NCBI GenBank assembly: GCA_905178155.1
Contig: CAJINV010000015.1
Location: 1,943,730-2,007,729, forward strand
Direction of reading: 5' to 3'
Length of the DNA: 64,000 nucleotides
From: Amoebophrya sp. A120
Taxonomy: Eukaryota; Protista; Dinoflagellata
Under the pieces are notes generated by a model. It worked only from the letters and a program-made list of their open reading frames with translations. It had not been told where the DNA came from and searched no databases. A program made the translations under genes and the position numbers. Below, piece after piece: positions 1 to 64,000 of the stretch (position 1 is the stretch's first letter; each line of letters starts with the position of its first letter).

Positions 1-362
1 GTGCATTTCTCAAACTTGTAGAACATTCAGACGCGACTCCCGAGCTGACTTAGAGACTTTTCAGCTGTTTAACCGTAGAGATCCTGCGTCGCCTGTAGTC
101 GTCCTCCCGCTCTCCCTCCTGCGCCCATCTGCAAGGGTTCGCTGATAATCCGCTGCATCGTTTGCGCCAGCGTCTCCTCCTCTTCGGCTGCTTCTTGTTT
201 ATTATCTCCGTGCTGTTTGCTTTTCTGCGTTTTCCTTTGCGTTGTATCTTCCCCTTCTGCTTCTCTCTTTTTGGACTCTGTTCTTTCTCCTTCGGCGCTT
301 TTCCTTCTCCTCACGTTTTCACTGTTGCTCGCTCTCCCTCTTTGTCCTGCAGCGCTACTTGC

Positions 363-1433
363 TCACTGGTCTTGCGATGCCCCGGCTTCCTTTGAGTATC
401 TTTTATGCCCTCCCTTTGAAAATTCTAATGAGTGCGGCGCTTTTGAAGTTAGGGGGTCTACTTCCGCTCGCACTGGCTCGGCCAACTCCTTTGCTTCTGT
501 CTTTTGCTTTGTGCTTTTCGCTTCCGCTTGTTTTGATTTTCGTGGAGTCGCCGACGTCTCATTTCCTCCCGTGACTTTAGCTTCTTTCCCTGCGCTGCTC
601 CGCGTTATTCCTATACTTATGCCTTTACTTTCTAGCGACGCCCTGGCTTTTGACTGGACGGTCGAGAGCCTGCTGCTTTGCGCGCTACCTTCGTGCTTAC
701 TTTTTTTCGTTTCTTTTTTCCCTCTTCCTTCTTCGCTCTCTTTCCGTTCCTCCCGTTTTTCCTTGTTTGCTGTCGCCCCCTGTTTCGCTGGGCCGTCTCC
801 CTCTGCGGTCACTCTCTGCCTCGTTTTTTTCTCCTTCCACTCCCCTACGCCACCCTGTGCCCTTTGCGTCCCTACCTTATCGACTCCTCCTGCTTCCTCT
901 TTGTCTTCTTGGCCCGTTCCATCTACCTCCTCCCCTTCCCAAGTGTAGTCCCGCAGCTCTCCAGGTAGTATCTTCTTCTCTTTTCTTTCTACTATCGAGA
1001 GCGATAGCGACTGCAATGCTGTCCCCTTTTCTATGTCTCTTATGCTATTTTTCCTCGTGTCATTTCTATTTTGCGCGTCCTCCTCTTCCTCCTTAATCAT
1101 TCTTGCAGCGTTCTCCAGGTCCTCGTCTGCTTGCTTCACCTTTTTCCGCTCTACGAGATGCGCTTCTTCCTCACTTTCCTGCTCGTCTTGCCACTCTTTC
1201 AGTATTCCTCTAGTGTCGCTATTCTCCTTGATATCTTCGGGCTCTTCTATCTTTCTGAGTTCTTCTGGGCATAGTGCTCCTATAGTGAAGTCCTGCCGCT
1301 CAGTCCTTGTCATCTCTGGCCAAGCTTCTACGTCTGGCAGCCCTAGCGCTCCTTCTCCGAAATCATATATCGGCCAGATTAGTGATCCTCTGTCCATCTC
1401 CGACACATCAATGGCGCGCAGGGTCAATTGCAA
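363..1433 (-). CDS. K/E-rich ORF of an unidentified insertion that truncates an introner (possible TE ORF)
   Basis: 356-aa ORF is open right up to the junction at ~1426, where introner-like sequence begins. Composition differs from the host exons. No recognisable domain. Confidence 0.35.
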   Translation of the reverse strand: MQLTLRAIDVSEMDRGSLIWPIYDFGEGALGLPDVEAWPEMTRTERQDFTIGALCPEELRKIEEPEDIKENSDTRGILKEWQDEQESEEEAHLVERKKVKQADEDLENAARMIKEEEEDAQNRNDTRKNSIRDIEKGTALQSLSLSIVERKEKKILPGELRDYTWEGEEVDGTGQEDKEEAGGVDKVGTQRAQGGVGEWKEKKTRQRVTAEGDGPAKQGATANKEKREERKESEEGRGKKETKKSKHEGSAQSSRLSTVQSKARASLESKGISIGITRSSAGKEAKVTGGNETSATPRKSKQAEAKSTKQKTEAKELAEPVRAEVDPLTSKAPHSLEFSKGGHKRYSKEAGASQDQ

Positions 1434-1544
1434 TCATGCATTACAAATCCTTTTGTTATGGTAAATTAGCATTACAAATTTTCTTTCTCATGCTGAGGAA
1501 AGTTGTAATGCATTTATGCGAGTACGATACTTTTGCAATGCATA
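1427..1544. mobile_element. Right half of a family-1 introner (left half displaced by an insertion)
   Basis: Contains GCATTACAAAT motifs and ends CGATACTTTTGCAATGCATA like complete copies, but has no left TAT..TGCAAAAGTATCG arm. Confidence 0.75.
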
Positions 1545-2887
1545 GCATGAGAAATCTCGCAATCTTCCAGACCAAGACATATTTGCATGTGATACGAAGA
1601 TCTCGCTCACCATCTCGCTTGCCTTGAATGTGCAGGGCTGGGATGTTCTTCATAGCGCTTTCATCTCCCATCAACTTCTCGACACCAACCGCAGAAATCG
1701 TAATGAGCCCAGAAATATCCTATGCAAAAGTATCGCATTCGTATTGCAGTCATGCATTACAAATCTTTTTCTTTAAGAAAATTCTGCATTACAAATTTTA
1801 TTTCTTATGCTAAGGATGAAATTTGTGATGCATTTATACGAGTACGATACTTTTGCATTATTTCATAGGAAAGCTGTGCGACATTCTTCGTGTGCTTCTC
1901 AGGTGCATCTTCACCGTTCTTGCCTCCGAGGAAATTGGGAAACACATTCTTGCCGCCCTCATCAGCAGCCAGGATGACGGTTCTTGGTGTTTCGCCGCGC
2001 GGTGCTGCCCTCGTTGCCGACCACAAGCCAAAAGCTTTCAGAATCGTCTCGGCATCCTGTCCGGTACCAAAAGCTTCATCATTTTTTTTCGCTTCCCCGC
2101 ACACAGGCGCGAGGAAGTCGAACTCGCCTTTGGAGGTGATGTCGAAAGCCAGCTGATTCGCCATGCCTTGTAAACCGTGACGACGATCGTGGTCGTCATC
2201 GTCTGCACCCGGCGCATTCCAAATTGAAAAGTTGCGATCGCGAAAATACAAAAGCACCTTCGGAGACCATTTCGCTTTTTCTTCTTCCCCGTCGCCGACA
2301 TCCGGATGAGCTTCGTTACTTTCTTCCCGTGGTGGCAGCTTCGTTTCTTTCCCCTTCAGCCAGACAAAGTCACAGCCTTCGTGGTCGACACCTCCGTTTG
2401 GTAACAGTTTCACGTCCTCGTGCAGCAAGGCGGGCAAATGTAGAACTTCACCCGGAACGAAGTCCCTGGCGTATTCTTCTCGCAGGGTGTAGAAAAGATC
2501 GTTGGAGGGAGGTGGAGGTTCCACTGAAGTCGGCGGACCTGCTGATCCTAGTTCTTCAGCTTGTGGTACAATTGGAGCCCCCGCCCCTGAAAGAGTAGAT
2601 GCGACTGGCGTAGCTGATGCAGCAAGTGTCGAAGTAGTCGCTGTGGTTGCGGCGCTGGCTCCTGTCATTGGCGCTCCCCCTGCTCCTACACTACCAGGAG
2701 GCAATGCTCCTGCGCCACCACTTCTACTTTGGGTGCTCATCACTGGTGCAGCTGCGGGTAGAGGTACACCACGAGCTGCAGGCAAAATTGTTGGTGATGC
2801 TGCTGCAGGTGGTTGCTGGGGCTGAAGAATCCGGGACGACGATGCTGGCGTGCTCACAGAGAATATGGAAACAAAAAAGACCAACAT
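1545..2887 (-). CDS. Alpha/beta-hydrolase-fold (ABHD14-like) protein, degenerate nucleophile, 5' exons
   Basis: Removing introner 1716-1867 joins RTVILAADEGGKNVFPNFL..VAQLS to GLITISAVGVEKL..KNIPALHIQGKRD. This resembles the ABHD14 C-terminal strands (QLPGFVPVAP..KTPALIVYGDQD, from memory). Likely ATG at 2740. Confidence 0.45.
1716..1867. mobile_element. Introner, family 1
   Basis: TATCCTATGCAAAAGTATCG ... CGATACTTTTGCATTATTTCATA; flanks AGAAA/GGAAA; removal restores the frame. Confidence 0.85.
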
Positions 2888-3595
2888 CGTCGCGATCTAG
2901 GGTCGGTTGAATTTCATGCGAGGAGTGAATAGCTATAACTCCTATTGCTGAGCTGCGGAAGTTAAAACTTTGCGCCGGGAAAGAAAATCGCCCGCATCAA
3001 AAATTTTTTTGCAATTTTCAAACTTTCCAAAACCGAAGCTGTCGCGACTTGGGAAATCGGCCAACGGCCAACGGCGAATCGGCCAACTCCCATCGCAACT
3101 CGCAAAATTTTGCAACTCCAAATATTCTCCGGCGAATCGCCCAACTCCCGCGAATCGCCCAACTTCCGTCGCAGCTCGAAACTTTTTGCAACTCCAAATA
3201 TTTTAGGACTTGAAATATTTGGCGCGTCTAGATATTTCGCAAGACCAAATATTTGGCGAGTCCAAATAATTCGCGACGCAAAATATTTCCCATCCCCGAA
3301 CATTTTGCGCTGCTGAGTTGCGAAAGTTAAAATTTTGCGACGGGGGGAAAAATCGCGCGCGTCCGGAGTTTTTTTTTCAAGTTTTAAACCTTCATGACCT
3401 GTCTTCATCTGTGAAGCCGTTCGCGCAGGTGCTTCTGATGCTGCGCCGCGCTTCTATGCTTAACGTTCCTCACTCAGCTCCTTTCTTTTGCTGGCGAAAA
3501 ATTTTGTGGCGCGAAATTTCGAACGCGCGAAATATTTTGGCCGCCAAAATTTTTTTCCTGGAAAAGAATTTTCGCGCGCGGTATTTTAACCGCCG

Positions 3596-3805
3596 AGAGC
3601 CCAACTCCCGTCGCCCGACTCCCATCGCCCCACTCCCATCGCCCAGCTTCCATCTCCCAGCTCCCATCTCCCAACTCCCATCGCCCGACTCCCAGCGCCC
3701 AACTCCCAGCGCCCAACTCCCAGCGCCCAACTCTCCCCACCCAACTCCGATCCCCAGACTCCCACCGCCCAACTCCCATCGCCCAACTCCCATCGCCCAA
3801 CTCCT
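3596..3805. repeat. Degenerate CCCAACTCCC(A/G)(T/G)CG minisatellite within a ~1-kb A-tract/CGCG-rich intergenic block (~2960-3945)
   Basis: About 14 copies of a ~14-bp unit; further copies near 3083 and 3140-3165. Confidence 0.85.
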
Positions 3806-4074
3806 ATCGCAAAATCTGCTTTCTCAATCGCGTGACTATTTCCGCTGCCAGAGTTTTATTCTGCGGGAAGAATTTTTCAGGCGCGAAGTATTTTTTTTGG
3901 CGGGCAAAATTTTTTTCCGCGAGAAAAATTTTTGTAGTTTAATTTGGGATGCTACGAAAAAACATACAGTAGCAGTTGTACTTCTGTGCCGGTATCATGA
4001 AAATTGTATTCGCAGGAACGCAAGCAATTGTATCAAATCAAAAGACTCGCGTCGACAGCGATGTGTACTTCCCT

Positions 4075-5166
4075 CTAGTAGGCTTGTGCGCATGAAGATT
4101 TTTGAAGAAAACAGAGACAGTGACAAAGTGAGTGACTACTCAAATGCAACACAAAGATCATAGCGACGGGCTTTTCTTTCACTTGAATAGAGCAGGAATC
4201 GCATCTCTCAAGAAGAGCAGCGCCGGGCGGGGGGATGGCATCCGCTTCCTCTTCCCTCGGCACTGCAGCTACTTGCCCACTTTCGCTTCCGGTCAGCACA
4301 TGCGGGTCTTTTTCGAAAAAAGTCGCGGCCACCTGGTCGGATGAAGAAGGCAGCTTTTGCGTTGTAGTTCCTTCGCCCAAGGAGCTCTCTTCTTCCTTGA
4401 TGACGTCTTCATCAGCTTCACGTAGAAAGTTTGTACTACTGCCTGATGCAGGGCGGGGACGGCCAAGTTTTGATGCAGGGCCGGGAACATCATCAACATC
4501 ACCTCTCGACTTCGGGACTTGTGTGTCACCCTTGATTTGCGACCCGCGCAGGTTTCCGCGTTTAGAAGATGAAGATCGGGCACGACGCGCAAACGCCGCA
4601 GGTTGGTTGGAAGTCCGCTCATCCGCAGTGAGCCAGCTCGGGAGAAGGTGCTGAAGCCAGGAGACCGGGGCTGGTGATACTAGCGCTTTAATATCCTCCT
4701 GATTCATCTCGTCATGGTGGCCATGGGATAATTCCGAAACAGAAATCGAATCCGAATCGGCAGTGAGAAGTTCTGAACGCAAATTCTTCGCGTCCTCAGA
4801 GAGATGAAAAGCGACAGGCTTCTTGTTGTCAGCGGACGACCTGGACTGTTTCTCGCCGTGGCCGCTGACATTCTGGCGCGTCTCGGAATTTGTTTTCTCG
4901 GCATGGTCCCTTGTAGCCGCCGCGGCAGGTGGTCCATCTTCTGAACCTTTCGTTGACAGCAAGCTCGATGCGGCGTCATCATTTTTCCTGAAATTCTTAT
5001 GTTCGTCCAATGCATCAGGTTCAATCGCTTTCGCCGTTTGCGTTTTTGTTCCTGCAAGAAGGATGAAAAAGACTAGGGTCGACGCTGCTCCTACTCCAGC
5101 AACTGGACATCGGTTGAAGTTTCTTCCGGATGATCCGGTCATGCCGCAAGAGAACGACACTGACAT
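4075..5166 (-). CDS. Hypothetical secreted or membrane-anchored low-complexity protein
   Basis: 363-aa ORF from an ATG; N-terminal hydrophobic segment STLVFFILLAG, then S/D/E-rich. 3' end uncertain. Confidence 0.55.
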   Translation of the reverse strand: MSVSFSCGMTGSSGRNFNRCPVAGVGAASTLVFFILLAGTKTQTAKAIEPDALDEHKNFRKNDDAASSLLSTKGSEDGPPAAAATRDHAEKTNSETRQNVSGHGEKQSRSSADNKKPVAFHLSEDAKNLRSELLTADSDSISVSELSHGHHDEMNQEDIKALVSPAPVSWLQHLLPSWLTADERTSNQPAAFARRARSSSSKRGNLRGSQIKGDTQVPKSRGDVDDVPGPASKLGRPRPASGSSTNFLREADEDVIKEEESSLGEGTTTQKLPSSSDQVAATFFEKDPHVLTGSESGQVAAVPREEEADAIPPPGAALLERCDSCSIQVKEKPVAMIFVLHLSSHSLCHCLCFLQKSSCAQAY

Positions 5167-6256
5167 TATGGCGCAGGAGTTGTTGGCTCTTTATCTGGGA
5201 GCACCGAGGATTTTCTTGCTATTTCTGCGCTGTGTTGTTGTACCGACGCAATGTAAATGTTTCTCTTTCTTTTTTTGCGCCTGATCGTGCTTGGGGAAAA
5301 AAATCAAGAGTCACTTAAATAAAGGCTTGGTGGATGAAATCGAAGACGCTCTGCCTGCGCCCGATGGGACAAATGGCTGAGCTTTATTCCTCTTTTCTCG
5401 CACAACTTCCTTGTTATACACCTTTCAGAAGTGACACTAATGCTAGTACTACTAGCGGGGGAAAGATCAATACAAAGACAATAAACACAATTCTTTGGGA
5501 AATGACTTCTACCTGTACAACTTCTACCGGGGAATAGAAGAAGCCGATGATACAGCTGTCACTGTCGGAACGAAGATATTCAAAAGAGATTAGTCGTCAG
5601 ATTGCAGAAGCGACTGTGCGACAACGATGCATACTGTGAGTGTGGAATCGCAACGAAAATTTGTTTCCAAGTTGGGGGTGCGATTCATAGAAGAGCGGTT
5701 TTGTACTCCTTTGGAAGCCATCCAATCCAAAACGAACGCACGTACCAACACGATATCTGAAGTGCTGCCACCGAAGATTTAGATTTTGTTTGCGCTAGGT
5801 AAACAAGCAACATAAAACGTCTCGACCGAAGATGAAGAATTGTGCTGTTCTCACCAGACGATACACAAGTACTTAGAAAGCCGAAATCTGTCACGACAAC
5901 CGAAGCTGCAGGTGCTGACGATGAGCGAAAAGAGTCACAACGACAAAATTTCTGTCTACCGAAATGCGGTACGTTTTTCATGCGCGGAACGGAAAGAACC
6001 GAAAAAAATTCTTGCACGTCAAGGTTTCTATGAATGAGAAAACCTCGTGTTAACCTTAACCTACAACCGAAACTCAGTGATATCTACAACAAACAGCCGG
6101 AGCAGGCGAAACCGAAATTTTTCACCAAAGAGGAAAAAGCACGGCCGACGTACGAAAAACCTTTGTTATTCCAATGCAGTGCTCTAGCTCTACCTCTTCT
6201 GCATGCCAATCAATCTTGAATACCCATCATTATTGTCGAGTTTCTCGTCAAAATGC

Positions 6257-9200
6257 TCATCTTCCTCGCAAGTGCGACGCTTCCAACTGAAACAAAATCG
6301 CGCTTTCCAGTCCAAATTCGACAAACAACTGACAGCATCCTGCGCAAAAGTATCGCACTGGTATTGCAGATATGCATTACAACTCTTTTTCTTAAGGTAA
6401 GTCCGCATTTACAAATTTGATTTCTCATGCTGAGGAAATTTGTAATGCATTTATACGAGAAGTACGATACTTTTGCAGTTCATAGACATAGTTCCGCGAT
6501 AAATTCTTCGTCGGATCTTTTCAACATCTCCGTAAACCAGTCCCCCGGCTTCAACGCTTTTTCCTTCGAGCTCAAAGTCGAAAACCGCTCGATCAGATAC
6601 CGCTCGACCATGTTGGACTGGTTGCTGTTTTGGGAAGACGTGTTCATAGTTGGTCGTCTCGTCCCTCGCGTGCTGTGTAGAGCTGTTGCAGTTCTACTCC
6701 CGCCAGCCCGTTCTAGCCTCATCATCTCCAACAGGGCAGTGATCGCATCAGAAATCATCGAAGCCGGAGGTAGCTCGATCGTCTGGTCAATAAACGACCC
6801 CAGGTCCTCGTCCTGATCCTTCTCTAAACTACCCTTTCTTCCGAGAGCAAAATCTAGCCTCTCCTTCCCTTGCGCGTGCTGTTTCAATGGCTTGGAATTT
6901 TTCGAAATCGACGCGACGGCTGTTGTCGCGAGCTCCAACTTCGCATTGTGGACCAGGAGGAAGTGGTGTAAGCCTGCGAACCTCTCTGTTCCGTGGGAAG
7001 TAGCAGTTCTTTGTCCACCACAAGAATGGTGAGTTGCTTGGAGTTGTTGCTTCGCCACAAACAAAGCCATATCCTCCAACAGCTTGGTCAAATGCTGATC
7101 CTCATTTTGATGTTCTCCGTAGTAGCTCGTAGTTTTCGTTCTCTGTTTCTCGTCCCGATGGTAGTTGTAACTACTATGCTGTCCCCCTCCAACCGCCTCC
7201 CTCGTACTCAGCCAGTTTTTGACAAAAGATTCCAAGTGGGAAACAAACACCACCATTTCGAAAAACCAAGAATAATTGCGATTTTCAATTTTTGGGCGGT
7301 TCAGAGTTGGGTCGTGAGGCGACGCGGCGCCCAAGTGTGGGCGACCAACAGCGCCAAGAACTGGTGGCCGCGAAGCCTTGGCGCGGATGTGGGGCGGGAC
7401 CCTTTTCGGGGCTGCTGCTGGCGGTCCGCTTGCTCTTCGACCGAGTTTTAACAAACGAAGCGAAGGCGCAAGGGCTTTGACCGAGATGGACAGCAGATCC
7501 CGCCCGCGAGCTCTACCAGCCCGCCTAGCGAGGGGGGCCCATAATGAGTTACGCCATTGCGCTTGCAACGGCCAGGCCGGGTTTCTGGTTTCGCCTCTGT
7601 GTTGCCCAAATATGGGCTCGGTGGTTATCATGGTCTCGGAAGTAAAAAAAAAGGGAAAACCCGAACCCAGCGCCAGCAGGGGAGGGCGATCAGCCGCGCA
7701 AACCGGATCGGCGAAGGGGTCTGGGTGCTTCCCGGCGTGCGCCTTCCCCCGCCCCATTTATATATTTTCCATCCCCGTGGCCAGCCCACCCAACTTTAGC
7801 AAGGTGGCCCTCCAGTCCCCAGCATGTTCGCCATCCTTCTCCATCTTACCCTCCCCTGCGCACCCAATCCAATGTCTCGAAGGGTGTGGGAAAGCCTTCA
7901 TCCACACCTGCCATTTTGTATGTTGGGTGGGCGCTTTGCCGCGTGCGAAATTGCAAATCGGCAACAGAAAAAAACAGGCCAAATGCGGAAAACCCAGGGG
8001 ACGCGATGCTTCTCCGGGCGGTCGCGAAGGGGCCCAGCGACAAATATCCAGCGTTGAATATGCGCAAGGCCGAGCAAAAAACCTGCAAGGCGTCGAGGCC
8101 GATTCAGGGCCGCAAAAGATGGCCGATCCAAGAATCTTGGTTTTTTCGCGGGCTTTTCTCCCCATCTGGCCAATTCTTGGCCAAAAAGCCGCTTTTTGGC
8201 CAAGAATTGGCCAGAAGGGAGAAAAAAAACCTGGAAAAAACCAAGACTCTTGGTAGGGACTTTGCGCGCCGCCTTGCAAATTCGAAGCGAAACGCCGAAG
8301 AGAAGGCTGAAGAGAAGGCTGATTGCGAACAGCAATTCAACAAAAGAATCACCTGCGCATCCGCGTCAAGCCTTCCCTGCGGCCAGTTCTTCTCGCTGTT
8401 GGCCGTCCGGGCGTTGTCGTTTCGTCTTCGCACACACTGGCCGCGAACGGTTTGCTGCCACAAAACGCAACGCGATGGATCGCTGCGCATTTATTGGAGT
8501 CGAAATGTGCGCGATTTGATGGCACAAAAGTGCAGCATTTGGTGACATAAAAACTCATTATTTGGTAACCAAATAAATTGCGAAATATTATGAAAAAGTA
8601 ATATTTTGAGGGGGAGGGGGAGTTGTTCACTTGTATAAGTTCTTTGTCCATAAGAGAGCTGTCCCCCTCCAACCGCCTCCCTCGTATATCAAAAGCAAAA
8701 ATCCCCCCTCCCCATATCGAAAAGGTATGTTTCCGAAAAATTGCGTTGCTGATTTGAGGTCGCAAATCACATTTGTATTGCAAGAAGACCAGGGCAGAAG
8801 CTTCCGCCCCACTATGGAAGCGATTTGTCATGCTGTTGGGCCTAAAGGGGAGCCGCTTGCCATGCTAAACAACTAGACGCATACGCCCCTACCTAGCCTG
8901 GGGATCTGACTGCAATGCTTTTCTGCAATACAAACCTGATTTGTGTACTCAAATCCAGCATCAGAAATTTCGTTTTGATGTGGGGAGGGGGGATTTTTCC
9001 TTTTGATATCGTACTCAGCCAGTTCTTGACAAAAGATTCCAAGTGGGAAACAAACACCACCATTTCCGGCTTGGATATCAAACAAAAAAAGTTCGTCACG
9101 ATCACTTATGCGCATTTTTGCAATACAAAATTGGCTGTCATGCGTAAAAATGCATAACAGCCAAGCTTCATAGGGGATTTCCCTAGTGTTTCTGCAATAC

Positions 9201-12200
9201 AAGGAAAACTTGTGATGCTAAAAAAATTTGTAATGCAAAACCTGCAAGTTAGTGACTGTGACAAACTTTTTTCTTTCCATATTGGAGAGGGTGATGCACT
9301 TCAGGAAGAAGGATTCTTTCACGATGAACCGGATCCTCTGCTTCAGCTGCTCCTTCATTCTTCGTTTGCTTTCGCTGAGGTTGCTGGTCGGAGGTGTACT
9401 TGTGCGCGGGCGCTGAGTAGTGGAGGTTGATCCATATCTGGTAGCACGCACTTCCGCTTGCTGCTGTAGCCCGACGTGTTCCTCCCGTAAAATCGCGGTT
9501 AAGTGATACTTCAACCCTATGGAAGCGTCAGGTTTGAAATCGACAAAGTTGAAATAATTTGTGATGCAGAAAACGCATGCCAGTTAGAGCCCAGTTTCCA
9601 AGCGGCGCATGACAAATTTGGGTAGAACCGAATTCCAGTCTGTAGTGCTGTTTGGGTAAGGGAGACGCCTTTTGTCGTGCTGCTTTAGCAGCTCTATGTC
9701 TACCCCTCAACAGGCTTGCAATCTGCCTCCCTTGCCTACTCTGCAAGACAGGCATTTTGATTTTGTGGGTTGCATTTTATGCATCGCAAACTATTTCAAC
9801 TTTGACGATTTCAATCCTGACGCTTCCATAAACCCCTCCAAAATCCTTTCGCCGAACTGCAGCCCGGAGCTGGCGAGCGCAAGGAAATCTTCGGAAAAGT
9901 GTATTGCAAGGAAAAATCAACCCTCCCCATATGGAAAGCGCACGCCTCTGAAAATTTGTGATGCAGATTTGTGACCACAGATCGGGTCTGTCTAGCAAAG
10001 AGGCACGCCCATGCTTTCCGCCGAGCTATATGGGCGATTTGTAACGCTGTAAGGCCTATAGGGTAGCCGTCTACCATGCTAGGCGCCTACACCACCAAGC
10101 CACTACCTAGGCTTAGGATCTGCGTGTAGTCCTCTGCTGCAACACAAATTCGATTTGTTTACCCAAATCCAACATCAGAAGTTTCGTTTTGATATGGGGT
10201 GGCGGGATTTTTCCTTTTGATAAAGTGCAAACTGGCGGTTGTTGAGATGATCGTAGGTGGCGCTCTTGCCGATTTTTGCGCAGCCGCAGGCCCAAGGAAA
10301 GCACCAGTTTCTACGTTTGTATCTCCCATGTGTTCTTGATCCACTAGATCTTTCCCTGTCAGCTTTCTGTTAAACCTCGCCCGGTATTCCGCGTCGCAGT
10401 AGCCAACACAAAGCCGCATCGCGTAGGAAAGAGCGTTCAGAGTTTTGAAGTAGTAGATACCAAAAACCGTTTCGTTGAAAGAGATCAAGTTTTCCACCGG
10501 CTCCGAGGCTTTTTCGTACTGTTTTAACTTGAGGAAGATCTTTGCCTGCAACTCGTACCCAAGGGAAGCGACGGTGAACTGGTTTAGCTGTTCCGCCGTT
10601 GCGGTGATTTTAGCCAGCTGGGAAATGAGGTCCGCGGTGGTTGGCTTTGCATTTGGTTGTGGGGCGAGTAGAGAAGACGAGGAAGAACTACTACCTGCGA
10701 TAGGGATAGAAGAGAGGCCGCCGCGGCTGGTCTGTGGTGCCGCTCTAGCACTATGGTCTTCTACCGCGGCTGTAAGAGCCTCCTCCTCAGCCTGCTCCTG
10801 GAGTAACTCGAACTCCAAGCCACAGTATAGGGTTGCGGACTTCAAGGTCGTCGGGTGGGTTTGTCCGAAGGTGGTGCAGATTTTGTCGTAGAGAAGCTTC
10901 GGAAGAAATTTTGCATTGGGAGCAGCGAAATCCTGATGTGCTGCCAGGCTTGTGCTTGCTATAATTGTTTCTCCCGCGGTCGGGGATATTTTTTCGGAGA
11001 AATTTCCGGCATCATCTTGCTGAAAAAAGTCCACGTTGAAGCCATGCAGCACAAGAAAGTGAAGCAGGGGTAAGGATAGATTACTATTTGGATCTTGCAA
11101 ACTCCGCATGACAAACTCTTCTGCGAGTTTCTCCAGCTGGTTTTGCTTCTTCTCCAACACAGAAGTCGTGCTACCAGCTGGCGGCGCTGATGTTCTCGGA
11201 GTCGCTCTTGTCTTCCTACCATTGCTGCTTCTGTCCGTAAAAGCGCCGCTCGCTCCAAACATCAGCGTCAGCATTTCCACTTCCAGCCGCAACGTTTGCA
11301 TCTTCAACAACCCGAGTAGAGTCGTTTTGGTGTTGTAATTGCTGTTTGTTGTATCGCCTGCTCTTTCCAAGTACTCCAAAATTGACTGAACATCTTCCAA
11401 TTTTGACAAAATCAGGTGCGTCGGGACCAACATTCTTTCCGCGGTGACAGAAGCGAGCATCGCACGGACTAGATGGATCAGGTTGGATTTCGTGCTCGAA
11501 GCGGCGATAGTACTGGAGTTGTTACTGAACAAACTATTCGTCAGCATCGTCCTGTCAATCGACAACTTTAGCTGGCAAAAATCTTCCAGTTTCAGCAACA
11601 ACGACGGAGCGGAGCCGCCAGCGAGTTGGTTTGGCATGCTGTTGCTGGCCATGAAGCCAAATTGGTCGTCAAATGAATTGTTCATTTGCGTCGATTGCGC
11701 AATAGAAGTTCTCGGGGGCGGCATTGTTCCACTCACAACGGCGAGACTTACCGCAGAGACCAACTGCCGTTCCGTCTTCACGCCCTGCCCCCTCCCAACT
11801 GCCGCACTGGCGCTCACGATGGAATTTACGGCGTCGAAGGAAAGTTTGCACTTCGGGTTATCCTGTGCAAAAGTATCGTACTCGTAGTTATTGCAACCAA
11901 TGACGCAATACAAATCTCGATCCCGAGGTAAATCAGCATGACAAATTCCATTTGGCGTCCTGAGCTAATTTGTAATGCAATTACCACTGGTGGTGCGATG
12001 CTTTTGCAATTCATACGGGTAAAACCCCGTCAAAATCGTTTTGTCGGCAAAATGCGGCGGCTCGTAGAATTTCTGCAGTTTGGACTGCATTTTGGAGTGC
12101 TTCAGGAAAATTTCCGGCCAGAGGATTCGCTTTGCGCGCGGGGTTATCAAATGTAAAAATGTCTGGGTCTGGAAGAATGCAACATTTGTGATGCAGGTTT

Positions 12201-15200
12201 TTTTTTTTTATATGGCTGCGCAAAAAATAAAAACTCAGATGATTCTCATTCCTATTTTTGACCTTAATGGCGCAGCGGTGGGCACGTCGAAGACAACGCA
12301 AGCAGGCGCAGAGGCCATTTTGCTTTGCTCCTAGTGCAGGTATATTGGGCGTTCCCGTCTGCCTTACCACGTCGCCCGGCCTTGCAAGGATCTGGATTTT
12401 CCTGCCGGATGCTCATTGGCATCAAAATGGCTAGTCGTGATCCATCCCCTTGTCGCTGTCTCGGTGTGTGTGCTGCTGGACAAATGGCACCCAAAAGCTT
12501 TTTAGTATCCTGACTTAGTTTCTATCTTTCCTAAATGCTTTCACGCTCTTTAGGAATGGTGGTCTTCAAAGCATTTTCTCGCACACTCTATACATATCCC
12601 AGCGCTGAGAATGCTTTGTCGTGCCCTACCTGTCAGCTCGCTTTCTTATACTCAGCGCCGACGCTGCATATAGGAATAGTGAGAGATATCCAATGACCCA
12701 TTTGTGATGCAGGTTTTCCATGACCCATGAGGTCTGGAATGCGAGACCCAGCATGACAGATTTTTTGAGGTCTCTCTCATGCCTTTCCTGCATAAGAAAC
12801 TCCCTCTCAACTTGGTCAAAAGCGGGCAGCTTTTGGTACTCACGCAACACAGATTTTTGCGTCATTGAGACTTAGCATGACAAGTTTCAACCTTCCAGAC
12901 CCAGACATTTTTACATTTGATAGGGGTCGTTTCGCCGGAAATGGCTGGGTGGGTTTGCATATGAAATGCAAAAGTATCGCACTCGTAGTGATTGCAGCCA
13001 TGCATTACAAATCTACTAATCAAGGGAAATCCGCATTACAAATTACATTTGTAATGCTCAGCCAATTTGTAATGCAATTTATACAACTACTGCTAGTACG
13101 ATACTTTTGCAGTTCATATTGCAAATCTCGCTGGTATTCGTGAAGAACGTGCTGCATGCGGTCGTCGAGGAAGGAAGAAACCGTCAAAGAACCGGAATTT
13201 GTTGTATTGCTGTTCGACCAAGAAGTCCCCCCGTTAGCTGCAACCTTCGCATGGTAAAGACTTCGCCGCAAAAACACAGCGTTCGGGAAAGACTCATCGT
13301 CCGTGCTGTCAAATTATGCAATACAAATTTCCCGTACATGTACAACATGCATCACAAATTTCACCAATTTGGAGCTCAAAACTTGTCATGCTAAACTAGG
13401 ATCGAGGCCAAGTTTTGTCATGCAGAGACCGCATCTGTACGTGTACGGGAAATTTACTGTGGATACAAATTGATGAAGGTCCGAGATGGTGACTCTACTC
13501 GGTTTTGTTTTTCTTGCATCAGAGGTGGTTCTGCTTGTTGTGGCAGATGAAGTCGATGACCCTGTTTTCAGCTTCGCAAAACTGAAGAACTCGGTAAACC
13601 TGACGCCGCACTCAGCCGCGGCTAAGTGGAAGAGTTCCTCTAACTCGTTCAGCGCTTCTAGCTGCTGTGGAGAAGTTGATAGAGTTGAGCCACCTTGTCC
13701 GCCTCTTCCGATCGCTGACCTGCTCGAATTCTTATGCATTGCAAAAGTATCGTACTCGTACAAGTGCGTTTGTAATGGTGCGGAAGCGGATTTACCTTAA
13801 GACAAAAATTTGTAAATGCATGATTGCAATACGATTAGGAGTACGATACTTTTGCACAGGATAATTCTGCAGCGCAAACTCCGCACCGAAAAAGGAATCC
13901 ACGATGGCTTCGGTGCTAGGAATCGGGATTGCTGGGTAGATGTTCTGCAAACTGGGGAGCAATGTCGTGTGGTGCCAGGATTCCAGCTGTGGCTTCTCGA
14001 AGCTGTAGCTTTGGTCGGAGCTTGTACTATGGTCACCAGAGCTGCTGGAGGAAGCTGTTGACCCGGGAAAGAAACATCGGTTGAAGAAGTTCACGAAAAC
14101 CTCCTGCGGGGAGAAAATCTTGTAGTTGTTCGCTCCTCGTCCAGTTCCAGATCTACTGTCTTCTTGGAAGCTGTATAATTTCCGTGGTACACCATCCTGC
14201 GCATCGTCATCCACAGTAAGTTTCCCGTACGCGTACAAATTCGGTCTCTCCATGACAAAACTGGGCATCGATCCTAGTTTAGCACGACAAGTGTCATGCT
14301 CCAAATTGGTGAGATTTGTGACGCATCTTGTACGTGTGCGGGAAATTTGTATTGCATAATCGTCATCCGTAGTACATTTCGAAGCCAATTCTTCAGCAAA
14401 CAGGTGCTTCAAAGTTCTCGCCAATACCATCTTCGAAACGAGTTTTTTCAGCGCTGGAATCACAGCTGGATCGTTTGTACGACCCGTTGCGGTAGAAGCA
14501 GATGATGAGGTAGAAGACCACTTGTTGTTCATCATCTTCCCAGGACCACAACCAAGAACGCCCCGCACGAGATCCGCACTGAAGCTCAAGCCGAAGGAAT
14601 GCGCTAGCTCCAGGAGCGTCGCTGGCGTAAGCTGGTGGAACACGACGGCTGGATTGTCTTGCAGATATTGGAGGAAAAGCCGCACCCGGGCGTCCGGGTT
14701 CTCGTTTTGGTAGGCAGCGAGGTTGTCATCTTCAGGGAAGGCGGGGAAGGGTGGTTGCTGATAATAGCTGGTCCCTGCTTCATGCCCGTCGTGGAAATCG
14801 ATGTTCTCTTCTTGCACCGACAAGCTAGTACTGGCGCCACCTCCGGCGACGTCAACCAAGGGCAATCGTGGCCTGCGGAGAAGTTGCAAGTCTGACAAGT
14901 AGGTTCTTTCACCGTGTTCCGTGCCTCCGCTGCTCACCGTGCTGGACAAATTGTTCGCCAGAAACTTTTCCAGCAGGTTCCTATTTGCCGACCCCATGGC
15001 AGTGTACGCCTCTGGCCGGAACCGCATCACGGAAAACGATTTGTCTTGCTGGGAGGCATCAAAGAGTGTATTTTCGGCGTCAAGTTTTTCTAGTTCTTCC
15101 AGATTCCGAGCGGACAAAAGATCATTGTATGCCGATGTTTATGAATTGCAAAAGTATCGCACTCGTATGAAATGCATGACAAATTCCCTCAACATTAGAA

Positions 15201-17912
15201 AGAAAATTTGTAATGCGGATTAATTGTAATGCATGACTGAAATTACTACGAGTGCGATACTTTTGCACAGGATAATGTTCCGGGTTCTAACACCTCCCCG
15301 AACGCGTCCCGCGGCAGATCTCTCGCGCCCGAAGGCTGATTCACCGGGAAGGTTAACTTGGTTTGCCGAAAAACCGCCGACTTTCCCACGCGGATGAACC
15401 GGCTCTGCTGGTCTGCGTTGATGTTGTGTGCTGCAGATGTTGAGACGGAGTTGTAGTACGGTCGTTGAGCTTGTTGTTTTCTCGTCCCGCGCCGGTCGGA
15501 GGTGATCATGGGTTCTCTAGTACCTGCAGTTCCTGCTTCGCCTTCTCCGCTGAAGGCGCCGGCAAAATCGGATTTGTTTTCGAGATTTCCGTGTACTTTG
15601 AAGGAAAGAGAAGTACTATCTCCGGTGGCGTTCTTCGTTTTGAGCCAGTACTCGCCGGGGTTGTTCGAGTAGTCTTTATTTCTCAACAACGAAGGTGCAG
15701 CTTCCGGTACTTCTACAACTTGCGTCGAAGTGCTTTCCATCTTCACTGGCAGCAATTCCGCCGCTCTTCTCCACAACAATCTCCCTCGGATCCGAAACAA
15801 ACAGCAGCTATTGTTGCTGTTTTCCCCAAAGGTCACCGGAAAGCATATCTTTTCCTCTTTGGATCGCCCGGTAGTTCGCGGATTATTTTTCCCAGTTTGA
15901 TCGAATTGCTCCGAACTCAACAGCCCAAGCTTATTGCCCGCTAATTCCTGCAACAGCTCTGCGTCCGCTGGGTTTTTCTCCCGCCAATTCAGCAGATGAA
16001 GGGTGAGGGCCTGCGGGGTAAGACGCGGCGCTGCTTCGCTGCGGTAGTCACCGCCGAGGAAGATTTCGGGTAGTTGCATCTGGTTCGCCTCCACAGACCC
16101 GGAAAGCGGCTCGGCGATGATGCGCAGGCCCTTGTAGTCGATCTGGCAAACGAGGGGGACACAGGAATTCAAAGGAAGAAATTTCATACGGTGTCGGAAA
16201 AGGAATTGATGCATCAGAATTGTTCACTTATTTCAGTGTTGATGTATAAAGCGGTACTGCAAGCCGCTGTCTACAACTTCAATGCACAGTCATGGTAATC
16301 AGCACATGAATCTCTACTCCTTTATTTGCCATTGTAGGCGACATTTAGATCGTACGCATGGATTTCACTTCCGTATTGTAGTCCCCCAGAATGTCTGAAA
16401 CGTCGCCCGTTTCGAGCTCCGACTCCGCGTCTAATTTCTGTTCCAACGCCAGGTCGAGCAAACCCTCCGCGATCTTTCCCAAACCGTCGACGTCATATTT
16501 GTACGTCTTCCTCGCGTCCCAAACAGAAGTCGTAGTGAGTATCCCGCTTGCTACATCGGCGGTTCTTGCGGCTTCCTCCACATAATTCGCACGGCTAGCA
16601 GCGCCTCCTACCGGAGTCCCGCCGCCAACCACGGTGACTACGATGCTGTCACAGAGGAAAACCCGGTCGTTGGAAAAGCGCGGTTGGCAAAAAGGCCAGT
16701 ATGGATGTGTCAGGATCGAAATCGATAAAATCGAAAAATTTGTGATGCATAAAATGTAGGGCACTGGAGGCCTGTATTGGGGAGGAGGCAAATGAGGCCG
16801 ATTGTAAGCGTGTTTAGGGGTATGCAATGTGCTGCCACCAGAGTAGCACGACAGGAGCAGTCTTCTTTGCCCAAACAGCATGACAGACTGGATCTGGGTG
16901 CTCCCGAAATTTGTCATGCGCCACTTACAAACTGAGGCTCCAACTGGTATCGATTTTATGCATGACAAAGTTTTCGCTTTTGTCAATTTCGATTCTGACA
17001 CTTTCATAGCCAGTAGTTCTTGTCTACTTTCGTAACTTCCCGGATCGGAATTTTGGGATTGAGAGATGGCTTTTGGTTTTTGCGATTTGCAGCTCCTGCA
17101 TTCTTTATCATACCGAACGGCGAGGACTGGAGGTTTCGGTCGACCACCGCCCTTGATGTTCCACCTGCAGCGATCTTCCCCCTGTAGTACACAGGATTGT
17201 TGACGATCTCGAGGACGGTGCCCCCGAGCGGGTCGTGAGATGGTCCTCGTGCAGCAGCTGCGTTGTTGTACCGCGACTTCACGCTGTTCGTAGAGCTCGA
17301 GCCTGAGCCAGTCCCCGCACCATAAACAAAGTGATCCACGACCAGCACGGCCGCCGCCTGCGCCGCGAGTTTGAACTGCGCGAGAACGTCCAGACAAGAT
17401 TCGTCGAACACCGCGTAGTCGGACTCGACATTCCGTTTTTGATTTTGCAACAACTTCTCCGCTGCGTGGTTCACCATTCGCTTGAAGCAACTGTCTAGCA
17501 AGCTCCTCCATCGAATGTCCGGGTGCTGGGAGCTGTCGGCAGCTAGGGTGTTCACGTCGTAGAGTTGTCGCTCGTAGCCACTGACGCCGCTTGAGTGGAA
17601 GATTTGTTCGCAGGTCTTGCTTTCTGGGAAGACCGCAGTGTTGTAGTCTTTCGGGCCGAGTTTGGGTAATTCCAGATCGACGTTTTGTCTGTCTAGTTTG
17701 AGGCGTTTTCGGAAGCGGTAGTCGCGATATTGCTGTTGGATCAAGCGCGCGGCGCTTGATTCGAGGAGAGGGAGGTCGCGCATGGACATTTTAGTTTCGA
17801 GTTGGAAAGGTGGAGCTAGTGGCGCTTCGTTCTTGATGGTGGAGTTTAAATATACCCTCTCGTGGTCATCGTGTCTGCGTGCCCCTCTCCTCTCTTTGCG
17901 ATCGCTGATCAC
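6257..17912 (-). CDS. Large multi-exon IQ-motif / CLU (clustered mitochondria)-domain / TPR-like protein
   Basis: IQ motif AARLIQQQYRDYRFRK; CLU motifs CVPLVCQIDYKGLRIIAEPL, MRFRPE, LLELAHSFGL, MVLARTLKHL; TPR-like FGQTHPTT and ETVFGIYYFKT. At least 13 introners. Ends approximate. Confidence 0.65.
6336..6484. mobile_element. Introner, family 1
   Basis: CATCCTGCGCAAAAGTATCG...CGATACTTTTGCAGTTCATA; DR GACAG/GACAT. Confidence 0.85.
7260..8657. mobile_element. 1.4-kb GC-rich insertion flanked by an 82-bp exon duplication
   Basis: 7178-7259 matches 8658-8686 plus 9014-9066 with 1 mismatch; internal perfect palindrome at 8165-8215. Confidence 0.6.
8687..9008. mobile_element. Introner, family TATCAAAAG (322 bp)
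   Basis: ~35-bp IR, TSD TCGTA; the empty site is visible in the duplicated copy at 7178-7259. Confidence 0.92.
9076..9281. mobile_element. Introner (separate family)
   Basis: TATCAAACAAAAAAAGTTCGTCAC...GTGACAAACTTTTTTCTTTCCATA; DR TTGGA. Confidence 0.85.
9518..9830. mobile_element. Introner, family TATGGA..GTCAGG
   Basis: ~40-bp IR, DR AACCC; related to 16700-17008. Confidence 0.9.
9902..10222. mobile_element. Introner, same family as 8687-9008
   Basis: TATTGCAAGGAAAAATC...GATTTTTCCTTTTGATA; DR AAGTG; 321 bp. Confidence 0.88.
11859..12015. mobile_element. Introner, family 1
   Basis: TATCCTGTGCAAAAGTATCG...CGATGCTTTTGCAATTCATA; DR CGGGT. Confidence 0.9.
12145..12922. mobile_element. Long introner/MITE (778 bp)
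   Basis: Perfect 31-bp TIR TATCAAATGTAAAAATGTCTGGGTCTGGAAG; TSD GGGGT. Confidence 0.92.
12960..13118. mobile_element. Introner, family 1
   Basis: TATGAAATGCAAAAGTATCG...CGATACTTTTGCAGTTCATA; DR TTGCA. Confidence 0.9.
13315..13465. mobile_element. Introner, family TTTCCCGTAC
   Basis: IR ends, DR CAAAT; an inverted homologue lies at 14208-14358. Confidence 0.9.
13733..13863. mobile_element. Introner, family 1 (opposite orientation to 11859)
   Basis: TATGCATTGCAAAAGTATCG...CGATACTTTTGCACAGGATA; DR ATTCT. Confidence 0.9.
14208..14358. mobile_element. Introner, family TTTCCCGTAC (inverted copy)
   Basis: CATCCACAGTAAGTTTCCCGTAC...GGGAAATTTGTATTGCATA; DR ATCGT. Confidence 0.88.
15140..15274. mobile_element. 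Introner, family 1
   Basis: IR ends, DR ATGTT. Confidence 0.9.
16700..17008. mobile_element. Introner, family TATGGA..GTCAGG
   Basis: TATGGATGTGTCAGGATCGAAAT...ATTTCGATTCTGACACTTTCATA; DR GCCAG. Confidence 0.88.
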
Positions 17913-18099
17913 TCTTTCTCTTGTTGTAGTGATGAGAGGACGCCACGCTCAGGAGGCTCACTAAGTTCGTCTGCCCCAAGGACAGGCTCACTTTACATCG
18001 GGTTGGTTCGGCGGTTGTAGACAGAGACACTCACACATGCACGAAAGCATGGATCCGCTTCTGGCCGCAGGAAATTGAAATGGCAAATGCCCACTCAGT

Positions 18100-20150
18100 C
18101 ATGTCATCTCGGGGGGGGGAACACGCTGCTACGGAGACGACATCTATCGCCTCGTGTTCGAGCGATGTCGCAAGATTAAATAAGAACCTTCGGAGGTGGA
18201 CGCGCCAACGTGGCAGGTAGGTTGCTCAGTTGCATTCAGAACACCCACGCCGATGCGGGTGGCCAGCCAGCATGCCTCCATCTTGAGCGAAACGCCATGC
18301 CCTTTCGCCACCGCCCGAAAACTAGCGGGGCTGAGTTTCCTTCGGTGAAATACTGAGGCGCGACGGAGCAACATGAACAAACAAGGGCCGCGGGCATGTA
18401 AATACGACGCGCCAACCCACCACGCACGCCAGCGCCAGGCGGGTGTGAAAGAATGAAAGAAAAATAGACCGCGGAGCAGGGGACACACACAACACCCGCG
18501 CCGACCAAGCAGACCCGCGGCGCGCGCCCGACCCCCCCCCCGCGCGCCCCCACACACCACGCACGACGGCAACCTGCCGGCACTTGCCGGAACGAACACC
18601 AAACCGAGGGGCGGGACCCAAAGAAGGGCGGGGGCCGGCGGGCGCTTGCCCAAGCGCCGCCGCCAAGGGAAGGCAGGGCCCCACAACCCCGGCAAGCACG
18701 ACCCCGGAGCCAACTCCCCGCGCGCCGGCTGGCTGCGGTTGCTTCTCCGAGGCGGGGCGAGGAGGATGCGGAGGGAACTCGAAGAGGAAGGCGCGCGCGG
18801 GGGTTGGGGCGGCAGGTTTTGTCTCTGGGATAAAAGTCCGCCCCCATAACTGCGACGCGAAATCGCGACACCAGTCCGGGAATTCACGCGCAAGCTCCTG
18901 CTGGAGCGCGCTCCTCACCTCGTCCGACAACCTCGGTCGTGTCTGCGCCGCATCGCATTCGGCCCCCGTCGCCTCCGCGTGGCGCAGTATCTCGCGAGGC
19001 ACCTGGCCAATACAGGCCGCCGCGTGTTGTTTGTCGAGCTTGCCACCAAGGGCCGCGCTGGTTGGGTCAAGGAGCGCGCGTAGGGTGGTCGTGGGGGCCT
19101 CTTTCTTTGGGGGCGATGTCGATTGTAGTCTGTAACTCGCCCCGAAACGAATGAACCCCCCCGGGCAAGGAAGCGTGAAGCGACGTCGGCGCTTTGCTGT
19201 CATTTACTAACTACGCGCGCCGCCCGCGGGGCGCAGGCAGGGCGCCCCCCCCGAGGGGCCCCGAGGCGGGGCTTGGGGGGGATGGCGGGGCGCGCTGCCT
19301 TCTTTTCCTGTTCCTGCAGGGTGCTCCGGCATGCGCGCGGTCCAATCGATTGGCCCGGCCCCGCGGCCTTTCCCCCCCTTTCGGTTTCTTGGTGGCCCTG
19401 GCCGGCCACGCGAGGCAGGCGCTGGCATTCCGCAAGGGCGAGGCCCACAGAGAGAACGAAGCGGCGCCTGTGCGGCCGGCGCTGCCCGATGCGTGCGACG
19501 CTGTCTTGTGTGTCGCTTCAGCCGGCAGCGGGCGGGCGCTCTAAAAAAAAGGCCTTCTCCTATGGCCTAAAGTAGCCAGTCCGCGCGGTCCTCTCATCCA
19601 TAGCCCGCTGCCGCTTTGTCCGGGGCACCTCAAAAGCGGGGGCGGCGGGCCGCGGGGGCGAAATGATTGCAACAAACGGGGCGACAGAAAGGGGGGGGCT
19701 GCAAAGCCGCGGCGCCAGCTTCGGCGCGCTTTTATTTAGTGCGTGGCGCGGCGCACGGGCCGCGGCCGGCACCCACTTGCTTGCCGGCAGGCCATACTTG
19801 TCGCGCCATCACTGCGGCAATTCTTTTTCGCTCCTGCTTCCTGAAACCAGCGCGCCCAATTACTTGCGTCCGCATGGCGAGAAAGCGCGCCCGATTTCAG
19901 GGTCTGGACCGCACCGCCGCGGCGTCCTGGAACCGCGAGGGAGGGCGTTGGCGCTTTGGCCCAAGCCCGGAGCTTCGCGCCAAGCGCCGCAATATGCTGC
20001 CGAACGAATTGACTAAACAGGCCAAGGAGTTGGCTGCTGTCCATCGCAGGAAGCGCAGCGGCGCCCGGCGCGGCCCCCTGCAAGTTCCGGGCAGAAACCT
20101 GCGCGCCACGGCTGTAAGCTTCAAGGCCGTGCGTCGATATCATTCGCCAT
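18100..20150. other. GC-rich intergenic island, possible degenerate repeat or TE
   Basis: Abrupt rise in GC with many overlapping ORFs and no domains; no termini found. Confidence 0.3.
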
Positions 20151-20652
20151 GTAATTGTGGACACTGGGTCCAGATCCAGAACGCTCCTCAATACAATTTA
20201 GCAAAACTACCGTCTAGCACGGCGGCCGAACACAAAAATCTCGCGAGTGTCGCATTCACGATCAGCAGGCTTGAAGAGCCGTTTCACTTCGTTCATTGAT
20301 CATGTGTTTGTCTAGCAACAGAAACCAGCGAGGGGCGTAATCTTCGCCGACATCCAAAACCATTGTACAGGGGTAACTGATTCAAATTTTCTGCTGATCA
20401 TGCCATCAAAATGACAGAAACGCAAGACCACGATGAAGCTGCGCGTTGATTGTACCATCAACGGCTCGACAGCATGTTGACTTTCGAAACTCTGACTCTG
20501 GATAAATCAATACAGAAACAAAAACTTCTGAGTTTGAGTCGTGTTCGTTTTATTCGAAATTGGTAAGATTTGAGATTATCAAAAGGTAAGATAAGAGAGC
20601 CTGGTTGAGCTTCTATCCTCGTCTTTGACACTACAACCTTCTTTCCACCTCC

Positions 20653-23600
20653 TCACGTCAACAACTCCAACTGCCTCGCGGGCGACGGCGACCCCCTATT
20701 ACCACCACCACCACCTGCACCCCTCATTCTATCCCGGTTCGTACCCCCGTTAAAGTTGCTCGGGTCGTATATCGGGTGATTCGCGGAGAAATTTCCCCGC
20801 ATCATCGGCCTGGAATTCCCGTTCACCGAGTTGTTATCGGACATGCGGATCATCTGCTCTGTTGATAAAGCCGTACTTGAACTATACGTCGAGTTCGAAA
20901 TCGGCGCCAGTTTCTTCCCGGGGGACACTTTGCTTACCCGCATGATGCAGCGGTGTAATCTTTTATCCAGTTGCGCGGACAGTTTGTCCAGTTTCTGCTC
21001 CGCGGACTCGTATATTTTCGGCAATTCCTGGTAGTAATTCTTCCGCAAGTCCCCCCAGTGCGAAATCTTCTCCTTCGCCGGGGAAACCGAGATCGCGTCC
21101 CGCTCGGCCGCTGCTGTTGTTCCATCTCCTCTATCCCGGAACAACACCCCTCGAATCGCCTTCGAGTCCGAATGCGGCGCGTCCGCGTCTAGGAACCGGA
21201 ACCTCCCCGCAACTTTCCCGGCGGCGGGCTTGTTGTTCTTGTCACCGTCTTTTTTCGGCGTTTCGAACTCCACCTTCCGATCTTTGTTCAGAGGCGAGTC
21301 CGGTCTTTTTCCATGGTGCCGTTCCGTCGCGGTGTTGGGCTGAAGCAGTTGTGTCCTGTACTCCTTCGCCTCTAGCAGTTCGTTCGCGATTTGGGTGTAC
21401 GCGGCTCTCCTGTTCTCCATTTCCTTTTCTCTCGCTTGCTCCCGTCGCTTCGCGGTCTCCTCGAAGTCCAAGGCTTCGTACATCCGGTTCCGGACCGCGA
21501 GCGCGTTGGCCTCCTTTCTGGCTAAGTAAGCTTGGAACTGCTCGGGGTCGACGCCGTCCGGGATACCGGTGTGCTTCGTCGCCGCTTTCTGCCGCTTCTC
21601 CAGACGGCTGGTTTTTGATTTTGGATAAAAAATTTTCTTAGCATGCATAACTCGTCTCAGTGTGAGCAGAGTGATTTCTCATGCGAAGAAGCGCTTAGAC
21701 TGGATTTAGAAAAACATCAGTAATCAAAATTATACTTCTTCGCCTGCATATACGCCAGCACCCGTTTTTCCGCCAGTTTGTCCTCATAACTCTTCCCCAG
21801 CGGCTGCCACGCCTGCCTCAACTGCGACCCGTCCGGCGCGATCGGCTCGTACAAATGGTGGAAAAAGTCCGTGACCGCTTGCACCGTGTGCTTCCGGAGG
21901 ATCATCAGCGCCTTGCAATTCTTGCTCTCGTAGACCTCCGGGGACAAAACCGTGATTTTCGATTTTACGTTTTTGTGCTTCGCGGCTAGTTCCTTATGAC
22001 TGGTTCTTTCCGCGTCTGGCTGGTTTAAAGACTCGAGGGTCGATTCCAAATCGAACTGTCTTCCTAACTCGGTCAGGGAATGGGTTTCCGGTTGTAGGTA
22101 TTCGCTGTCTACTATTGGGTGTTGGGATTGGTCTTGAGTTCGGCCAATGGTGGAGTCGTCGGTAGCGAAGTCGATGACCTGAAACGTTTGGTTTGGAGAT
22201 AGTTTCTTGTGCAAGGTGAGAAAGAGATGATGTTCAGAATTCCAATGAGCACAACCATGATCATGCAAGCTTGTATGCTCGTCTGCAAGAGGACATTATT
22301 TACACCCTAATGTATTAGGCAACATTTTTACCTTCCTCGGCCGTCCGTCCGCTCCCTCAATCGTCGCTACAGACTCCTTATCACTACCAGATTTGATGTC
22401 TTTGCTCTTCGTCCGCTTTCCACCCGCTCTACTACTCGAATCGCTCTTGTGACTCCCTCTTGGCGAATTTCCCCGGGAGCTGCTACGACTACCGGAGGAG
22501 CTACTTGGAATTGCCCCTCCACCAGGAATTCTTGTCACCAACCTCCCATTGACAAACGCAATTTCTGGATTGTCCGGATCGGGCTTTCTGAAAGTGGAGG
22601 GTGGTGGTTGCGGCGGAGATTGTGCGCCTTGGTCGGAAGCTTGTTGGGGGGAAGTCGGGGCGAATCGTAAAGTTTTCTCCCGCCAGGAAGCCTCGTCGGG
22701 GGTTTCGTCCGTGGTTTGTTTTTCGATGTTGAGGCCGTGTTCTGGTTGAAGAACTTCTACTTCGAACTCCGCGGCGTCAAAACCGGAAACGATGGCAGCC
22801 TGGTGGTGGTTTCATTTTTAGTTTACAAGTTTAGAAGTTTGCTGCATCAAGGACAAAGATGAGAAAGATAAAACAAGAATGTTGGTGTGGTAAGCAAATT
22901 GACATCAAGTTCATCATTTGAGATCGAGATCGACAAGGAGAAGGCTCAAGCATCGGTTGTCGCAAAACAAGCAATACAAATGCGGCCCGATCTGCGGTTG
23001 TCCGCAACTGCGCTGACTCGGAATGAGAGTCGGAGCTGGATCCGGAACTATTCACACCCTCAGTGGACGGCTCTCCCTGTTCCGTGGTTGGTTCTGGGTC
23101 GCTAGTGTTGGTTGGTTGCGCTTGCGGCCCATCTGGTGCTGCAGCTTCATCGTCGATAACAGCAGCTGGTGGTGCAACTACAGCGGTCACAGGCGGCTCT
23201 TCCTGCTCGACTTCTACTGTAACCGTTTGGTCTTCCTGAACCGGCTCCACTGCGGCTGGGGCATCTGCATCTTCCACGACAGGAACTTCTGCTGGTGGCT
23301 CCTCGCTTGCACCTTCCTTCTCCGCGGTAGCTGTCAATTGCTCGTGGTCTTCCACTTGGGTTTCTGCAGCTGGTTCGACCAGTTCTGCACTATCCTCTAC
23401 TACTTGTGGACCTGTTTCTACCTCTTCATGCTCTTGCACTGGCACGAACTCGTCCCCTGCGTTTGGGTTGTCGTCCTGGCCGATTAGTGGCAAATCGTCC
23501 CCACCAGCGGCAGGACGAGTTTCTTCTACTTCATTTTCCTGCTCATCTGCAGCAGCAGCTACTTCTGCGGTCGGCTCCTCATCAGCGGCAACTACAGGTG

Positions 23601-26600
23601 GTGACTCGACGTCGACAGCTGTTGGCTCCTCGTCCGCAGGAGCAGGCGCCGCTGGTTCATCTTCGCCAGTACCTTCTGCAGGCTCCACTGGTGTTGGTTG
23701 CTCAGTAGCATGTGGGTCTTCCTGCTGCTGCGCAGCGGACACTGCATCTGCTACAACTTCTGGTGCAGCTTCTGCATCTGCTGGCGAGGTGGATTCTTCG
23801 ACCCCAGTCACCTCGACCTCCTGTGTTTCTGGCAGTTCTTTCGGCTCCTCCTGGTTTACTGCGACTTGCTCCTCCGTCACGGTCAATCCCGGCAGCTCGA
23901 AGTCGTCCTCGAAGGTTTCGTATGCACTGCAAAAGTATCGTGCTCGTACTTCTAATTGCATATTTGTAGCAATTATGCATTACAAATCTAGGTAGTTAAG
24001 GTAAATCCGCATTACAAATTGAATCTGCATTGCTGAGCTCCTTTGTATTTATCGAAGAAAAAAACACCATCACAATCACAAAATTCAAATTTTCAAAATT
24101 TTGCAGGAGCTGAACAAAAAATTATTTTGATTCTCAGGTAAGAAAATACTTTTCAATTCTCGAATGCGAATGTATTTATTTTTGTGTTAGCTATTTGGTT
24201 ATGTCAAAAATGGCGGTTTGAATAAGCTAGCTAAGAGAGAGTTCTGAAGACAAACGATCAGCTTCCAGCAGACGAAGCTTGGTAGATGGGGTTGTCGCCC
24301 TCTGGCCCCACCTCGTAATCGCAGCGGAGTCCATTGGAAGTCTAGGAGCTGGTCGGATTGAGCAATTGAGCCAAGTGTCGGTCCGTATTTCGTGGCTCCC
24401 GCTGGCAATCTGTGATGCATATTAGGGGAGAATATAGCTCAGAATAGGCCAAATCAAGGCTAGAATGCTCGAAGTAAGGCTATATTATAGGCATTTTAAG
24501 CTGAATCAGACGTCTACAGGACCCAAAAGCCAGCATCCTGGCCCAATATTCCCCTCTGAAACCCTCCCAAAGCTTGCATCTAGCCAAGGCCTCCCCAGCC
24601 TGGCACTGTGGCCAAAGAGAAGTAGAACAAGGCCAGCCCCTGCACCCCCTGAGACCAACCCGACCCAGAAGCCTGCCCCCACCTGCAGAGCCGCGAAGAT
24701 GGGAACTCGCCCCCACCAGATCGAGCAGTGGTCCATTACACAGGCGACCCAGCTGCTGGAGGAGGAATTTTCGGTCATCTATACGCCGGAATTCCAAGCG
24801 GACATGGCGATTACGCCCAAAATTCAACCTGATGAAGCTGTCGACTCCCAGGAGATGGGCGCAAACAACGCGGCTCTGGATGGGCCGATGGCCGTGCTGC
24901 TCCAGATCAAGGGCTCCTGGAGCCCCTTGAAGCCGTGGCTCCAGAGCTTGAAATGCCAAATAATCAAGCACCGCAAATCCTACGCGAACACCATTCTCAT
25001 CGGCATCACGCGGAAACGGCAGGCCAGCGTCCTAGTTGTCCCAGTCACTAGGCACTACGACTGGGAGCTAATTGACCTGATGCACAACGAGTGGTGGTGC
25101 CGAAAAGAGGACCTGCCGAACAGGCTACGCGAGCACTGGCAGGGCTTTGCCCTCAACAAAACCGCTGCTCTCGGCCACTTCAATTGCGCATCCCGGATCC
25201 AGGCCGTCGAGCAGCGCATGCGCCAGCAGTTCGCGCAGGGCACAGTGGCCGCAGGCGGCGCGTATGCCCTGAATTCTGTTGGCTTCAAAGTGGTGGATGG
25301 GATTCTACGGTATGGCGGGCACACGATACGGCGCCAGGAAAGGACCGCGAAATTCAAACTAAACGGGCGCGGTGAAGTGGCGGGCATCAGGGTGAGCACC
25401 GCGAGGCATCATGCTATTTCACATTTAAGTTTTTTCGCGGTCGGCCGCGGCAGCTCTGGGCACTGCAGCCTCCCGCATTACACACTCATGAGACCGCGCC
25501 GCAACAGGCCAGAGCATTGCCACCCTAAACCTATTGAGAGAAAGATTGGAATCTTCATAAAATATTATACCAGGAAAAACGGATCGGGCTTCACCCCGGA
25601 CCAAGTCGACGCCTTCCTGCTGCATGTGCGCGCAAACCGCGGGCCGGCTCACAGCTACGCGGGCACTTTCTTCTTCCCCATTCGGGCCCTATCGCTTCAC
25701 GGCTACGCCCCAGAACTTATCCGATGAAACCTGACGTCCGTGGCTCGCCTGGAATACGTTTCTGCTGATGGCAGTAAGCCTGCAGAAGCTCTCTGTCCAA
25801 ACTATGTAGCTTTGTCATGCCGAACGTGCAAAGTCTGTCATGCAGAGCGACAACCTGGACAGCGTGTAAAGCAGATCTCAGCAATGGTAGAACTTCAGAA
25901 GCAGCGGCTTCTCAACAGAAACGCATGACAGATTAGCCACGGACGCAGATTTCAATTCCATATAGCCCACGGATGAAACGTAAGCAGTTTCTGACTGCCT
26001 TGTCGAAGAGCTGCTTTTCGCACCATTGTGTTTTCGTTTTCAAACAAAGCCTAAGGATATTTCTAAGAGGCAGAATGAATAAGCAGAATCATCTGAAACA
26101 AATCCACACACAGGCTACGGTGGTCCGGGACCCTAACACTATATCCGGAGAACCTGAACTACGTGGAAAATGGTGAAGCGTCCTGGGCGGATGAGTTTTA
26201 TTTATCGAAGGAGCAGATTTGTCATGCTGCTCAGCTGCAGGAGATGCTGAGCAAAGTGGTCAACGTCAACAGCGAAAGTTCTGACGACGCTATGGAGCTA
26301 TAAGTGATTTCCGGTGGCTCCTGCAGACCCACACAACATAAAAATAGCAGCGATGATTTTGACTGCTAGCAACGAGCCCCGAGGACCTTGCCGAGCCTCA
26401 ATCTGGACCAGTACAACTCTACTTCGATCACAAATTTTTCAAGTGGATGCCGAGGTGCGGAGAAGCTCACCAACAAGAAAGAAACAGAAGCAGAAACACT
26501 ATATTTTGAGATAGGCAAAGCGACTCACTTATTCCAAGCGGGGTAGTGCAGCTGAGGTCATTTATTGAGGGGTCCTGAAGTAGTTCATTTATTTCATGAT

Positions 26601-29600
26601 AAAAACCTTCGATAATTTCAAATCTGTGATGCGAAAACTATGTACCCGATTCCCTACATTGCCATATGTCCACCCGGGCCAGTTCCTTCGCAACATAAAT
26701 TGCGCATGACAGATTGCGAGAAGTCCACTCAAAAATGAGTTTCATTCTCAGAAAATAAATCGCGTGGTATTAACGTGCAGCAGTATTCGCCTGTAGTGAT
26801 GCTACGCAGCTTCAAACTACAGGAGAAAGAAAAGTGTGTTTGAAATTTGTCATGCGTTTTGCTTCTGTTTCTTCTTCGTTTCTTTCGAGGCGAGAAGTGA
26901 AGTTATTGCATGACAAGTTGTGTAGTTGTTCCATCAGTTCGTCTAGATCGGAAAACAAATCCGGATTACAGCGGAGTCTGGCGAAACCCTACCACAAAGA
27001 TTGCGGATGGAGCAACACCACACCCGGAGACGGATTGATATCAACACGAGATATAAAAATAAATCATTTATTGCATCACAAATCGAATTTTGTTGGTAGT
27101 GGCGCGAGCAGATAGTTCTATTTCTTCCTGCTTTCTAAATCTAAATGTTGAAAGCCGAACCACTTATAAAAGAAGAAAGGTATAACCACCTATGGAAATA
27201 CAAAGCGCATGCGATTTCTATGCAAAAAGAATTTCTAGAATAAATCTTATCTCGCTTCCACTTGAAAGCACTTTTTTGCTTCTCTACGCGCCGACTCGTC
27301 GAGAATATCAGCTTCAAAAATGCCAGCGATGCCAGCGGCGGATACAGTTCCGCAAGTTCAAAATTTGTCATGCATTTTTCCACTATCGCACATGGCTTGA
27401 GAAGAGCGATATGCGAGAGTGGATTTTTAGGTATGAAATGGCTACGAGGACACTGATTTGTCATGCAAACCACCGCTGGCGTGAAAGCTGGTCATTTTTG
27501 CATCTCATAGTACCGGGCTCAGTTGTCGAAAAGATCGAAGTCATCATCGGAGTTCTGCTCGTCGTCGGCCTGGAGGTCAGCAGCCAACCAAGTTCAGGAC
27601 CTCTCCGGCGCGGTCTCGCATGCTGCGCTCCTGGACCAGCAGCTCTTCGCAGTCCGGGCACTGCAACTTGTGGAGCCGCAGGGTGCCGGGACAGAAGGCT
27701 TGCTCGATAATCTCAATGAGATTTTGGCGGCCGCCGATAGTAGTCGTCATCTGCGGCTTCGGTCCGGGACCGAAGTCAGTACCTTTCGGCCAGACACACC
27801 GCAGCATCGCACCAACCTGTCCGGTACGACGGAGGCTGCGGCGGACCAGGTGGACGTCATCGTTACAAGCCGTGCAGATGTCCGCCCATTGCGTGGTGTT
27901 CATGACCCGGCCGAGCTCACGGCGCCCAGCCCGGTCCACTCCTTCCATTCCCGCACCGCCTTCGCCCGCTTCACGGGGAATGAGCAGCGTGTTGTTGCGG
28001 CGACGGCGCACAATCGGCTCGTCGTTGATCCCGTCGATGAGGATGGTGTTGTTCTCCAACAACTCCTTCACTTCCGCCACAGATTCTTCGATCGGACGAG
28101 ATTCGTCCGCGAGTCCCTGCAAAATCTTCCGCAAAATGCTCGCGGGGGGGGAGCTGATGATCGACTTCCCGGTGTAAATCCGAATGACATCCTTCAGGAT
28201 GGGGGACGGCAGGTGGTTGATGCACTCCATCACTCCCTGCTTGAACTCGATGATGTTCGCCTGCTGGAAATGGAACCGCAGCTGCCCGTGATGAAACGAA
28301 ATGGTGTAGTCAGAATATGCATTGCAAATTTGTCATGCGCACGGAGCGGTAGATTTGTGCTTCAACTTTATATTTCGGAATTGCAGCGATCGGGCAAGAA
28401 GCACAAATCTACACTTCCGCATGACAAATTTGCAATGCATATCTCCATGAAGGAGAGATGGGCCGTCAATCCCCACCCCGGCTGCATCTGGTTGTACGCC
28501 AGTGCGATCATCAGCACGTCTCCCGGAACTCTGGTCATCGACACTCCGAACCACTTCCCGTCGATAATCTGCAAGACCAACCACATGATCATTCCCAAAG
28601 TCCCGTCCTCCTCGTCGATAGCACAGACCGGGCGGTGGTCGGCAGCGCGGTGCCGCAAGCGCAGAGCATTGTCAACAGATTATGCAGATGAGCCTCCTGC
28701 TCCCTGAAATCACTACCATCTGTCATGCGCAAAATGTGATGCAAGATGCCGCGTCTGCTCCTCGCGCATTACAAAATCTGTGATGGCGAGCAGGAGGCTC
28801 ATCTGGATAAACGCTTGCCAACCTCTTCCAAGATCGGGATGTCGGCCGTCTGTTCGACGCGACTGGCCTGGAGGCGCACCGCGGTCTCCAAACCCGGCTT
28901 CACGTAGTTGATGGCGCTGGCGGCGATGTCGTCACTCAGAGAATTTATCCCAAAGAAAAATGTCTAAAGTGAATGTTTTCCATGATGCGAGTTCTTTTCC
29001 AGTGCCACATTATGTGTTTGTCATGCATGAGAGCAACACTCATTTTAGTTTTTTTCAGAGGATAGTCTCCAGCTTGATTCGATTCGCGATCTCCACCATC
29101 GGCTCCGGAAGCGGATGGGACATCCGCAGGTCCTCCAGGACTTTGAACTGCTGCTGCAGGGTCGGAGCGTCCTTAGACTCCTGCAAAACTTCTTCACGGA
29201 AAGACGCAGCGGTCGGCGGATCAGCGGTGTTTGCCAAAATCGGGCGGATCTGGGAAACCGGGGCAGGGGCGTGGCGGGAACTCGAGCCCCACAGGGACGG
29301 AGTCTTCCGGTACAGTTGCATGCACTTTTCGGCCCAGCGCAAGCGGCCGAAAGACAACTTGAACCGGCCTTGGAGGGCGCGGAAAATCTTCTGTGCGACA
29401 CTGGCATAACGCCAGTGCCGCTCGCCTTCAAATTCCCCCGTTGCACCGCTGATCACAATCAATTTCAACACCTCCTCCCCAAGCTCCGAATCGGTGTTCA
29501 GGAGGTTCTGAATGTAGGTGGCGAAGACATTCAGCTTCCGGCAAAACACGCCATTTCCGGCCGTCGTGTCCAGGACGTCGTGCTTAATATCGTTGGCCAT

Positions 29601-32600
29601 GATGTGGGCGTCAGAGATGCGGGGACGGAACACAACCGAAAACCACAGCCCGAAATTGGGGTCGAAGCACGTGTACAAGTAAAATCGCATGGTGAAGATC
29701 ATGATGCACATGGCGGAGTGCATTTCCTGCAGGTTGTGGATGTTCTTGCAAGCCTGCCGCATGGCAGCAAGCAAGAACCCCGGCATGTTCTCCTCCACGC
29801 TGATCAGAAAGTCGTGGCATTGACCGTCGAAGTTGGCCCAGGGAAACAGCGGCGTGTACTTCGCCTTGATTTCCGCTCGTCCCCGATCTGTCGACAAAGC
29901 ACCGGCGGTGACGGAAAGGCGCATGGAGTGAAACGAGTGGTGCACTTTGATGGAGTCGACGTAGTGCCGGGCTCGGTCTTCGTCGCAATTCTCGATGGAG
30001 TTCAAAAGGTCCAGCGTCCGCTGCTTGTCCGTGCGACGAGTGTTGTTTCCGCGACCGGCAGCTCCTTCGGGAGCAGTGTATGAAAGTGAAAGCCTCTTTG
30101 TAGATACGAAATTTGGAAATTTTGCATGACAAGTTCGAAATTCTACAACTAGAAGCTTCAAACTACCAAACCCGTTCTACAAAGAGTTTTTCACTTTCGT
30201 ACTTCATCATCTGCGTCGTCATCCGGATCACCTAAATTCCCAGCGGGAGCGTTTTGCTGCTGCGCGGGCGGATTGGCGGCCGGAGGAACAATCGGAGCAA
30301 CATCTGGATCATCCTGCACGTCCTCCATCTCGACGTCCATGGGGGCCAACAAGTTGCCGACCGGCTGCTGCTGCACTCCATCCGGATTATCAACAAGATT
30401 ACCTTCGTAGTCCAGCAGCGTGTCATTGCGATCGACTTCAGCCGCCACGAGATCCTCTCCATTCTTATGCAAGGGACAAACAACTGCAGCCTGCGCATAT
30501 AGGAAACGCAGCTGTGAGTTCATTTCCGCATGACATCTTTATTCTTCACATTTCCACGTGGTCAGATTGCTAGCTGTTTGTCATGCATATCTTCCACCGA
30601 ACACATCACTGCTGAGGCCCATGACACTGCCCTCCTCGGTCAAAACCAGTGGCGCAGGAAACAGGTCGAGATAATCCAGCGCGGTGCCATCCTCAAAAGT
30701 CGAGGGCTGGCCACGCTCCGAGCCGTCGACTCTGGCCCGAAACCCGTTCTCGAAGTCCAACATCTCGCGCAAGATCGCAATCACCACTTCGCTGTTTCTG
30801 AGCAGCCACTGTGCCACCGCCCATTCCGCAAACCAGCGGGCTCCCACCATACTGGTCAGCGACGCATCTGTATTGCGAGATTTGGGCGGATTTGAAGACG
30901 ACGATCAAGAGCTTTCGACTTTGAAAAACAATCTTTTCATTATTTGTTTTGTCAATCACAATAGACATTTTTTTTCGCTAACTCTAATATTTTTTGGACC
31001 CCCCCCGAAAACAAAAAATGTTTTCATTTTTGGTGTGATGTTGCACCAAAAAAAGAGTGAGTCCCCACCTATAGGCGAGCATCACACTTCACAAAATAAC
31101 CACTTTTGAAAAACTTGAAAAAAAAGCGACTTCGGAGTCCGCGCCTAAAACTGAACTTTTCCGGTTGTGGTGGTGTTTTTGTTTTTGCTTCTTTCGTTTG
31201 CACTTAGGTGGGGATTCAAAAAATATCACGTTTACAAAAAGCGCAAAAAGTGCCATTTTAGGTGGGGATAAAAAACACCATCACAACTCGCTTTTTTGTA
31301 TACAGGTGGGGATAAAAAACGCCATCACGTTTGATTTTCCACAAAAAAATGAAAAAAAGCCATGTTTTTTTTTGCACTTTTTGTCCCTTTTCGAACTCAC
31401 TTTTTGAGCACTTTTTCTCTTTCTGATCTGTGCGACCAAGAATCAAAGCGCTCACTTTTGAAAAAATCGAAAGCCGAAGGTTCCGGCTTTCGACTTGGGG
31501 CAAGTTTGGCTACCGGGCCGCTGGCCACGAGCTTCCTCCATCTTGTTTCAGGGCGCTGTGATGGCCATTTCAAAATAAAAAGCCGACTTGTATTGAGCCC
31601 AAAACCTGAAATCAACATAAACCACTTGCATGCACTACCGAACGCTAAGAGAAACAAAATCGAAGTACTTTCTTGTAGCGCCTTTTTCGTCGTCTTCCCG
31701 GTCTGCCGCTCGACCTTCACGATGCACAAGTTCTCCTCGTCGCACTTCTGCAGCAGGCGCTGCCTCGCAGCCTCGTAGGCGCCGCGGAGGCTGTTACGTG
31801 CGTATTGGCCGCGGAGGAAATCTCGCAAACAGAATCGGACCCGCGCGATGGCAAGGTACACGCGGCTGCATATATTTGAAAGTCGATGATGGATGCCGAG
31901 GCGCGTGACACAGTTGATCACGTAGCCGAGTCCTTGTCCAGAACGTACTTGTGATTCTTCTTGATCACTATCTATGATCAAACAGTGGCGCCAGCCACTG
32001 TAAAACGGTCCGACCAGTTTTCGCACCAAGGCCGGCCCCCCGAGCCAGTGGACAAGCCGGAACAAGTCGACGGCCTTGCCCTGCGCGGCGGAGTGCACGG
32101 GGTTTTTCCCTCCCGGAAGCCGTTGGCTCGGGCGCTGCAAGATCAGCGGGAAGAAGTAGGTGACAAACTTCCGGACGGGGTTGATCATGAAGCTCAAGTA
32201 AGCCTGAGTTTGTAATGCGTAAATCGTATAAGGCGAAGCTCTGTAATGCACAGATCCAAGGAAACAACGACTGATGCAATTTGTCATGCGAGAATCAACC
32301 AAAAGAAATCTAAACTCTATACCGCAAAGGAGGCTTTTTTCTCCTGCCCTTTTGTACTCTCATCGGTCTGAATGTTGATCGTTTTCTGCCACACTTGGTC
32401 ACTCAGTTGGGTGTACTCGCCGGGGTACTCGAAGTGGACAACGCCAAGCAGGTTGTTCATGAAGATGATCAAGTCGAGCGTCCCCCGCAGCAGATTGGTC
32501 TGGGTTGATTTTTTTGGGTCTTGAGGAGAATCTGTATTGCGGGAAAGAAGTGGAAATCATGCAGCTCGAGGCGTGGCTATCATATCTATTTTGGAAAAGC

Positions 32601-35600
32601 GGAAGTAGCGCGACCTAATGCGACAAAAGAAGGTGGATACGATTTACCAGCTGCAGGTGTGCGGACACCTCGGACTCGCAGTGCGCCTTCTCCAAAGCTG
32701 TGGCGATCAGCTGCAGCCTGTCGGAGTCGTTGAGGTCCTGCGGCTTATAGCGGACAGTGGCCAGCCACGCCTTCACCTGGTCGTTGTACCCGCGCCCCTT
32801 CATCCACAACAGGAACAAGGCCTGAAAGAATTTAAATTTGTATTGCGAAAATACGTTTTTCTTCTCATCAGTTTCGAGTTTGTGATGCGCAAATGATGTT
32901 CGACCGCAACTACCCAATTTGTCATGCATGTAGGGGCGCCGTCTTTCAGCGTGCTCTAAATTTGTCATGCGAAAATGCCCTCGGGCAAATGCCTCGAAAG
33001 CACTTCGCCATGTTGAAGATGCAGCTCTTGCAGCTTGCCCCACGAAAAAGTAGAGGAAAAGGTTGAAAAGAAAAACAAGCACCATCTCCAGTCCCATATT
33101 GGTCTTGCAGGTGCCGTTCTCCATGTCCAGGTCCTCCGCCGTGCCGTACATCTCGGACTGCTCGAGCTCCAGGCGCCACTGGGACCACTTCGGAGCCAAG
33201 GCTCCACGCTGGCGCTTCCAGTTGCCAACGCACGTGTCGCTGAGCATGCGGCACAGCATCAGCGTGCCGTTCTCGTGCAGTTTCTTGCTCTGTATATCCT
33301 ATGGCAAACTGGCCCCACGAGAGTCGTTTGATATGCAGCCATGCACTCCGTGCATGACAAATGAAGGTTGTGCATGGCACAGCAAACAACTTTCGAGGGG
33401 CGTTTGACATCGGATACACCTGCACCATCTTCAAACTATGTCGCTATCGAGAAAGCGCGGAGCGCAAACCCGCACAAAAACTATATTTGAATCTGAGTCG
33501 CTACGTAGATTTAGAAGCTACAAAACCTAGAAGCTCTAGTTTGCAATCAAGTGGAATTCCAGTCCTGTTTTCGCACGAAGTGCAAAAACGAAGGCCCTGT
33601 TAGAAGATGGCTCAAAATGCATGCATCGGAAAGAACTTTTCGCAGTCGCAATCAAGATCGGGTGGAGAACGAAAGACCTGCGTTTTGATTTCCGTGGAGC
33701 CTTGTCGTCCGAACTCGCTGAGAAGCAGCAGAACCGGGGAGAAAATTGAAAAAAGAATTGTTGTTGGATGGAGCGCATTGGTGGAAGAACGAGGCACCGC
33801 AGGGCCGAGCGATGAGCAGAAATTTGGGATCTCCTGCGGTCGTGGCTGTAGGCGACGAGAACGTTGATCGACGGCAAAGCCATTGGTGATCCGGGCGGTG
33901 ATCACGTTATTTTGATTTCGCGGAACCATAGAGCTTCGGTGGAAGGAGCTTTTCATTTCGGAAGGAGGAGGTTGAGGAACACGAAAGAAGAAGAAGCGGT
34001 AGCGGGCACGTAGCCTGTCGGCAAACATGAGAAGGGCGCAGCTTTATTGGGTTCCATCCGTCCGCTTAACAGTTAAAAAATAAAGTTTTTGCGAAGCTCG
34101 AAAAGCTTCACACTTTATCTCAGCAATGTATTCAAAAGGAGCAAGCTCCATACGCGGCGAAAATGTTCATTTTCTCCTCAATCGAGGAGTAGAAATCGTC
34201 GATGACATCGACTCAAATAAATGTAGTTCTTTCCCTGATAGTTCGTTTGATTCGACACCGTGGTCCGCAGATGGAAATGAAAACGATGCCCCCACCTTAG
34301 CGAAAGGCACAATTGCAAGATGCCTCATCCTCACACGCGTGACACTTTACAAAATGCATGACTAATTCCTGTCGCTGTGAAATCGTAACGAGATATCATC
34401 TTGTCACGCGTGACAGATTCCGATCTTGCGCTTTAGCCTTTCACTAAAGTGGGGTAGAATTTTTCAAATCCATAAGGACTGGGAGATCAGTGTCGCCGAG
34501 ACCGAACGCGGTGGAGGTGAAGATATCAGTTGATGAATATTCGGGAACTACTACTGCCGCAGCCGAAGTTGTTTTAGCCGGATATTCGAAATTATTGCTG
34601 GTGATGGTGCTGCTAAATCGGACGTTGTTTTTATTCCTTTCTTTCATTTGTTGTTTGAAGTTTGTCATGCAGGACCGCGTGACGTATGTAGACAGGTTTT
34701 GATATCAGTGTCCCGCTGCACTGGTCCGGATATCGGCACCGGTTTCGAGTGTAGTTGCTGATGGGAGGATGTAGGCACCTCCGATGAGCTTTTATTTCTA
34801 CGAATAATCGGTTTGCTCTTGTCGGCCCGCGACGAAATAGAACTGTGAAAAACTGCAACGCCGCAGTTTTGACGATGTTGATTCGGCCTGCACCAGCAGC
34901 ACCTACTGCGTTTTGTCCTTCTTCACCTCGTCCTTTTTCGAGGTATTCTGTTCCTCCTTGACCTCACCCTTCGTGGATTTGCTGCTGCTAGCCGGAGGCC
35001 CCGTCTTGGGCTTCGGCGAATAGTGCTTGTCGTTTTTCTTCTCCGACGGGGGCGGGTCCTTCTGCGACGCAGCAGTCTTGTCGTCGTTCTTTTTCTTCCC
35101 CGAGCTGCCCGGAGTACTGGCCAACTTCGTCTTCATGGGGGTGGACTTATCCTGTTTCGGCGCGGGCAGCTTCGGCGGCAACATCTTCGTCTTCTTTTCG
35201 GATCCCGGAGTCGCGACAGGACTCTTGCCGCGCGGAGTGCGCGCCTTCGACTCCGGGGTTTTCGGAGCGGCGTTTATGCAATTGAAAACGAGCCTCCGCT
35301 GCAGAAATTTCCAGGAGGCTGAACTTGTCATGCGTTTTTCGTTTTAGAGAAATCAACTTCTCCATAAAATGAACAACCTTGTCGTTCAGAAACCTGGAAA
35401 CAAATGCTGCAGCGAGGCCGTTTTCAAGTAGATACACTTCTGGGAGGACTGGGCACCACGGCCGGAAGCCTGCGAGGCAGTCGCCTTCTTCGTCGCTTTT
35501 TCACGCTTCGCACGCAGGGATTTGGCTTTGTCCGACAAAGCGCTACCACGCGACGGGCGCTCATCGGTACCCGGGACCTTCACCGTCGGCTTCGGAGCCT

Positions 35601-38428
35601 CCTTCTTATCGTCCTTCTTGTCGGCCGATTTTTTCTTGGTGCGGGTAGCAGCACCTTTCCCAGCCGGCTTCTTATCATCCTTCCCCTTGCCACGGCCGCG
35701 CTTTTTCGAAGCACCATGAGAAGAATCCGGCGACAACGGGGTAGCAGGCAGTCCCGACTTCGACTCCTGATCATCCAGTTCCCCATCATCGATCATACTG
35801 TCGAGGTTGGGGCTGTGGCGGAAGTAGTTGTCCATGGAATCTTCGGCGTGGGAATCAGAGTCGCCGATAGAGTCGGCGTCTTCCTCTTCCTCGTCCACGC
35901 TTTCCAACACGTTCCGCTTGTTCTTCGAAGTCTCCTTCCCCGCGAGCAGCATACTCGGTTTCCCAGACTTCGGCTTCCCCGACGAGCGCATCTTGCGGTA
36001 GTCGCGCAGCGAGTAGTTGTGGTTCGGGGCGAAGATGTCTCTCGAAGACCCGGGGAGACCCGCACGCTGCTCGATGTAACGGGGGTGCGGGGTCAATTGG
36101 CGGACGGGCTTGTTCTTTTTCCGCTTGGGCGGGGTGGATGGCGCGGAAGAAGAGGACTGCTTGCGGCGGCGCTTGATGGTCACATTCTTGGAGCGGCCAC
36201 GCTTGCGATCCGCACTGGAGCTGTCGCGGAAGTTCAACATCATGGACTTCGGCTTGTTGGCCAGCGCCAAAATCGAGCCCTGTTTTAGTTTTTGGATTGG
36301 TCAGTCATGATATAACTTTTCAGATGTCTGTATTGCGCATGAATGAATAGGCTGGCGAAGCTTTGTGTTGTGTGTAAATTTGCACCGACTTATCTGACAA
36401 ACAAAAGTACCTTCGGCTTAGCTTTCTCCTTTTTCATCTTCTTGTTCTTGGCATTTTTCTTCCCACCGCGGCGACCTTTTCCGCAAGAACTGGAATCAGA
36501 GGTATCGGTGCTGGCATTGCGGTTTTTTTCGCCTCCGAAAGCCGAATCGTGGTCACTGTCGCTGCTACCGGATTCCGACGGTTCGTGGTCGCCGCGCATC
36601 AAGCGGCGCAACTCTTTGGCCGCTTTGCGGAACTTTTTCGGGCGGTTCTGCTTCCACCAGCGCAGTTCACCCACGCAGGACTTCTCCGTAGCGGCCGATT
36701 CGCCTCCGGTCGGCGGCTGTTTTTTGTTATGAGGAGGTGGTTCGGGATCAGCGCCAAAGCTGAAGCTCTGGAGCACAACACAAGTGATGAATTTGTGATG
36801 CAAAAAACTACACATATGCATGACAGATTTGAAAAAAACAAGATGAAGTACGTGAATGTCGGTAATTCCCATGGTCCGAAAGAGGACCCACGCCTGCTCG
36901 GCCTCTTTCAGGACGCGTTGCACGTCCTGGGCCCCGCACTCAAAAACCAGCGCCGTCCATTTTTGCAGGAATTTGATGGGTATCGACTTCCACCCCTCTG
37001 TGAAGATATATTTTTGGTTTCATTTTCGCATGACAATCTCTTATCAAGATATGAGTTCATGTCGGACGGGAAAAAATGAAGAAAATTATAAACCGACCCT
37101 ACAACAACAGCACAAGCGCATCAGACAACAGCAAAGTAGTACCTTTGAAATTGGTTCCACTGAACACCTGGCCGCCCAACTTTTCTTCGGGCTTCTTCTG
37201 GGACTCGTCATAGGCATCCTGCAAGTGCTTGATCAAGTCCAGCATGTCGGCCGGTTTCAAGTGCGACAAGATGATCTTCAAGCACACAGCCAGGCGGGCC
37301 GCCTCTTTTTTCTTCTCGGGGGCGGTCAAAGGACCGTAGTTCCCCGTGGTTTTGGCGTTGAGAATGATCTCCTGGCGTCCAGACATCTTGCTTGTCTTCG
37401 AGAGCGGAAAGTCGAGCCCTATGAAGATGAAAACTCCAGTCATTCCCAACCAGTTTGTCATGCATAAGTCTACGTCTGCAAAATATCTGTCATGCTAAAA
37501 ATGCATGACAAACTTGGGAAAACTGGAATTTTCTAATGCATATGTCGAGGAATCCGACGAAGTTACCGTTGCGGTGGAGATGATAAAGGTGGAAGTTCAA
37601 AGCGATTACGGTGAATCGAGAAGACTGATGCTACGACCGAGCAAAAGTACGAAAGTGGAAAGCTGATGTCTGCGACAGCGCTGAAATTAGATAAGCCCTG
37701 GAGGTGGTTTGGAAATGAAGCTTTTTGGTTTGGGTCGCAACGCAGTCGGCGCATGACAAATATGAGGAACCGTGGAACGCGGTAGAAGTGGAACGCATTT
37801 GAGATCTGCGTGACAAATTTGGTGACCGCGAATATTCTAGATCTCCAAGCCATCTGCTGGCTTGGCTGTGAGAGCTTGGCTCTGATCGCTGGGGCCTAGA
37901 GCCCGGAGCGCATGCATCGTTTGGCGATCTGGCTGCTCGGGCCTTGGGATTTAGAGTCTAGATCTATGGGCCGGAGCCGGAGCAGTGGATACCCTACTTA
38001 GACGTTTTGCGAGCTCGAGCTGTGGATGTCCGAAGTCGACGTTTTGACTTACGAGGTGGGGCCAGAGGGCGACAACCCCATCTACCACTGTTCGTCTGCT
38101 GGAAGCTGAGCGATTGTCTTCAGAACTCTCTCTTCTTAACTAGCTAGCTTACCGCCAATAGCCAATATCATAAATCATCTGCTGCAAAACTCAACATTCA
38201 AAACCAGATACAACAGGTTCGGGAGTGCCGCGAAAGTCCAGCGAAATTTTAATTTTGATGGTCAAAAATTTTGAAAATTTGAGTTTTGTGATTGTGATGG
38301 TGTTTTTTTCTTCGATAGTATTGCAATTTATTCTAGTACGATACTTTATTTGCAGTTCATATTTCGCTTTCAATTTCCTCCGCAATAACCTCCTGATTGC
38401 TCGGAGAAAGCTGATCGCCACCCTCCAT
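20653..38428 (-). CDS. Hypothetical acidic/low-complexity host protein; first exon (38428-38362) separated by a 14.4-kb intron
   Basis: Removing 23921-38361 plus one TTTCG gives MEGGDQLSPSNQEVIAEEIESE-TFEDDFELPG in frame; continues through the ORFs at 22831, 22296, 21717 and 20653. Confidence 0.7.
24465..25727 (+). CDS. Transposon cargo ORF; C-terminus resembles MepB-like / PD-(D/E)XK-fold proteins
   Basis: 420-aa ORF antisense to the host genes; RKIGIFIKYYTRKNG..DQVDAFLLHVR..GTFFFPIRALSLHG recalls the MepB pattern KKIGQFV..KR..D.FDFL..V..GQFIFPK..L..KG (from memory). Confidence 0.45.
   Translation: MLEVRLYYRHFKLNQTSTGPKSQHPGPIFPSETLPKLASSQGLPSLALWPKRSRTRPAPAPPETNPTQKPAPTCRAAKMGTRPHQIEQWSITQATQLLEEEFSVIYTPEFQADMAITPKIQPDEAVDSQEMGANNAALDGPMAVLLQIKGSWSPLKPWLQSLKCQIIKHRKSYANTILIGITRKRQASVLVVPVTRHYDWELIDLMHNEWWCRKEDLPNRLREHWQGFALNKTAALGHFNCASRIQAVEQRMRQQFAQGTVAAGGAYALNSVGFKVVDGILRYGGHTIRRQERTAKFKLNGRGEVAGIRVSTARHHAISHLSFFAVGRGSSGHCSLPHYTLMRPRRNRPEHCHPKPIERKIGIFIKYYTRKNGSGFTPDQVDAFLLHVRANRGPAHSYAGTFFFPIRALSLHGYAPELIR
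27577..33900 (-). CDS. Multi-exon divergent DDE transposase candidate (hAT / hATm-like)
   Basis: Ordered motifs: SSDDKAP..LHPILI (~33700), LSDTCVGNWKRQRGA (~33236), VGARWFAEW (~30835), LKLIVISGATGEFEGERHWR..RFKLSFGRL (~29420); C-terminal CTAC..CPDC. Start and exon borders approximate. Confidence 0.55.
28316..28441. mobile_element. IR intron inside the transposase gene
   Basis: Perfect 24-25-bp IR TATGCATTGCAAATTTGTCATGCG; no matching 5-bp DR. Confidence 0.8.
28681..28809. mobile_element. IR intron inside the transposase gene
   Basis: TAT(G/C)CAGATGAGCCTCCTGCTC IR; no matching DR. Confidence 0.8.
33290..33419 (-). other. GT-AG intron enclosing a degenerate TAT..ATA IR (33295-33416)
   Basis: CAG|GTGTATCCGATGTCAAAC...GTTTGCCATAGGATATACAG|AGC; splicing gives MVQ-SKKLHENGTLMLCRMLSDT in frame. 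Confidence 0.7.
34903..37386 (-). CDS. Second multi-exon transposon gene, Lys/Ser-rich basic protein with NLS-like tracts
   Basis: Exons MSGRQEIILNAK.., ..WWKQNRPKKFRK.., ..KRRRKQ..PPKRKK.., ending KKDKTQ*; separated by IR-type introns such as 35275-35434. Confidence 0.55.
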
Positions 38429-39275
38429 TTTGACCTGCGCGCGGGTTGGCAGAACCACTCCGCTGCCTCAGAAACTAAAGTTTTTCAAGGTGTTGAAATA
38501 TGGTCAACTAGGGTGGTGGTGTTGGTAGATGTTCTTTACGACTAAATAAAACGCGATGTTTTGAAGAACAAGAACGACGGAACTGAAACTAAATGCAAGT
38601 AAAGATGGAAACAACAACACAAACTCGTCAAAGGGAAATGCTGCTGGGGGTAACTCGAAACTAGCACAATCACAATCTCGTCGGGGGTACCTCTTTCAAC
38701 AAAGTGGCGGCCTGTTGTGAATCATTCTCACACACGACGTCTTTTTACCTCGCCTGCTACAGCTACTTTTGCAGCTGTTATAAATCTTTCAAATTACAAA
38801 TAGCGAACGGCTTGCTGTCGTCTTTCGCACATTTGGATTCACGTCAAGTACGATTGGGGTTTGTTGTTCACGCCAGAACGTACGAACAAATTCTGCAGGA
38901 GACCGATTGGTGTGCATGTGCACCCTTTTTCCAACAACGAAAATTGCGTCGTAATTTCGAACGAAATCAGACAACAAGTGGACGACGAACCGATGAGAGC
39001 AGAATCATGCTCCAATTCATCGAGCATGGCACGGACGACAAGAGGCACAAGGCTCTCCTTTTGGAAGATAAGATTGAACAGTTTTGCAAATAACGCTCGG
39101 ACGAAACAACAGGAGGCACGCAGGCCTTTTGGCATCAAAAAAGATACGCATGAGAAAGACGCGGCGTCCTAGTTCGGTTCCGGTTTGTTCATCATCACAT
39201 TTTTTGCACCTTATTTATTTTTCTTCGTTTGCAGAAGAAATCATGACGACCTCCTGGCTGATGTTTTCATCCTCA

Positions 39276-39836
39276 CTAGGAGCCAGCCGCCATCGCCGTC
39301 TCGACCCTGTCCAATCGCTTCTCCACCCTCGTTTGATACTCCACCACTTTCTGCACGGATAATTCCAATCTATCGACCATCTTCTGCCCTTCCAGCATCA
39401 AAATCCAGAAAGAAACCCCCGACGCGAAAACGACGCCGAAAGTGAAGTATTTTGCACGGGAGAAAATGCTGGGCGTGGGTTTCGAAGAAATTTTGTTCCC
39501 GCTCGATGAAATCATGGGAGTTGTTGTAGTTTTTGGCGGTTCAGAGGCTGGAACGGCTTTCTCATCCACTGTCGATGTCGTAGAAGCTGAAGCACCACCA
39601 GCGTCTCTTGCTGCTACGGCGTAGAATCGTGGTTGCAGCGCCGCGAGGGGATGCTGTGGGTTCTGAAACTGATACGCAGCAGCGTTCTTGCTTATTCTTT
39701 CACAAAAGAAAGAACCGCTGCTCCATCGGGACCGCGCTGCTGGAACTGCGAGGGTCCGGAGCGATTTGGGCTGACCCACTTGCCACATTTGTCTGATCGT
39801 CAGAAGCGAAGAACTCGAGGACAAGGACGACGTCAT
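39276..39836 (-). CDS. Hypothetical mitochondrial single-pass membrane protein
   Basis: S/R/A-rich presequence-like N-terminus, TM segment YFTFGVVFASGVSFWILML, C-terminal coiled coil. Confidence 0.6.
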   Translation of the reverse strand: MTSSLSSSSSLLTIRQMWQVGQPKSLRTLAVPAARSRWSSGSFFCERISKNAAAYQFQNPQHPLAALQPRFYAVAARDAGGASASTTSTVDEKAVPASEPPKTTTTPMISSSGNKISSKPTPSIFSRAKYFTFGVVFASGVSFWILMLEGQKMVDRLELSVQKVVEYQTRVEKRLDRVETAMAAGS

Positions 39837-41802
39837 GCTTGCTTTATCGTGGCAGGCTGCGTAGTTTTTGAGCGCACTATAACCAAATCCTACCGATTGT
39901 GATTAAAGTATACTTACGTCGACGTCGTGGACTTCGCGGGGGGCCGCCGCCGCGTGCAAAAAAATGTGCGAGGATAAACGATCGGAGTTGATGCGGATTT
40001 AGATTTATCGGCGCAAATAACCTTGCAAAGAAACAATAACGAGCTCCATCGGAACACCAAAAAAGATAAAAGAACGTTACTTCGTTCCGACTAGCAGTGC
40101 GATTGTAATTCGGCTTTTTCTTAACATCGTTTGCTTTTCATAGTTATTCACAACATTCGGAGGCATGGTGTGAAAAAGACAGGACGTTGTCGGCCCAGGG
40201 CCCAATCCCCATGCCGATCAAATGTGCGTCGCTATGTCAAGTGGTCCCATTTCCCAAGATCAAAATTTTCAAAAAAAGCATATTTATTTTTTCGATCCTT
40301 CAGCGCAGCGCGTCCTCGCACCCCAGAAACGCCGTCTCGTCGCGGGCCTGAACAGGAAGAGAAGTCGGCGGCGGCCACGATAGAGTGCCTCCCGCCTCCG
40401 ATGAGCCGCGGACGAAGTGCGGCGACACGCTCGTGCGGAATGTCCTGGAGAAACAGCGAGATGTGCGTCCCCAGTCCGGAAGGCAACGTCGTCTGCGAAA
40501 ATGCGCGCCGCCTGGTGCGTGGATGGATCGGCTCCGTCGGGTCTATCTGTGTTCCAGCCATATCCACCACGGCTCTGCTCGACATATGAGACCCTCTCCT
40601 CCCGCTCTGGCCGATTTGCTTTCTCTTTATTTGATATACACATGTGGAGCGAACGCAAACAAACGAACAACCCCGCGGCGCATGGCAGGTCTTCCCCTGT
40701 GGTTCTTCGTGTTTATTTTTTTGAAGGAATCAGAAAAGAGTAGTTCGCGAAAAGTTCCCGTCTAGTTAGGGTGAGGAGTTCTCTTGCTTTTCTAAATTAG
40801 CTTTAAACTGTTTGCTTCGGTGGTTCTACGCTGTGGCCACCTGGTAGCTGCCTTGTCGCTGCATGCTGCAGCTTTCTTGGTAACACCGCTGCCAGATCCT
40901 ACATTATATCTACTTGCCGGCACTTTTTCGTGGCGACTGGTCGTTCTCATCAGGGGCTTTCTAATTTCTAAACAAAGATTAGTTCAAGTGCTGGCGTGAC
41001 TTCCAGCGGCAAATGGGGAAGGCGCTGGCCATCCTGTAGACCAGACGGAATCTGTGTTGCCAGCCTATACACACAGCGGGAAAAGGTGAAAGGTAGTTTC
41101 TAGCTCAAACGACTGCACAAGAGGGTGCGTCGACTAGTTGCATGAGTGCAACAGACCGATGCCACGCAAGGCATCACGTGGGGAAAACTTCAAGCAAATA
41201 GAGCTGGCTCGACATTTCTAAATCACGAAAGAGCAAGAGGCAGGAATCTTACTCAACTTCAATACTTATCTCATTGCTGGATTGCCGGTAAGCCTTTTTT
41301 TCACTTTCTAACTGATCAGAGTAGGACGTTGTCGGCCCAGGGCCCAATCCCCATTCCGATCAAATGTGCGTCGCTATGTATTGGGATTGGCCTTCACAAA
41401 TTCTACCAATTTGCGACTACAGGAAGATTTGTAATTCTCTTCTTCTGAGGACTCCGGTGGCAAAAGGAGGTTCTTTTTATTTTGCTTTTTCTTGTTCTTC
41501 TGCTGCGGATTTGGATTTTGACCTCCGCTTATACCAGGACCTGCAACATGTTGGCCGCCGTTCGTACCAACTATCGGAATCGGCAACACCGGAATTTGCA
41601 CCGCGTCCATTAGCGCGTGACGCCACAAATCGCTGCGCCAACCTGATAGAAAGTGAAGATTATAGGGCCAGTAGAAATAAAACACTACATACTAGATGGC
41701 AAAATCAGCCACAGAAATAGAAATTGAGATAACCTTATACCAACAACACATCTGCTATTGTAAAAAAGCTCTGAGACCACTACAGCAGACGAGGACACAG
41801 AG

Positions 41803-43014
41803 TCAACTAATACCTTGCAGCGATTCCACTTTGCCCTTGCAACCGTCTAGCTTCTTCCCCGCTTCTGCGCTGGCTTTTCGCTTTTCTATCAACTGTCTCT
41901 TCTGCTCGGTCAGCTCTATCCAGAGGAAAAAAATATCCATCTTCCCAATACATCTTTTGCATGATTTGATATTAGTAGAAGATAGGATACTAAAAGCGCA
42001 GGCTGTAGACGTTCATGTTGTATTTTGCGTGACAAATAATTCATTGGAAGATGAGAACAGGTGTAGTTCTTTCCCTGGCGATAAACTCCTGCTCTTTGTT
42101 CGTCTTTTCCTCTTTCAGCTCGCCAATTTTGGCTTTCGCTGTTTCCTTTTTCTGGCAAAATTCCTCGTGCTCCTTGTCCAACTTTTCCAGTTCGGCGGTC
42201 AGCTTTTGCAGTTTTTCCTTTTCTATCCTCTCCAAAAGCATCGCACTGATTTGTTCTGTTGTGCTAGTAGTTTTTGCAATCTCAATCATGCATGGCAGGT
42301 ATGATCTGCTCCTAAAACCGTTCTTCAGCATGACAAGCTCCATTCCTTCTCCTGTGAATAAAAGTTGTAATGCAATAACGGCCTAGTAGTACGATGCTTT
42401 TACCATGCGTATCCTCTTCCACGATCACATTTTATGCAAGAAAAAAACTGTGTAAGTGTAACTTTCTTGGAGGAACAGCATCACAGGTTTGCTCTGCATG
42501 ACAGAGAAAACCTGTAATGCGTAGCTAGTACGTGAAAACACGCACGAAAAGAGCCCCTCATGCACGTCCAGCATGACAAGTGTAACAGTTTTGCATTTTC
42601 TGCAACACAAAGTTACACTTACACAGTTTTTTTGTTGGATACATTTTGCAGCTGCTTCAAAGAATTCGCGGAATACCGACCTCCGCCGAAGTTTGTCATG
42701 CCGCGCGAAATGACAGAGCTGGAGTTCATCCTGGCATTTGCAGTTATGCAAAGAAAAAAGTGTTACAGTTACACATTGTGTAGCACGACCGGCAACACAG
42801 ACAACCTTTGTCATGCAGGAAATGCTTTGGAGACTCGTTTCCTTCGTGTTTTCCCTTATGATCTTTGCATTGCAAGTTTCCTCTGTCATGCAAAGCAAGT
42901 TTGTGATGCTGAAATTACAACAAATGCGTAACTGTAACACTTTTTTCGTGGGATAGCATTAGTGCTCCCTTTATTATTGCCGTCACTCACACTGGCCCAG
43001 GGCCCAATCCCCAT
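41803..43014 (-). CDS. Hypothetical coiled-coil protein with about 4 introns
   Basis: Spliced reading SDGNNKGSTNANARMNSSS..KQLQNVIVEEDT..IEIAKTT..KEQE-LTEQKRQLIEKRK..GIS*; start uncertain. Confidence 0.55.
41917..42083. mobile_element. Introner
   Basis: TATCCAGAGGAAAAAAA...TTTCCCTGGCGATA; DR AGCTC/AACTC; removal restores the frame. Confidence 0.75.
42433..42641. mobile_element. Introner, family GTAAC
   Basis: Perfect 25-bp inner IR AAAAAAACTGTGTAAGTGTAACTTT, TAT..ATA ends, DR CATTT. Confidence 0.9.
42745..42955. mobile_element. Introner, family GTAAC (inverted relative to 42433)
   Basis: TATGCAAAGAAAAAAGTGTTACAGTTAC IR; DR GCAGT/GCATT. Confidence 0.85.
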
Positions 43015-43261
43015 TCCGATCAAATGTGCGTCGCTATGTATTGGGATTGGCCTTGCTGACAACAAAATGATAATAAGGCGACGACATTAGGTTTTGGCTT
43101 ACTTTCTAAAGTAGAAGCTTGTCAGTGGCCAGAAAGTCAAAAATCCACCATCCTGGTACGTAGAGCGCCACGAGAAAATGTCCACTTCTAGGAAGGACAG
43201 CATGCGCATCATGCCACATCAAACAATACAACTCGACCACTCCACAGCAGTGGAATCCACG

Positions 43262-46105
43262 TCAATAATTAACTGCAGCTCCATGTGTCATTTGCATTAA
43301 CGACCCGAGATATCCATATTCCCGTAATAGCTCCTCAGTATAATCCGTAAGCGCAGCGAATCTGTGCAAGACGTGCTGGTGGCTCGGCTCTATCTTCTCG
43401 ATGTACCTTTCCGTGAAGCTCATGCAGTCCACCGCGGTCCAGTAGAAATACTTCATGAATCGCTGCTCCTTGTTCTCCCAGACCAGGTGCTCTTCACTCA
43501 TTAGTCTCATGCTCCGTTCCAGATAGCTGTGAAACCGGTAGGGCATGTACCACTGAAACTTCTGCAGCGTTGCGGACAATTCTTATGCACTGCAAAAGCA
43601 TCGTGTTCGTAGTATTGCAATACAAATTAGGTCAGCGTGACAAATGGAATTTGTCACGCTGATTTAGCTTGGAAAAGAAATTTATCTTGCATAAACTGCA
43701 ACTAGTACGAGTACGATGCTTTTGCACAGGATAATTCTAAGAGGCTGTCGATTTTCCGTTCGTGCTTCTTCAAAGCAGAAGCGTAGCGGACGTAGTGGTA
43801 GCGGTACTTCTATCCGGGAAAAAACACCCAAAGCCCAATCCATTTTTTGCATGACAAGCACTTCACTTTAATATGCCTGTTTTGTATATGACAAATTGGA
43901 AATTGGATTGGGGATGGGTCTTTTTTTTCTGGATAACTCCTGCATCTCTTCGGAATCCGGATCTACCAGGAAATTCGGAGGGCCAGTGTATCCTGTGCAA
44001 AACTAAATCGCACTTGTACTATAATGCTTTTATGCATTATCTTTATCTTTTTTTCGAAGGCAAATCCGCATTACAAACTTAATTTGTAATGCTAAGCCAA
44101 TTTGTAATGCAATCTATAGATACTTCTAGTACGATGCTTTTGCAATGCATACAGTGAGCCTCTGCACCACCCAGCAATCCAACCGCTTCGCCTCCTGCAC
44201 CTGCAGCAGTGTAGTCCGTTTTTCTTCTTTCAGTTTCTCGTACAGATCTTGCCACTTCTGGCACTCATCGGTGGCCAGAACCTGGAACCGCCAAGTGGGC
44301 GGAGGGGACGTCGACCACGTCGAGGAGCTACTCTTATTGTGAGACGAGCCGCTTGTCGTGGTCATCATGCTGCTGCTGCTGCTGCCGGCACTAGCAGAGA
44401 GAGTCGGGACTTGTTTCATCTTCGGCAGTACCAATTTCTCCTCAGCAATGGTACCACCAGCACCACCAGCTGGTGCCGGCGGCGGGAAGGAGACTACAGG
44501 CATTGGACAGTACTCTTCTGCGTACGTGTTCTCCACGATTCTCTGGACAAGTTGCTGCTCCCTCGTGGTAACACAGCTTTCGTCCGATGAAAGCAAAGCG
44601 TTTACTACCACTCCAATCATCGGCTCGTGAAGATACCGATGGTAGGAATTCGAATCTCGCAAGGGGAGCGAGAAGGGCGCAGAGGGCACTGTGGTGGTAT
44701 TACTGCTGTACGACCTACTTTCGCGAGAAGTTCTAGTTAACGGGTCTGCAGTGCAGCTGCCATCAGTCCCATGTTCCTTGTCTTCAAGCTGAGGTGGAAA
44801 CATTATCGGAACCAATTCCACCCGGACGCCTGGGTGAAATTTCACGCCTCGAGTACCCAGGGTACGAATCTGCTGCAGAACCTGCGCGACTGTGGTTTTC
44901 TCCACGTCCACTTTTTTGACCTTGTACGTCTCTCCACCCAGCGTTGTCACTTGCAGGTCGATCAGCGGACGGGAAGAATGACAACTGCTCTCTTTGGTCG
45001 TCGTACTAGGTGCTGTACTGGCGGTCGTCTGTGTAGTGCTCGCCGATGTAGTTGAAGGTGTTGGCGCTCCTCCATTTTGTTTCAAAGCGCTCGCAAGAGG
45101 ACTTCCACCGCCGGCGCCAGAAGAGCGGCTTGTTCCCGAGGATGCAGCAGCAGCTGCCGCTTTTCTTATTTCTTCTGGCTCTCGAGAAAACATCCTGGTG
45201 TACCCAGGCCCGGGGTAATATCGCCAGCGTGGTGGGCCACGAGGACGCTGCACGGGAGGTCTAGGTATGTTGTGAGCAGGGCCAGGAGCAACATCATGAT
45301 CTTCTTGCCCATTATTTACCCCTTCCCCTCGACGACGACGCCGACCTTGTTGACCGGACGATGCAGCCCGCCCTCCAGTGGCTACGCCAACGGCCTTTGA
45401 AAGCATCGACCGCAAATGTTCTGAGCTCATAATTTGCTGGCTGCGAGGGCTGAGGACATGAAGATGCTGATGCTCTTGCTCCTCCTCTCCACTGTTTGCG
45501 GCAGGAGAAGATGCCGCCGCGGCGCGTATCAACCGTTGGCGCGGGGGCAACCGTTGGCGCGGCGGCAACCGACGAGATACTCCTGTTAATGGTCCTCGTG
45601 CCAAACCTGCAGCTGGCAAGGGCAACGGCATTTGTGAAGATGTTCCCTGGTCGTGAAGATCTTCATTTCGTTGGTCGGTGCGCAACAGCAATTCCAATTG
45701 CCTGGATGGAACCTCTACCTCATCTACTTGTATCATCCCAATTTCCGTGAAATTGTCTGCGCGTTCGCGTTGCAACAAGTCGACAACTCCATTGTTGGCC
45801 GCCGGGTCCGGGGAAGGCGTCACGAGTGTTGTGTAGTGACCTGGGAGCTCGTTGAAATTTACCGCCTCTATTCCGAAAATAAACCTCCAATCCTGCAACG
45901 CCGCCGCACAGAGGAGGAACAGGAGCGGCATTTTGGATATGACTGCTCTTCTCCGGTTTGCCATTCTCATCTCTGACGTGGCTGTTTTGGAAAGCAATTG
46001 CCTCGATAAGGAGGCTTCAAGTAAGATAGCTCTTGCTCTAGTAATATCAAAAACGAATAGCGTTGAAAAACGAAGATTGTACTTAGATTGTAGTATGCTC
46101 ATCAC
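43262..46105 (-). CDS. Putative secreted protein with a ubiquitin-like domain, 3 introners
   Basis: Signal-like MPLLFLLCAAAL; UBL-like IDLQVTTLGGETYKV..TTVAQVLQQI; shares blocks with the 55370-59113 ORF. Confidence 0.6.
43584..43733. mobile_element. Introner, family 1
   Basis: IR ends, DR ATTCT. Confidence 0.9.
43811..43935. mobile_element. Introner whose end resembles the TIR of the 14-kb element
   Basis: TATCCGGGAAAAAACACCC...GGGTCTTTTTTTTCTGGATA; DR ACTTC/ACTCC. Confidence 0.8.
43989..44151. mobile_element. Introner, family 1
   Basis: IR ends, DR CAGTG. Confidence 0.9.
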
Positions 46106-46122
46106 TGCTTCTTGTAAGTGGC

Positions 46123-46303
46123 AGAAGGAGATGCTATATTAACTTCGGCTGTCTTCATGATGGAATAGCCGACCAGTGTGTGTTTTGGAAAAAAGGAAAA
46201 TGAAAATCACAATCAGAGAATAAAACTTGACAGAAGATGAAGGAGATGCTATAATTAACTTTGGCCGTCATGGAATAGCCGACCTGTGTGTATTTTAGAA
46301 AAA
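46123..46303. repeat. Imperfect ~65-bp direct repeat, 2 copies
   Basis: GAAGGAGATGCTATA(A)TTAACTT..ATGGAATAGCCGACC.GTGTGT at ~46124 and ~46239. Confidence 0.7.
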
Positions 46304-48591
46304 GACCTGAAAAAAATGAGAGAATGAGCAGAAGCAGCATGTGCATGTGGATCGAGACTGTAGATCCGTGGGGAAACAAAACGTACTTCATCCACGACCA
46401 GAGTAAGTGAGCCAACACTTGGAACAGACACACGGGGTTCTTGCGGCAGTGACGTGCAGAGTCCTACTGCATCCTCGGCGCAAACGCTTCGATTATATCC
46501 TTAATATTCAACGCAGTATTTGTATTTCTTTTTCTTCTTTCTACGAGAGGTTTCAAGATCTGTTTTGCTTTTGCAGTTGTTACGGTAGAGCTTTCACTTT
46601 CACCTGGAGAGCCCTCGTCTTGCTCTTGTCTTTCTTCTATCTCGCGAGCATGCTGCATGTGCATCGACAAAGTTGCGGTGTCGGTCTACACGATCTTCTT
46701 GTTTTTGAAGCCCGGCTCCATCATGTTGAGCAGTCGCATTTACAAGACTGTAAAGCTTGTGCACGCCAATGGCAGCTGTTTTCGTAATAAATCGTGCTGG
46801 TTCCGCAGACGCTCCATGAGCGGTTCGTCTATCGGCCGCCAGAAAGACCAATTCCAGCTTGAATGTGCTAGTGCTGGTGTGTCTGTTATAGGTTTATCTA
46901 ATTCCTGTAGCTACAATTTCTCCTAGTATTTACGTATGCGTACTCACTAGCGAAAGGAGGCAAGTGCAGTTACGTTTACGCCAACGCTGAAGCAACATCC
47001 GTAATTGATGGTTAATAACTCGTCACCGCTTTTTATTTTTAGCCCCCTTCTGCTATAAATTATCAAAGCGAAGCAGCCGATCTGCACCTCTGAGGACCTT
47101 CAACTTCTCATCTTGGAGTCGAACCATGGACGTCATCCACGTCTTGCGTGCGTCTCCTCGGTGAGCCTGCAACTCCTGAGAAATCAAAAATGAAAAAACT
47201 ACGTGAAATCATCTGTTGCTGGCGAAAGCAAGTACTTACCATTTACAGAAAGTTGAAACGCTAATATCATTCATAAAATTACGAAAAGGTTTTGCAGCCT
47301 TTCAAAGTTAAAGTTTCAGTCTGAGTTTTTTATTGAGAAATAATTTGCGCGAAGATATTTTTAGTGATATCCTCTTCCATATATTAAATTTCTGTGTGGA
47401 CTGCCACTGCTGCACAAATTCAAAAGGTATTGACAAAGCTGCTCAGCCGACCTGCCTGCCTGTAGGTGCAGACATATAGGAGCAACTAGATGAGGTAAGT
47501 ATGAACAGATTATGATGAGAGCATAAATCTTCAGAAAGTCAGAAACTTGCGTCACTTCGTTCGCTTGTTCGCTGCCCATCACCAGTGCAAAGGTAAGCGA
47601 ACGATAGCTGACGACTGATAGAGATGATATCTTACGGGATTAGAGCAAACTTCAAAGAAGTTGTAGACACCTGGAGAACTATGGATATCATTAGGTAGAT
47701 CAAATCCCGCGCTCGTTGATGATCATCGCCATTGGCAAGGGACAGCCGTGCAAGTGTTTCAGTTCAACATAGTGCAAAGGCCCAAAATTTTGGGTCGTGT
47801 TTCATGATTAGGCTGTGAGTAGGACTGGCCGTCCTCGCCCCCCCCAGGCTGCTGCGTACGGCAGTAAGTAATCAGAGCGCAATAAGATCAGTGCAAGCGA
47901 GCAGATAGGTAAGCCCGCGTGCCTGCTGTCAAGCAGCAAGTTTGCGTATGGCGGATGGAGAAAGGTGAGCGCAAACTCTGCCAGGCGCGCGGGGCTTCGC
48001 TCCGTGAAAATCGAAAATGTGCGCCGGTTTGCCGGTAGCCGCCGGAGGAGCGGGAAGCCGACCGGGCGTGGGCCTTCTGCCTGTGAGGGGAGTGCGTACG
48101 CAGCCCATCCCCAGTGAGGTCTGGGTCTGCGGCATCTACACCCCGGTAGGAGGTTCGCCGGCGCTTCACCTTCGGGGCTTTGCAAAATGTGCGCCGGTTT
48201 GCCGGCGTGCGTCTATGGTTCAACATTATAACGCTTGATATTTTGAGAATGAACACAAGGAGCTCACGGGCACAACGCTCGCGGCCAAAAGTCTAGGACA
48301 GGTCGTCGAGCACTCATGTAAAGATATACAAGCAAGAAGTGAACCCCCACAGCGGGAGCGTCGTGTCTGTGTGTTTCTGAGGATGTGTTCGACCTAATGA
48401 TGATCTTTATCAACGGGCTGGCTTGGTTTGGCGTGATAATGGATATCATTAGGTAGATCAAATCCCGCGCTCGTTGATGATCATCGCCATTGGCAAGGGA
48501 CAGCCGTGCAAGTGTTTCAGTTCAACATAGTGCAAAGGCCCAAAATTTTTTTTTTTCAAGCTGTGTGAGCCCGCAAGAGTCCCAGCAAAGA

Positions 48592-49833
48592 ATGGACGCC
48601 GACTACCTTGCGATGATCGGAGCCGGGGCCGACGTCCTCTTCGGCTGCGATCTGGAGGTGCGCGGACCTCAGGAAAGCCAGGGCGCCAGCCCTCAGGAAT
48701 CTCGCCACCCGCCGCAGTGCAATGACAAGGGCGACCCGCATGAGCCTGCCAAGAAGCGGAGGTTCGTCCGGGAGGAGAAGAAGTTGGGGGCCGGAGATGG
48801 TCCTCAGAAAATGCGCGCCGGTTTGCCGGGGAGGGTCGACGACGTCCTCGCAGGACTAAGCGCGAACCCGGCAGCAGTAGAGGAGTTAGTTCAGGAGTTC
48901 GAGGGCCAGCAGCTCTCCGCGGCGACGAAGAAGCAGCAGCAGAAGGCGTTCGAGACGTATTACCTGCCCATCTGCGCCCATTTCAAGTGGGACCCGGCGG
49001 AGCCCTGGAGCTCCGAAAGGATTAAGGCCACGGCCGCGGTCTTGGCGCGGTGCGACAACATCCCGAAATCGCGACACATCATGCTCGCACATGTCAAGGC
49101 CCGCATGTCCTGTGTCAGGCCACTGACCGACGCAGAGCAAAAGGACTACAGCCGCTGCTTCACACAGCTGCAAAAGGGGGTCATACAGGTGCAGCAGCAT
49201 CCCGTCTTGTTGTCATTTTGGAAGAAGGTCGACGGCATCAAGTCAGGCGCGGCCCCCTTCGCCGTTACCAAGGGCAAGACCTACGACCTCGGTGTCTTTC
49301 TCGACTTCTGCGTCACCGCCTGGTTTTTGTTCCAGCGGCCCGACGAGTTCAGGAACACCTCCCGGGAGGTCTATGAGGCGGGCGGAGAGTGGCGCGTCCA
49401 CTCATTTGTCAGCAAGTCCAAGGTAGACCAGTGCGAACGAGGTTGGCACGCCCGCATGCGTTGCTGCTGCAATGCCGTTCAGCCTTTGGGGCTCGCGCGG
49501 GTTCTCTGTCCGGTGCATGCGATACAGGAGAACGCTTGGGCCGGCTACGCCGCAGCACCGGGCGCGCATTTGCGAAAATGCATGGAAGAGGTGGTCCGCC
49601 GCTGCGACATGGAGGAGAAGCAGGACGGGCGGAGGCTGTGGAATCTGTACTCCTTCAGGATCGGAGGAGCGTCTGCCGCTGCGCAGGGAGGCCTGCCGCG
49701 AGAGGAGATCGCGCAGGTCGGAAGGTGGAAGAACATCGACACGGAGTTACGCTACGAGGGCAATCGTGCAGTGAATGTGACGGAGCAATTTGCTCTGCCC
49801 TGGCCACTTGTTCAAGCGTCTCTGCTACAATGA
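48592..49833 (+). CDS. Tyrosine recombinase
   Basis: FQRPDEF, SKSKVDQ, CPVH, LYSFRIGGASAAA..GRWK....LRY catalytic pattern. Confidence 0.9.
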   Translation: MDADYLAMIGAGADVLFGCDLEVRGPQESQGASPQESRHPPQCNDKGDPHEPAKKRRFVREEKKLGAGDGPQKMRAGLPGRVDDVLAGLSANPAAVEELVQEFEGQQLSAATKKQQQKAFETYYLPICAHFKWDPAEPWSSERIKATAAVLARCDNIPKSRHIMLAHVKARMSCVRPLTDAEQKDYSRCFTQLQKGVIQVQQHPVLLSFWKKVDGIKSGAAPFAVTKGKTYDLGVFLDFCVTAWFLFQRPDEFRNTSREVYEAGGEWRVHSFVSKSKVDQCERGWHARMRCCCNAVQPLGLARVLCPVHAIQENAWAGYAAAPGAHLRKCMEEVVRRCDMEEKQDGRRLWNLYSFRIGGASAAAQGGLPREEIAQVGRWKNIDTELRYEGNRAVNVTEQFALPWPLVQASLLQ

Positions 49834-50168
49834 AGACAATGATGATCATTTCGCGAACAAATTGCAATCTGACCACACTCGATGGAAATAGTTGGCACCT
49901 CCGTGAAGGGCTTTCAGGTTCGAAATTTTCAGACAGTTCGATGAGTATGCACGCGCTCCGCGCGAACAATGATCCCCCGCGCCCTGTGTGCCGCGGCTTG
50001 ACCATGCCACGCACATTCCTTGTTCAGTATAAATTCCCACACTTGAGACAGGACTCACCACGACCGCGCGTCGCGTTAGCTGCAGAATTCAAGCTCAGAG
50101 CGAGTTTTCGCGTCAGTCGCTCCGCACAGTTTACACGTATTGCATTGATTTCATCACAGCAGTTCAGG

Positions 50169-50972
50169 ATGGCCGCTAATCAGGCGCTCGCGCAGGGCCT
50201 TGCCGGGTTGTTCGCGGACGCGGGCATCGCGGTGCCGGCTACCCCGGCCCAGATCCAGGCCTTCAATAACTCCGTGGTGGACGTCCCGGAAGAGTACAAG
50301 CCCAACTTCCAGCAGGTCACGAAGGTGCGCCGCCATTATGAGGCGGAAACCTTAGCCAAGTGCGTCACTGTTGTGAAGAAGGAGCCCGACTTCACGCCCT
50401 TCGTCTTCGTGTCCTGCCTGCTCTCGATCGGGGCCATCCTGATGGACCACATGACCGCTGCGCACACGTTCATCACGACGCAATCGATGGGCAAGGGGCA
50501 CGAATCCGGCGACGGCAAGGCCGCCGTGTTCAAGATCTGGTGGGACTCCGCTGAGAGCGCGTTCCGCACGATGGCGCCCGCCCCCGCGGGGGTGGCGGCC
50601 GGGCAGCAGTACCAGTGGCGCATCCGGATGGCTTTGACCGTCGGGCTCAAGACCGAGGTGAAGAACTCGTTGTTGTTGAAGAAGGCCGACGACGCGACGG
50701 ATGCCAAGCTGTCCAAGTTGGAGGCGCGTTTCGAGCAGAAGTTGAAAGCCCTGGGGAACAAGCGTCCCGGGGGTGGCGACGCGGGAGCCCCGGCGAGCAA
50801 GAAGCAGGCTAAGGACATGATCTGCGAGCAGTACATGAAGGGCTCTTGCTCCTATGGCGGCAGCTGCAAGCTCAAGCACGGCGGAAGCTTGAGTCTCATG
50901 CAGTACATCAACAAGAACAAGGGCTTCGGGTTGTCGGAGAGCCACATGAAGGAGAAAGCGACCGAGCCCTAG
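50169..50972 (+). CDS. Gag-like protein with a C-terminal CCCH zinc finger
   Basis: ATG at 50169; CEQYMKGSCSYGGSCKLKH (C-x7-C-x5-C-x3-H). Confidence 0.75.
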   Translation: MAANQALAQGLAGLFADAGIAVPATPAQIQAFNNSVVDVPEEYKPNFQQVTKVRRHYEAETLAKCVTVVKKEPDFTPFVFVSCLLSIGAILMDHMTAAHTFITTQSMGKGHESGDGKAAVFKIWWDSAESAFRTMAPAPAGVAAGQQYQWRIRMALTVGLKTEVKNSLLLKKADDATDAKLSKLEARFEQKLKALGNKRPGGGDAGAPASKKQAKDMICEQYMKGSCSYGGSCKLKHGGSLSLMQYINKNKGFGLSESHMKEKATEP

Positions 50973-51807
50973 GCCTGTCGTACGTAACTCAGGAAAGCCG
51001 TCGTCTCCGTGACTTCGGTCAAGATTTTTCAGGAACTCAAATTGTCAGGAATGTGCTCCGGTTTGCCGGACATGCCCTCCAAGCCTGTTCGCTGCGGTTT
51101 CGGAGGTGCGCCTCCGCCAGCCCCTCGAACGACGAGTCCTTCCAAAATGTGCGCCGGTTTGCCGGACCTCACTCACAGGAATCACAAGAGTCGCACTGGA
51201 GTAGGGTGGTCGAAAATGTGCGCCGGTTTGCCGCATCGACTCGATTCGGGAAGATGTTTATCGGACGGGACGTGCTCCCACTCAAGAACACACGATGATG
51301 AATGTTGAAACAGCTGTGTTTGCCAGCCGTTTGGCCACTCAGTTGCTCGGACCTATTTGATGCAATTTTGTGCGGAGCCGGTAGTGTTTTACTGTCCAAT
51401 CAAGATAAAGAAATGCGCAGCGTACACGCACGATGAAGGCCAAGGGTGGAGGCCCTTTCGGCTGCTGTCCGCAGCGGGCGGCTCCCCCTTGTGCTTGTTC
51501 GGTTCATCAATGGCCTCGGGCCGTGTTCAGTCTCGGGGCAGTTGGGCAAGGAAACCGGGCGTCGCCGATTCCGGGACGAGGTGAGGTTGCTTTGGTAGGT
51601 CCGGGATGTTGTTGGATTTGTTTTTCGGATGATATGACCCACAGCGACCTCTCGACGTATTGGCTTGATTTGATTTGATTTTGCTTTGTGTTTCTGTGAC
51701 TTGATTTGATTCGAAGTTGATTTCTACCCGGCCTACCTAACTTAACAAGTAAGAGAACGAAGCGCCCCTTCTCCTTCTCCGCGTAGTCTAGAACCCTCCC
51801 TATCGCA

Positions 51808-54225
51808 ATGAGCGCCGAGGCCCAGAACAGGCAGGGGACCCCGCTAGGGGCGGTGGTGCAGCGCGATACTGCGCGGACATACGGCCGGCGGGACGTCCTT
51901 CCGGATTTCTTTTTGCCAGTCATCGACGAGGTGAAGAGCTCCTCCGCCGATGAAATAAACGTCGCGACCCAGCGGCTGGCTGGGTGGCTGCTGCAGGTGC
52001 ATTTGGATTCAGCTCAGGAAAATGAATCTCTGCTCGCGCAGATGGTTGCAGATGTGCGGCTCGTGTACAAAGATAAGCAATGGGCCTTCTTCCTTCGGTT
52101 ATTGGCCCGGGCTTGCGACGTCGCCGGCTTCTCGCCCGAGCGCAGGCGGAAGGTCCTCGGGCTGCGAGAGAAGATCGTCGCCGGTTTCAAAACCGACGAA
52201 GACATAGACCCCTCGGGCCTTTGGGTATCGGTTGCGGATGACATTGGCCTCTCCCATCGTGATGAGGCCCTGGAGCAAAAGAAAGCGCAGATATTCGGCG
52301 CGGATGAGGCGCGAAAGTTGCCTGCGGACACATGGGCCGAGCCGGAGGACATCAAGGAGATGCAGCGCCAGGCTACTAAGATGCTGGCTACGGGAAAGTG
52401 GGTCAAGGTCGAGCAGGCAAAGACCCGGCCTGCTGTCTGCTTCCCGGTGAAGCAGAAGAACAAGACGCGCCTCTGCATCGACCTACGCCGGCATAATGCA
52501 TGCGTCAAGGTCCGCGAGAAAATGAGGCTCTTGGGAGGCCGCGCATCGTGCGAGATTGTGACGCGGCTGGCAAGTAGCAACGTGCGGCCCGTCACCCTGT
52601 TCCAGTGCAAAAGAGACGTCACGCAGGACATCTTCGACGAGCGCAAGTTTCTGAAGGAGGTGCGCGAAGCGGGCGTCGCTGGTCGGCCGTGCCACGAGCC
52701 CGCCCCGCTCTCTGTGTGCGAGGACGACCCCGATCTCGAGCTGCGGGCGAGGGACGTGGCGTCCAGTTTCATCCCCGCAAGCGAAACCAAGGACATGGAG
52801 TCCTATTATTACAATTTCGCAGTAGCGGACAGGGCGAAGAACGTGTTCGTCGTCCCCAGGCTCACGGCGGAGGAGGAGGAAGCCTTCGCAAGCGGGCTGG
52901 TCCCCCAGAAGCGCAAAACCGCTGCGCGGCGTTGGGACGTCATCGAGAGCCTGGTAACAGTTTTCGGAAGCATAGTCTCCGTGTATGAGGATGTCGCCTG
53001 CTCAGAGGCTATCATGCTGGTGCTGGTTTGTATTTTACGCAAACTGGCACCAGTATACATCGATGACATCCATCTGATGGATAGAGTAAAAAGTATGCCA
53101 CAGAGCTCGGCTCTTGTCGATCTATTTTTATCGTTGTGTGGCTTTCCGCAGCAGGCGGCCAAGCAAGATCGTAACTACTTGCCGTCTGGGGGCGAAAGGG
53201 ACATCCAGCAGAGGAGCCTGGTGGCGCTCGGGCTAGCCTATACGCGTTCAAGCTGCGAGCAGTTCCTGTCAGTCGCCCCCGCGGCTGAGAAGGTCGCGCA
53301 CCTCCAAGAGCTCTTGTCCGACTTGCTGGGTGCAATACGGCGTCGTGGTGCTACTAGGGAGGCGGTCGAGACCGTGCGAGGGCTCTTCCAACACTGCGCG
53401 CAGCTCGATGCAGGTGCTGTCGGTGTTGTGCGGGGTCTTGATGTTTGGTGCAGCGACAAGTTCAACAGGCGCATCAAGGACCCAAGAGAGCGTAGGCAGC
53501 TGCTTGCGACGGTCCTCCTTTTGCAGCTGCAGGCAGGTAGCCTGCGGCCGAAGATAATCCGTAAGGGGTTCCCGTCCCGGGTTATCCATGTGTATGGTGA
53601 CGCGTCATTGGACGACTTCACAAAAGCGAAGCCGTCGAGGCCGGGGTGGTATTGCACGCGCGCGTGCGGTATCTATATCGGCGCGCTGATGTTGAACGCG
53701 GACCACTCGCGTGGACATGGTTTCACGTTCCATGTGCAGGAGGTGCCCGCCTGGGTGGCGCACCTGAAGCCGGACATCGCGTTCTTCGAGACCCTTTGCG
53801 CGCATGTGGCGCACTTGTTCTTCGCCGTGGACCTCGCTCCCGGCGACGCGTTGGTGGTGCATCATGTTGACAACACGGCCGAGTGTTATAGCATTGTGAA
53901 GGGTTCATGCGGCAACTTCGCGTCGCAGATACTTCTCCATCAACTGCACAAGGACACAGCAGGCCGTGAAATTTACTGGGCCTGGATTGCTAGCGCTCGC
54001 AATCTAAGCGACCCGCTGACACGCTTGGAGAAGATCGCTGCGCTGCAGCAGGCACTGCCGACCTCGGTGCAGGAGCTGGAGCCAGGCCGGATCCCCTGGC
54101 TAGTGTACAAGGGCGCTCGGGAAATGCTGGAGAGCACAGGACGACGGCAGCATTTGGCGGACAAGCAGCGTGCGAGACACGCGGCCAAGAAAAGGAAGTG
54201 TGAACCCGTTCACCCGAAAGGGTGA
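51808..54225 (+). CDS. Reverse transcriptase - RNase H
   Basis: FPVKQKNKTRLCIDLR, KDMESYYYN, VFG, YIDD; RNase H YGDAS, FFE, HVDN, RNLSDPLTR; no methyltransferase domain follows. Confidence 0.92.
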   Translation: MSAEAQNRQGTPLGAVVQRDTARTYGRRDVLPDFFLPVIDEVKSSSADEINVATQRLAGWLLQVHLDSAQENESLLAQMVADVRLVYKDKQWAFFLRLLARACDVAGFSPERRRKVLGLREKIVAGFKTDEDIDPSGLWVSVADDIGLSHRDEALEQKKAQIFGADEARKLPADTWAEPEDIKEMQRQATKMLATGKWVKVEQAKTRPAVCFPVKQKNKTRLCIDLRRHNACVKVREKMRLLGGRASCEIVTRLASSNVRPVTLFQCKRDVTQDIFDERKFLKEVREAGVAGRPCHEPAPLSVCEDDPDLELRARDVASSFIPASETKDMESYYYNFAVADRAKNVFVVPRLTAEEEEAFASGLVPQKRKTAARRWDVIESLVTVFGSIVSVYEDVACSEAIMLVLVCILRKLAPVYIDDIHLMDRVKSMPQSSALVDLFLSLCGFPQQAAKQDRNYLPSGGERDIQQRSLVALGLAYTRSSCEQFLSVAPAAEKVAHLQELLSDLLGAIRRRGATREAVETVRGLFQHCAQLDAGAVGVVRGLDVWCSDKFNRRIKDPRERRQLLATVLLLQLQAGSLRPKIIRKGFPSRVIHVYGDASLDDFTKAKPSRPGWYCTRACGIYIGALMLNADHSRGHGFTFHVQEVPAWVAHLKPDIAFFETLCAHVAHLFFAVDLAPGDALVVHHVDNTAECYSIVKGSCGNFASQILLHQLHKDTAGREIYWAWIASARNLSDPLTRLEKIAALQQALPTSVQELEPGRIPWLVYKGAREMLESTGRRQHLADKQRARHAAKKRKCEPVHPKG

Positions 54226-55369
54226 CCCTGCTCTGCCAGGGAAGGTGTTCGACGACCTGTTCCGAGCGTCCTCCTTTCGGTGGGCGCAAACTGCGTTGGC
54301 CCGGAGTTTCGAGGAGCACGAGCGGTGAGCGCAAACTCTGCCAGGCGCGCGGGGCTTCGCTCCGTGAAAATCGAAAATGTGCGCCGGTTTGCCGGTAGCC
54401 GCCGGAGGAGCGGGAAGCCGACCGGGCGTGGGCCTTCTGCCTGTGAGGGGAGTGCGTACGCAGCCCATCCCCAGTGAGGTCTGGGTCTGCGGCATCTACA
54501 CCCCGGTAGGAGGTTCGCCGGCGCTTCACCTTCGGGGCTTTGCAAAATGTGCGCCGGTTTGCCGGCGTGCGTCTATGGTTCAACATTATAACGCTTGATA
54601 TTTTGAGAATGAACACAAGGAGCTCACGGGCACAACGCTCGCGGCCAAAAGTCTAGGACAGGTCGTCGAGCACTCATGTAAAGATATACAAGCAAGAAGT
54701 GAACCCCCACAGCGGGAGCGTCGTGTCTGTGTGTTTCTGAGGATGTGTTCGACCTAATGATGATCTTTATCAACGGGCTGGCTTGGTTTGGCGTGATAAA
54801 GCTACACAATCGCAAACAAATTGATAATATTGTTCAGCTTCAGGTATTCTTGTGTGCACACAACGATAGAGGTGCACTGGAACTGGTGCTATGTTTTCTT
54901 TGTTATACCAAAGAGAGTCGCTTTATCATTATAGCACTCTTATTCGGTGTGCAGCCTCTACGTACTTCTAATTACAGGTTGTTTCGGTTTGATGTACTTC
55001 CAGTCTATACGTGCATCAGCGATTGCAAAGTGATGCGACTTCACACGATGATAACATTAGCATAGTCTAATCCTGATTAACCGGTGGAGGCTCCGTATCC
55101 ACCTACAGCAGCAAATGTTGAGCCACAGGAACTAATTCCGGTCGGAAAAATAACTTGTCCTGCTGTGGTGGTGCACGACTCAATTTATTGTGTAGCCTTT
55201 CGCTCCCGCCAGACCAGCTAGGGCACCAGACGCACCACTCAGCATCACTTTAGTATTCCGTTTCCGGTAAAGTTAAAGAGCGGAGCGACTGCTCCATATC
55301 TTCCCTACCCGCCTTCTGAACAAAATCCAGGTCGATTGTTCCTTCTTCTACGACTGTGCCCGCGGTATT

Positions 55370-58300
55370 TCAATCGCTTGTTCCGAAGATCTCTTCCTGC
55401 AGCCCGAGAAGTTGCACGACAGATTGCACAAAAGCATCACGCTCGCTGTTTATTTTGTCTTGTTGCTGTTGCACCGCGGAGGTAGAAGATGCTGCGCCAG
55501 CCGCTTGTGCTTCTGCTTCCTGCGCTGGAACTGCTCCTCCCGCCACTCTATCTCGTCTCCTCCCGCGAGGACCTCCAGCACCGTTGTTTGGAGGAATAAC
55601 TTCTGACTCCCCCGCGGCTTTCCCTTCCCGATCCGCGGCTTCGTAAGCGGTTTGCAGCAAAACTTCCGCAAACTTCTTCCGGGCTTCTTGCAACTGTCGC
55701 ACGTGTTCCTCGTGAAATCTCCGGATATCCTGGCAAGACCGCCAATCTGTGGGCACGAGGTCGGCTGGCAGCGGGTCTTTCAACTTGTAGGCTTTGATCT
55801 CCGGGGAAGAAGCGACGGACGACTGAGCTAGGGAGAGGGGAGATTCTGGTTGCGCTTCATCTTCGGGAGCTGCGGGGAGTTCTGCAGGAGGAAGCTCTCT
55901 TTCTTCCTGTTGCAGCTGCGGTCCCACATTCCCCAAATCCAGTTGGCCAGTTCTCGTTTTCATCTCGACGTCAAGAACAAGATCCTCGACGTAATGCTCC
56001 TTCAAATTTCCCACAAACGTTTCCAAGCTCTCAACGTATCTCGAGCTGGACCCCAGGTAGTTCGACAGAGCATCTCCATAAACCCGGTCCATTTGCGAGT
56101 AATTTTCGAGGTGTTTTATCTGGGGAAACAGTCGATCCCCGACACTGTCGATGTTGTGGAAGAGGAGCTTCACTTCTTTTTTCGCCTTGGTGAATTCCTC
56201 CTTTAAATGGTTTTCTAGAGTGTCTTTCAACCGCTGACACTCGTCGACGAGGATTAATTGGAAAAAAGTGTTGTGCTCGTCTTCATCGACGTCAACATGT
56301 TCCGGATGCTGGTCGAGCAATTCTTTACCACAAGAACCAACCGTCTGCGAACTGCCGCGGCGTGACAAAAATTCGCTCTCGGCTCTGGTTGCTGCAGTAC
56401 TAGAATTTGTCCAGCCAATACTACTGCGACGAGAGGAAGAGAATCCGAGCTGTTCTTGTTCCGAGTGAAACTGTGGCTCGTGGTGCAGCGTCAGGTAGTA
56501 GTCTGCGTCTTTACGCTCGCCGCCAATTATGTCCTCAAGCAGTTTCCCGCCTATACTTGCCGAATCTTCCTGGCTGTAGTAGCTTTTTGCAGGCAAATGG
56601 TAAGTCGTGCCCGGCGGTGAAGAAGATGAGCCGCACCCGCTGGCGCTTTGACTCGGGAAGCAGGGCGCAGCTGCCGCACAACCGCCCGCAGGTCCTGGGG
56701 TGCCAGCAAGGCTGCTGCTACTAGCTTGAGTTGTGCATCTCGTTTCAAAGGAATCGAGTGTGCTACTTGCACCTGGAGGAGGGTCTTGGACTTCTCGAAG
56801 ATGAAGATGGACGGACGAGACGAGTTTATTTTTCGCTCGCGTCACAAGCAAAAAATCCTCCACGTCCATTGGCGATAACGAAGATGAAGCCGGGGCGTTG
56901 ACCAGTGGCGGAGGGGCACCCTCTTCAAAAATCCTCGGAAGATTGTCGGAAGACGAGGATGCGTTGCTCGGGCGCGGCGCGGCAGACGAAAAATCGTCTT
57001 TCGACGGGCGCATGGTTTTCTTCTTCTGTTGTAGTTTTTCCACAAGTACGCTCCGTTTCAAAATCTCCACCCGAACACTGTCGTGAATGCTGTCACCATA
57101 CTTCGCCCTGAGCCGTTGAATCACTTCGCCCACAGTGGTAATGTCTCGGATGATGTCGTCTAAAATGTAGCTGCCACTATTCCCACCGAGTGTCGTGAAT
57201 CTCACAGTATGCCGCCAAGATGAAATTGTCTTTGACGTCGTCGGCGTCTTGGGAGGTGGGCAACAGTCGCTCTCGTCTATTCTTCGTGGGGCTTCCTTTC
57301 CGTCGACGGTCGCAGGACGTGTTCTGTTAAGGTGGTGTGCATCAACCTCACTGAGATTGGCGACAAAGGAAATGCGATCGTTGCTGATAAGGTCACGCTC
57401 TTGCATTGCAGCGTCTTCAACCTGTTCGTCGGAGCTAGTAAAAACATCGACCTGGTACTGCCGCGCTGCTCCGCGCTGCAAAGGAGGTTGAGCTGGTTCT
57501 GACAGTGGCACAACTGCTCGCTGCTGCTCGTGTTCCTGTCTGGCCGGTGCCCGTGGCCCGGGCCGCGGTGGTCTGGTTTGTGCTTGCGAAGGAGCAGCAG
57601 AAGCTGCAGAAGAGCTCCGCCGTCTTGAAGACCACCCTCCTCCTCCGTTGCGATTCCTAGGAGGAGTCCGTGGGCGTGCTTTCGCCTCGCCTGGTGCCAC
57701 ATTCGGTGCCGGGCCGTCGAACGAAACTCTGCTCATCAAACTGCTGTTCCTCGCCGAAGAATTATACCCAGCGGCGGATGATGATGAACCTCCCGCGGAA
57801 GACCTCTGCGATGATGAAGGCCGGCGGCCGATTGAAGAAGAAGGGGATCTTCTGCCGCCACCAACAGTTCTTCTAGAACCCCTGCTAGAAACGCTGGAGA
57901 GCCTCGGCCCCGAGAGAGTACTAGAGCCTCGGCCAGAAGAACTTCTCGAAACGCCGGACTCTCTCCCAGTATCAGACTCTGCCCGGCCCCGACCTCCTTC
58001 GGAGGAAAAATACATCAGGCCGCTTTGCTGCAGAATGTGAGTGTCGATTCTCTCTTGGACTTGCCGCAGGGAAAGCTGGGTGCCCCGACTGGTGCTATTC
58101 AGGCCCTCTGGAAAAATGCTGCTAACTGGAATGCCGAAAGAACCGTGGCTTGACGAGGCTTCGCTCTGGTCGTAGTTGTTGCTGACCACGTTTACAATTT
58201 GAGGGTCATTGCCACCAGGAGCAGTGGCGTGATTATGTGCACTATCGGCCGCTCCTACCGCTGCGTGTTGTTGATCCTCGCTGTTTCTCCTCCTTCGTCT

Positions 58301-64000: not shown

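Follow-up and report, generated by a model that had tools for sequence, protein, structure and literature searches.

A 14.3-kb DNA transposon as a candidate master element for non-canonical introns in Amoebophrya sp. A120

Introners made by DNA transposons have been surveyed by Gozashti et al. in 2022 (PMC9860276) and 2025 (PMC12130899), and about 72% of introner families are unclassified in the later of these surveys. MITE-type introners that arose from DNA transposons are known in Micromonas and Aureococcus, as cited in Farhat et al. 2021 (PMC7789003). Few known intron invasions are as extreme as that of the dinoflagellate Amoebophrya sp. A120, where repeated elements account for tens of thousands of introns and about two-thirds of all introns are non-canonical. 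The inverted repeats of these introners begin with TAT, followed by seven variable bases and at least three A, a pattern found in 29,850 repeated introns; the direct repeats are 3-5 nt long and the transcript is hairpin-forming (Farhat et al. 2021, PMC7789003). The same paper reported that transposases are absent in A120 and that this absence "rules out" transposase-mediated spread. The reported absence left the mobilising mechanism open.

The present study concerns a window of 64,000 nucleotides of the A120 genome (contig CAJINV010000015.1, positions 1,943,730 to 2,007,729), which contains a 14.3-kb element. We interpret it as a full-length DNA transposon of the cut-and-paste type, probably autonomous or recently so, that belongs to a family specific to Amoebophrya. 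Its minus-strand protein of ~1,200 amino acids is in all likelihood a DDE transposase, though a highly divergent one, that may mobilise MITEs in trans. The ends and 5-bp footprint of this element are the same as those of ~65 small elements, and it carries a probable transposase; it may therefore be the enzyme source reported missing in the genome paper. As a master element for introners it is a well-supported candidate, not a proven one.

The large element and its relatives in the genome

The element occupies positions 24050-38317 of the window (14,268 bp; positions 1,967,779-1,982,046 of the contig) and has the ends TAT...ATA. Its left TIR (24050-24123, plus strand, beginning TATCGAAGAAAAAAACACCATCACAATCAC) and right TIR (38244-38317, minus strand) pair over 74 nt at 85% identity; the outermost 34 nt are identical, and 52 of the outermost 53 match. 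A subterminal inverted repeat of 86 nt (94%) follows inside the TIRs, with its left arm at 24233-24318 on the plus strand and its right arm at 38049-38134 on the minus strand. The TSD, GTATT, stands at 24045-24049 and 38318-38322. A sequence-only reading of the window had described a 14.27-kb element with 53-bp TIRs and a 5-bp TSD, and these measurements confirm it.

The element has inserted into a small introner that belongs to a host gene. The left part of this introner, a member of the TATGCAnTGCAAAAG family, lies at 23921-24049 and the right part at 38323-38361, and the introner has its own TSD, TTTCG, at 23916-23920 and 38362-38366. Paralogues of the host introner are present at 12960-13118, 43584-43733 and 62574-62714, and the uninterrupted target can be read from them as ...TTTGTAATGCAATTTAT...; because these copies hold the target intact, they fix both the boundaries of the large element and the 5-bp duplication. 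Deletion of 23921-38366 leaves a 396-codon minus-strand frame open across the junction. No small TSD-bearing elements were found within the 14.3-kb element.

A search of the genome for further long TAT..ATA elements with 5-bp TSDs, the check that the sequence-only reading had proposed, returned C35, C13, C14 and C10. The large copies now number five in four lineages: the 14.3-kb element has a second copy, 98.7% identical, and three diverged lineages are represented by full-length elements of 12.8-13.7 kb, in all of which the 5-bp TSD is perfect. All have TAT..ATA ends, the 5-bp TSD is perfect wherever both ends are visible (GTATT, GAATC, AATGA and TTCTA), and three genes are kept in the same order across all four lineages. 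Internal-deletion derivatives, also looked for on the suggestion of that reading, were found as well: two copies of 524 bp and one of 1.2 kb, 96-98% identical by BLAST. The 524-bp derivatives consist of both ends of the large element (97-98% identity by BLAST, and 99% for the other copy when the genome was searched), their deletion junction falls in the left subterminal arm, and their TSDs are AAGTA and GGACA. Copies are thus dispersed at unrelated sites, with flanks that vary among them and with internal-deletion derivatives included, as is characteristic of Class II elements. TIRs together with a TSD of fixed length, which define Class II TIR transposons, are present in the window, C13, C14 and C10 elements, in the three deletion derivatives and in 31 of 33 of the MITEs described below.

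Small elements with matching ends, one of them an annotated intron

A family of 206-bp MITEs, small non-coding copies of which there are ~65 in the genome, has a 31-bp TIR in common with the 14.3-kb element; the overlap is confined to this TIR, and internal sequence is not in common. All 33 copies examined have TAT..ATA ends and are a median of 95% identical to the consensus; in 31 of them the 5-bp TSD is perfect. A TSD length of 5 bp was seen in every copy examined, be it a MITE, a deletion derivative or a large element. The C15-type TIR core, that of the window element's lineage, has 66+67 matches in the genome against 0 for the control. Thus, one MITE family shares terminal sequence with the element (23-31 nt of TIR) far beyond chance. 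The C13-type TIR gave 176+170 matches (roughly 170 copies) and the C10-type TIR 33+41 (roughly 37 copies), again against 0 for the control in both cases, and every lineage tested has short derivatives and MITEs of its own. The direct TIR link is limited to these specific families (~65, roughly 170 and roughly 37 copies) and does not take in all introners.

Several members lie in the window. A 206-bp MITE with the TSD TTGGA at 9076-9281 has a TIR that matches the full-length element of the C13 lineage; the pair 7202-7259 / 9009-9066 was considered as an empty-site pair for this MITE and rejected, since it stops short of the MITE. A 209-bp MITE or introner at 42433-42641 (TSD CATTT) begins TATGCAAGAAAAAAAC and has a TIR (TATGCAAGAAAAAAACTGTGTAAGTGTAAC) resembling that of the C10-lineage element, and a 125-bp TAT..ATA element at 43811-43935 begins TATCCGGGAAAAAACACC and is flanked by ACTTC/ACTCC, a TSD matching at four of five positions. 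The introner ends cited in the sequence-only reading at 42433 and 43811 are therefore present where it placed them. That reading had also counted about 22 small elements with such ends and TSD. A strict scan of the window, limited to TAT..ATA elements whose 5-bp TSD is perfect and whose TIRs match at 13 or more of 16 positions, returned nine small elements and none in each of 20 shuffles. Further copies have one TSD mismatch, which makes the figure of about 22 plausible.

The MITEs sit in genes; an EngB-type GTPase and an exostosin domain are among the products of the flanking sequence. In one published gene model of A120, a 206-bp MITE is annotated as an intron: deletion of this MITE and one TSD copy yields exactly the annotated EngB GTPase protein (GSA120T00023674001), the single cognate MITE compared with an annotated protein (n = 1). 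With removal seen in this one annotated protein, the cognate 206-bp family has the features that define A120 introners, namely a repeat with inverted and direct repeats that is removed as a non-canonical intron. At the MITE intron locus that was checked, the sequence allows no GT-AG in any register. In all of the clearest MITE loci the reading frame is restored by deleting the element and 5 bp. A naive longest-frame test over 33 MITE loci, in which 14 need 5 bp removed, 13 need 0 (mod 3) and 6 need 1, proved too noisy in this genome, and the clear cases alone were used. Folding of the MITE RNA is predicted to pair its termini over more than 30 bp (z = -8.65). Three raw RNA runs with the species label gave zero reads over a chosen 5.9-kb MITE locus, i.e., no coverage, and none of the presumed-RNA contigs bridges the tested MITE.

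The transposase-like gene and its predicted fold

A multi-exon gene on the minus strand (27583-33298) is colinear with Amoebophrya proteins of 1,154-1,279 amino acids (P0001, P0004, P0010 and P0012). Its conserved exon pieces (32642-33298, 32320-32556, 31664-32209, 30593-30871, 29061-30065, 28808-28963, 28419-28676 and 27583-28332) are all open and include three candidate catalytic residues. The intron at 28316-28441 has 25-nt perfect inverted ends and is without a TSD. The first candidate Asp (NIQTDEST, 32362-32364, minus strand) falls at the end of predicted beta-1 (model strand E167-179) and is D in every row that covers it. The second (IIDSDQEE, 31964-31966, minus strand) lies just past predicted beta-4 within an invariant DQ (17 sequences), with GIHHRLSN ~25 residues downstream. 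The candidate Glu (FEGERHW, 29421-29423, minus strand) follows ~400-416 residues past the second Asp, beyond an all-helical region and where model confidence is low; this E and the W three residues on are invariant in eight sequences. The long multi-exon protein with DDE-like motifs proposed from the sequence alone is correct in substance, and is placed on the minus strand from about 33298 down to 27583. The protein family was found in Amoebophrya A25 (homologues CAD7976041.1 and CAD7943878.1), AT5.2 and A120 and in short ENA/Logan fragments, and nowhere else.

Sequence comparison gave no relatives of known function. Pfam searches of 20 open frames or exon pieces and seven homologues returned nothing relevant, PDB searches with four sequence profiles (A1, A2, A7 and A8) gave no match, and a family sequence profile run against the PDB did not recover Hermes. 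A protein homologue search with the profile of a 335-aa exon gave no hit in the length range covered. This lack of homology to known transposases would be expected if the big gene were a passenger, or a lineage-specific nuclear protein, in a large non-autonomous or dead transposon, with another enzyme moving both the element and the MITEs. The presumed-RNA contigs for the species also favor such an explanation, as they contain almost none of the gene's words and hence no sign of its expression. However, four lineages that are 30-60% apart in protein sequence all retain the gene at one position and in one orientation, and it is under purifying selection (dN/dS between lineages 0.15-0.56; 0.15-0.24 in the core exon). 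Moreover, each lineage has its own TIR variant and matching MITEs, a pattern that TIR recognition by the encoded protein would predict, and the invariant D, D and E are predicted to lie on an RNase H-like model. On balance we regard a passenger gene as unlikely, and favor a transposase encoded by the element itself.

Structure prediction used the A25 homologue P0001 (~39% identity in the core exon), and the window exons were searched singly. Both AlphaFold models, in which confidence is low to moderate (pLDDT 52 and 59, with the Glu region below 50), show the order beta1-beta2-beta3-alpha1-beta4-alpha2-beta5 of an RNase H-like core; this topology and the positions of the two Asp residues fit a DDE enzyme, and the D, D and E are invariant. 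In Foldseek, Hermes, a hAT transposase, filled ranks one to six with the first model and one to ten with the second, the lowest E being 3.2e-3. In VIA-align it was again the top match, with Z 7.9-9.0 over ~270 residues, a margin of ~1-2 Z units over the next rows at Z ~7. Hermes thus came first in six of six structure searches, with Z values of 8-9 that lie in the range that the tool calls common for models without a true relative. Feature neighbors in the ESM Atlas that carry a family assignment belong to hAT-related families. The models thus predict an RNase H-like DDE core for the protein family, nearest in structure to Hermes, in favor of the fold on which the sequence-only reading had made its proposal depend, and the match of the predicted fold to hAT is a modest one.

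A DDE enzyme of another superfamily, either a retroviral-type (rve, Ginger-like) integrase or a Transib- or P-like transposase, would be in better accord with the 5-bp TSD, in the case of rve or Transib, than hAT, in which 8 bp is usual. Integrase catalytic cores superpose on model residues 170-300 at 2.4-2.6 A and with Z of about 7.2-7.6, not far under Hermes; they do so through integrase core residues 57-139, a pairing that at the level of single residues is inferred from the range ends only. TIR-flanked A120 introners with integrase-like homology also appear in Gozashti et al. 2025 (PMC12130899). However, the protein has no conserved acidic residue ~35 residues past the second Asp and instead has its invariant Glu ~416 residues on, beyond the helical region, and Pfam gives no rve match. 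RAG1/Transib and the P-element transposase are absent among the best 50 of 48,161 representative chains in either search, in which Hermes ranks first. An enzyme of the rve, Transib or P type therefore seems improbable, and a hAT-like DDE core is the likelier reading of the model.

The element has two other conserved genes. ORF1 (24699-26273, plus strand) has a Met at 24699, a frame open to 25724 and a further conserved piece at 26100-26273; it is 40-51% identical in amino acid sequence to proteins at the same position in the C13, C14 and C10 elements, and had no match in Pfam, the PDB or the Atlas. ORF3 (35413-37389, minus strand; conserved pieces 37144-37389, 36456-36998 and 35413-36282) encodes a basic, Ser/Lys-rich protein with no match in Pfam; alternatively, it could extend the transposase gene at its N-terminal side. 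The length of 12.8-14.3 kb, the TIRs, the short TSD and the presence of several genes would also suit a Polinton/Maverick-like or virus-derived self-synthesizing element. Such an element is highly improbable here, as none of the open frames has a Pfam match to a polymerase, packaging ATPase, protease, capsid or rve domain, and as MITEs and deletion derivatives in such abundance typify cut-and-paste transposons.

Proposed mobilization model and comparison with known systems

Collectively, matching ends and TSDs, a cognate MITE that is an intron and a predicted DDE core support this element family as a candidate for the enzyme that creates introns, as first proposed from the sequence of the window, albeit not for all introners. 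In the model we favor, the candidate DDE enzyme would have an RNase H-like core with a long helical insertion extending from the second Asp to the Glu, as in hAT enzymes. It would bind termini composed of TAT-YGAAR and an A-run, together with lineage-specific subterminal bases, excise the element and integrate it by means of a 5-bp staggered cut. The same enzyme may move the internal-deletion derivatives and the ~206-bp MITEs of the same TIR in trans. The transcript of a MITE inserted in an exon would then fold into a long terminal hairpin, and the MITE would be spliced out with one TSD copy as a non-canonical intron, possibly with a role for the hairpin in splicing. A broader proposal, which we put forward tentatively, is that the 13-14-kb three-gene elements form a new lineage of eukaryotic DDE transposons at the superfamily level (hAT-like fold, 5-bp TSD and TAT termini). 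This lineage would drive the majority of the non-canonical hairpin introns, which number roughly 30,000 and make up ~17% of the A120 genome, and a sister lineage in A25 would explain the different introner ends of that strain, which start with TTA.

With an enzyme candidate that has matching ends, a matching footprint and cognate intron-forming MITEs, the question of mobilization becomes testable. The present analysis also adds a candidate transposase family invisible to sequence-based methods, which may explain why most introner families elsewhere are unclassified.

Among known transposons, the element is most readily compared with hAT (Hermes, PDB 2bw3, 4d1q and 8edg), which it resembles in the predicted RNase H-like core and in a candidate catalytic Glu that lies far past the second Asp, beyond an all-helical region. 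The two are also alike in being TIR-bounded elements with MITE derivatives. At the level of motifs, the candidate enzyme has His-x-L-S-N after beta-5, where hAT enzymes have CxxH...L-N, and the G-E-x-x-W context of its Glu is comparable to the S-E-R-x-F of hAT. In contrast, the termini are TAT... rather than YARNG, and the TSD is 5 bp rather than the 8 bp usual for hAT, some named subgroups of which are said to produce 5-6 bp. The protein, about twice the length, is encoded in a 13-14-kb element with two further conserved genes. Neither a BED finger, the hAT dimerization domain nor sequence-level similarity to hAT was detected in it (Pfam, PF05699 and the family profile), and PF05699 gave nothing over the cut-off in the whole genome.

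The 206-bp family and the small elements of the window fit the A120 introners of Farhat et al. 2021 (PMC7789003), with the same pattern of termini. The 14.3-kb element, although inserted inside one such intron element, is coding and is not itself a typical one. With MITE-type introners, the small elements have in common that they are short, non-autonomous and bounded by TIRs and TSDs, that they become introns upon insertion in exons, and that they exist in many near-identical genic copies. They differ in that the introns are non-canonical, and in that a candidate autonomous partner with matching TIRs has been identified.

Structure and genomic context of the large element

The large element, a 14,268-bp TAT...ATA transposon candidate referred to here as the master, has exact limits at window positions 24050-38317. 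Its terminal inverted repeats (TIRs), 74 nt long and 85% matched, are identical over their initial 34 nt and match at 52 of the initial 53; about 180 nt inward of each end, a subterminal pair of inverted repeats follows (86 nt, 94%). GTATT is present on both sides as a 5-bp target-site duplication (TSD), which bears out the claim of the sequence-only reading that a TIR-bounded element with a 5-bp TSD resides here. The surrounding DNA belongs to the TATGCAnTGCAAAAG...CTTTTGCA...ATA family of small repeats, intact window paralogues of which run uninterrupted across the master's insertion point and can therefore be used as empty sites. This outer small element (23921-24049 plus 38323-38361) has its own 5-bp duplication, TTTCG, and once 23921-38366 is deleted in silico, the minus strand carries an open frame of 396 codons. 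Thus, the master is nested within an introner, an intron-forming repeat element, of a host gene.

In the A120 assembly, a protein encoded on C5 is 100% identical to one deposited for Amoebophrya sp. A120. A search of the whole assembly with the master recovered a C35 copy with 98.7% identity across 9.8 kb, which differs in its flank and in which a run of N makes a break, and a full-length but diverged C13 element (13,736 bp; TIR of 56 nt at 98%; TSD GAATC). Two additional elements were reached through the protein, C14:2219640-2232430 (12,791 bp; TSD AATGA) and C10:102183-115917 (13,735 bp; TSD TTCTA), so that other long TAT...ATA elements with 5-bp TSDs, for which a genome check had been proposed, are found on C13, C14, and C10. 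All four lineages share three conserved genes in unchanged order and orientation, and their ends begin with a common TAT-Y-G-A-A-R and A-run, followed by lineage-specific sequence. Identity between lineages is 40-51% for ORF1 (24699-25724 and a further segment, 26100-26273); no match to anything was found for it, nor was one found for ORF3 (37389 down to 35413), which is basic and Ser/Lys-rich.

The master, the C35 copy (flank C35:56069), and a 1.2-kb derivative (C12:1731318-1732519; TSD GAGTG) each lie inside an introner of the TGCAAAAG family, at differing positions. Introner DNA may be a preferred target, which would account for this nesting; alternatively, long insertions could survive only within pre-existing introns. 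At L076:2889-2919 (C5) and C1:1384046-1384314, a contig whose run was tentatively taken as RNA links the flank of the truncated C1 copy to master-type sequence just inside the TIR, which places this copy in the run's transcripts or in contaminating DNA. Elsewhere, the window contains exact direct repeats within 47681-54799 (300 nt at 47964/54324 and 111 nt at 47681/48439), a tandem array of 14-bp units at 3565-3838 with at least 13 overlapping copies of a 106-nt register, and a GC peak of 0.66 at 18001-20000, against about 0.50 in the remaining window.

Deletion derivatives and small copies in genes

Two 524-bp derivatives on C3 join master positions 1-261 to 14005-14268 and carry the TSDs AAGTA and GGACA; one is 97-98% identical to the master by BLAST and the other 99% by genome search, and their deletion junction falls within the subterminal inverted repeat. 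With at most two mismatches allowed, the 23-nt core of the master-type TIR matched the genome 66 times in the forward and 67 times in the reverse orientation, as against 0 for a control pattern, and the matches are mostly paired, with about 170 bp between partners. Each of the 33 pairs sampled delimits an element 198-222 bp long that begins with TAT and closes with ATA; the 5-bp TSD is perfect in 31 and has a single mismatch in two. These MITEs, or small non-coding copies, have a median identity of 95% to their own consensus and share with the master the 31-bp TIR only. The TIR cores of the lineages named after the full-length C13 and C10 elements gave 176 + 170 and 33 + 41 genome-wide matches, respectively (control 0 for each), and both match sets include derivatives of 0.5-1.25 kb with the exact TIR. 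Both TIR sharing with introners and internal-deletion derivatives, which the sequence-only reading had proposed as checks, were found, the former in the master-type matches and the latter in the 524-bp and 1.2-kb forms. Within the window are a C13-type MITE at 9076-9281 (TSD TTGGA) and a C10-like MITE at 42433-42641 (TSD CATTT), the end of which is the introner end earlier cited at 42433.

In paralogous neighbour genes at C5:6366680-6370360, a MITE of the 206-bp family occupies the equal position in both, with TSDs ACGAC and ACCAC, which suggests that insertion came first and gene duplication later. TAT..ATA families of 310-320 bp with perfect 5-bp TSDs occur in the window at 8687-9008, 9902-10222, 9518-9830, and 16700-17008, and their TIRs are quite different (TATCAAAAGGAAAAAT; TATGGAAGCGTCAGG).

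At MITE loci with unambiguous flanking frames, all frames require deletion of the element and exactly 5 bp; the same test, a crude one, is noisy across all 33 loci. The proteins encoded by MITE flanks include an EngB-type GTPase and one with an exostosin domain. The A120 protein published for the GTPase gene, GSA120T00023674001 (413 aa), contains ...NNYDLAPLIRAATSDSS..., the exact product of removing this gene's MITE (206 bp) together with a single copy of the TSD. By inspection of the sequence, GT-AG is possible in none of six registers for this MITE, and its transcript is predicted to form a terminal stem exceeding 30 bp (z = -8.65) that brings the exon ends together, as in the model proposed by Farhat et al. 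for A120 introners. Three RNA runs gave 0 reads at this locus, and contigs tentatively taken as RNA did not cross the MITE.

The minus-strand protein and its predicted fold

Coding sequence conserved between the master and the C13 copy lies mostly on the minus strand. No Pfam domain was found in any exon or homologue of the minus-strand gene, and profile searches of PDB sequences with its family returned no match. A profile of the best-conserved exon retrieved only 15 proteins from 1.84 billion representatives; the named ones are all from Amoebophrya, strains A25 and AT5.2, and the remainder are short ENA and Logan fragments. Four of the 15 are full-length (1,154-1,279 aa) and colinear with the window's minus-strand exon pieces (33298 to 27583), one of them, in A25, comprising two members of a single 90%-identity cluster on separate contigs. 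Between lineages, dN/dS is 0.15-0.24 for the core exon and 0.44-0.56 for the large exon, and the few differences between two near-identical copies are mostly non-synonymous, a pattern expected for a transposase.

The earlier mention of "DDE-like motifs" is borne out in substance: in the numbering of P0001, the A25 homologue, D177, DQ 277-278, and E693 with W696 are invariant in every family sequence that covers them, and the window codons of candidate D177, D277, and E693 are 32362-32364, 31964-31966, and 29421-29423. Close to its C terminus (window 27583-28332, minus strand; ...CTACNDD...LHKLQCPDCEE), the family conserves a C-x2-C ... C-x2-C/H pattern that may form a zinc-binding DNA-binding module. 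An intron-like gap within the gene, at 28316-28441, has perfect 25-nt inverted ends (TATGCATTGCAAATTTGTCATGCG...) and lacks a TSD (CAGAA vs TCTCC).

Two models of P0001, a natural homologue, were built from two alignments and agree on the order beta1-beta2-beta3-alpha1-beta4-alpha2-beta5, in which alpha1 is long and beta5 is followed by helices, with pLDDT of 55-82 over the core in the second. Hermes, a hAT transposase of known structure, supplied the six best Foldseek matches of the first model and the ten best of the second (best E 3.2e-3). It also ranked first with VIA-align, both over Foldseek's list (Z 8.9 and 9.0; about 270 residues aligned) and over 48,161 representative chains (Z 8.0 and 7.9). 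VIA-align itself cautions that models lacking a true relative often reach a best Z of 7-8, and the rows below Hermes are at about 7. Retroviral integrase cores (residues 57-139) superpose on model residues 170-300 at 2.4-2.6 A and, judging by the ends of these ranges, D177 and D277 would occupy the places of integrase D64 and D116; the candidate E693 is situated in a low-confidence stretch of the model. ESM Atlas feature neighbours with a family are hAT-related, at lead-level scores of 0.76-0.79. The modelled fold indicates that the minus-strand protein is likely an RNase H-like DDE transposase, for which hAT-like would be the best, if unproven, placement. We leave the family out of hAT because the PF05699 domain was not found in it and the master family has a 5-bp TSD, unlike the 8-bp TSD that defines hAT.

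Relation to described introners

In A120, Farhat et al. 2021 (PMC7789003) count 29,850 repeated introns, which they group into 1,954 families amounting to 17% of the genome; the introner inverted repeats begin with TAT, seven variable bases, and at least three A, and the direct repeats are 3-5 nt long. The termini of the master family and of the MITEs conform to this description of introner ends. The same study reported putative transposases in A25 only and stated that this "rules out" transposase-mediated mobilisation (PMC7789003), a conclusion that the candidate master in A120 contradicts. Some A120 introners have since been attributed to "diverse TIR DNA transposons," with about 72% of introner families unclassified (Gozashti et al. 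2025, PMC12130899); the text of that paper makes no mention of hAT. As a candidate explanation, the proposal that this element family is the source of the enzyme that creates the introns is supported by these results. Systems in which the MITEs of a master transposon turn into introns are already known. What is new, relative to the texts of Farhat 2021 (PMC7789003) and Gozashti 2025 (PMC12130899), is the candidate family of enzymes, the 5-bp footprint of that family, and its connection with the non-canonical introns of A120.
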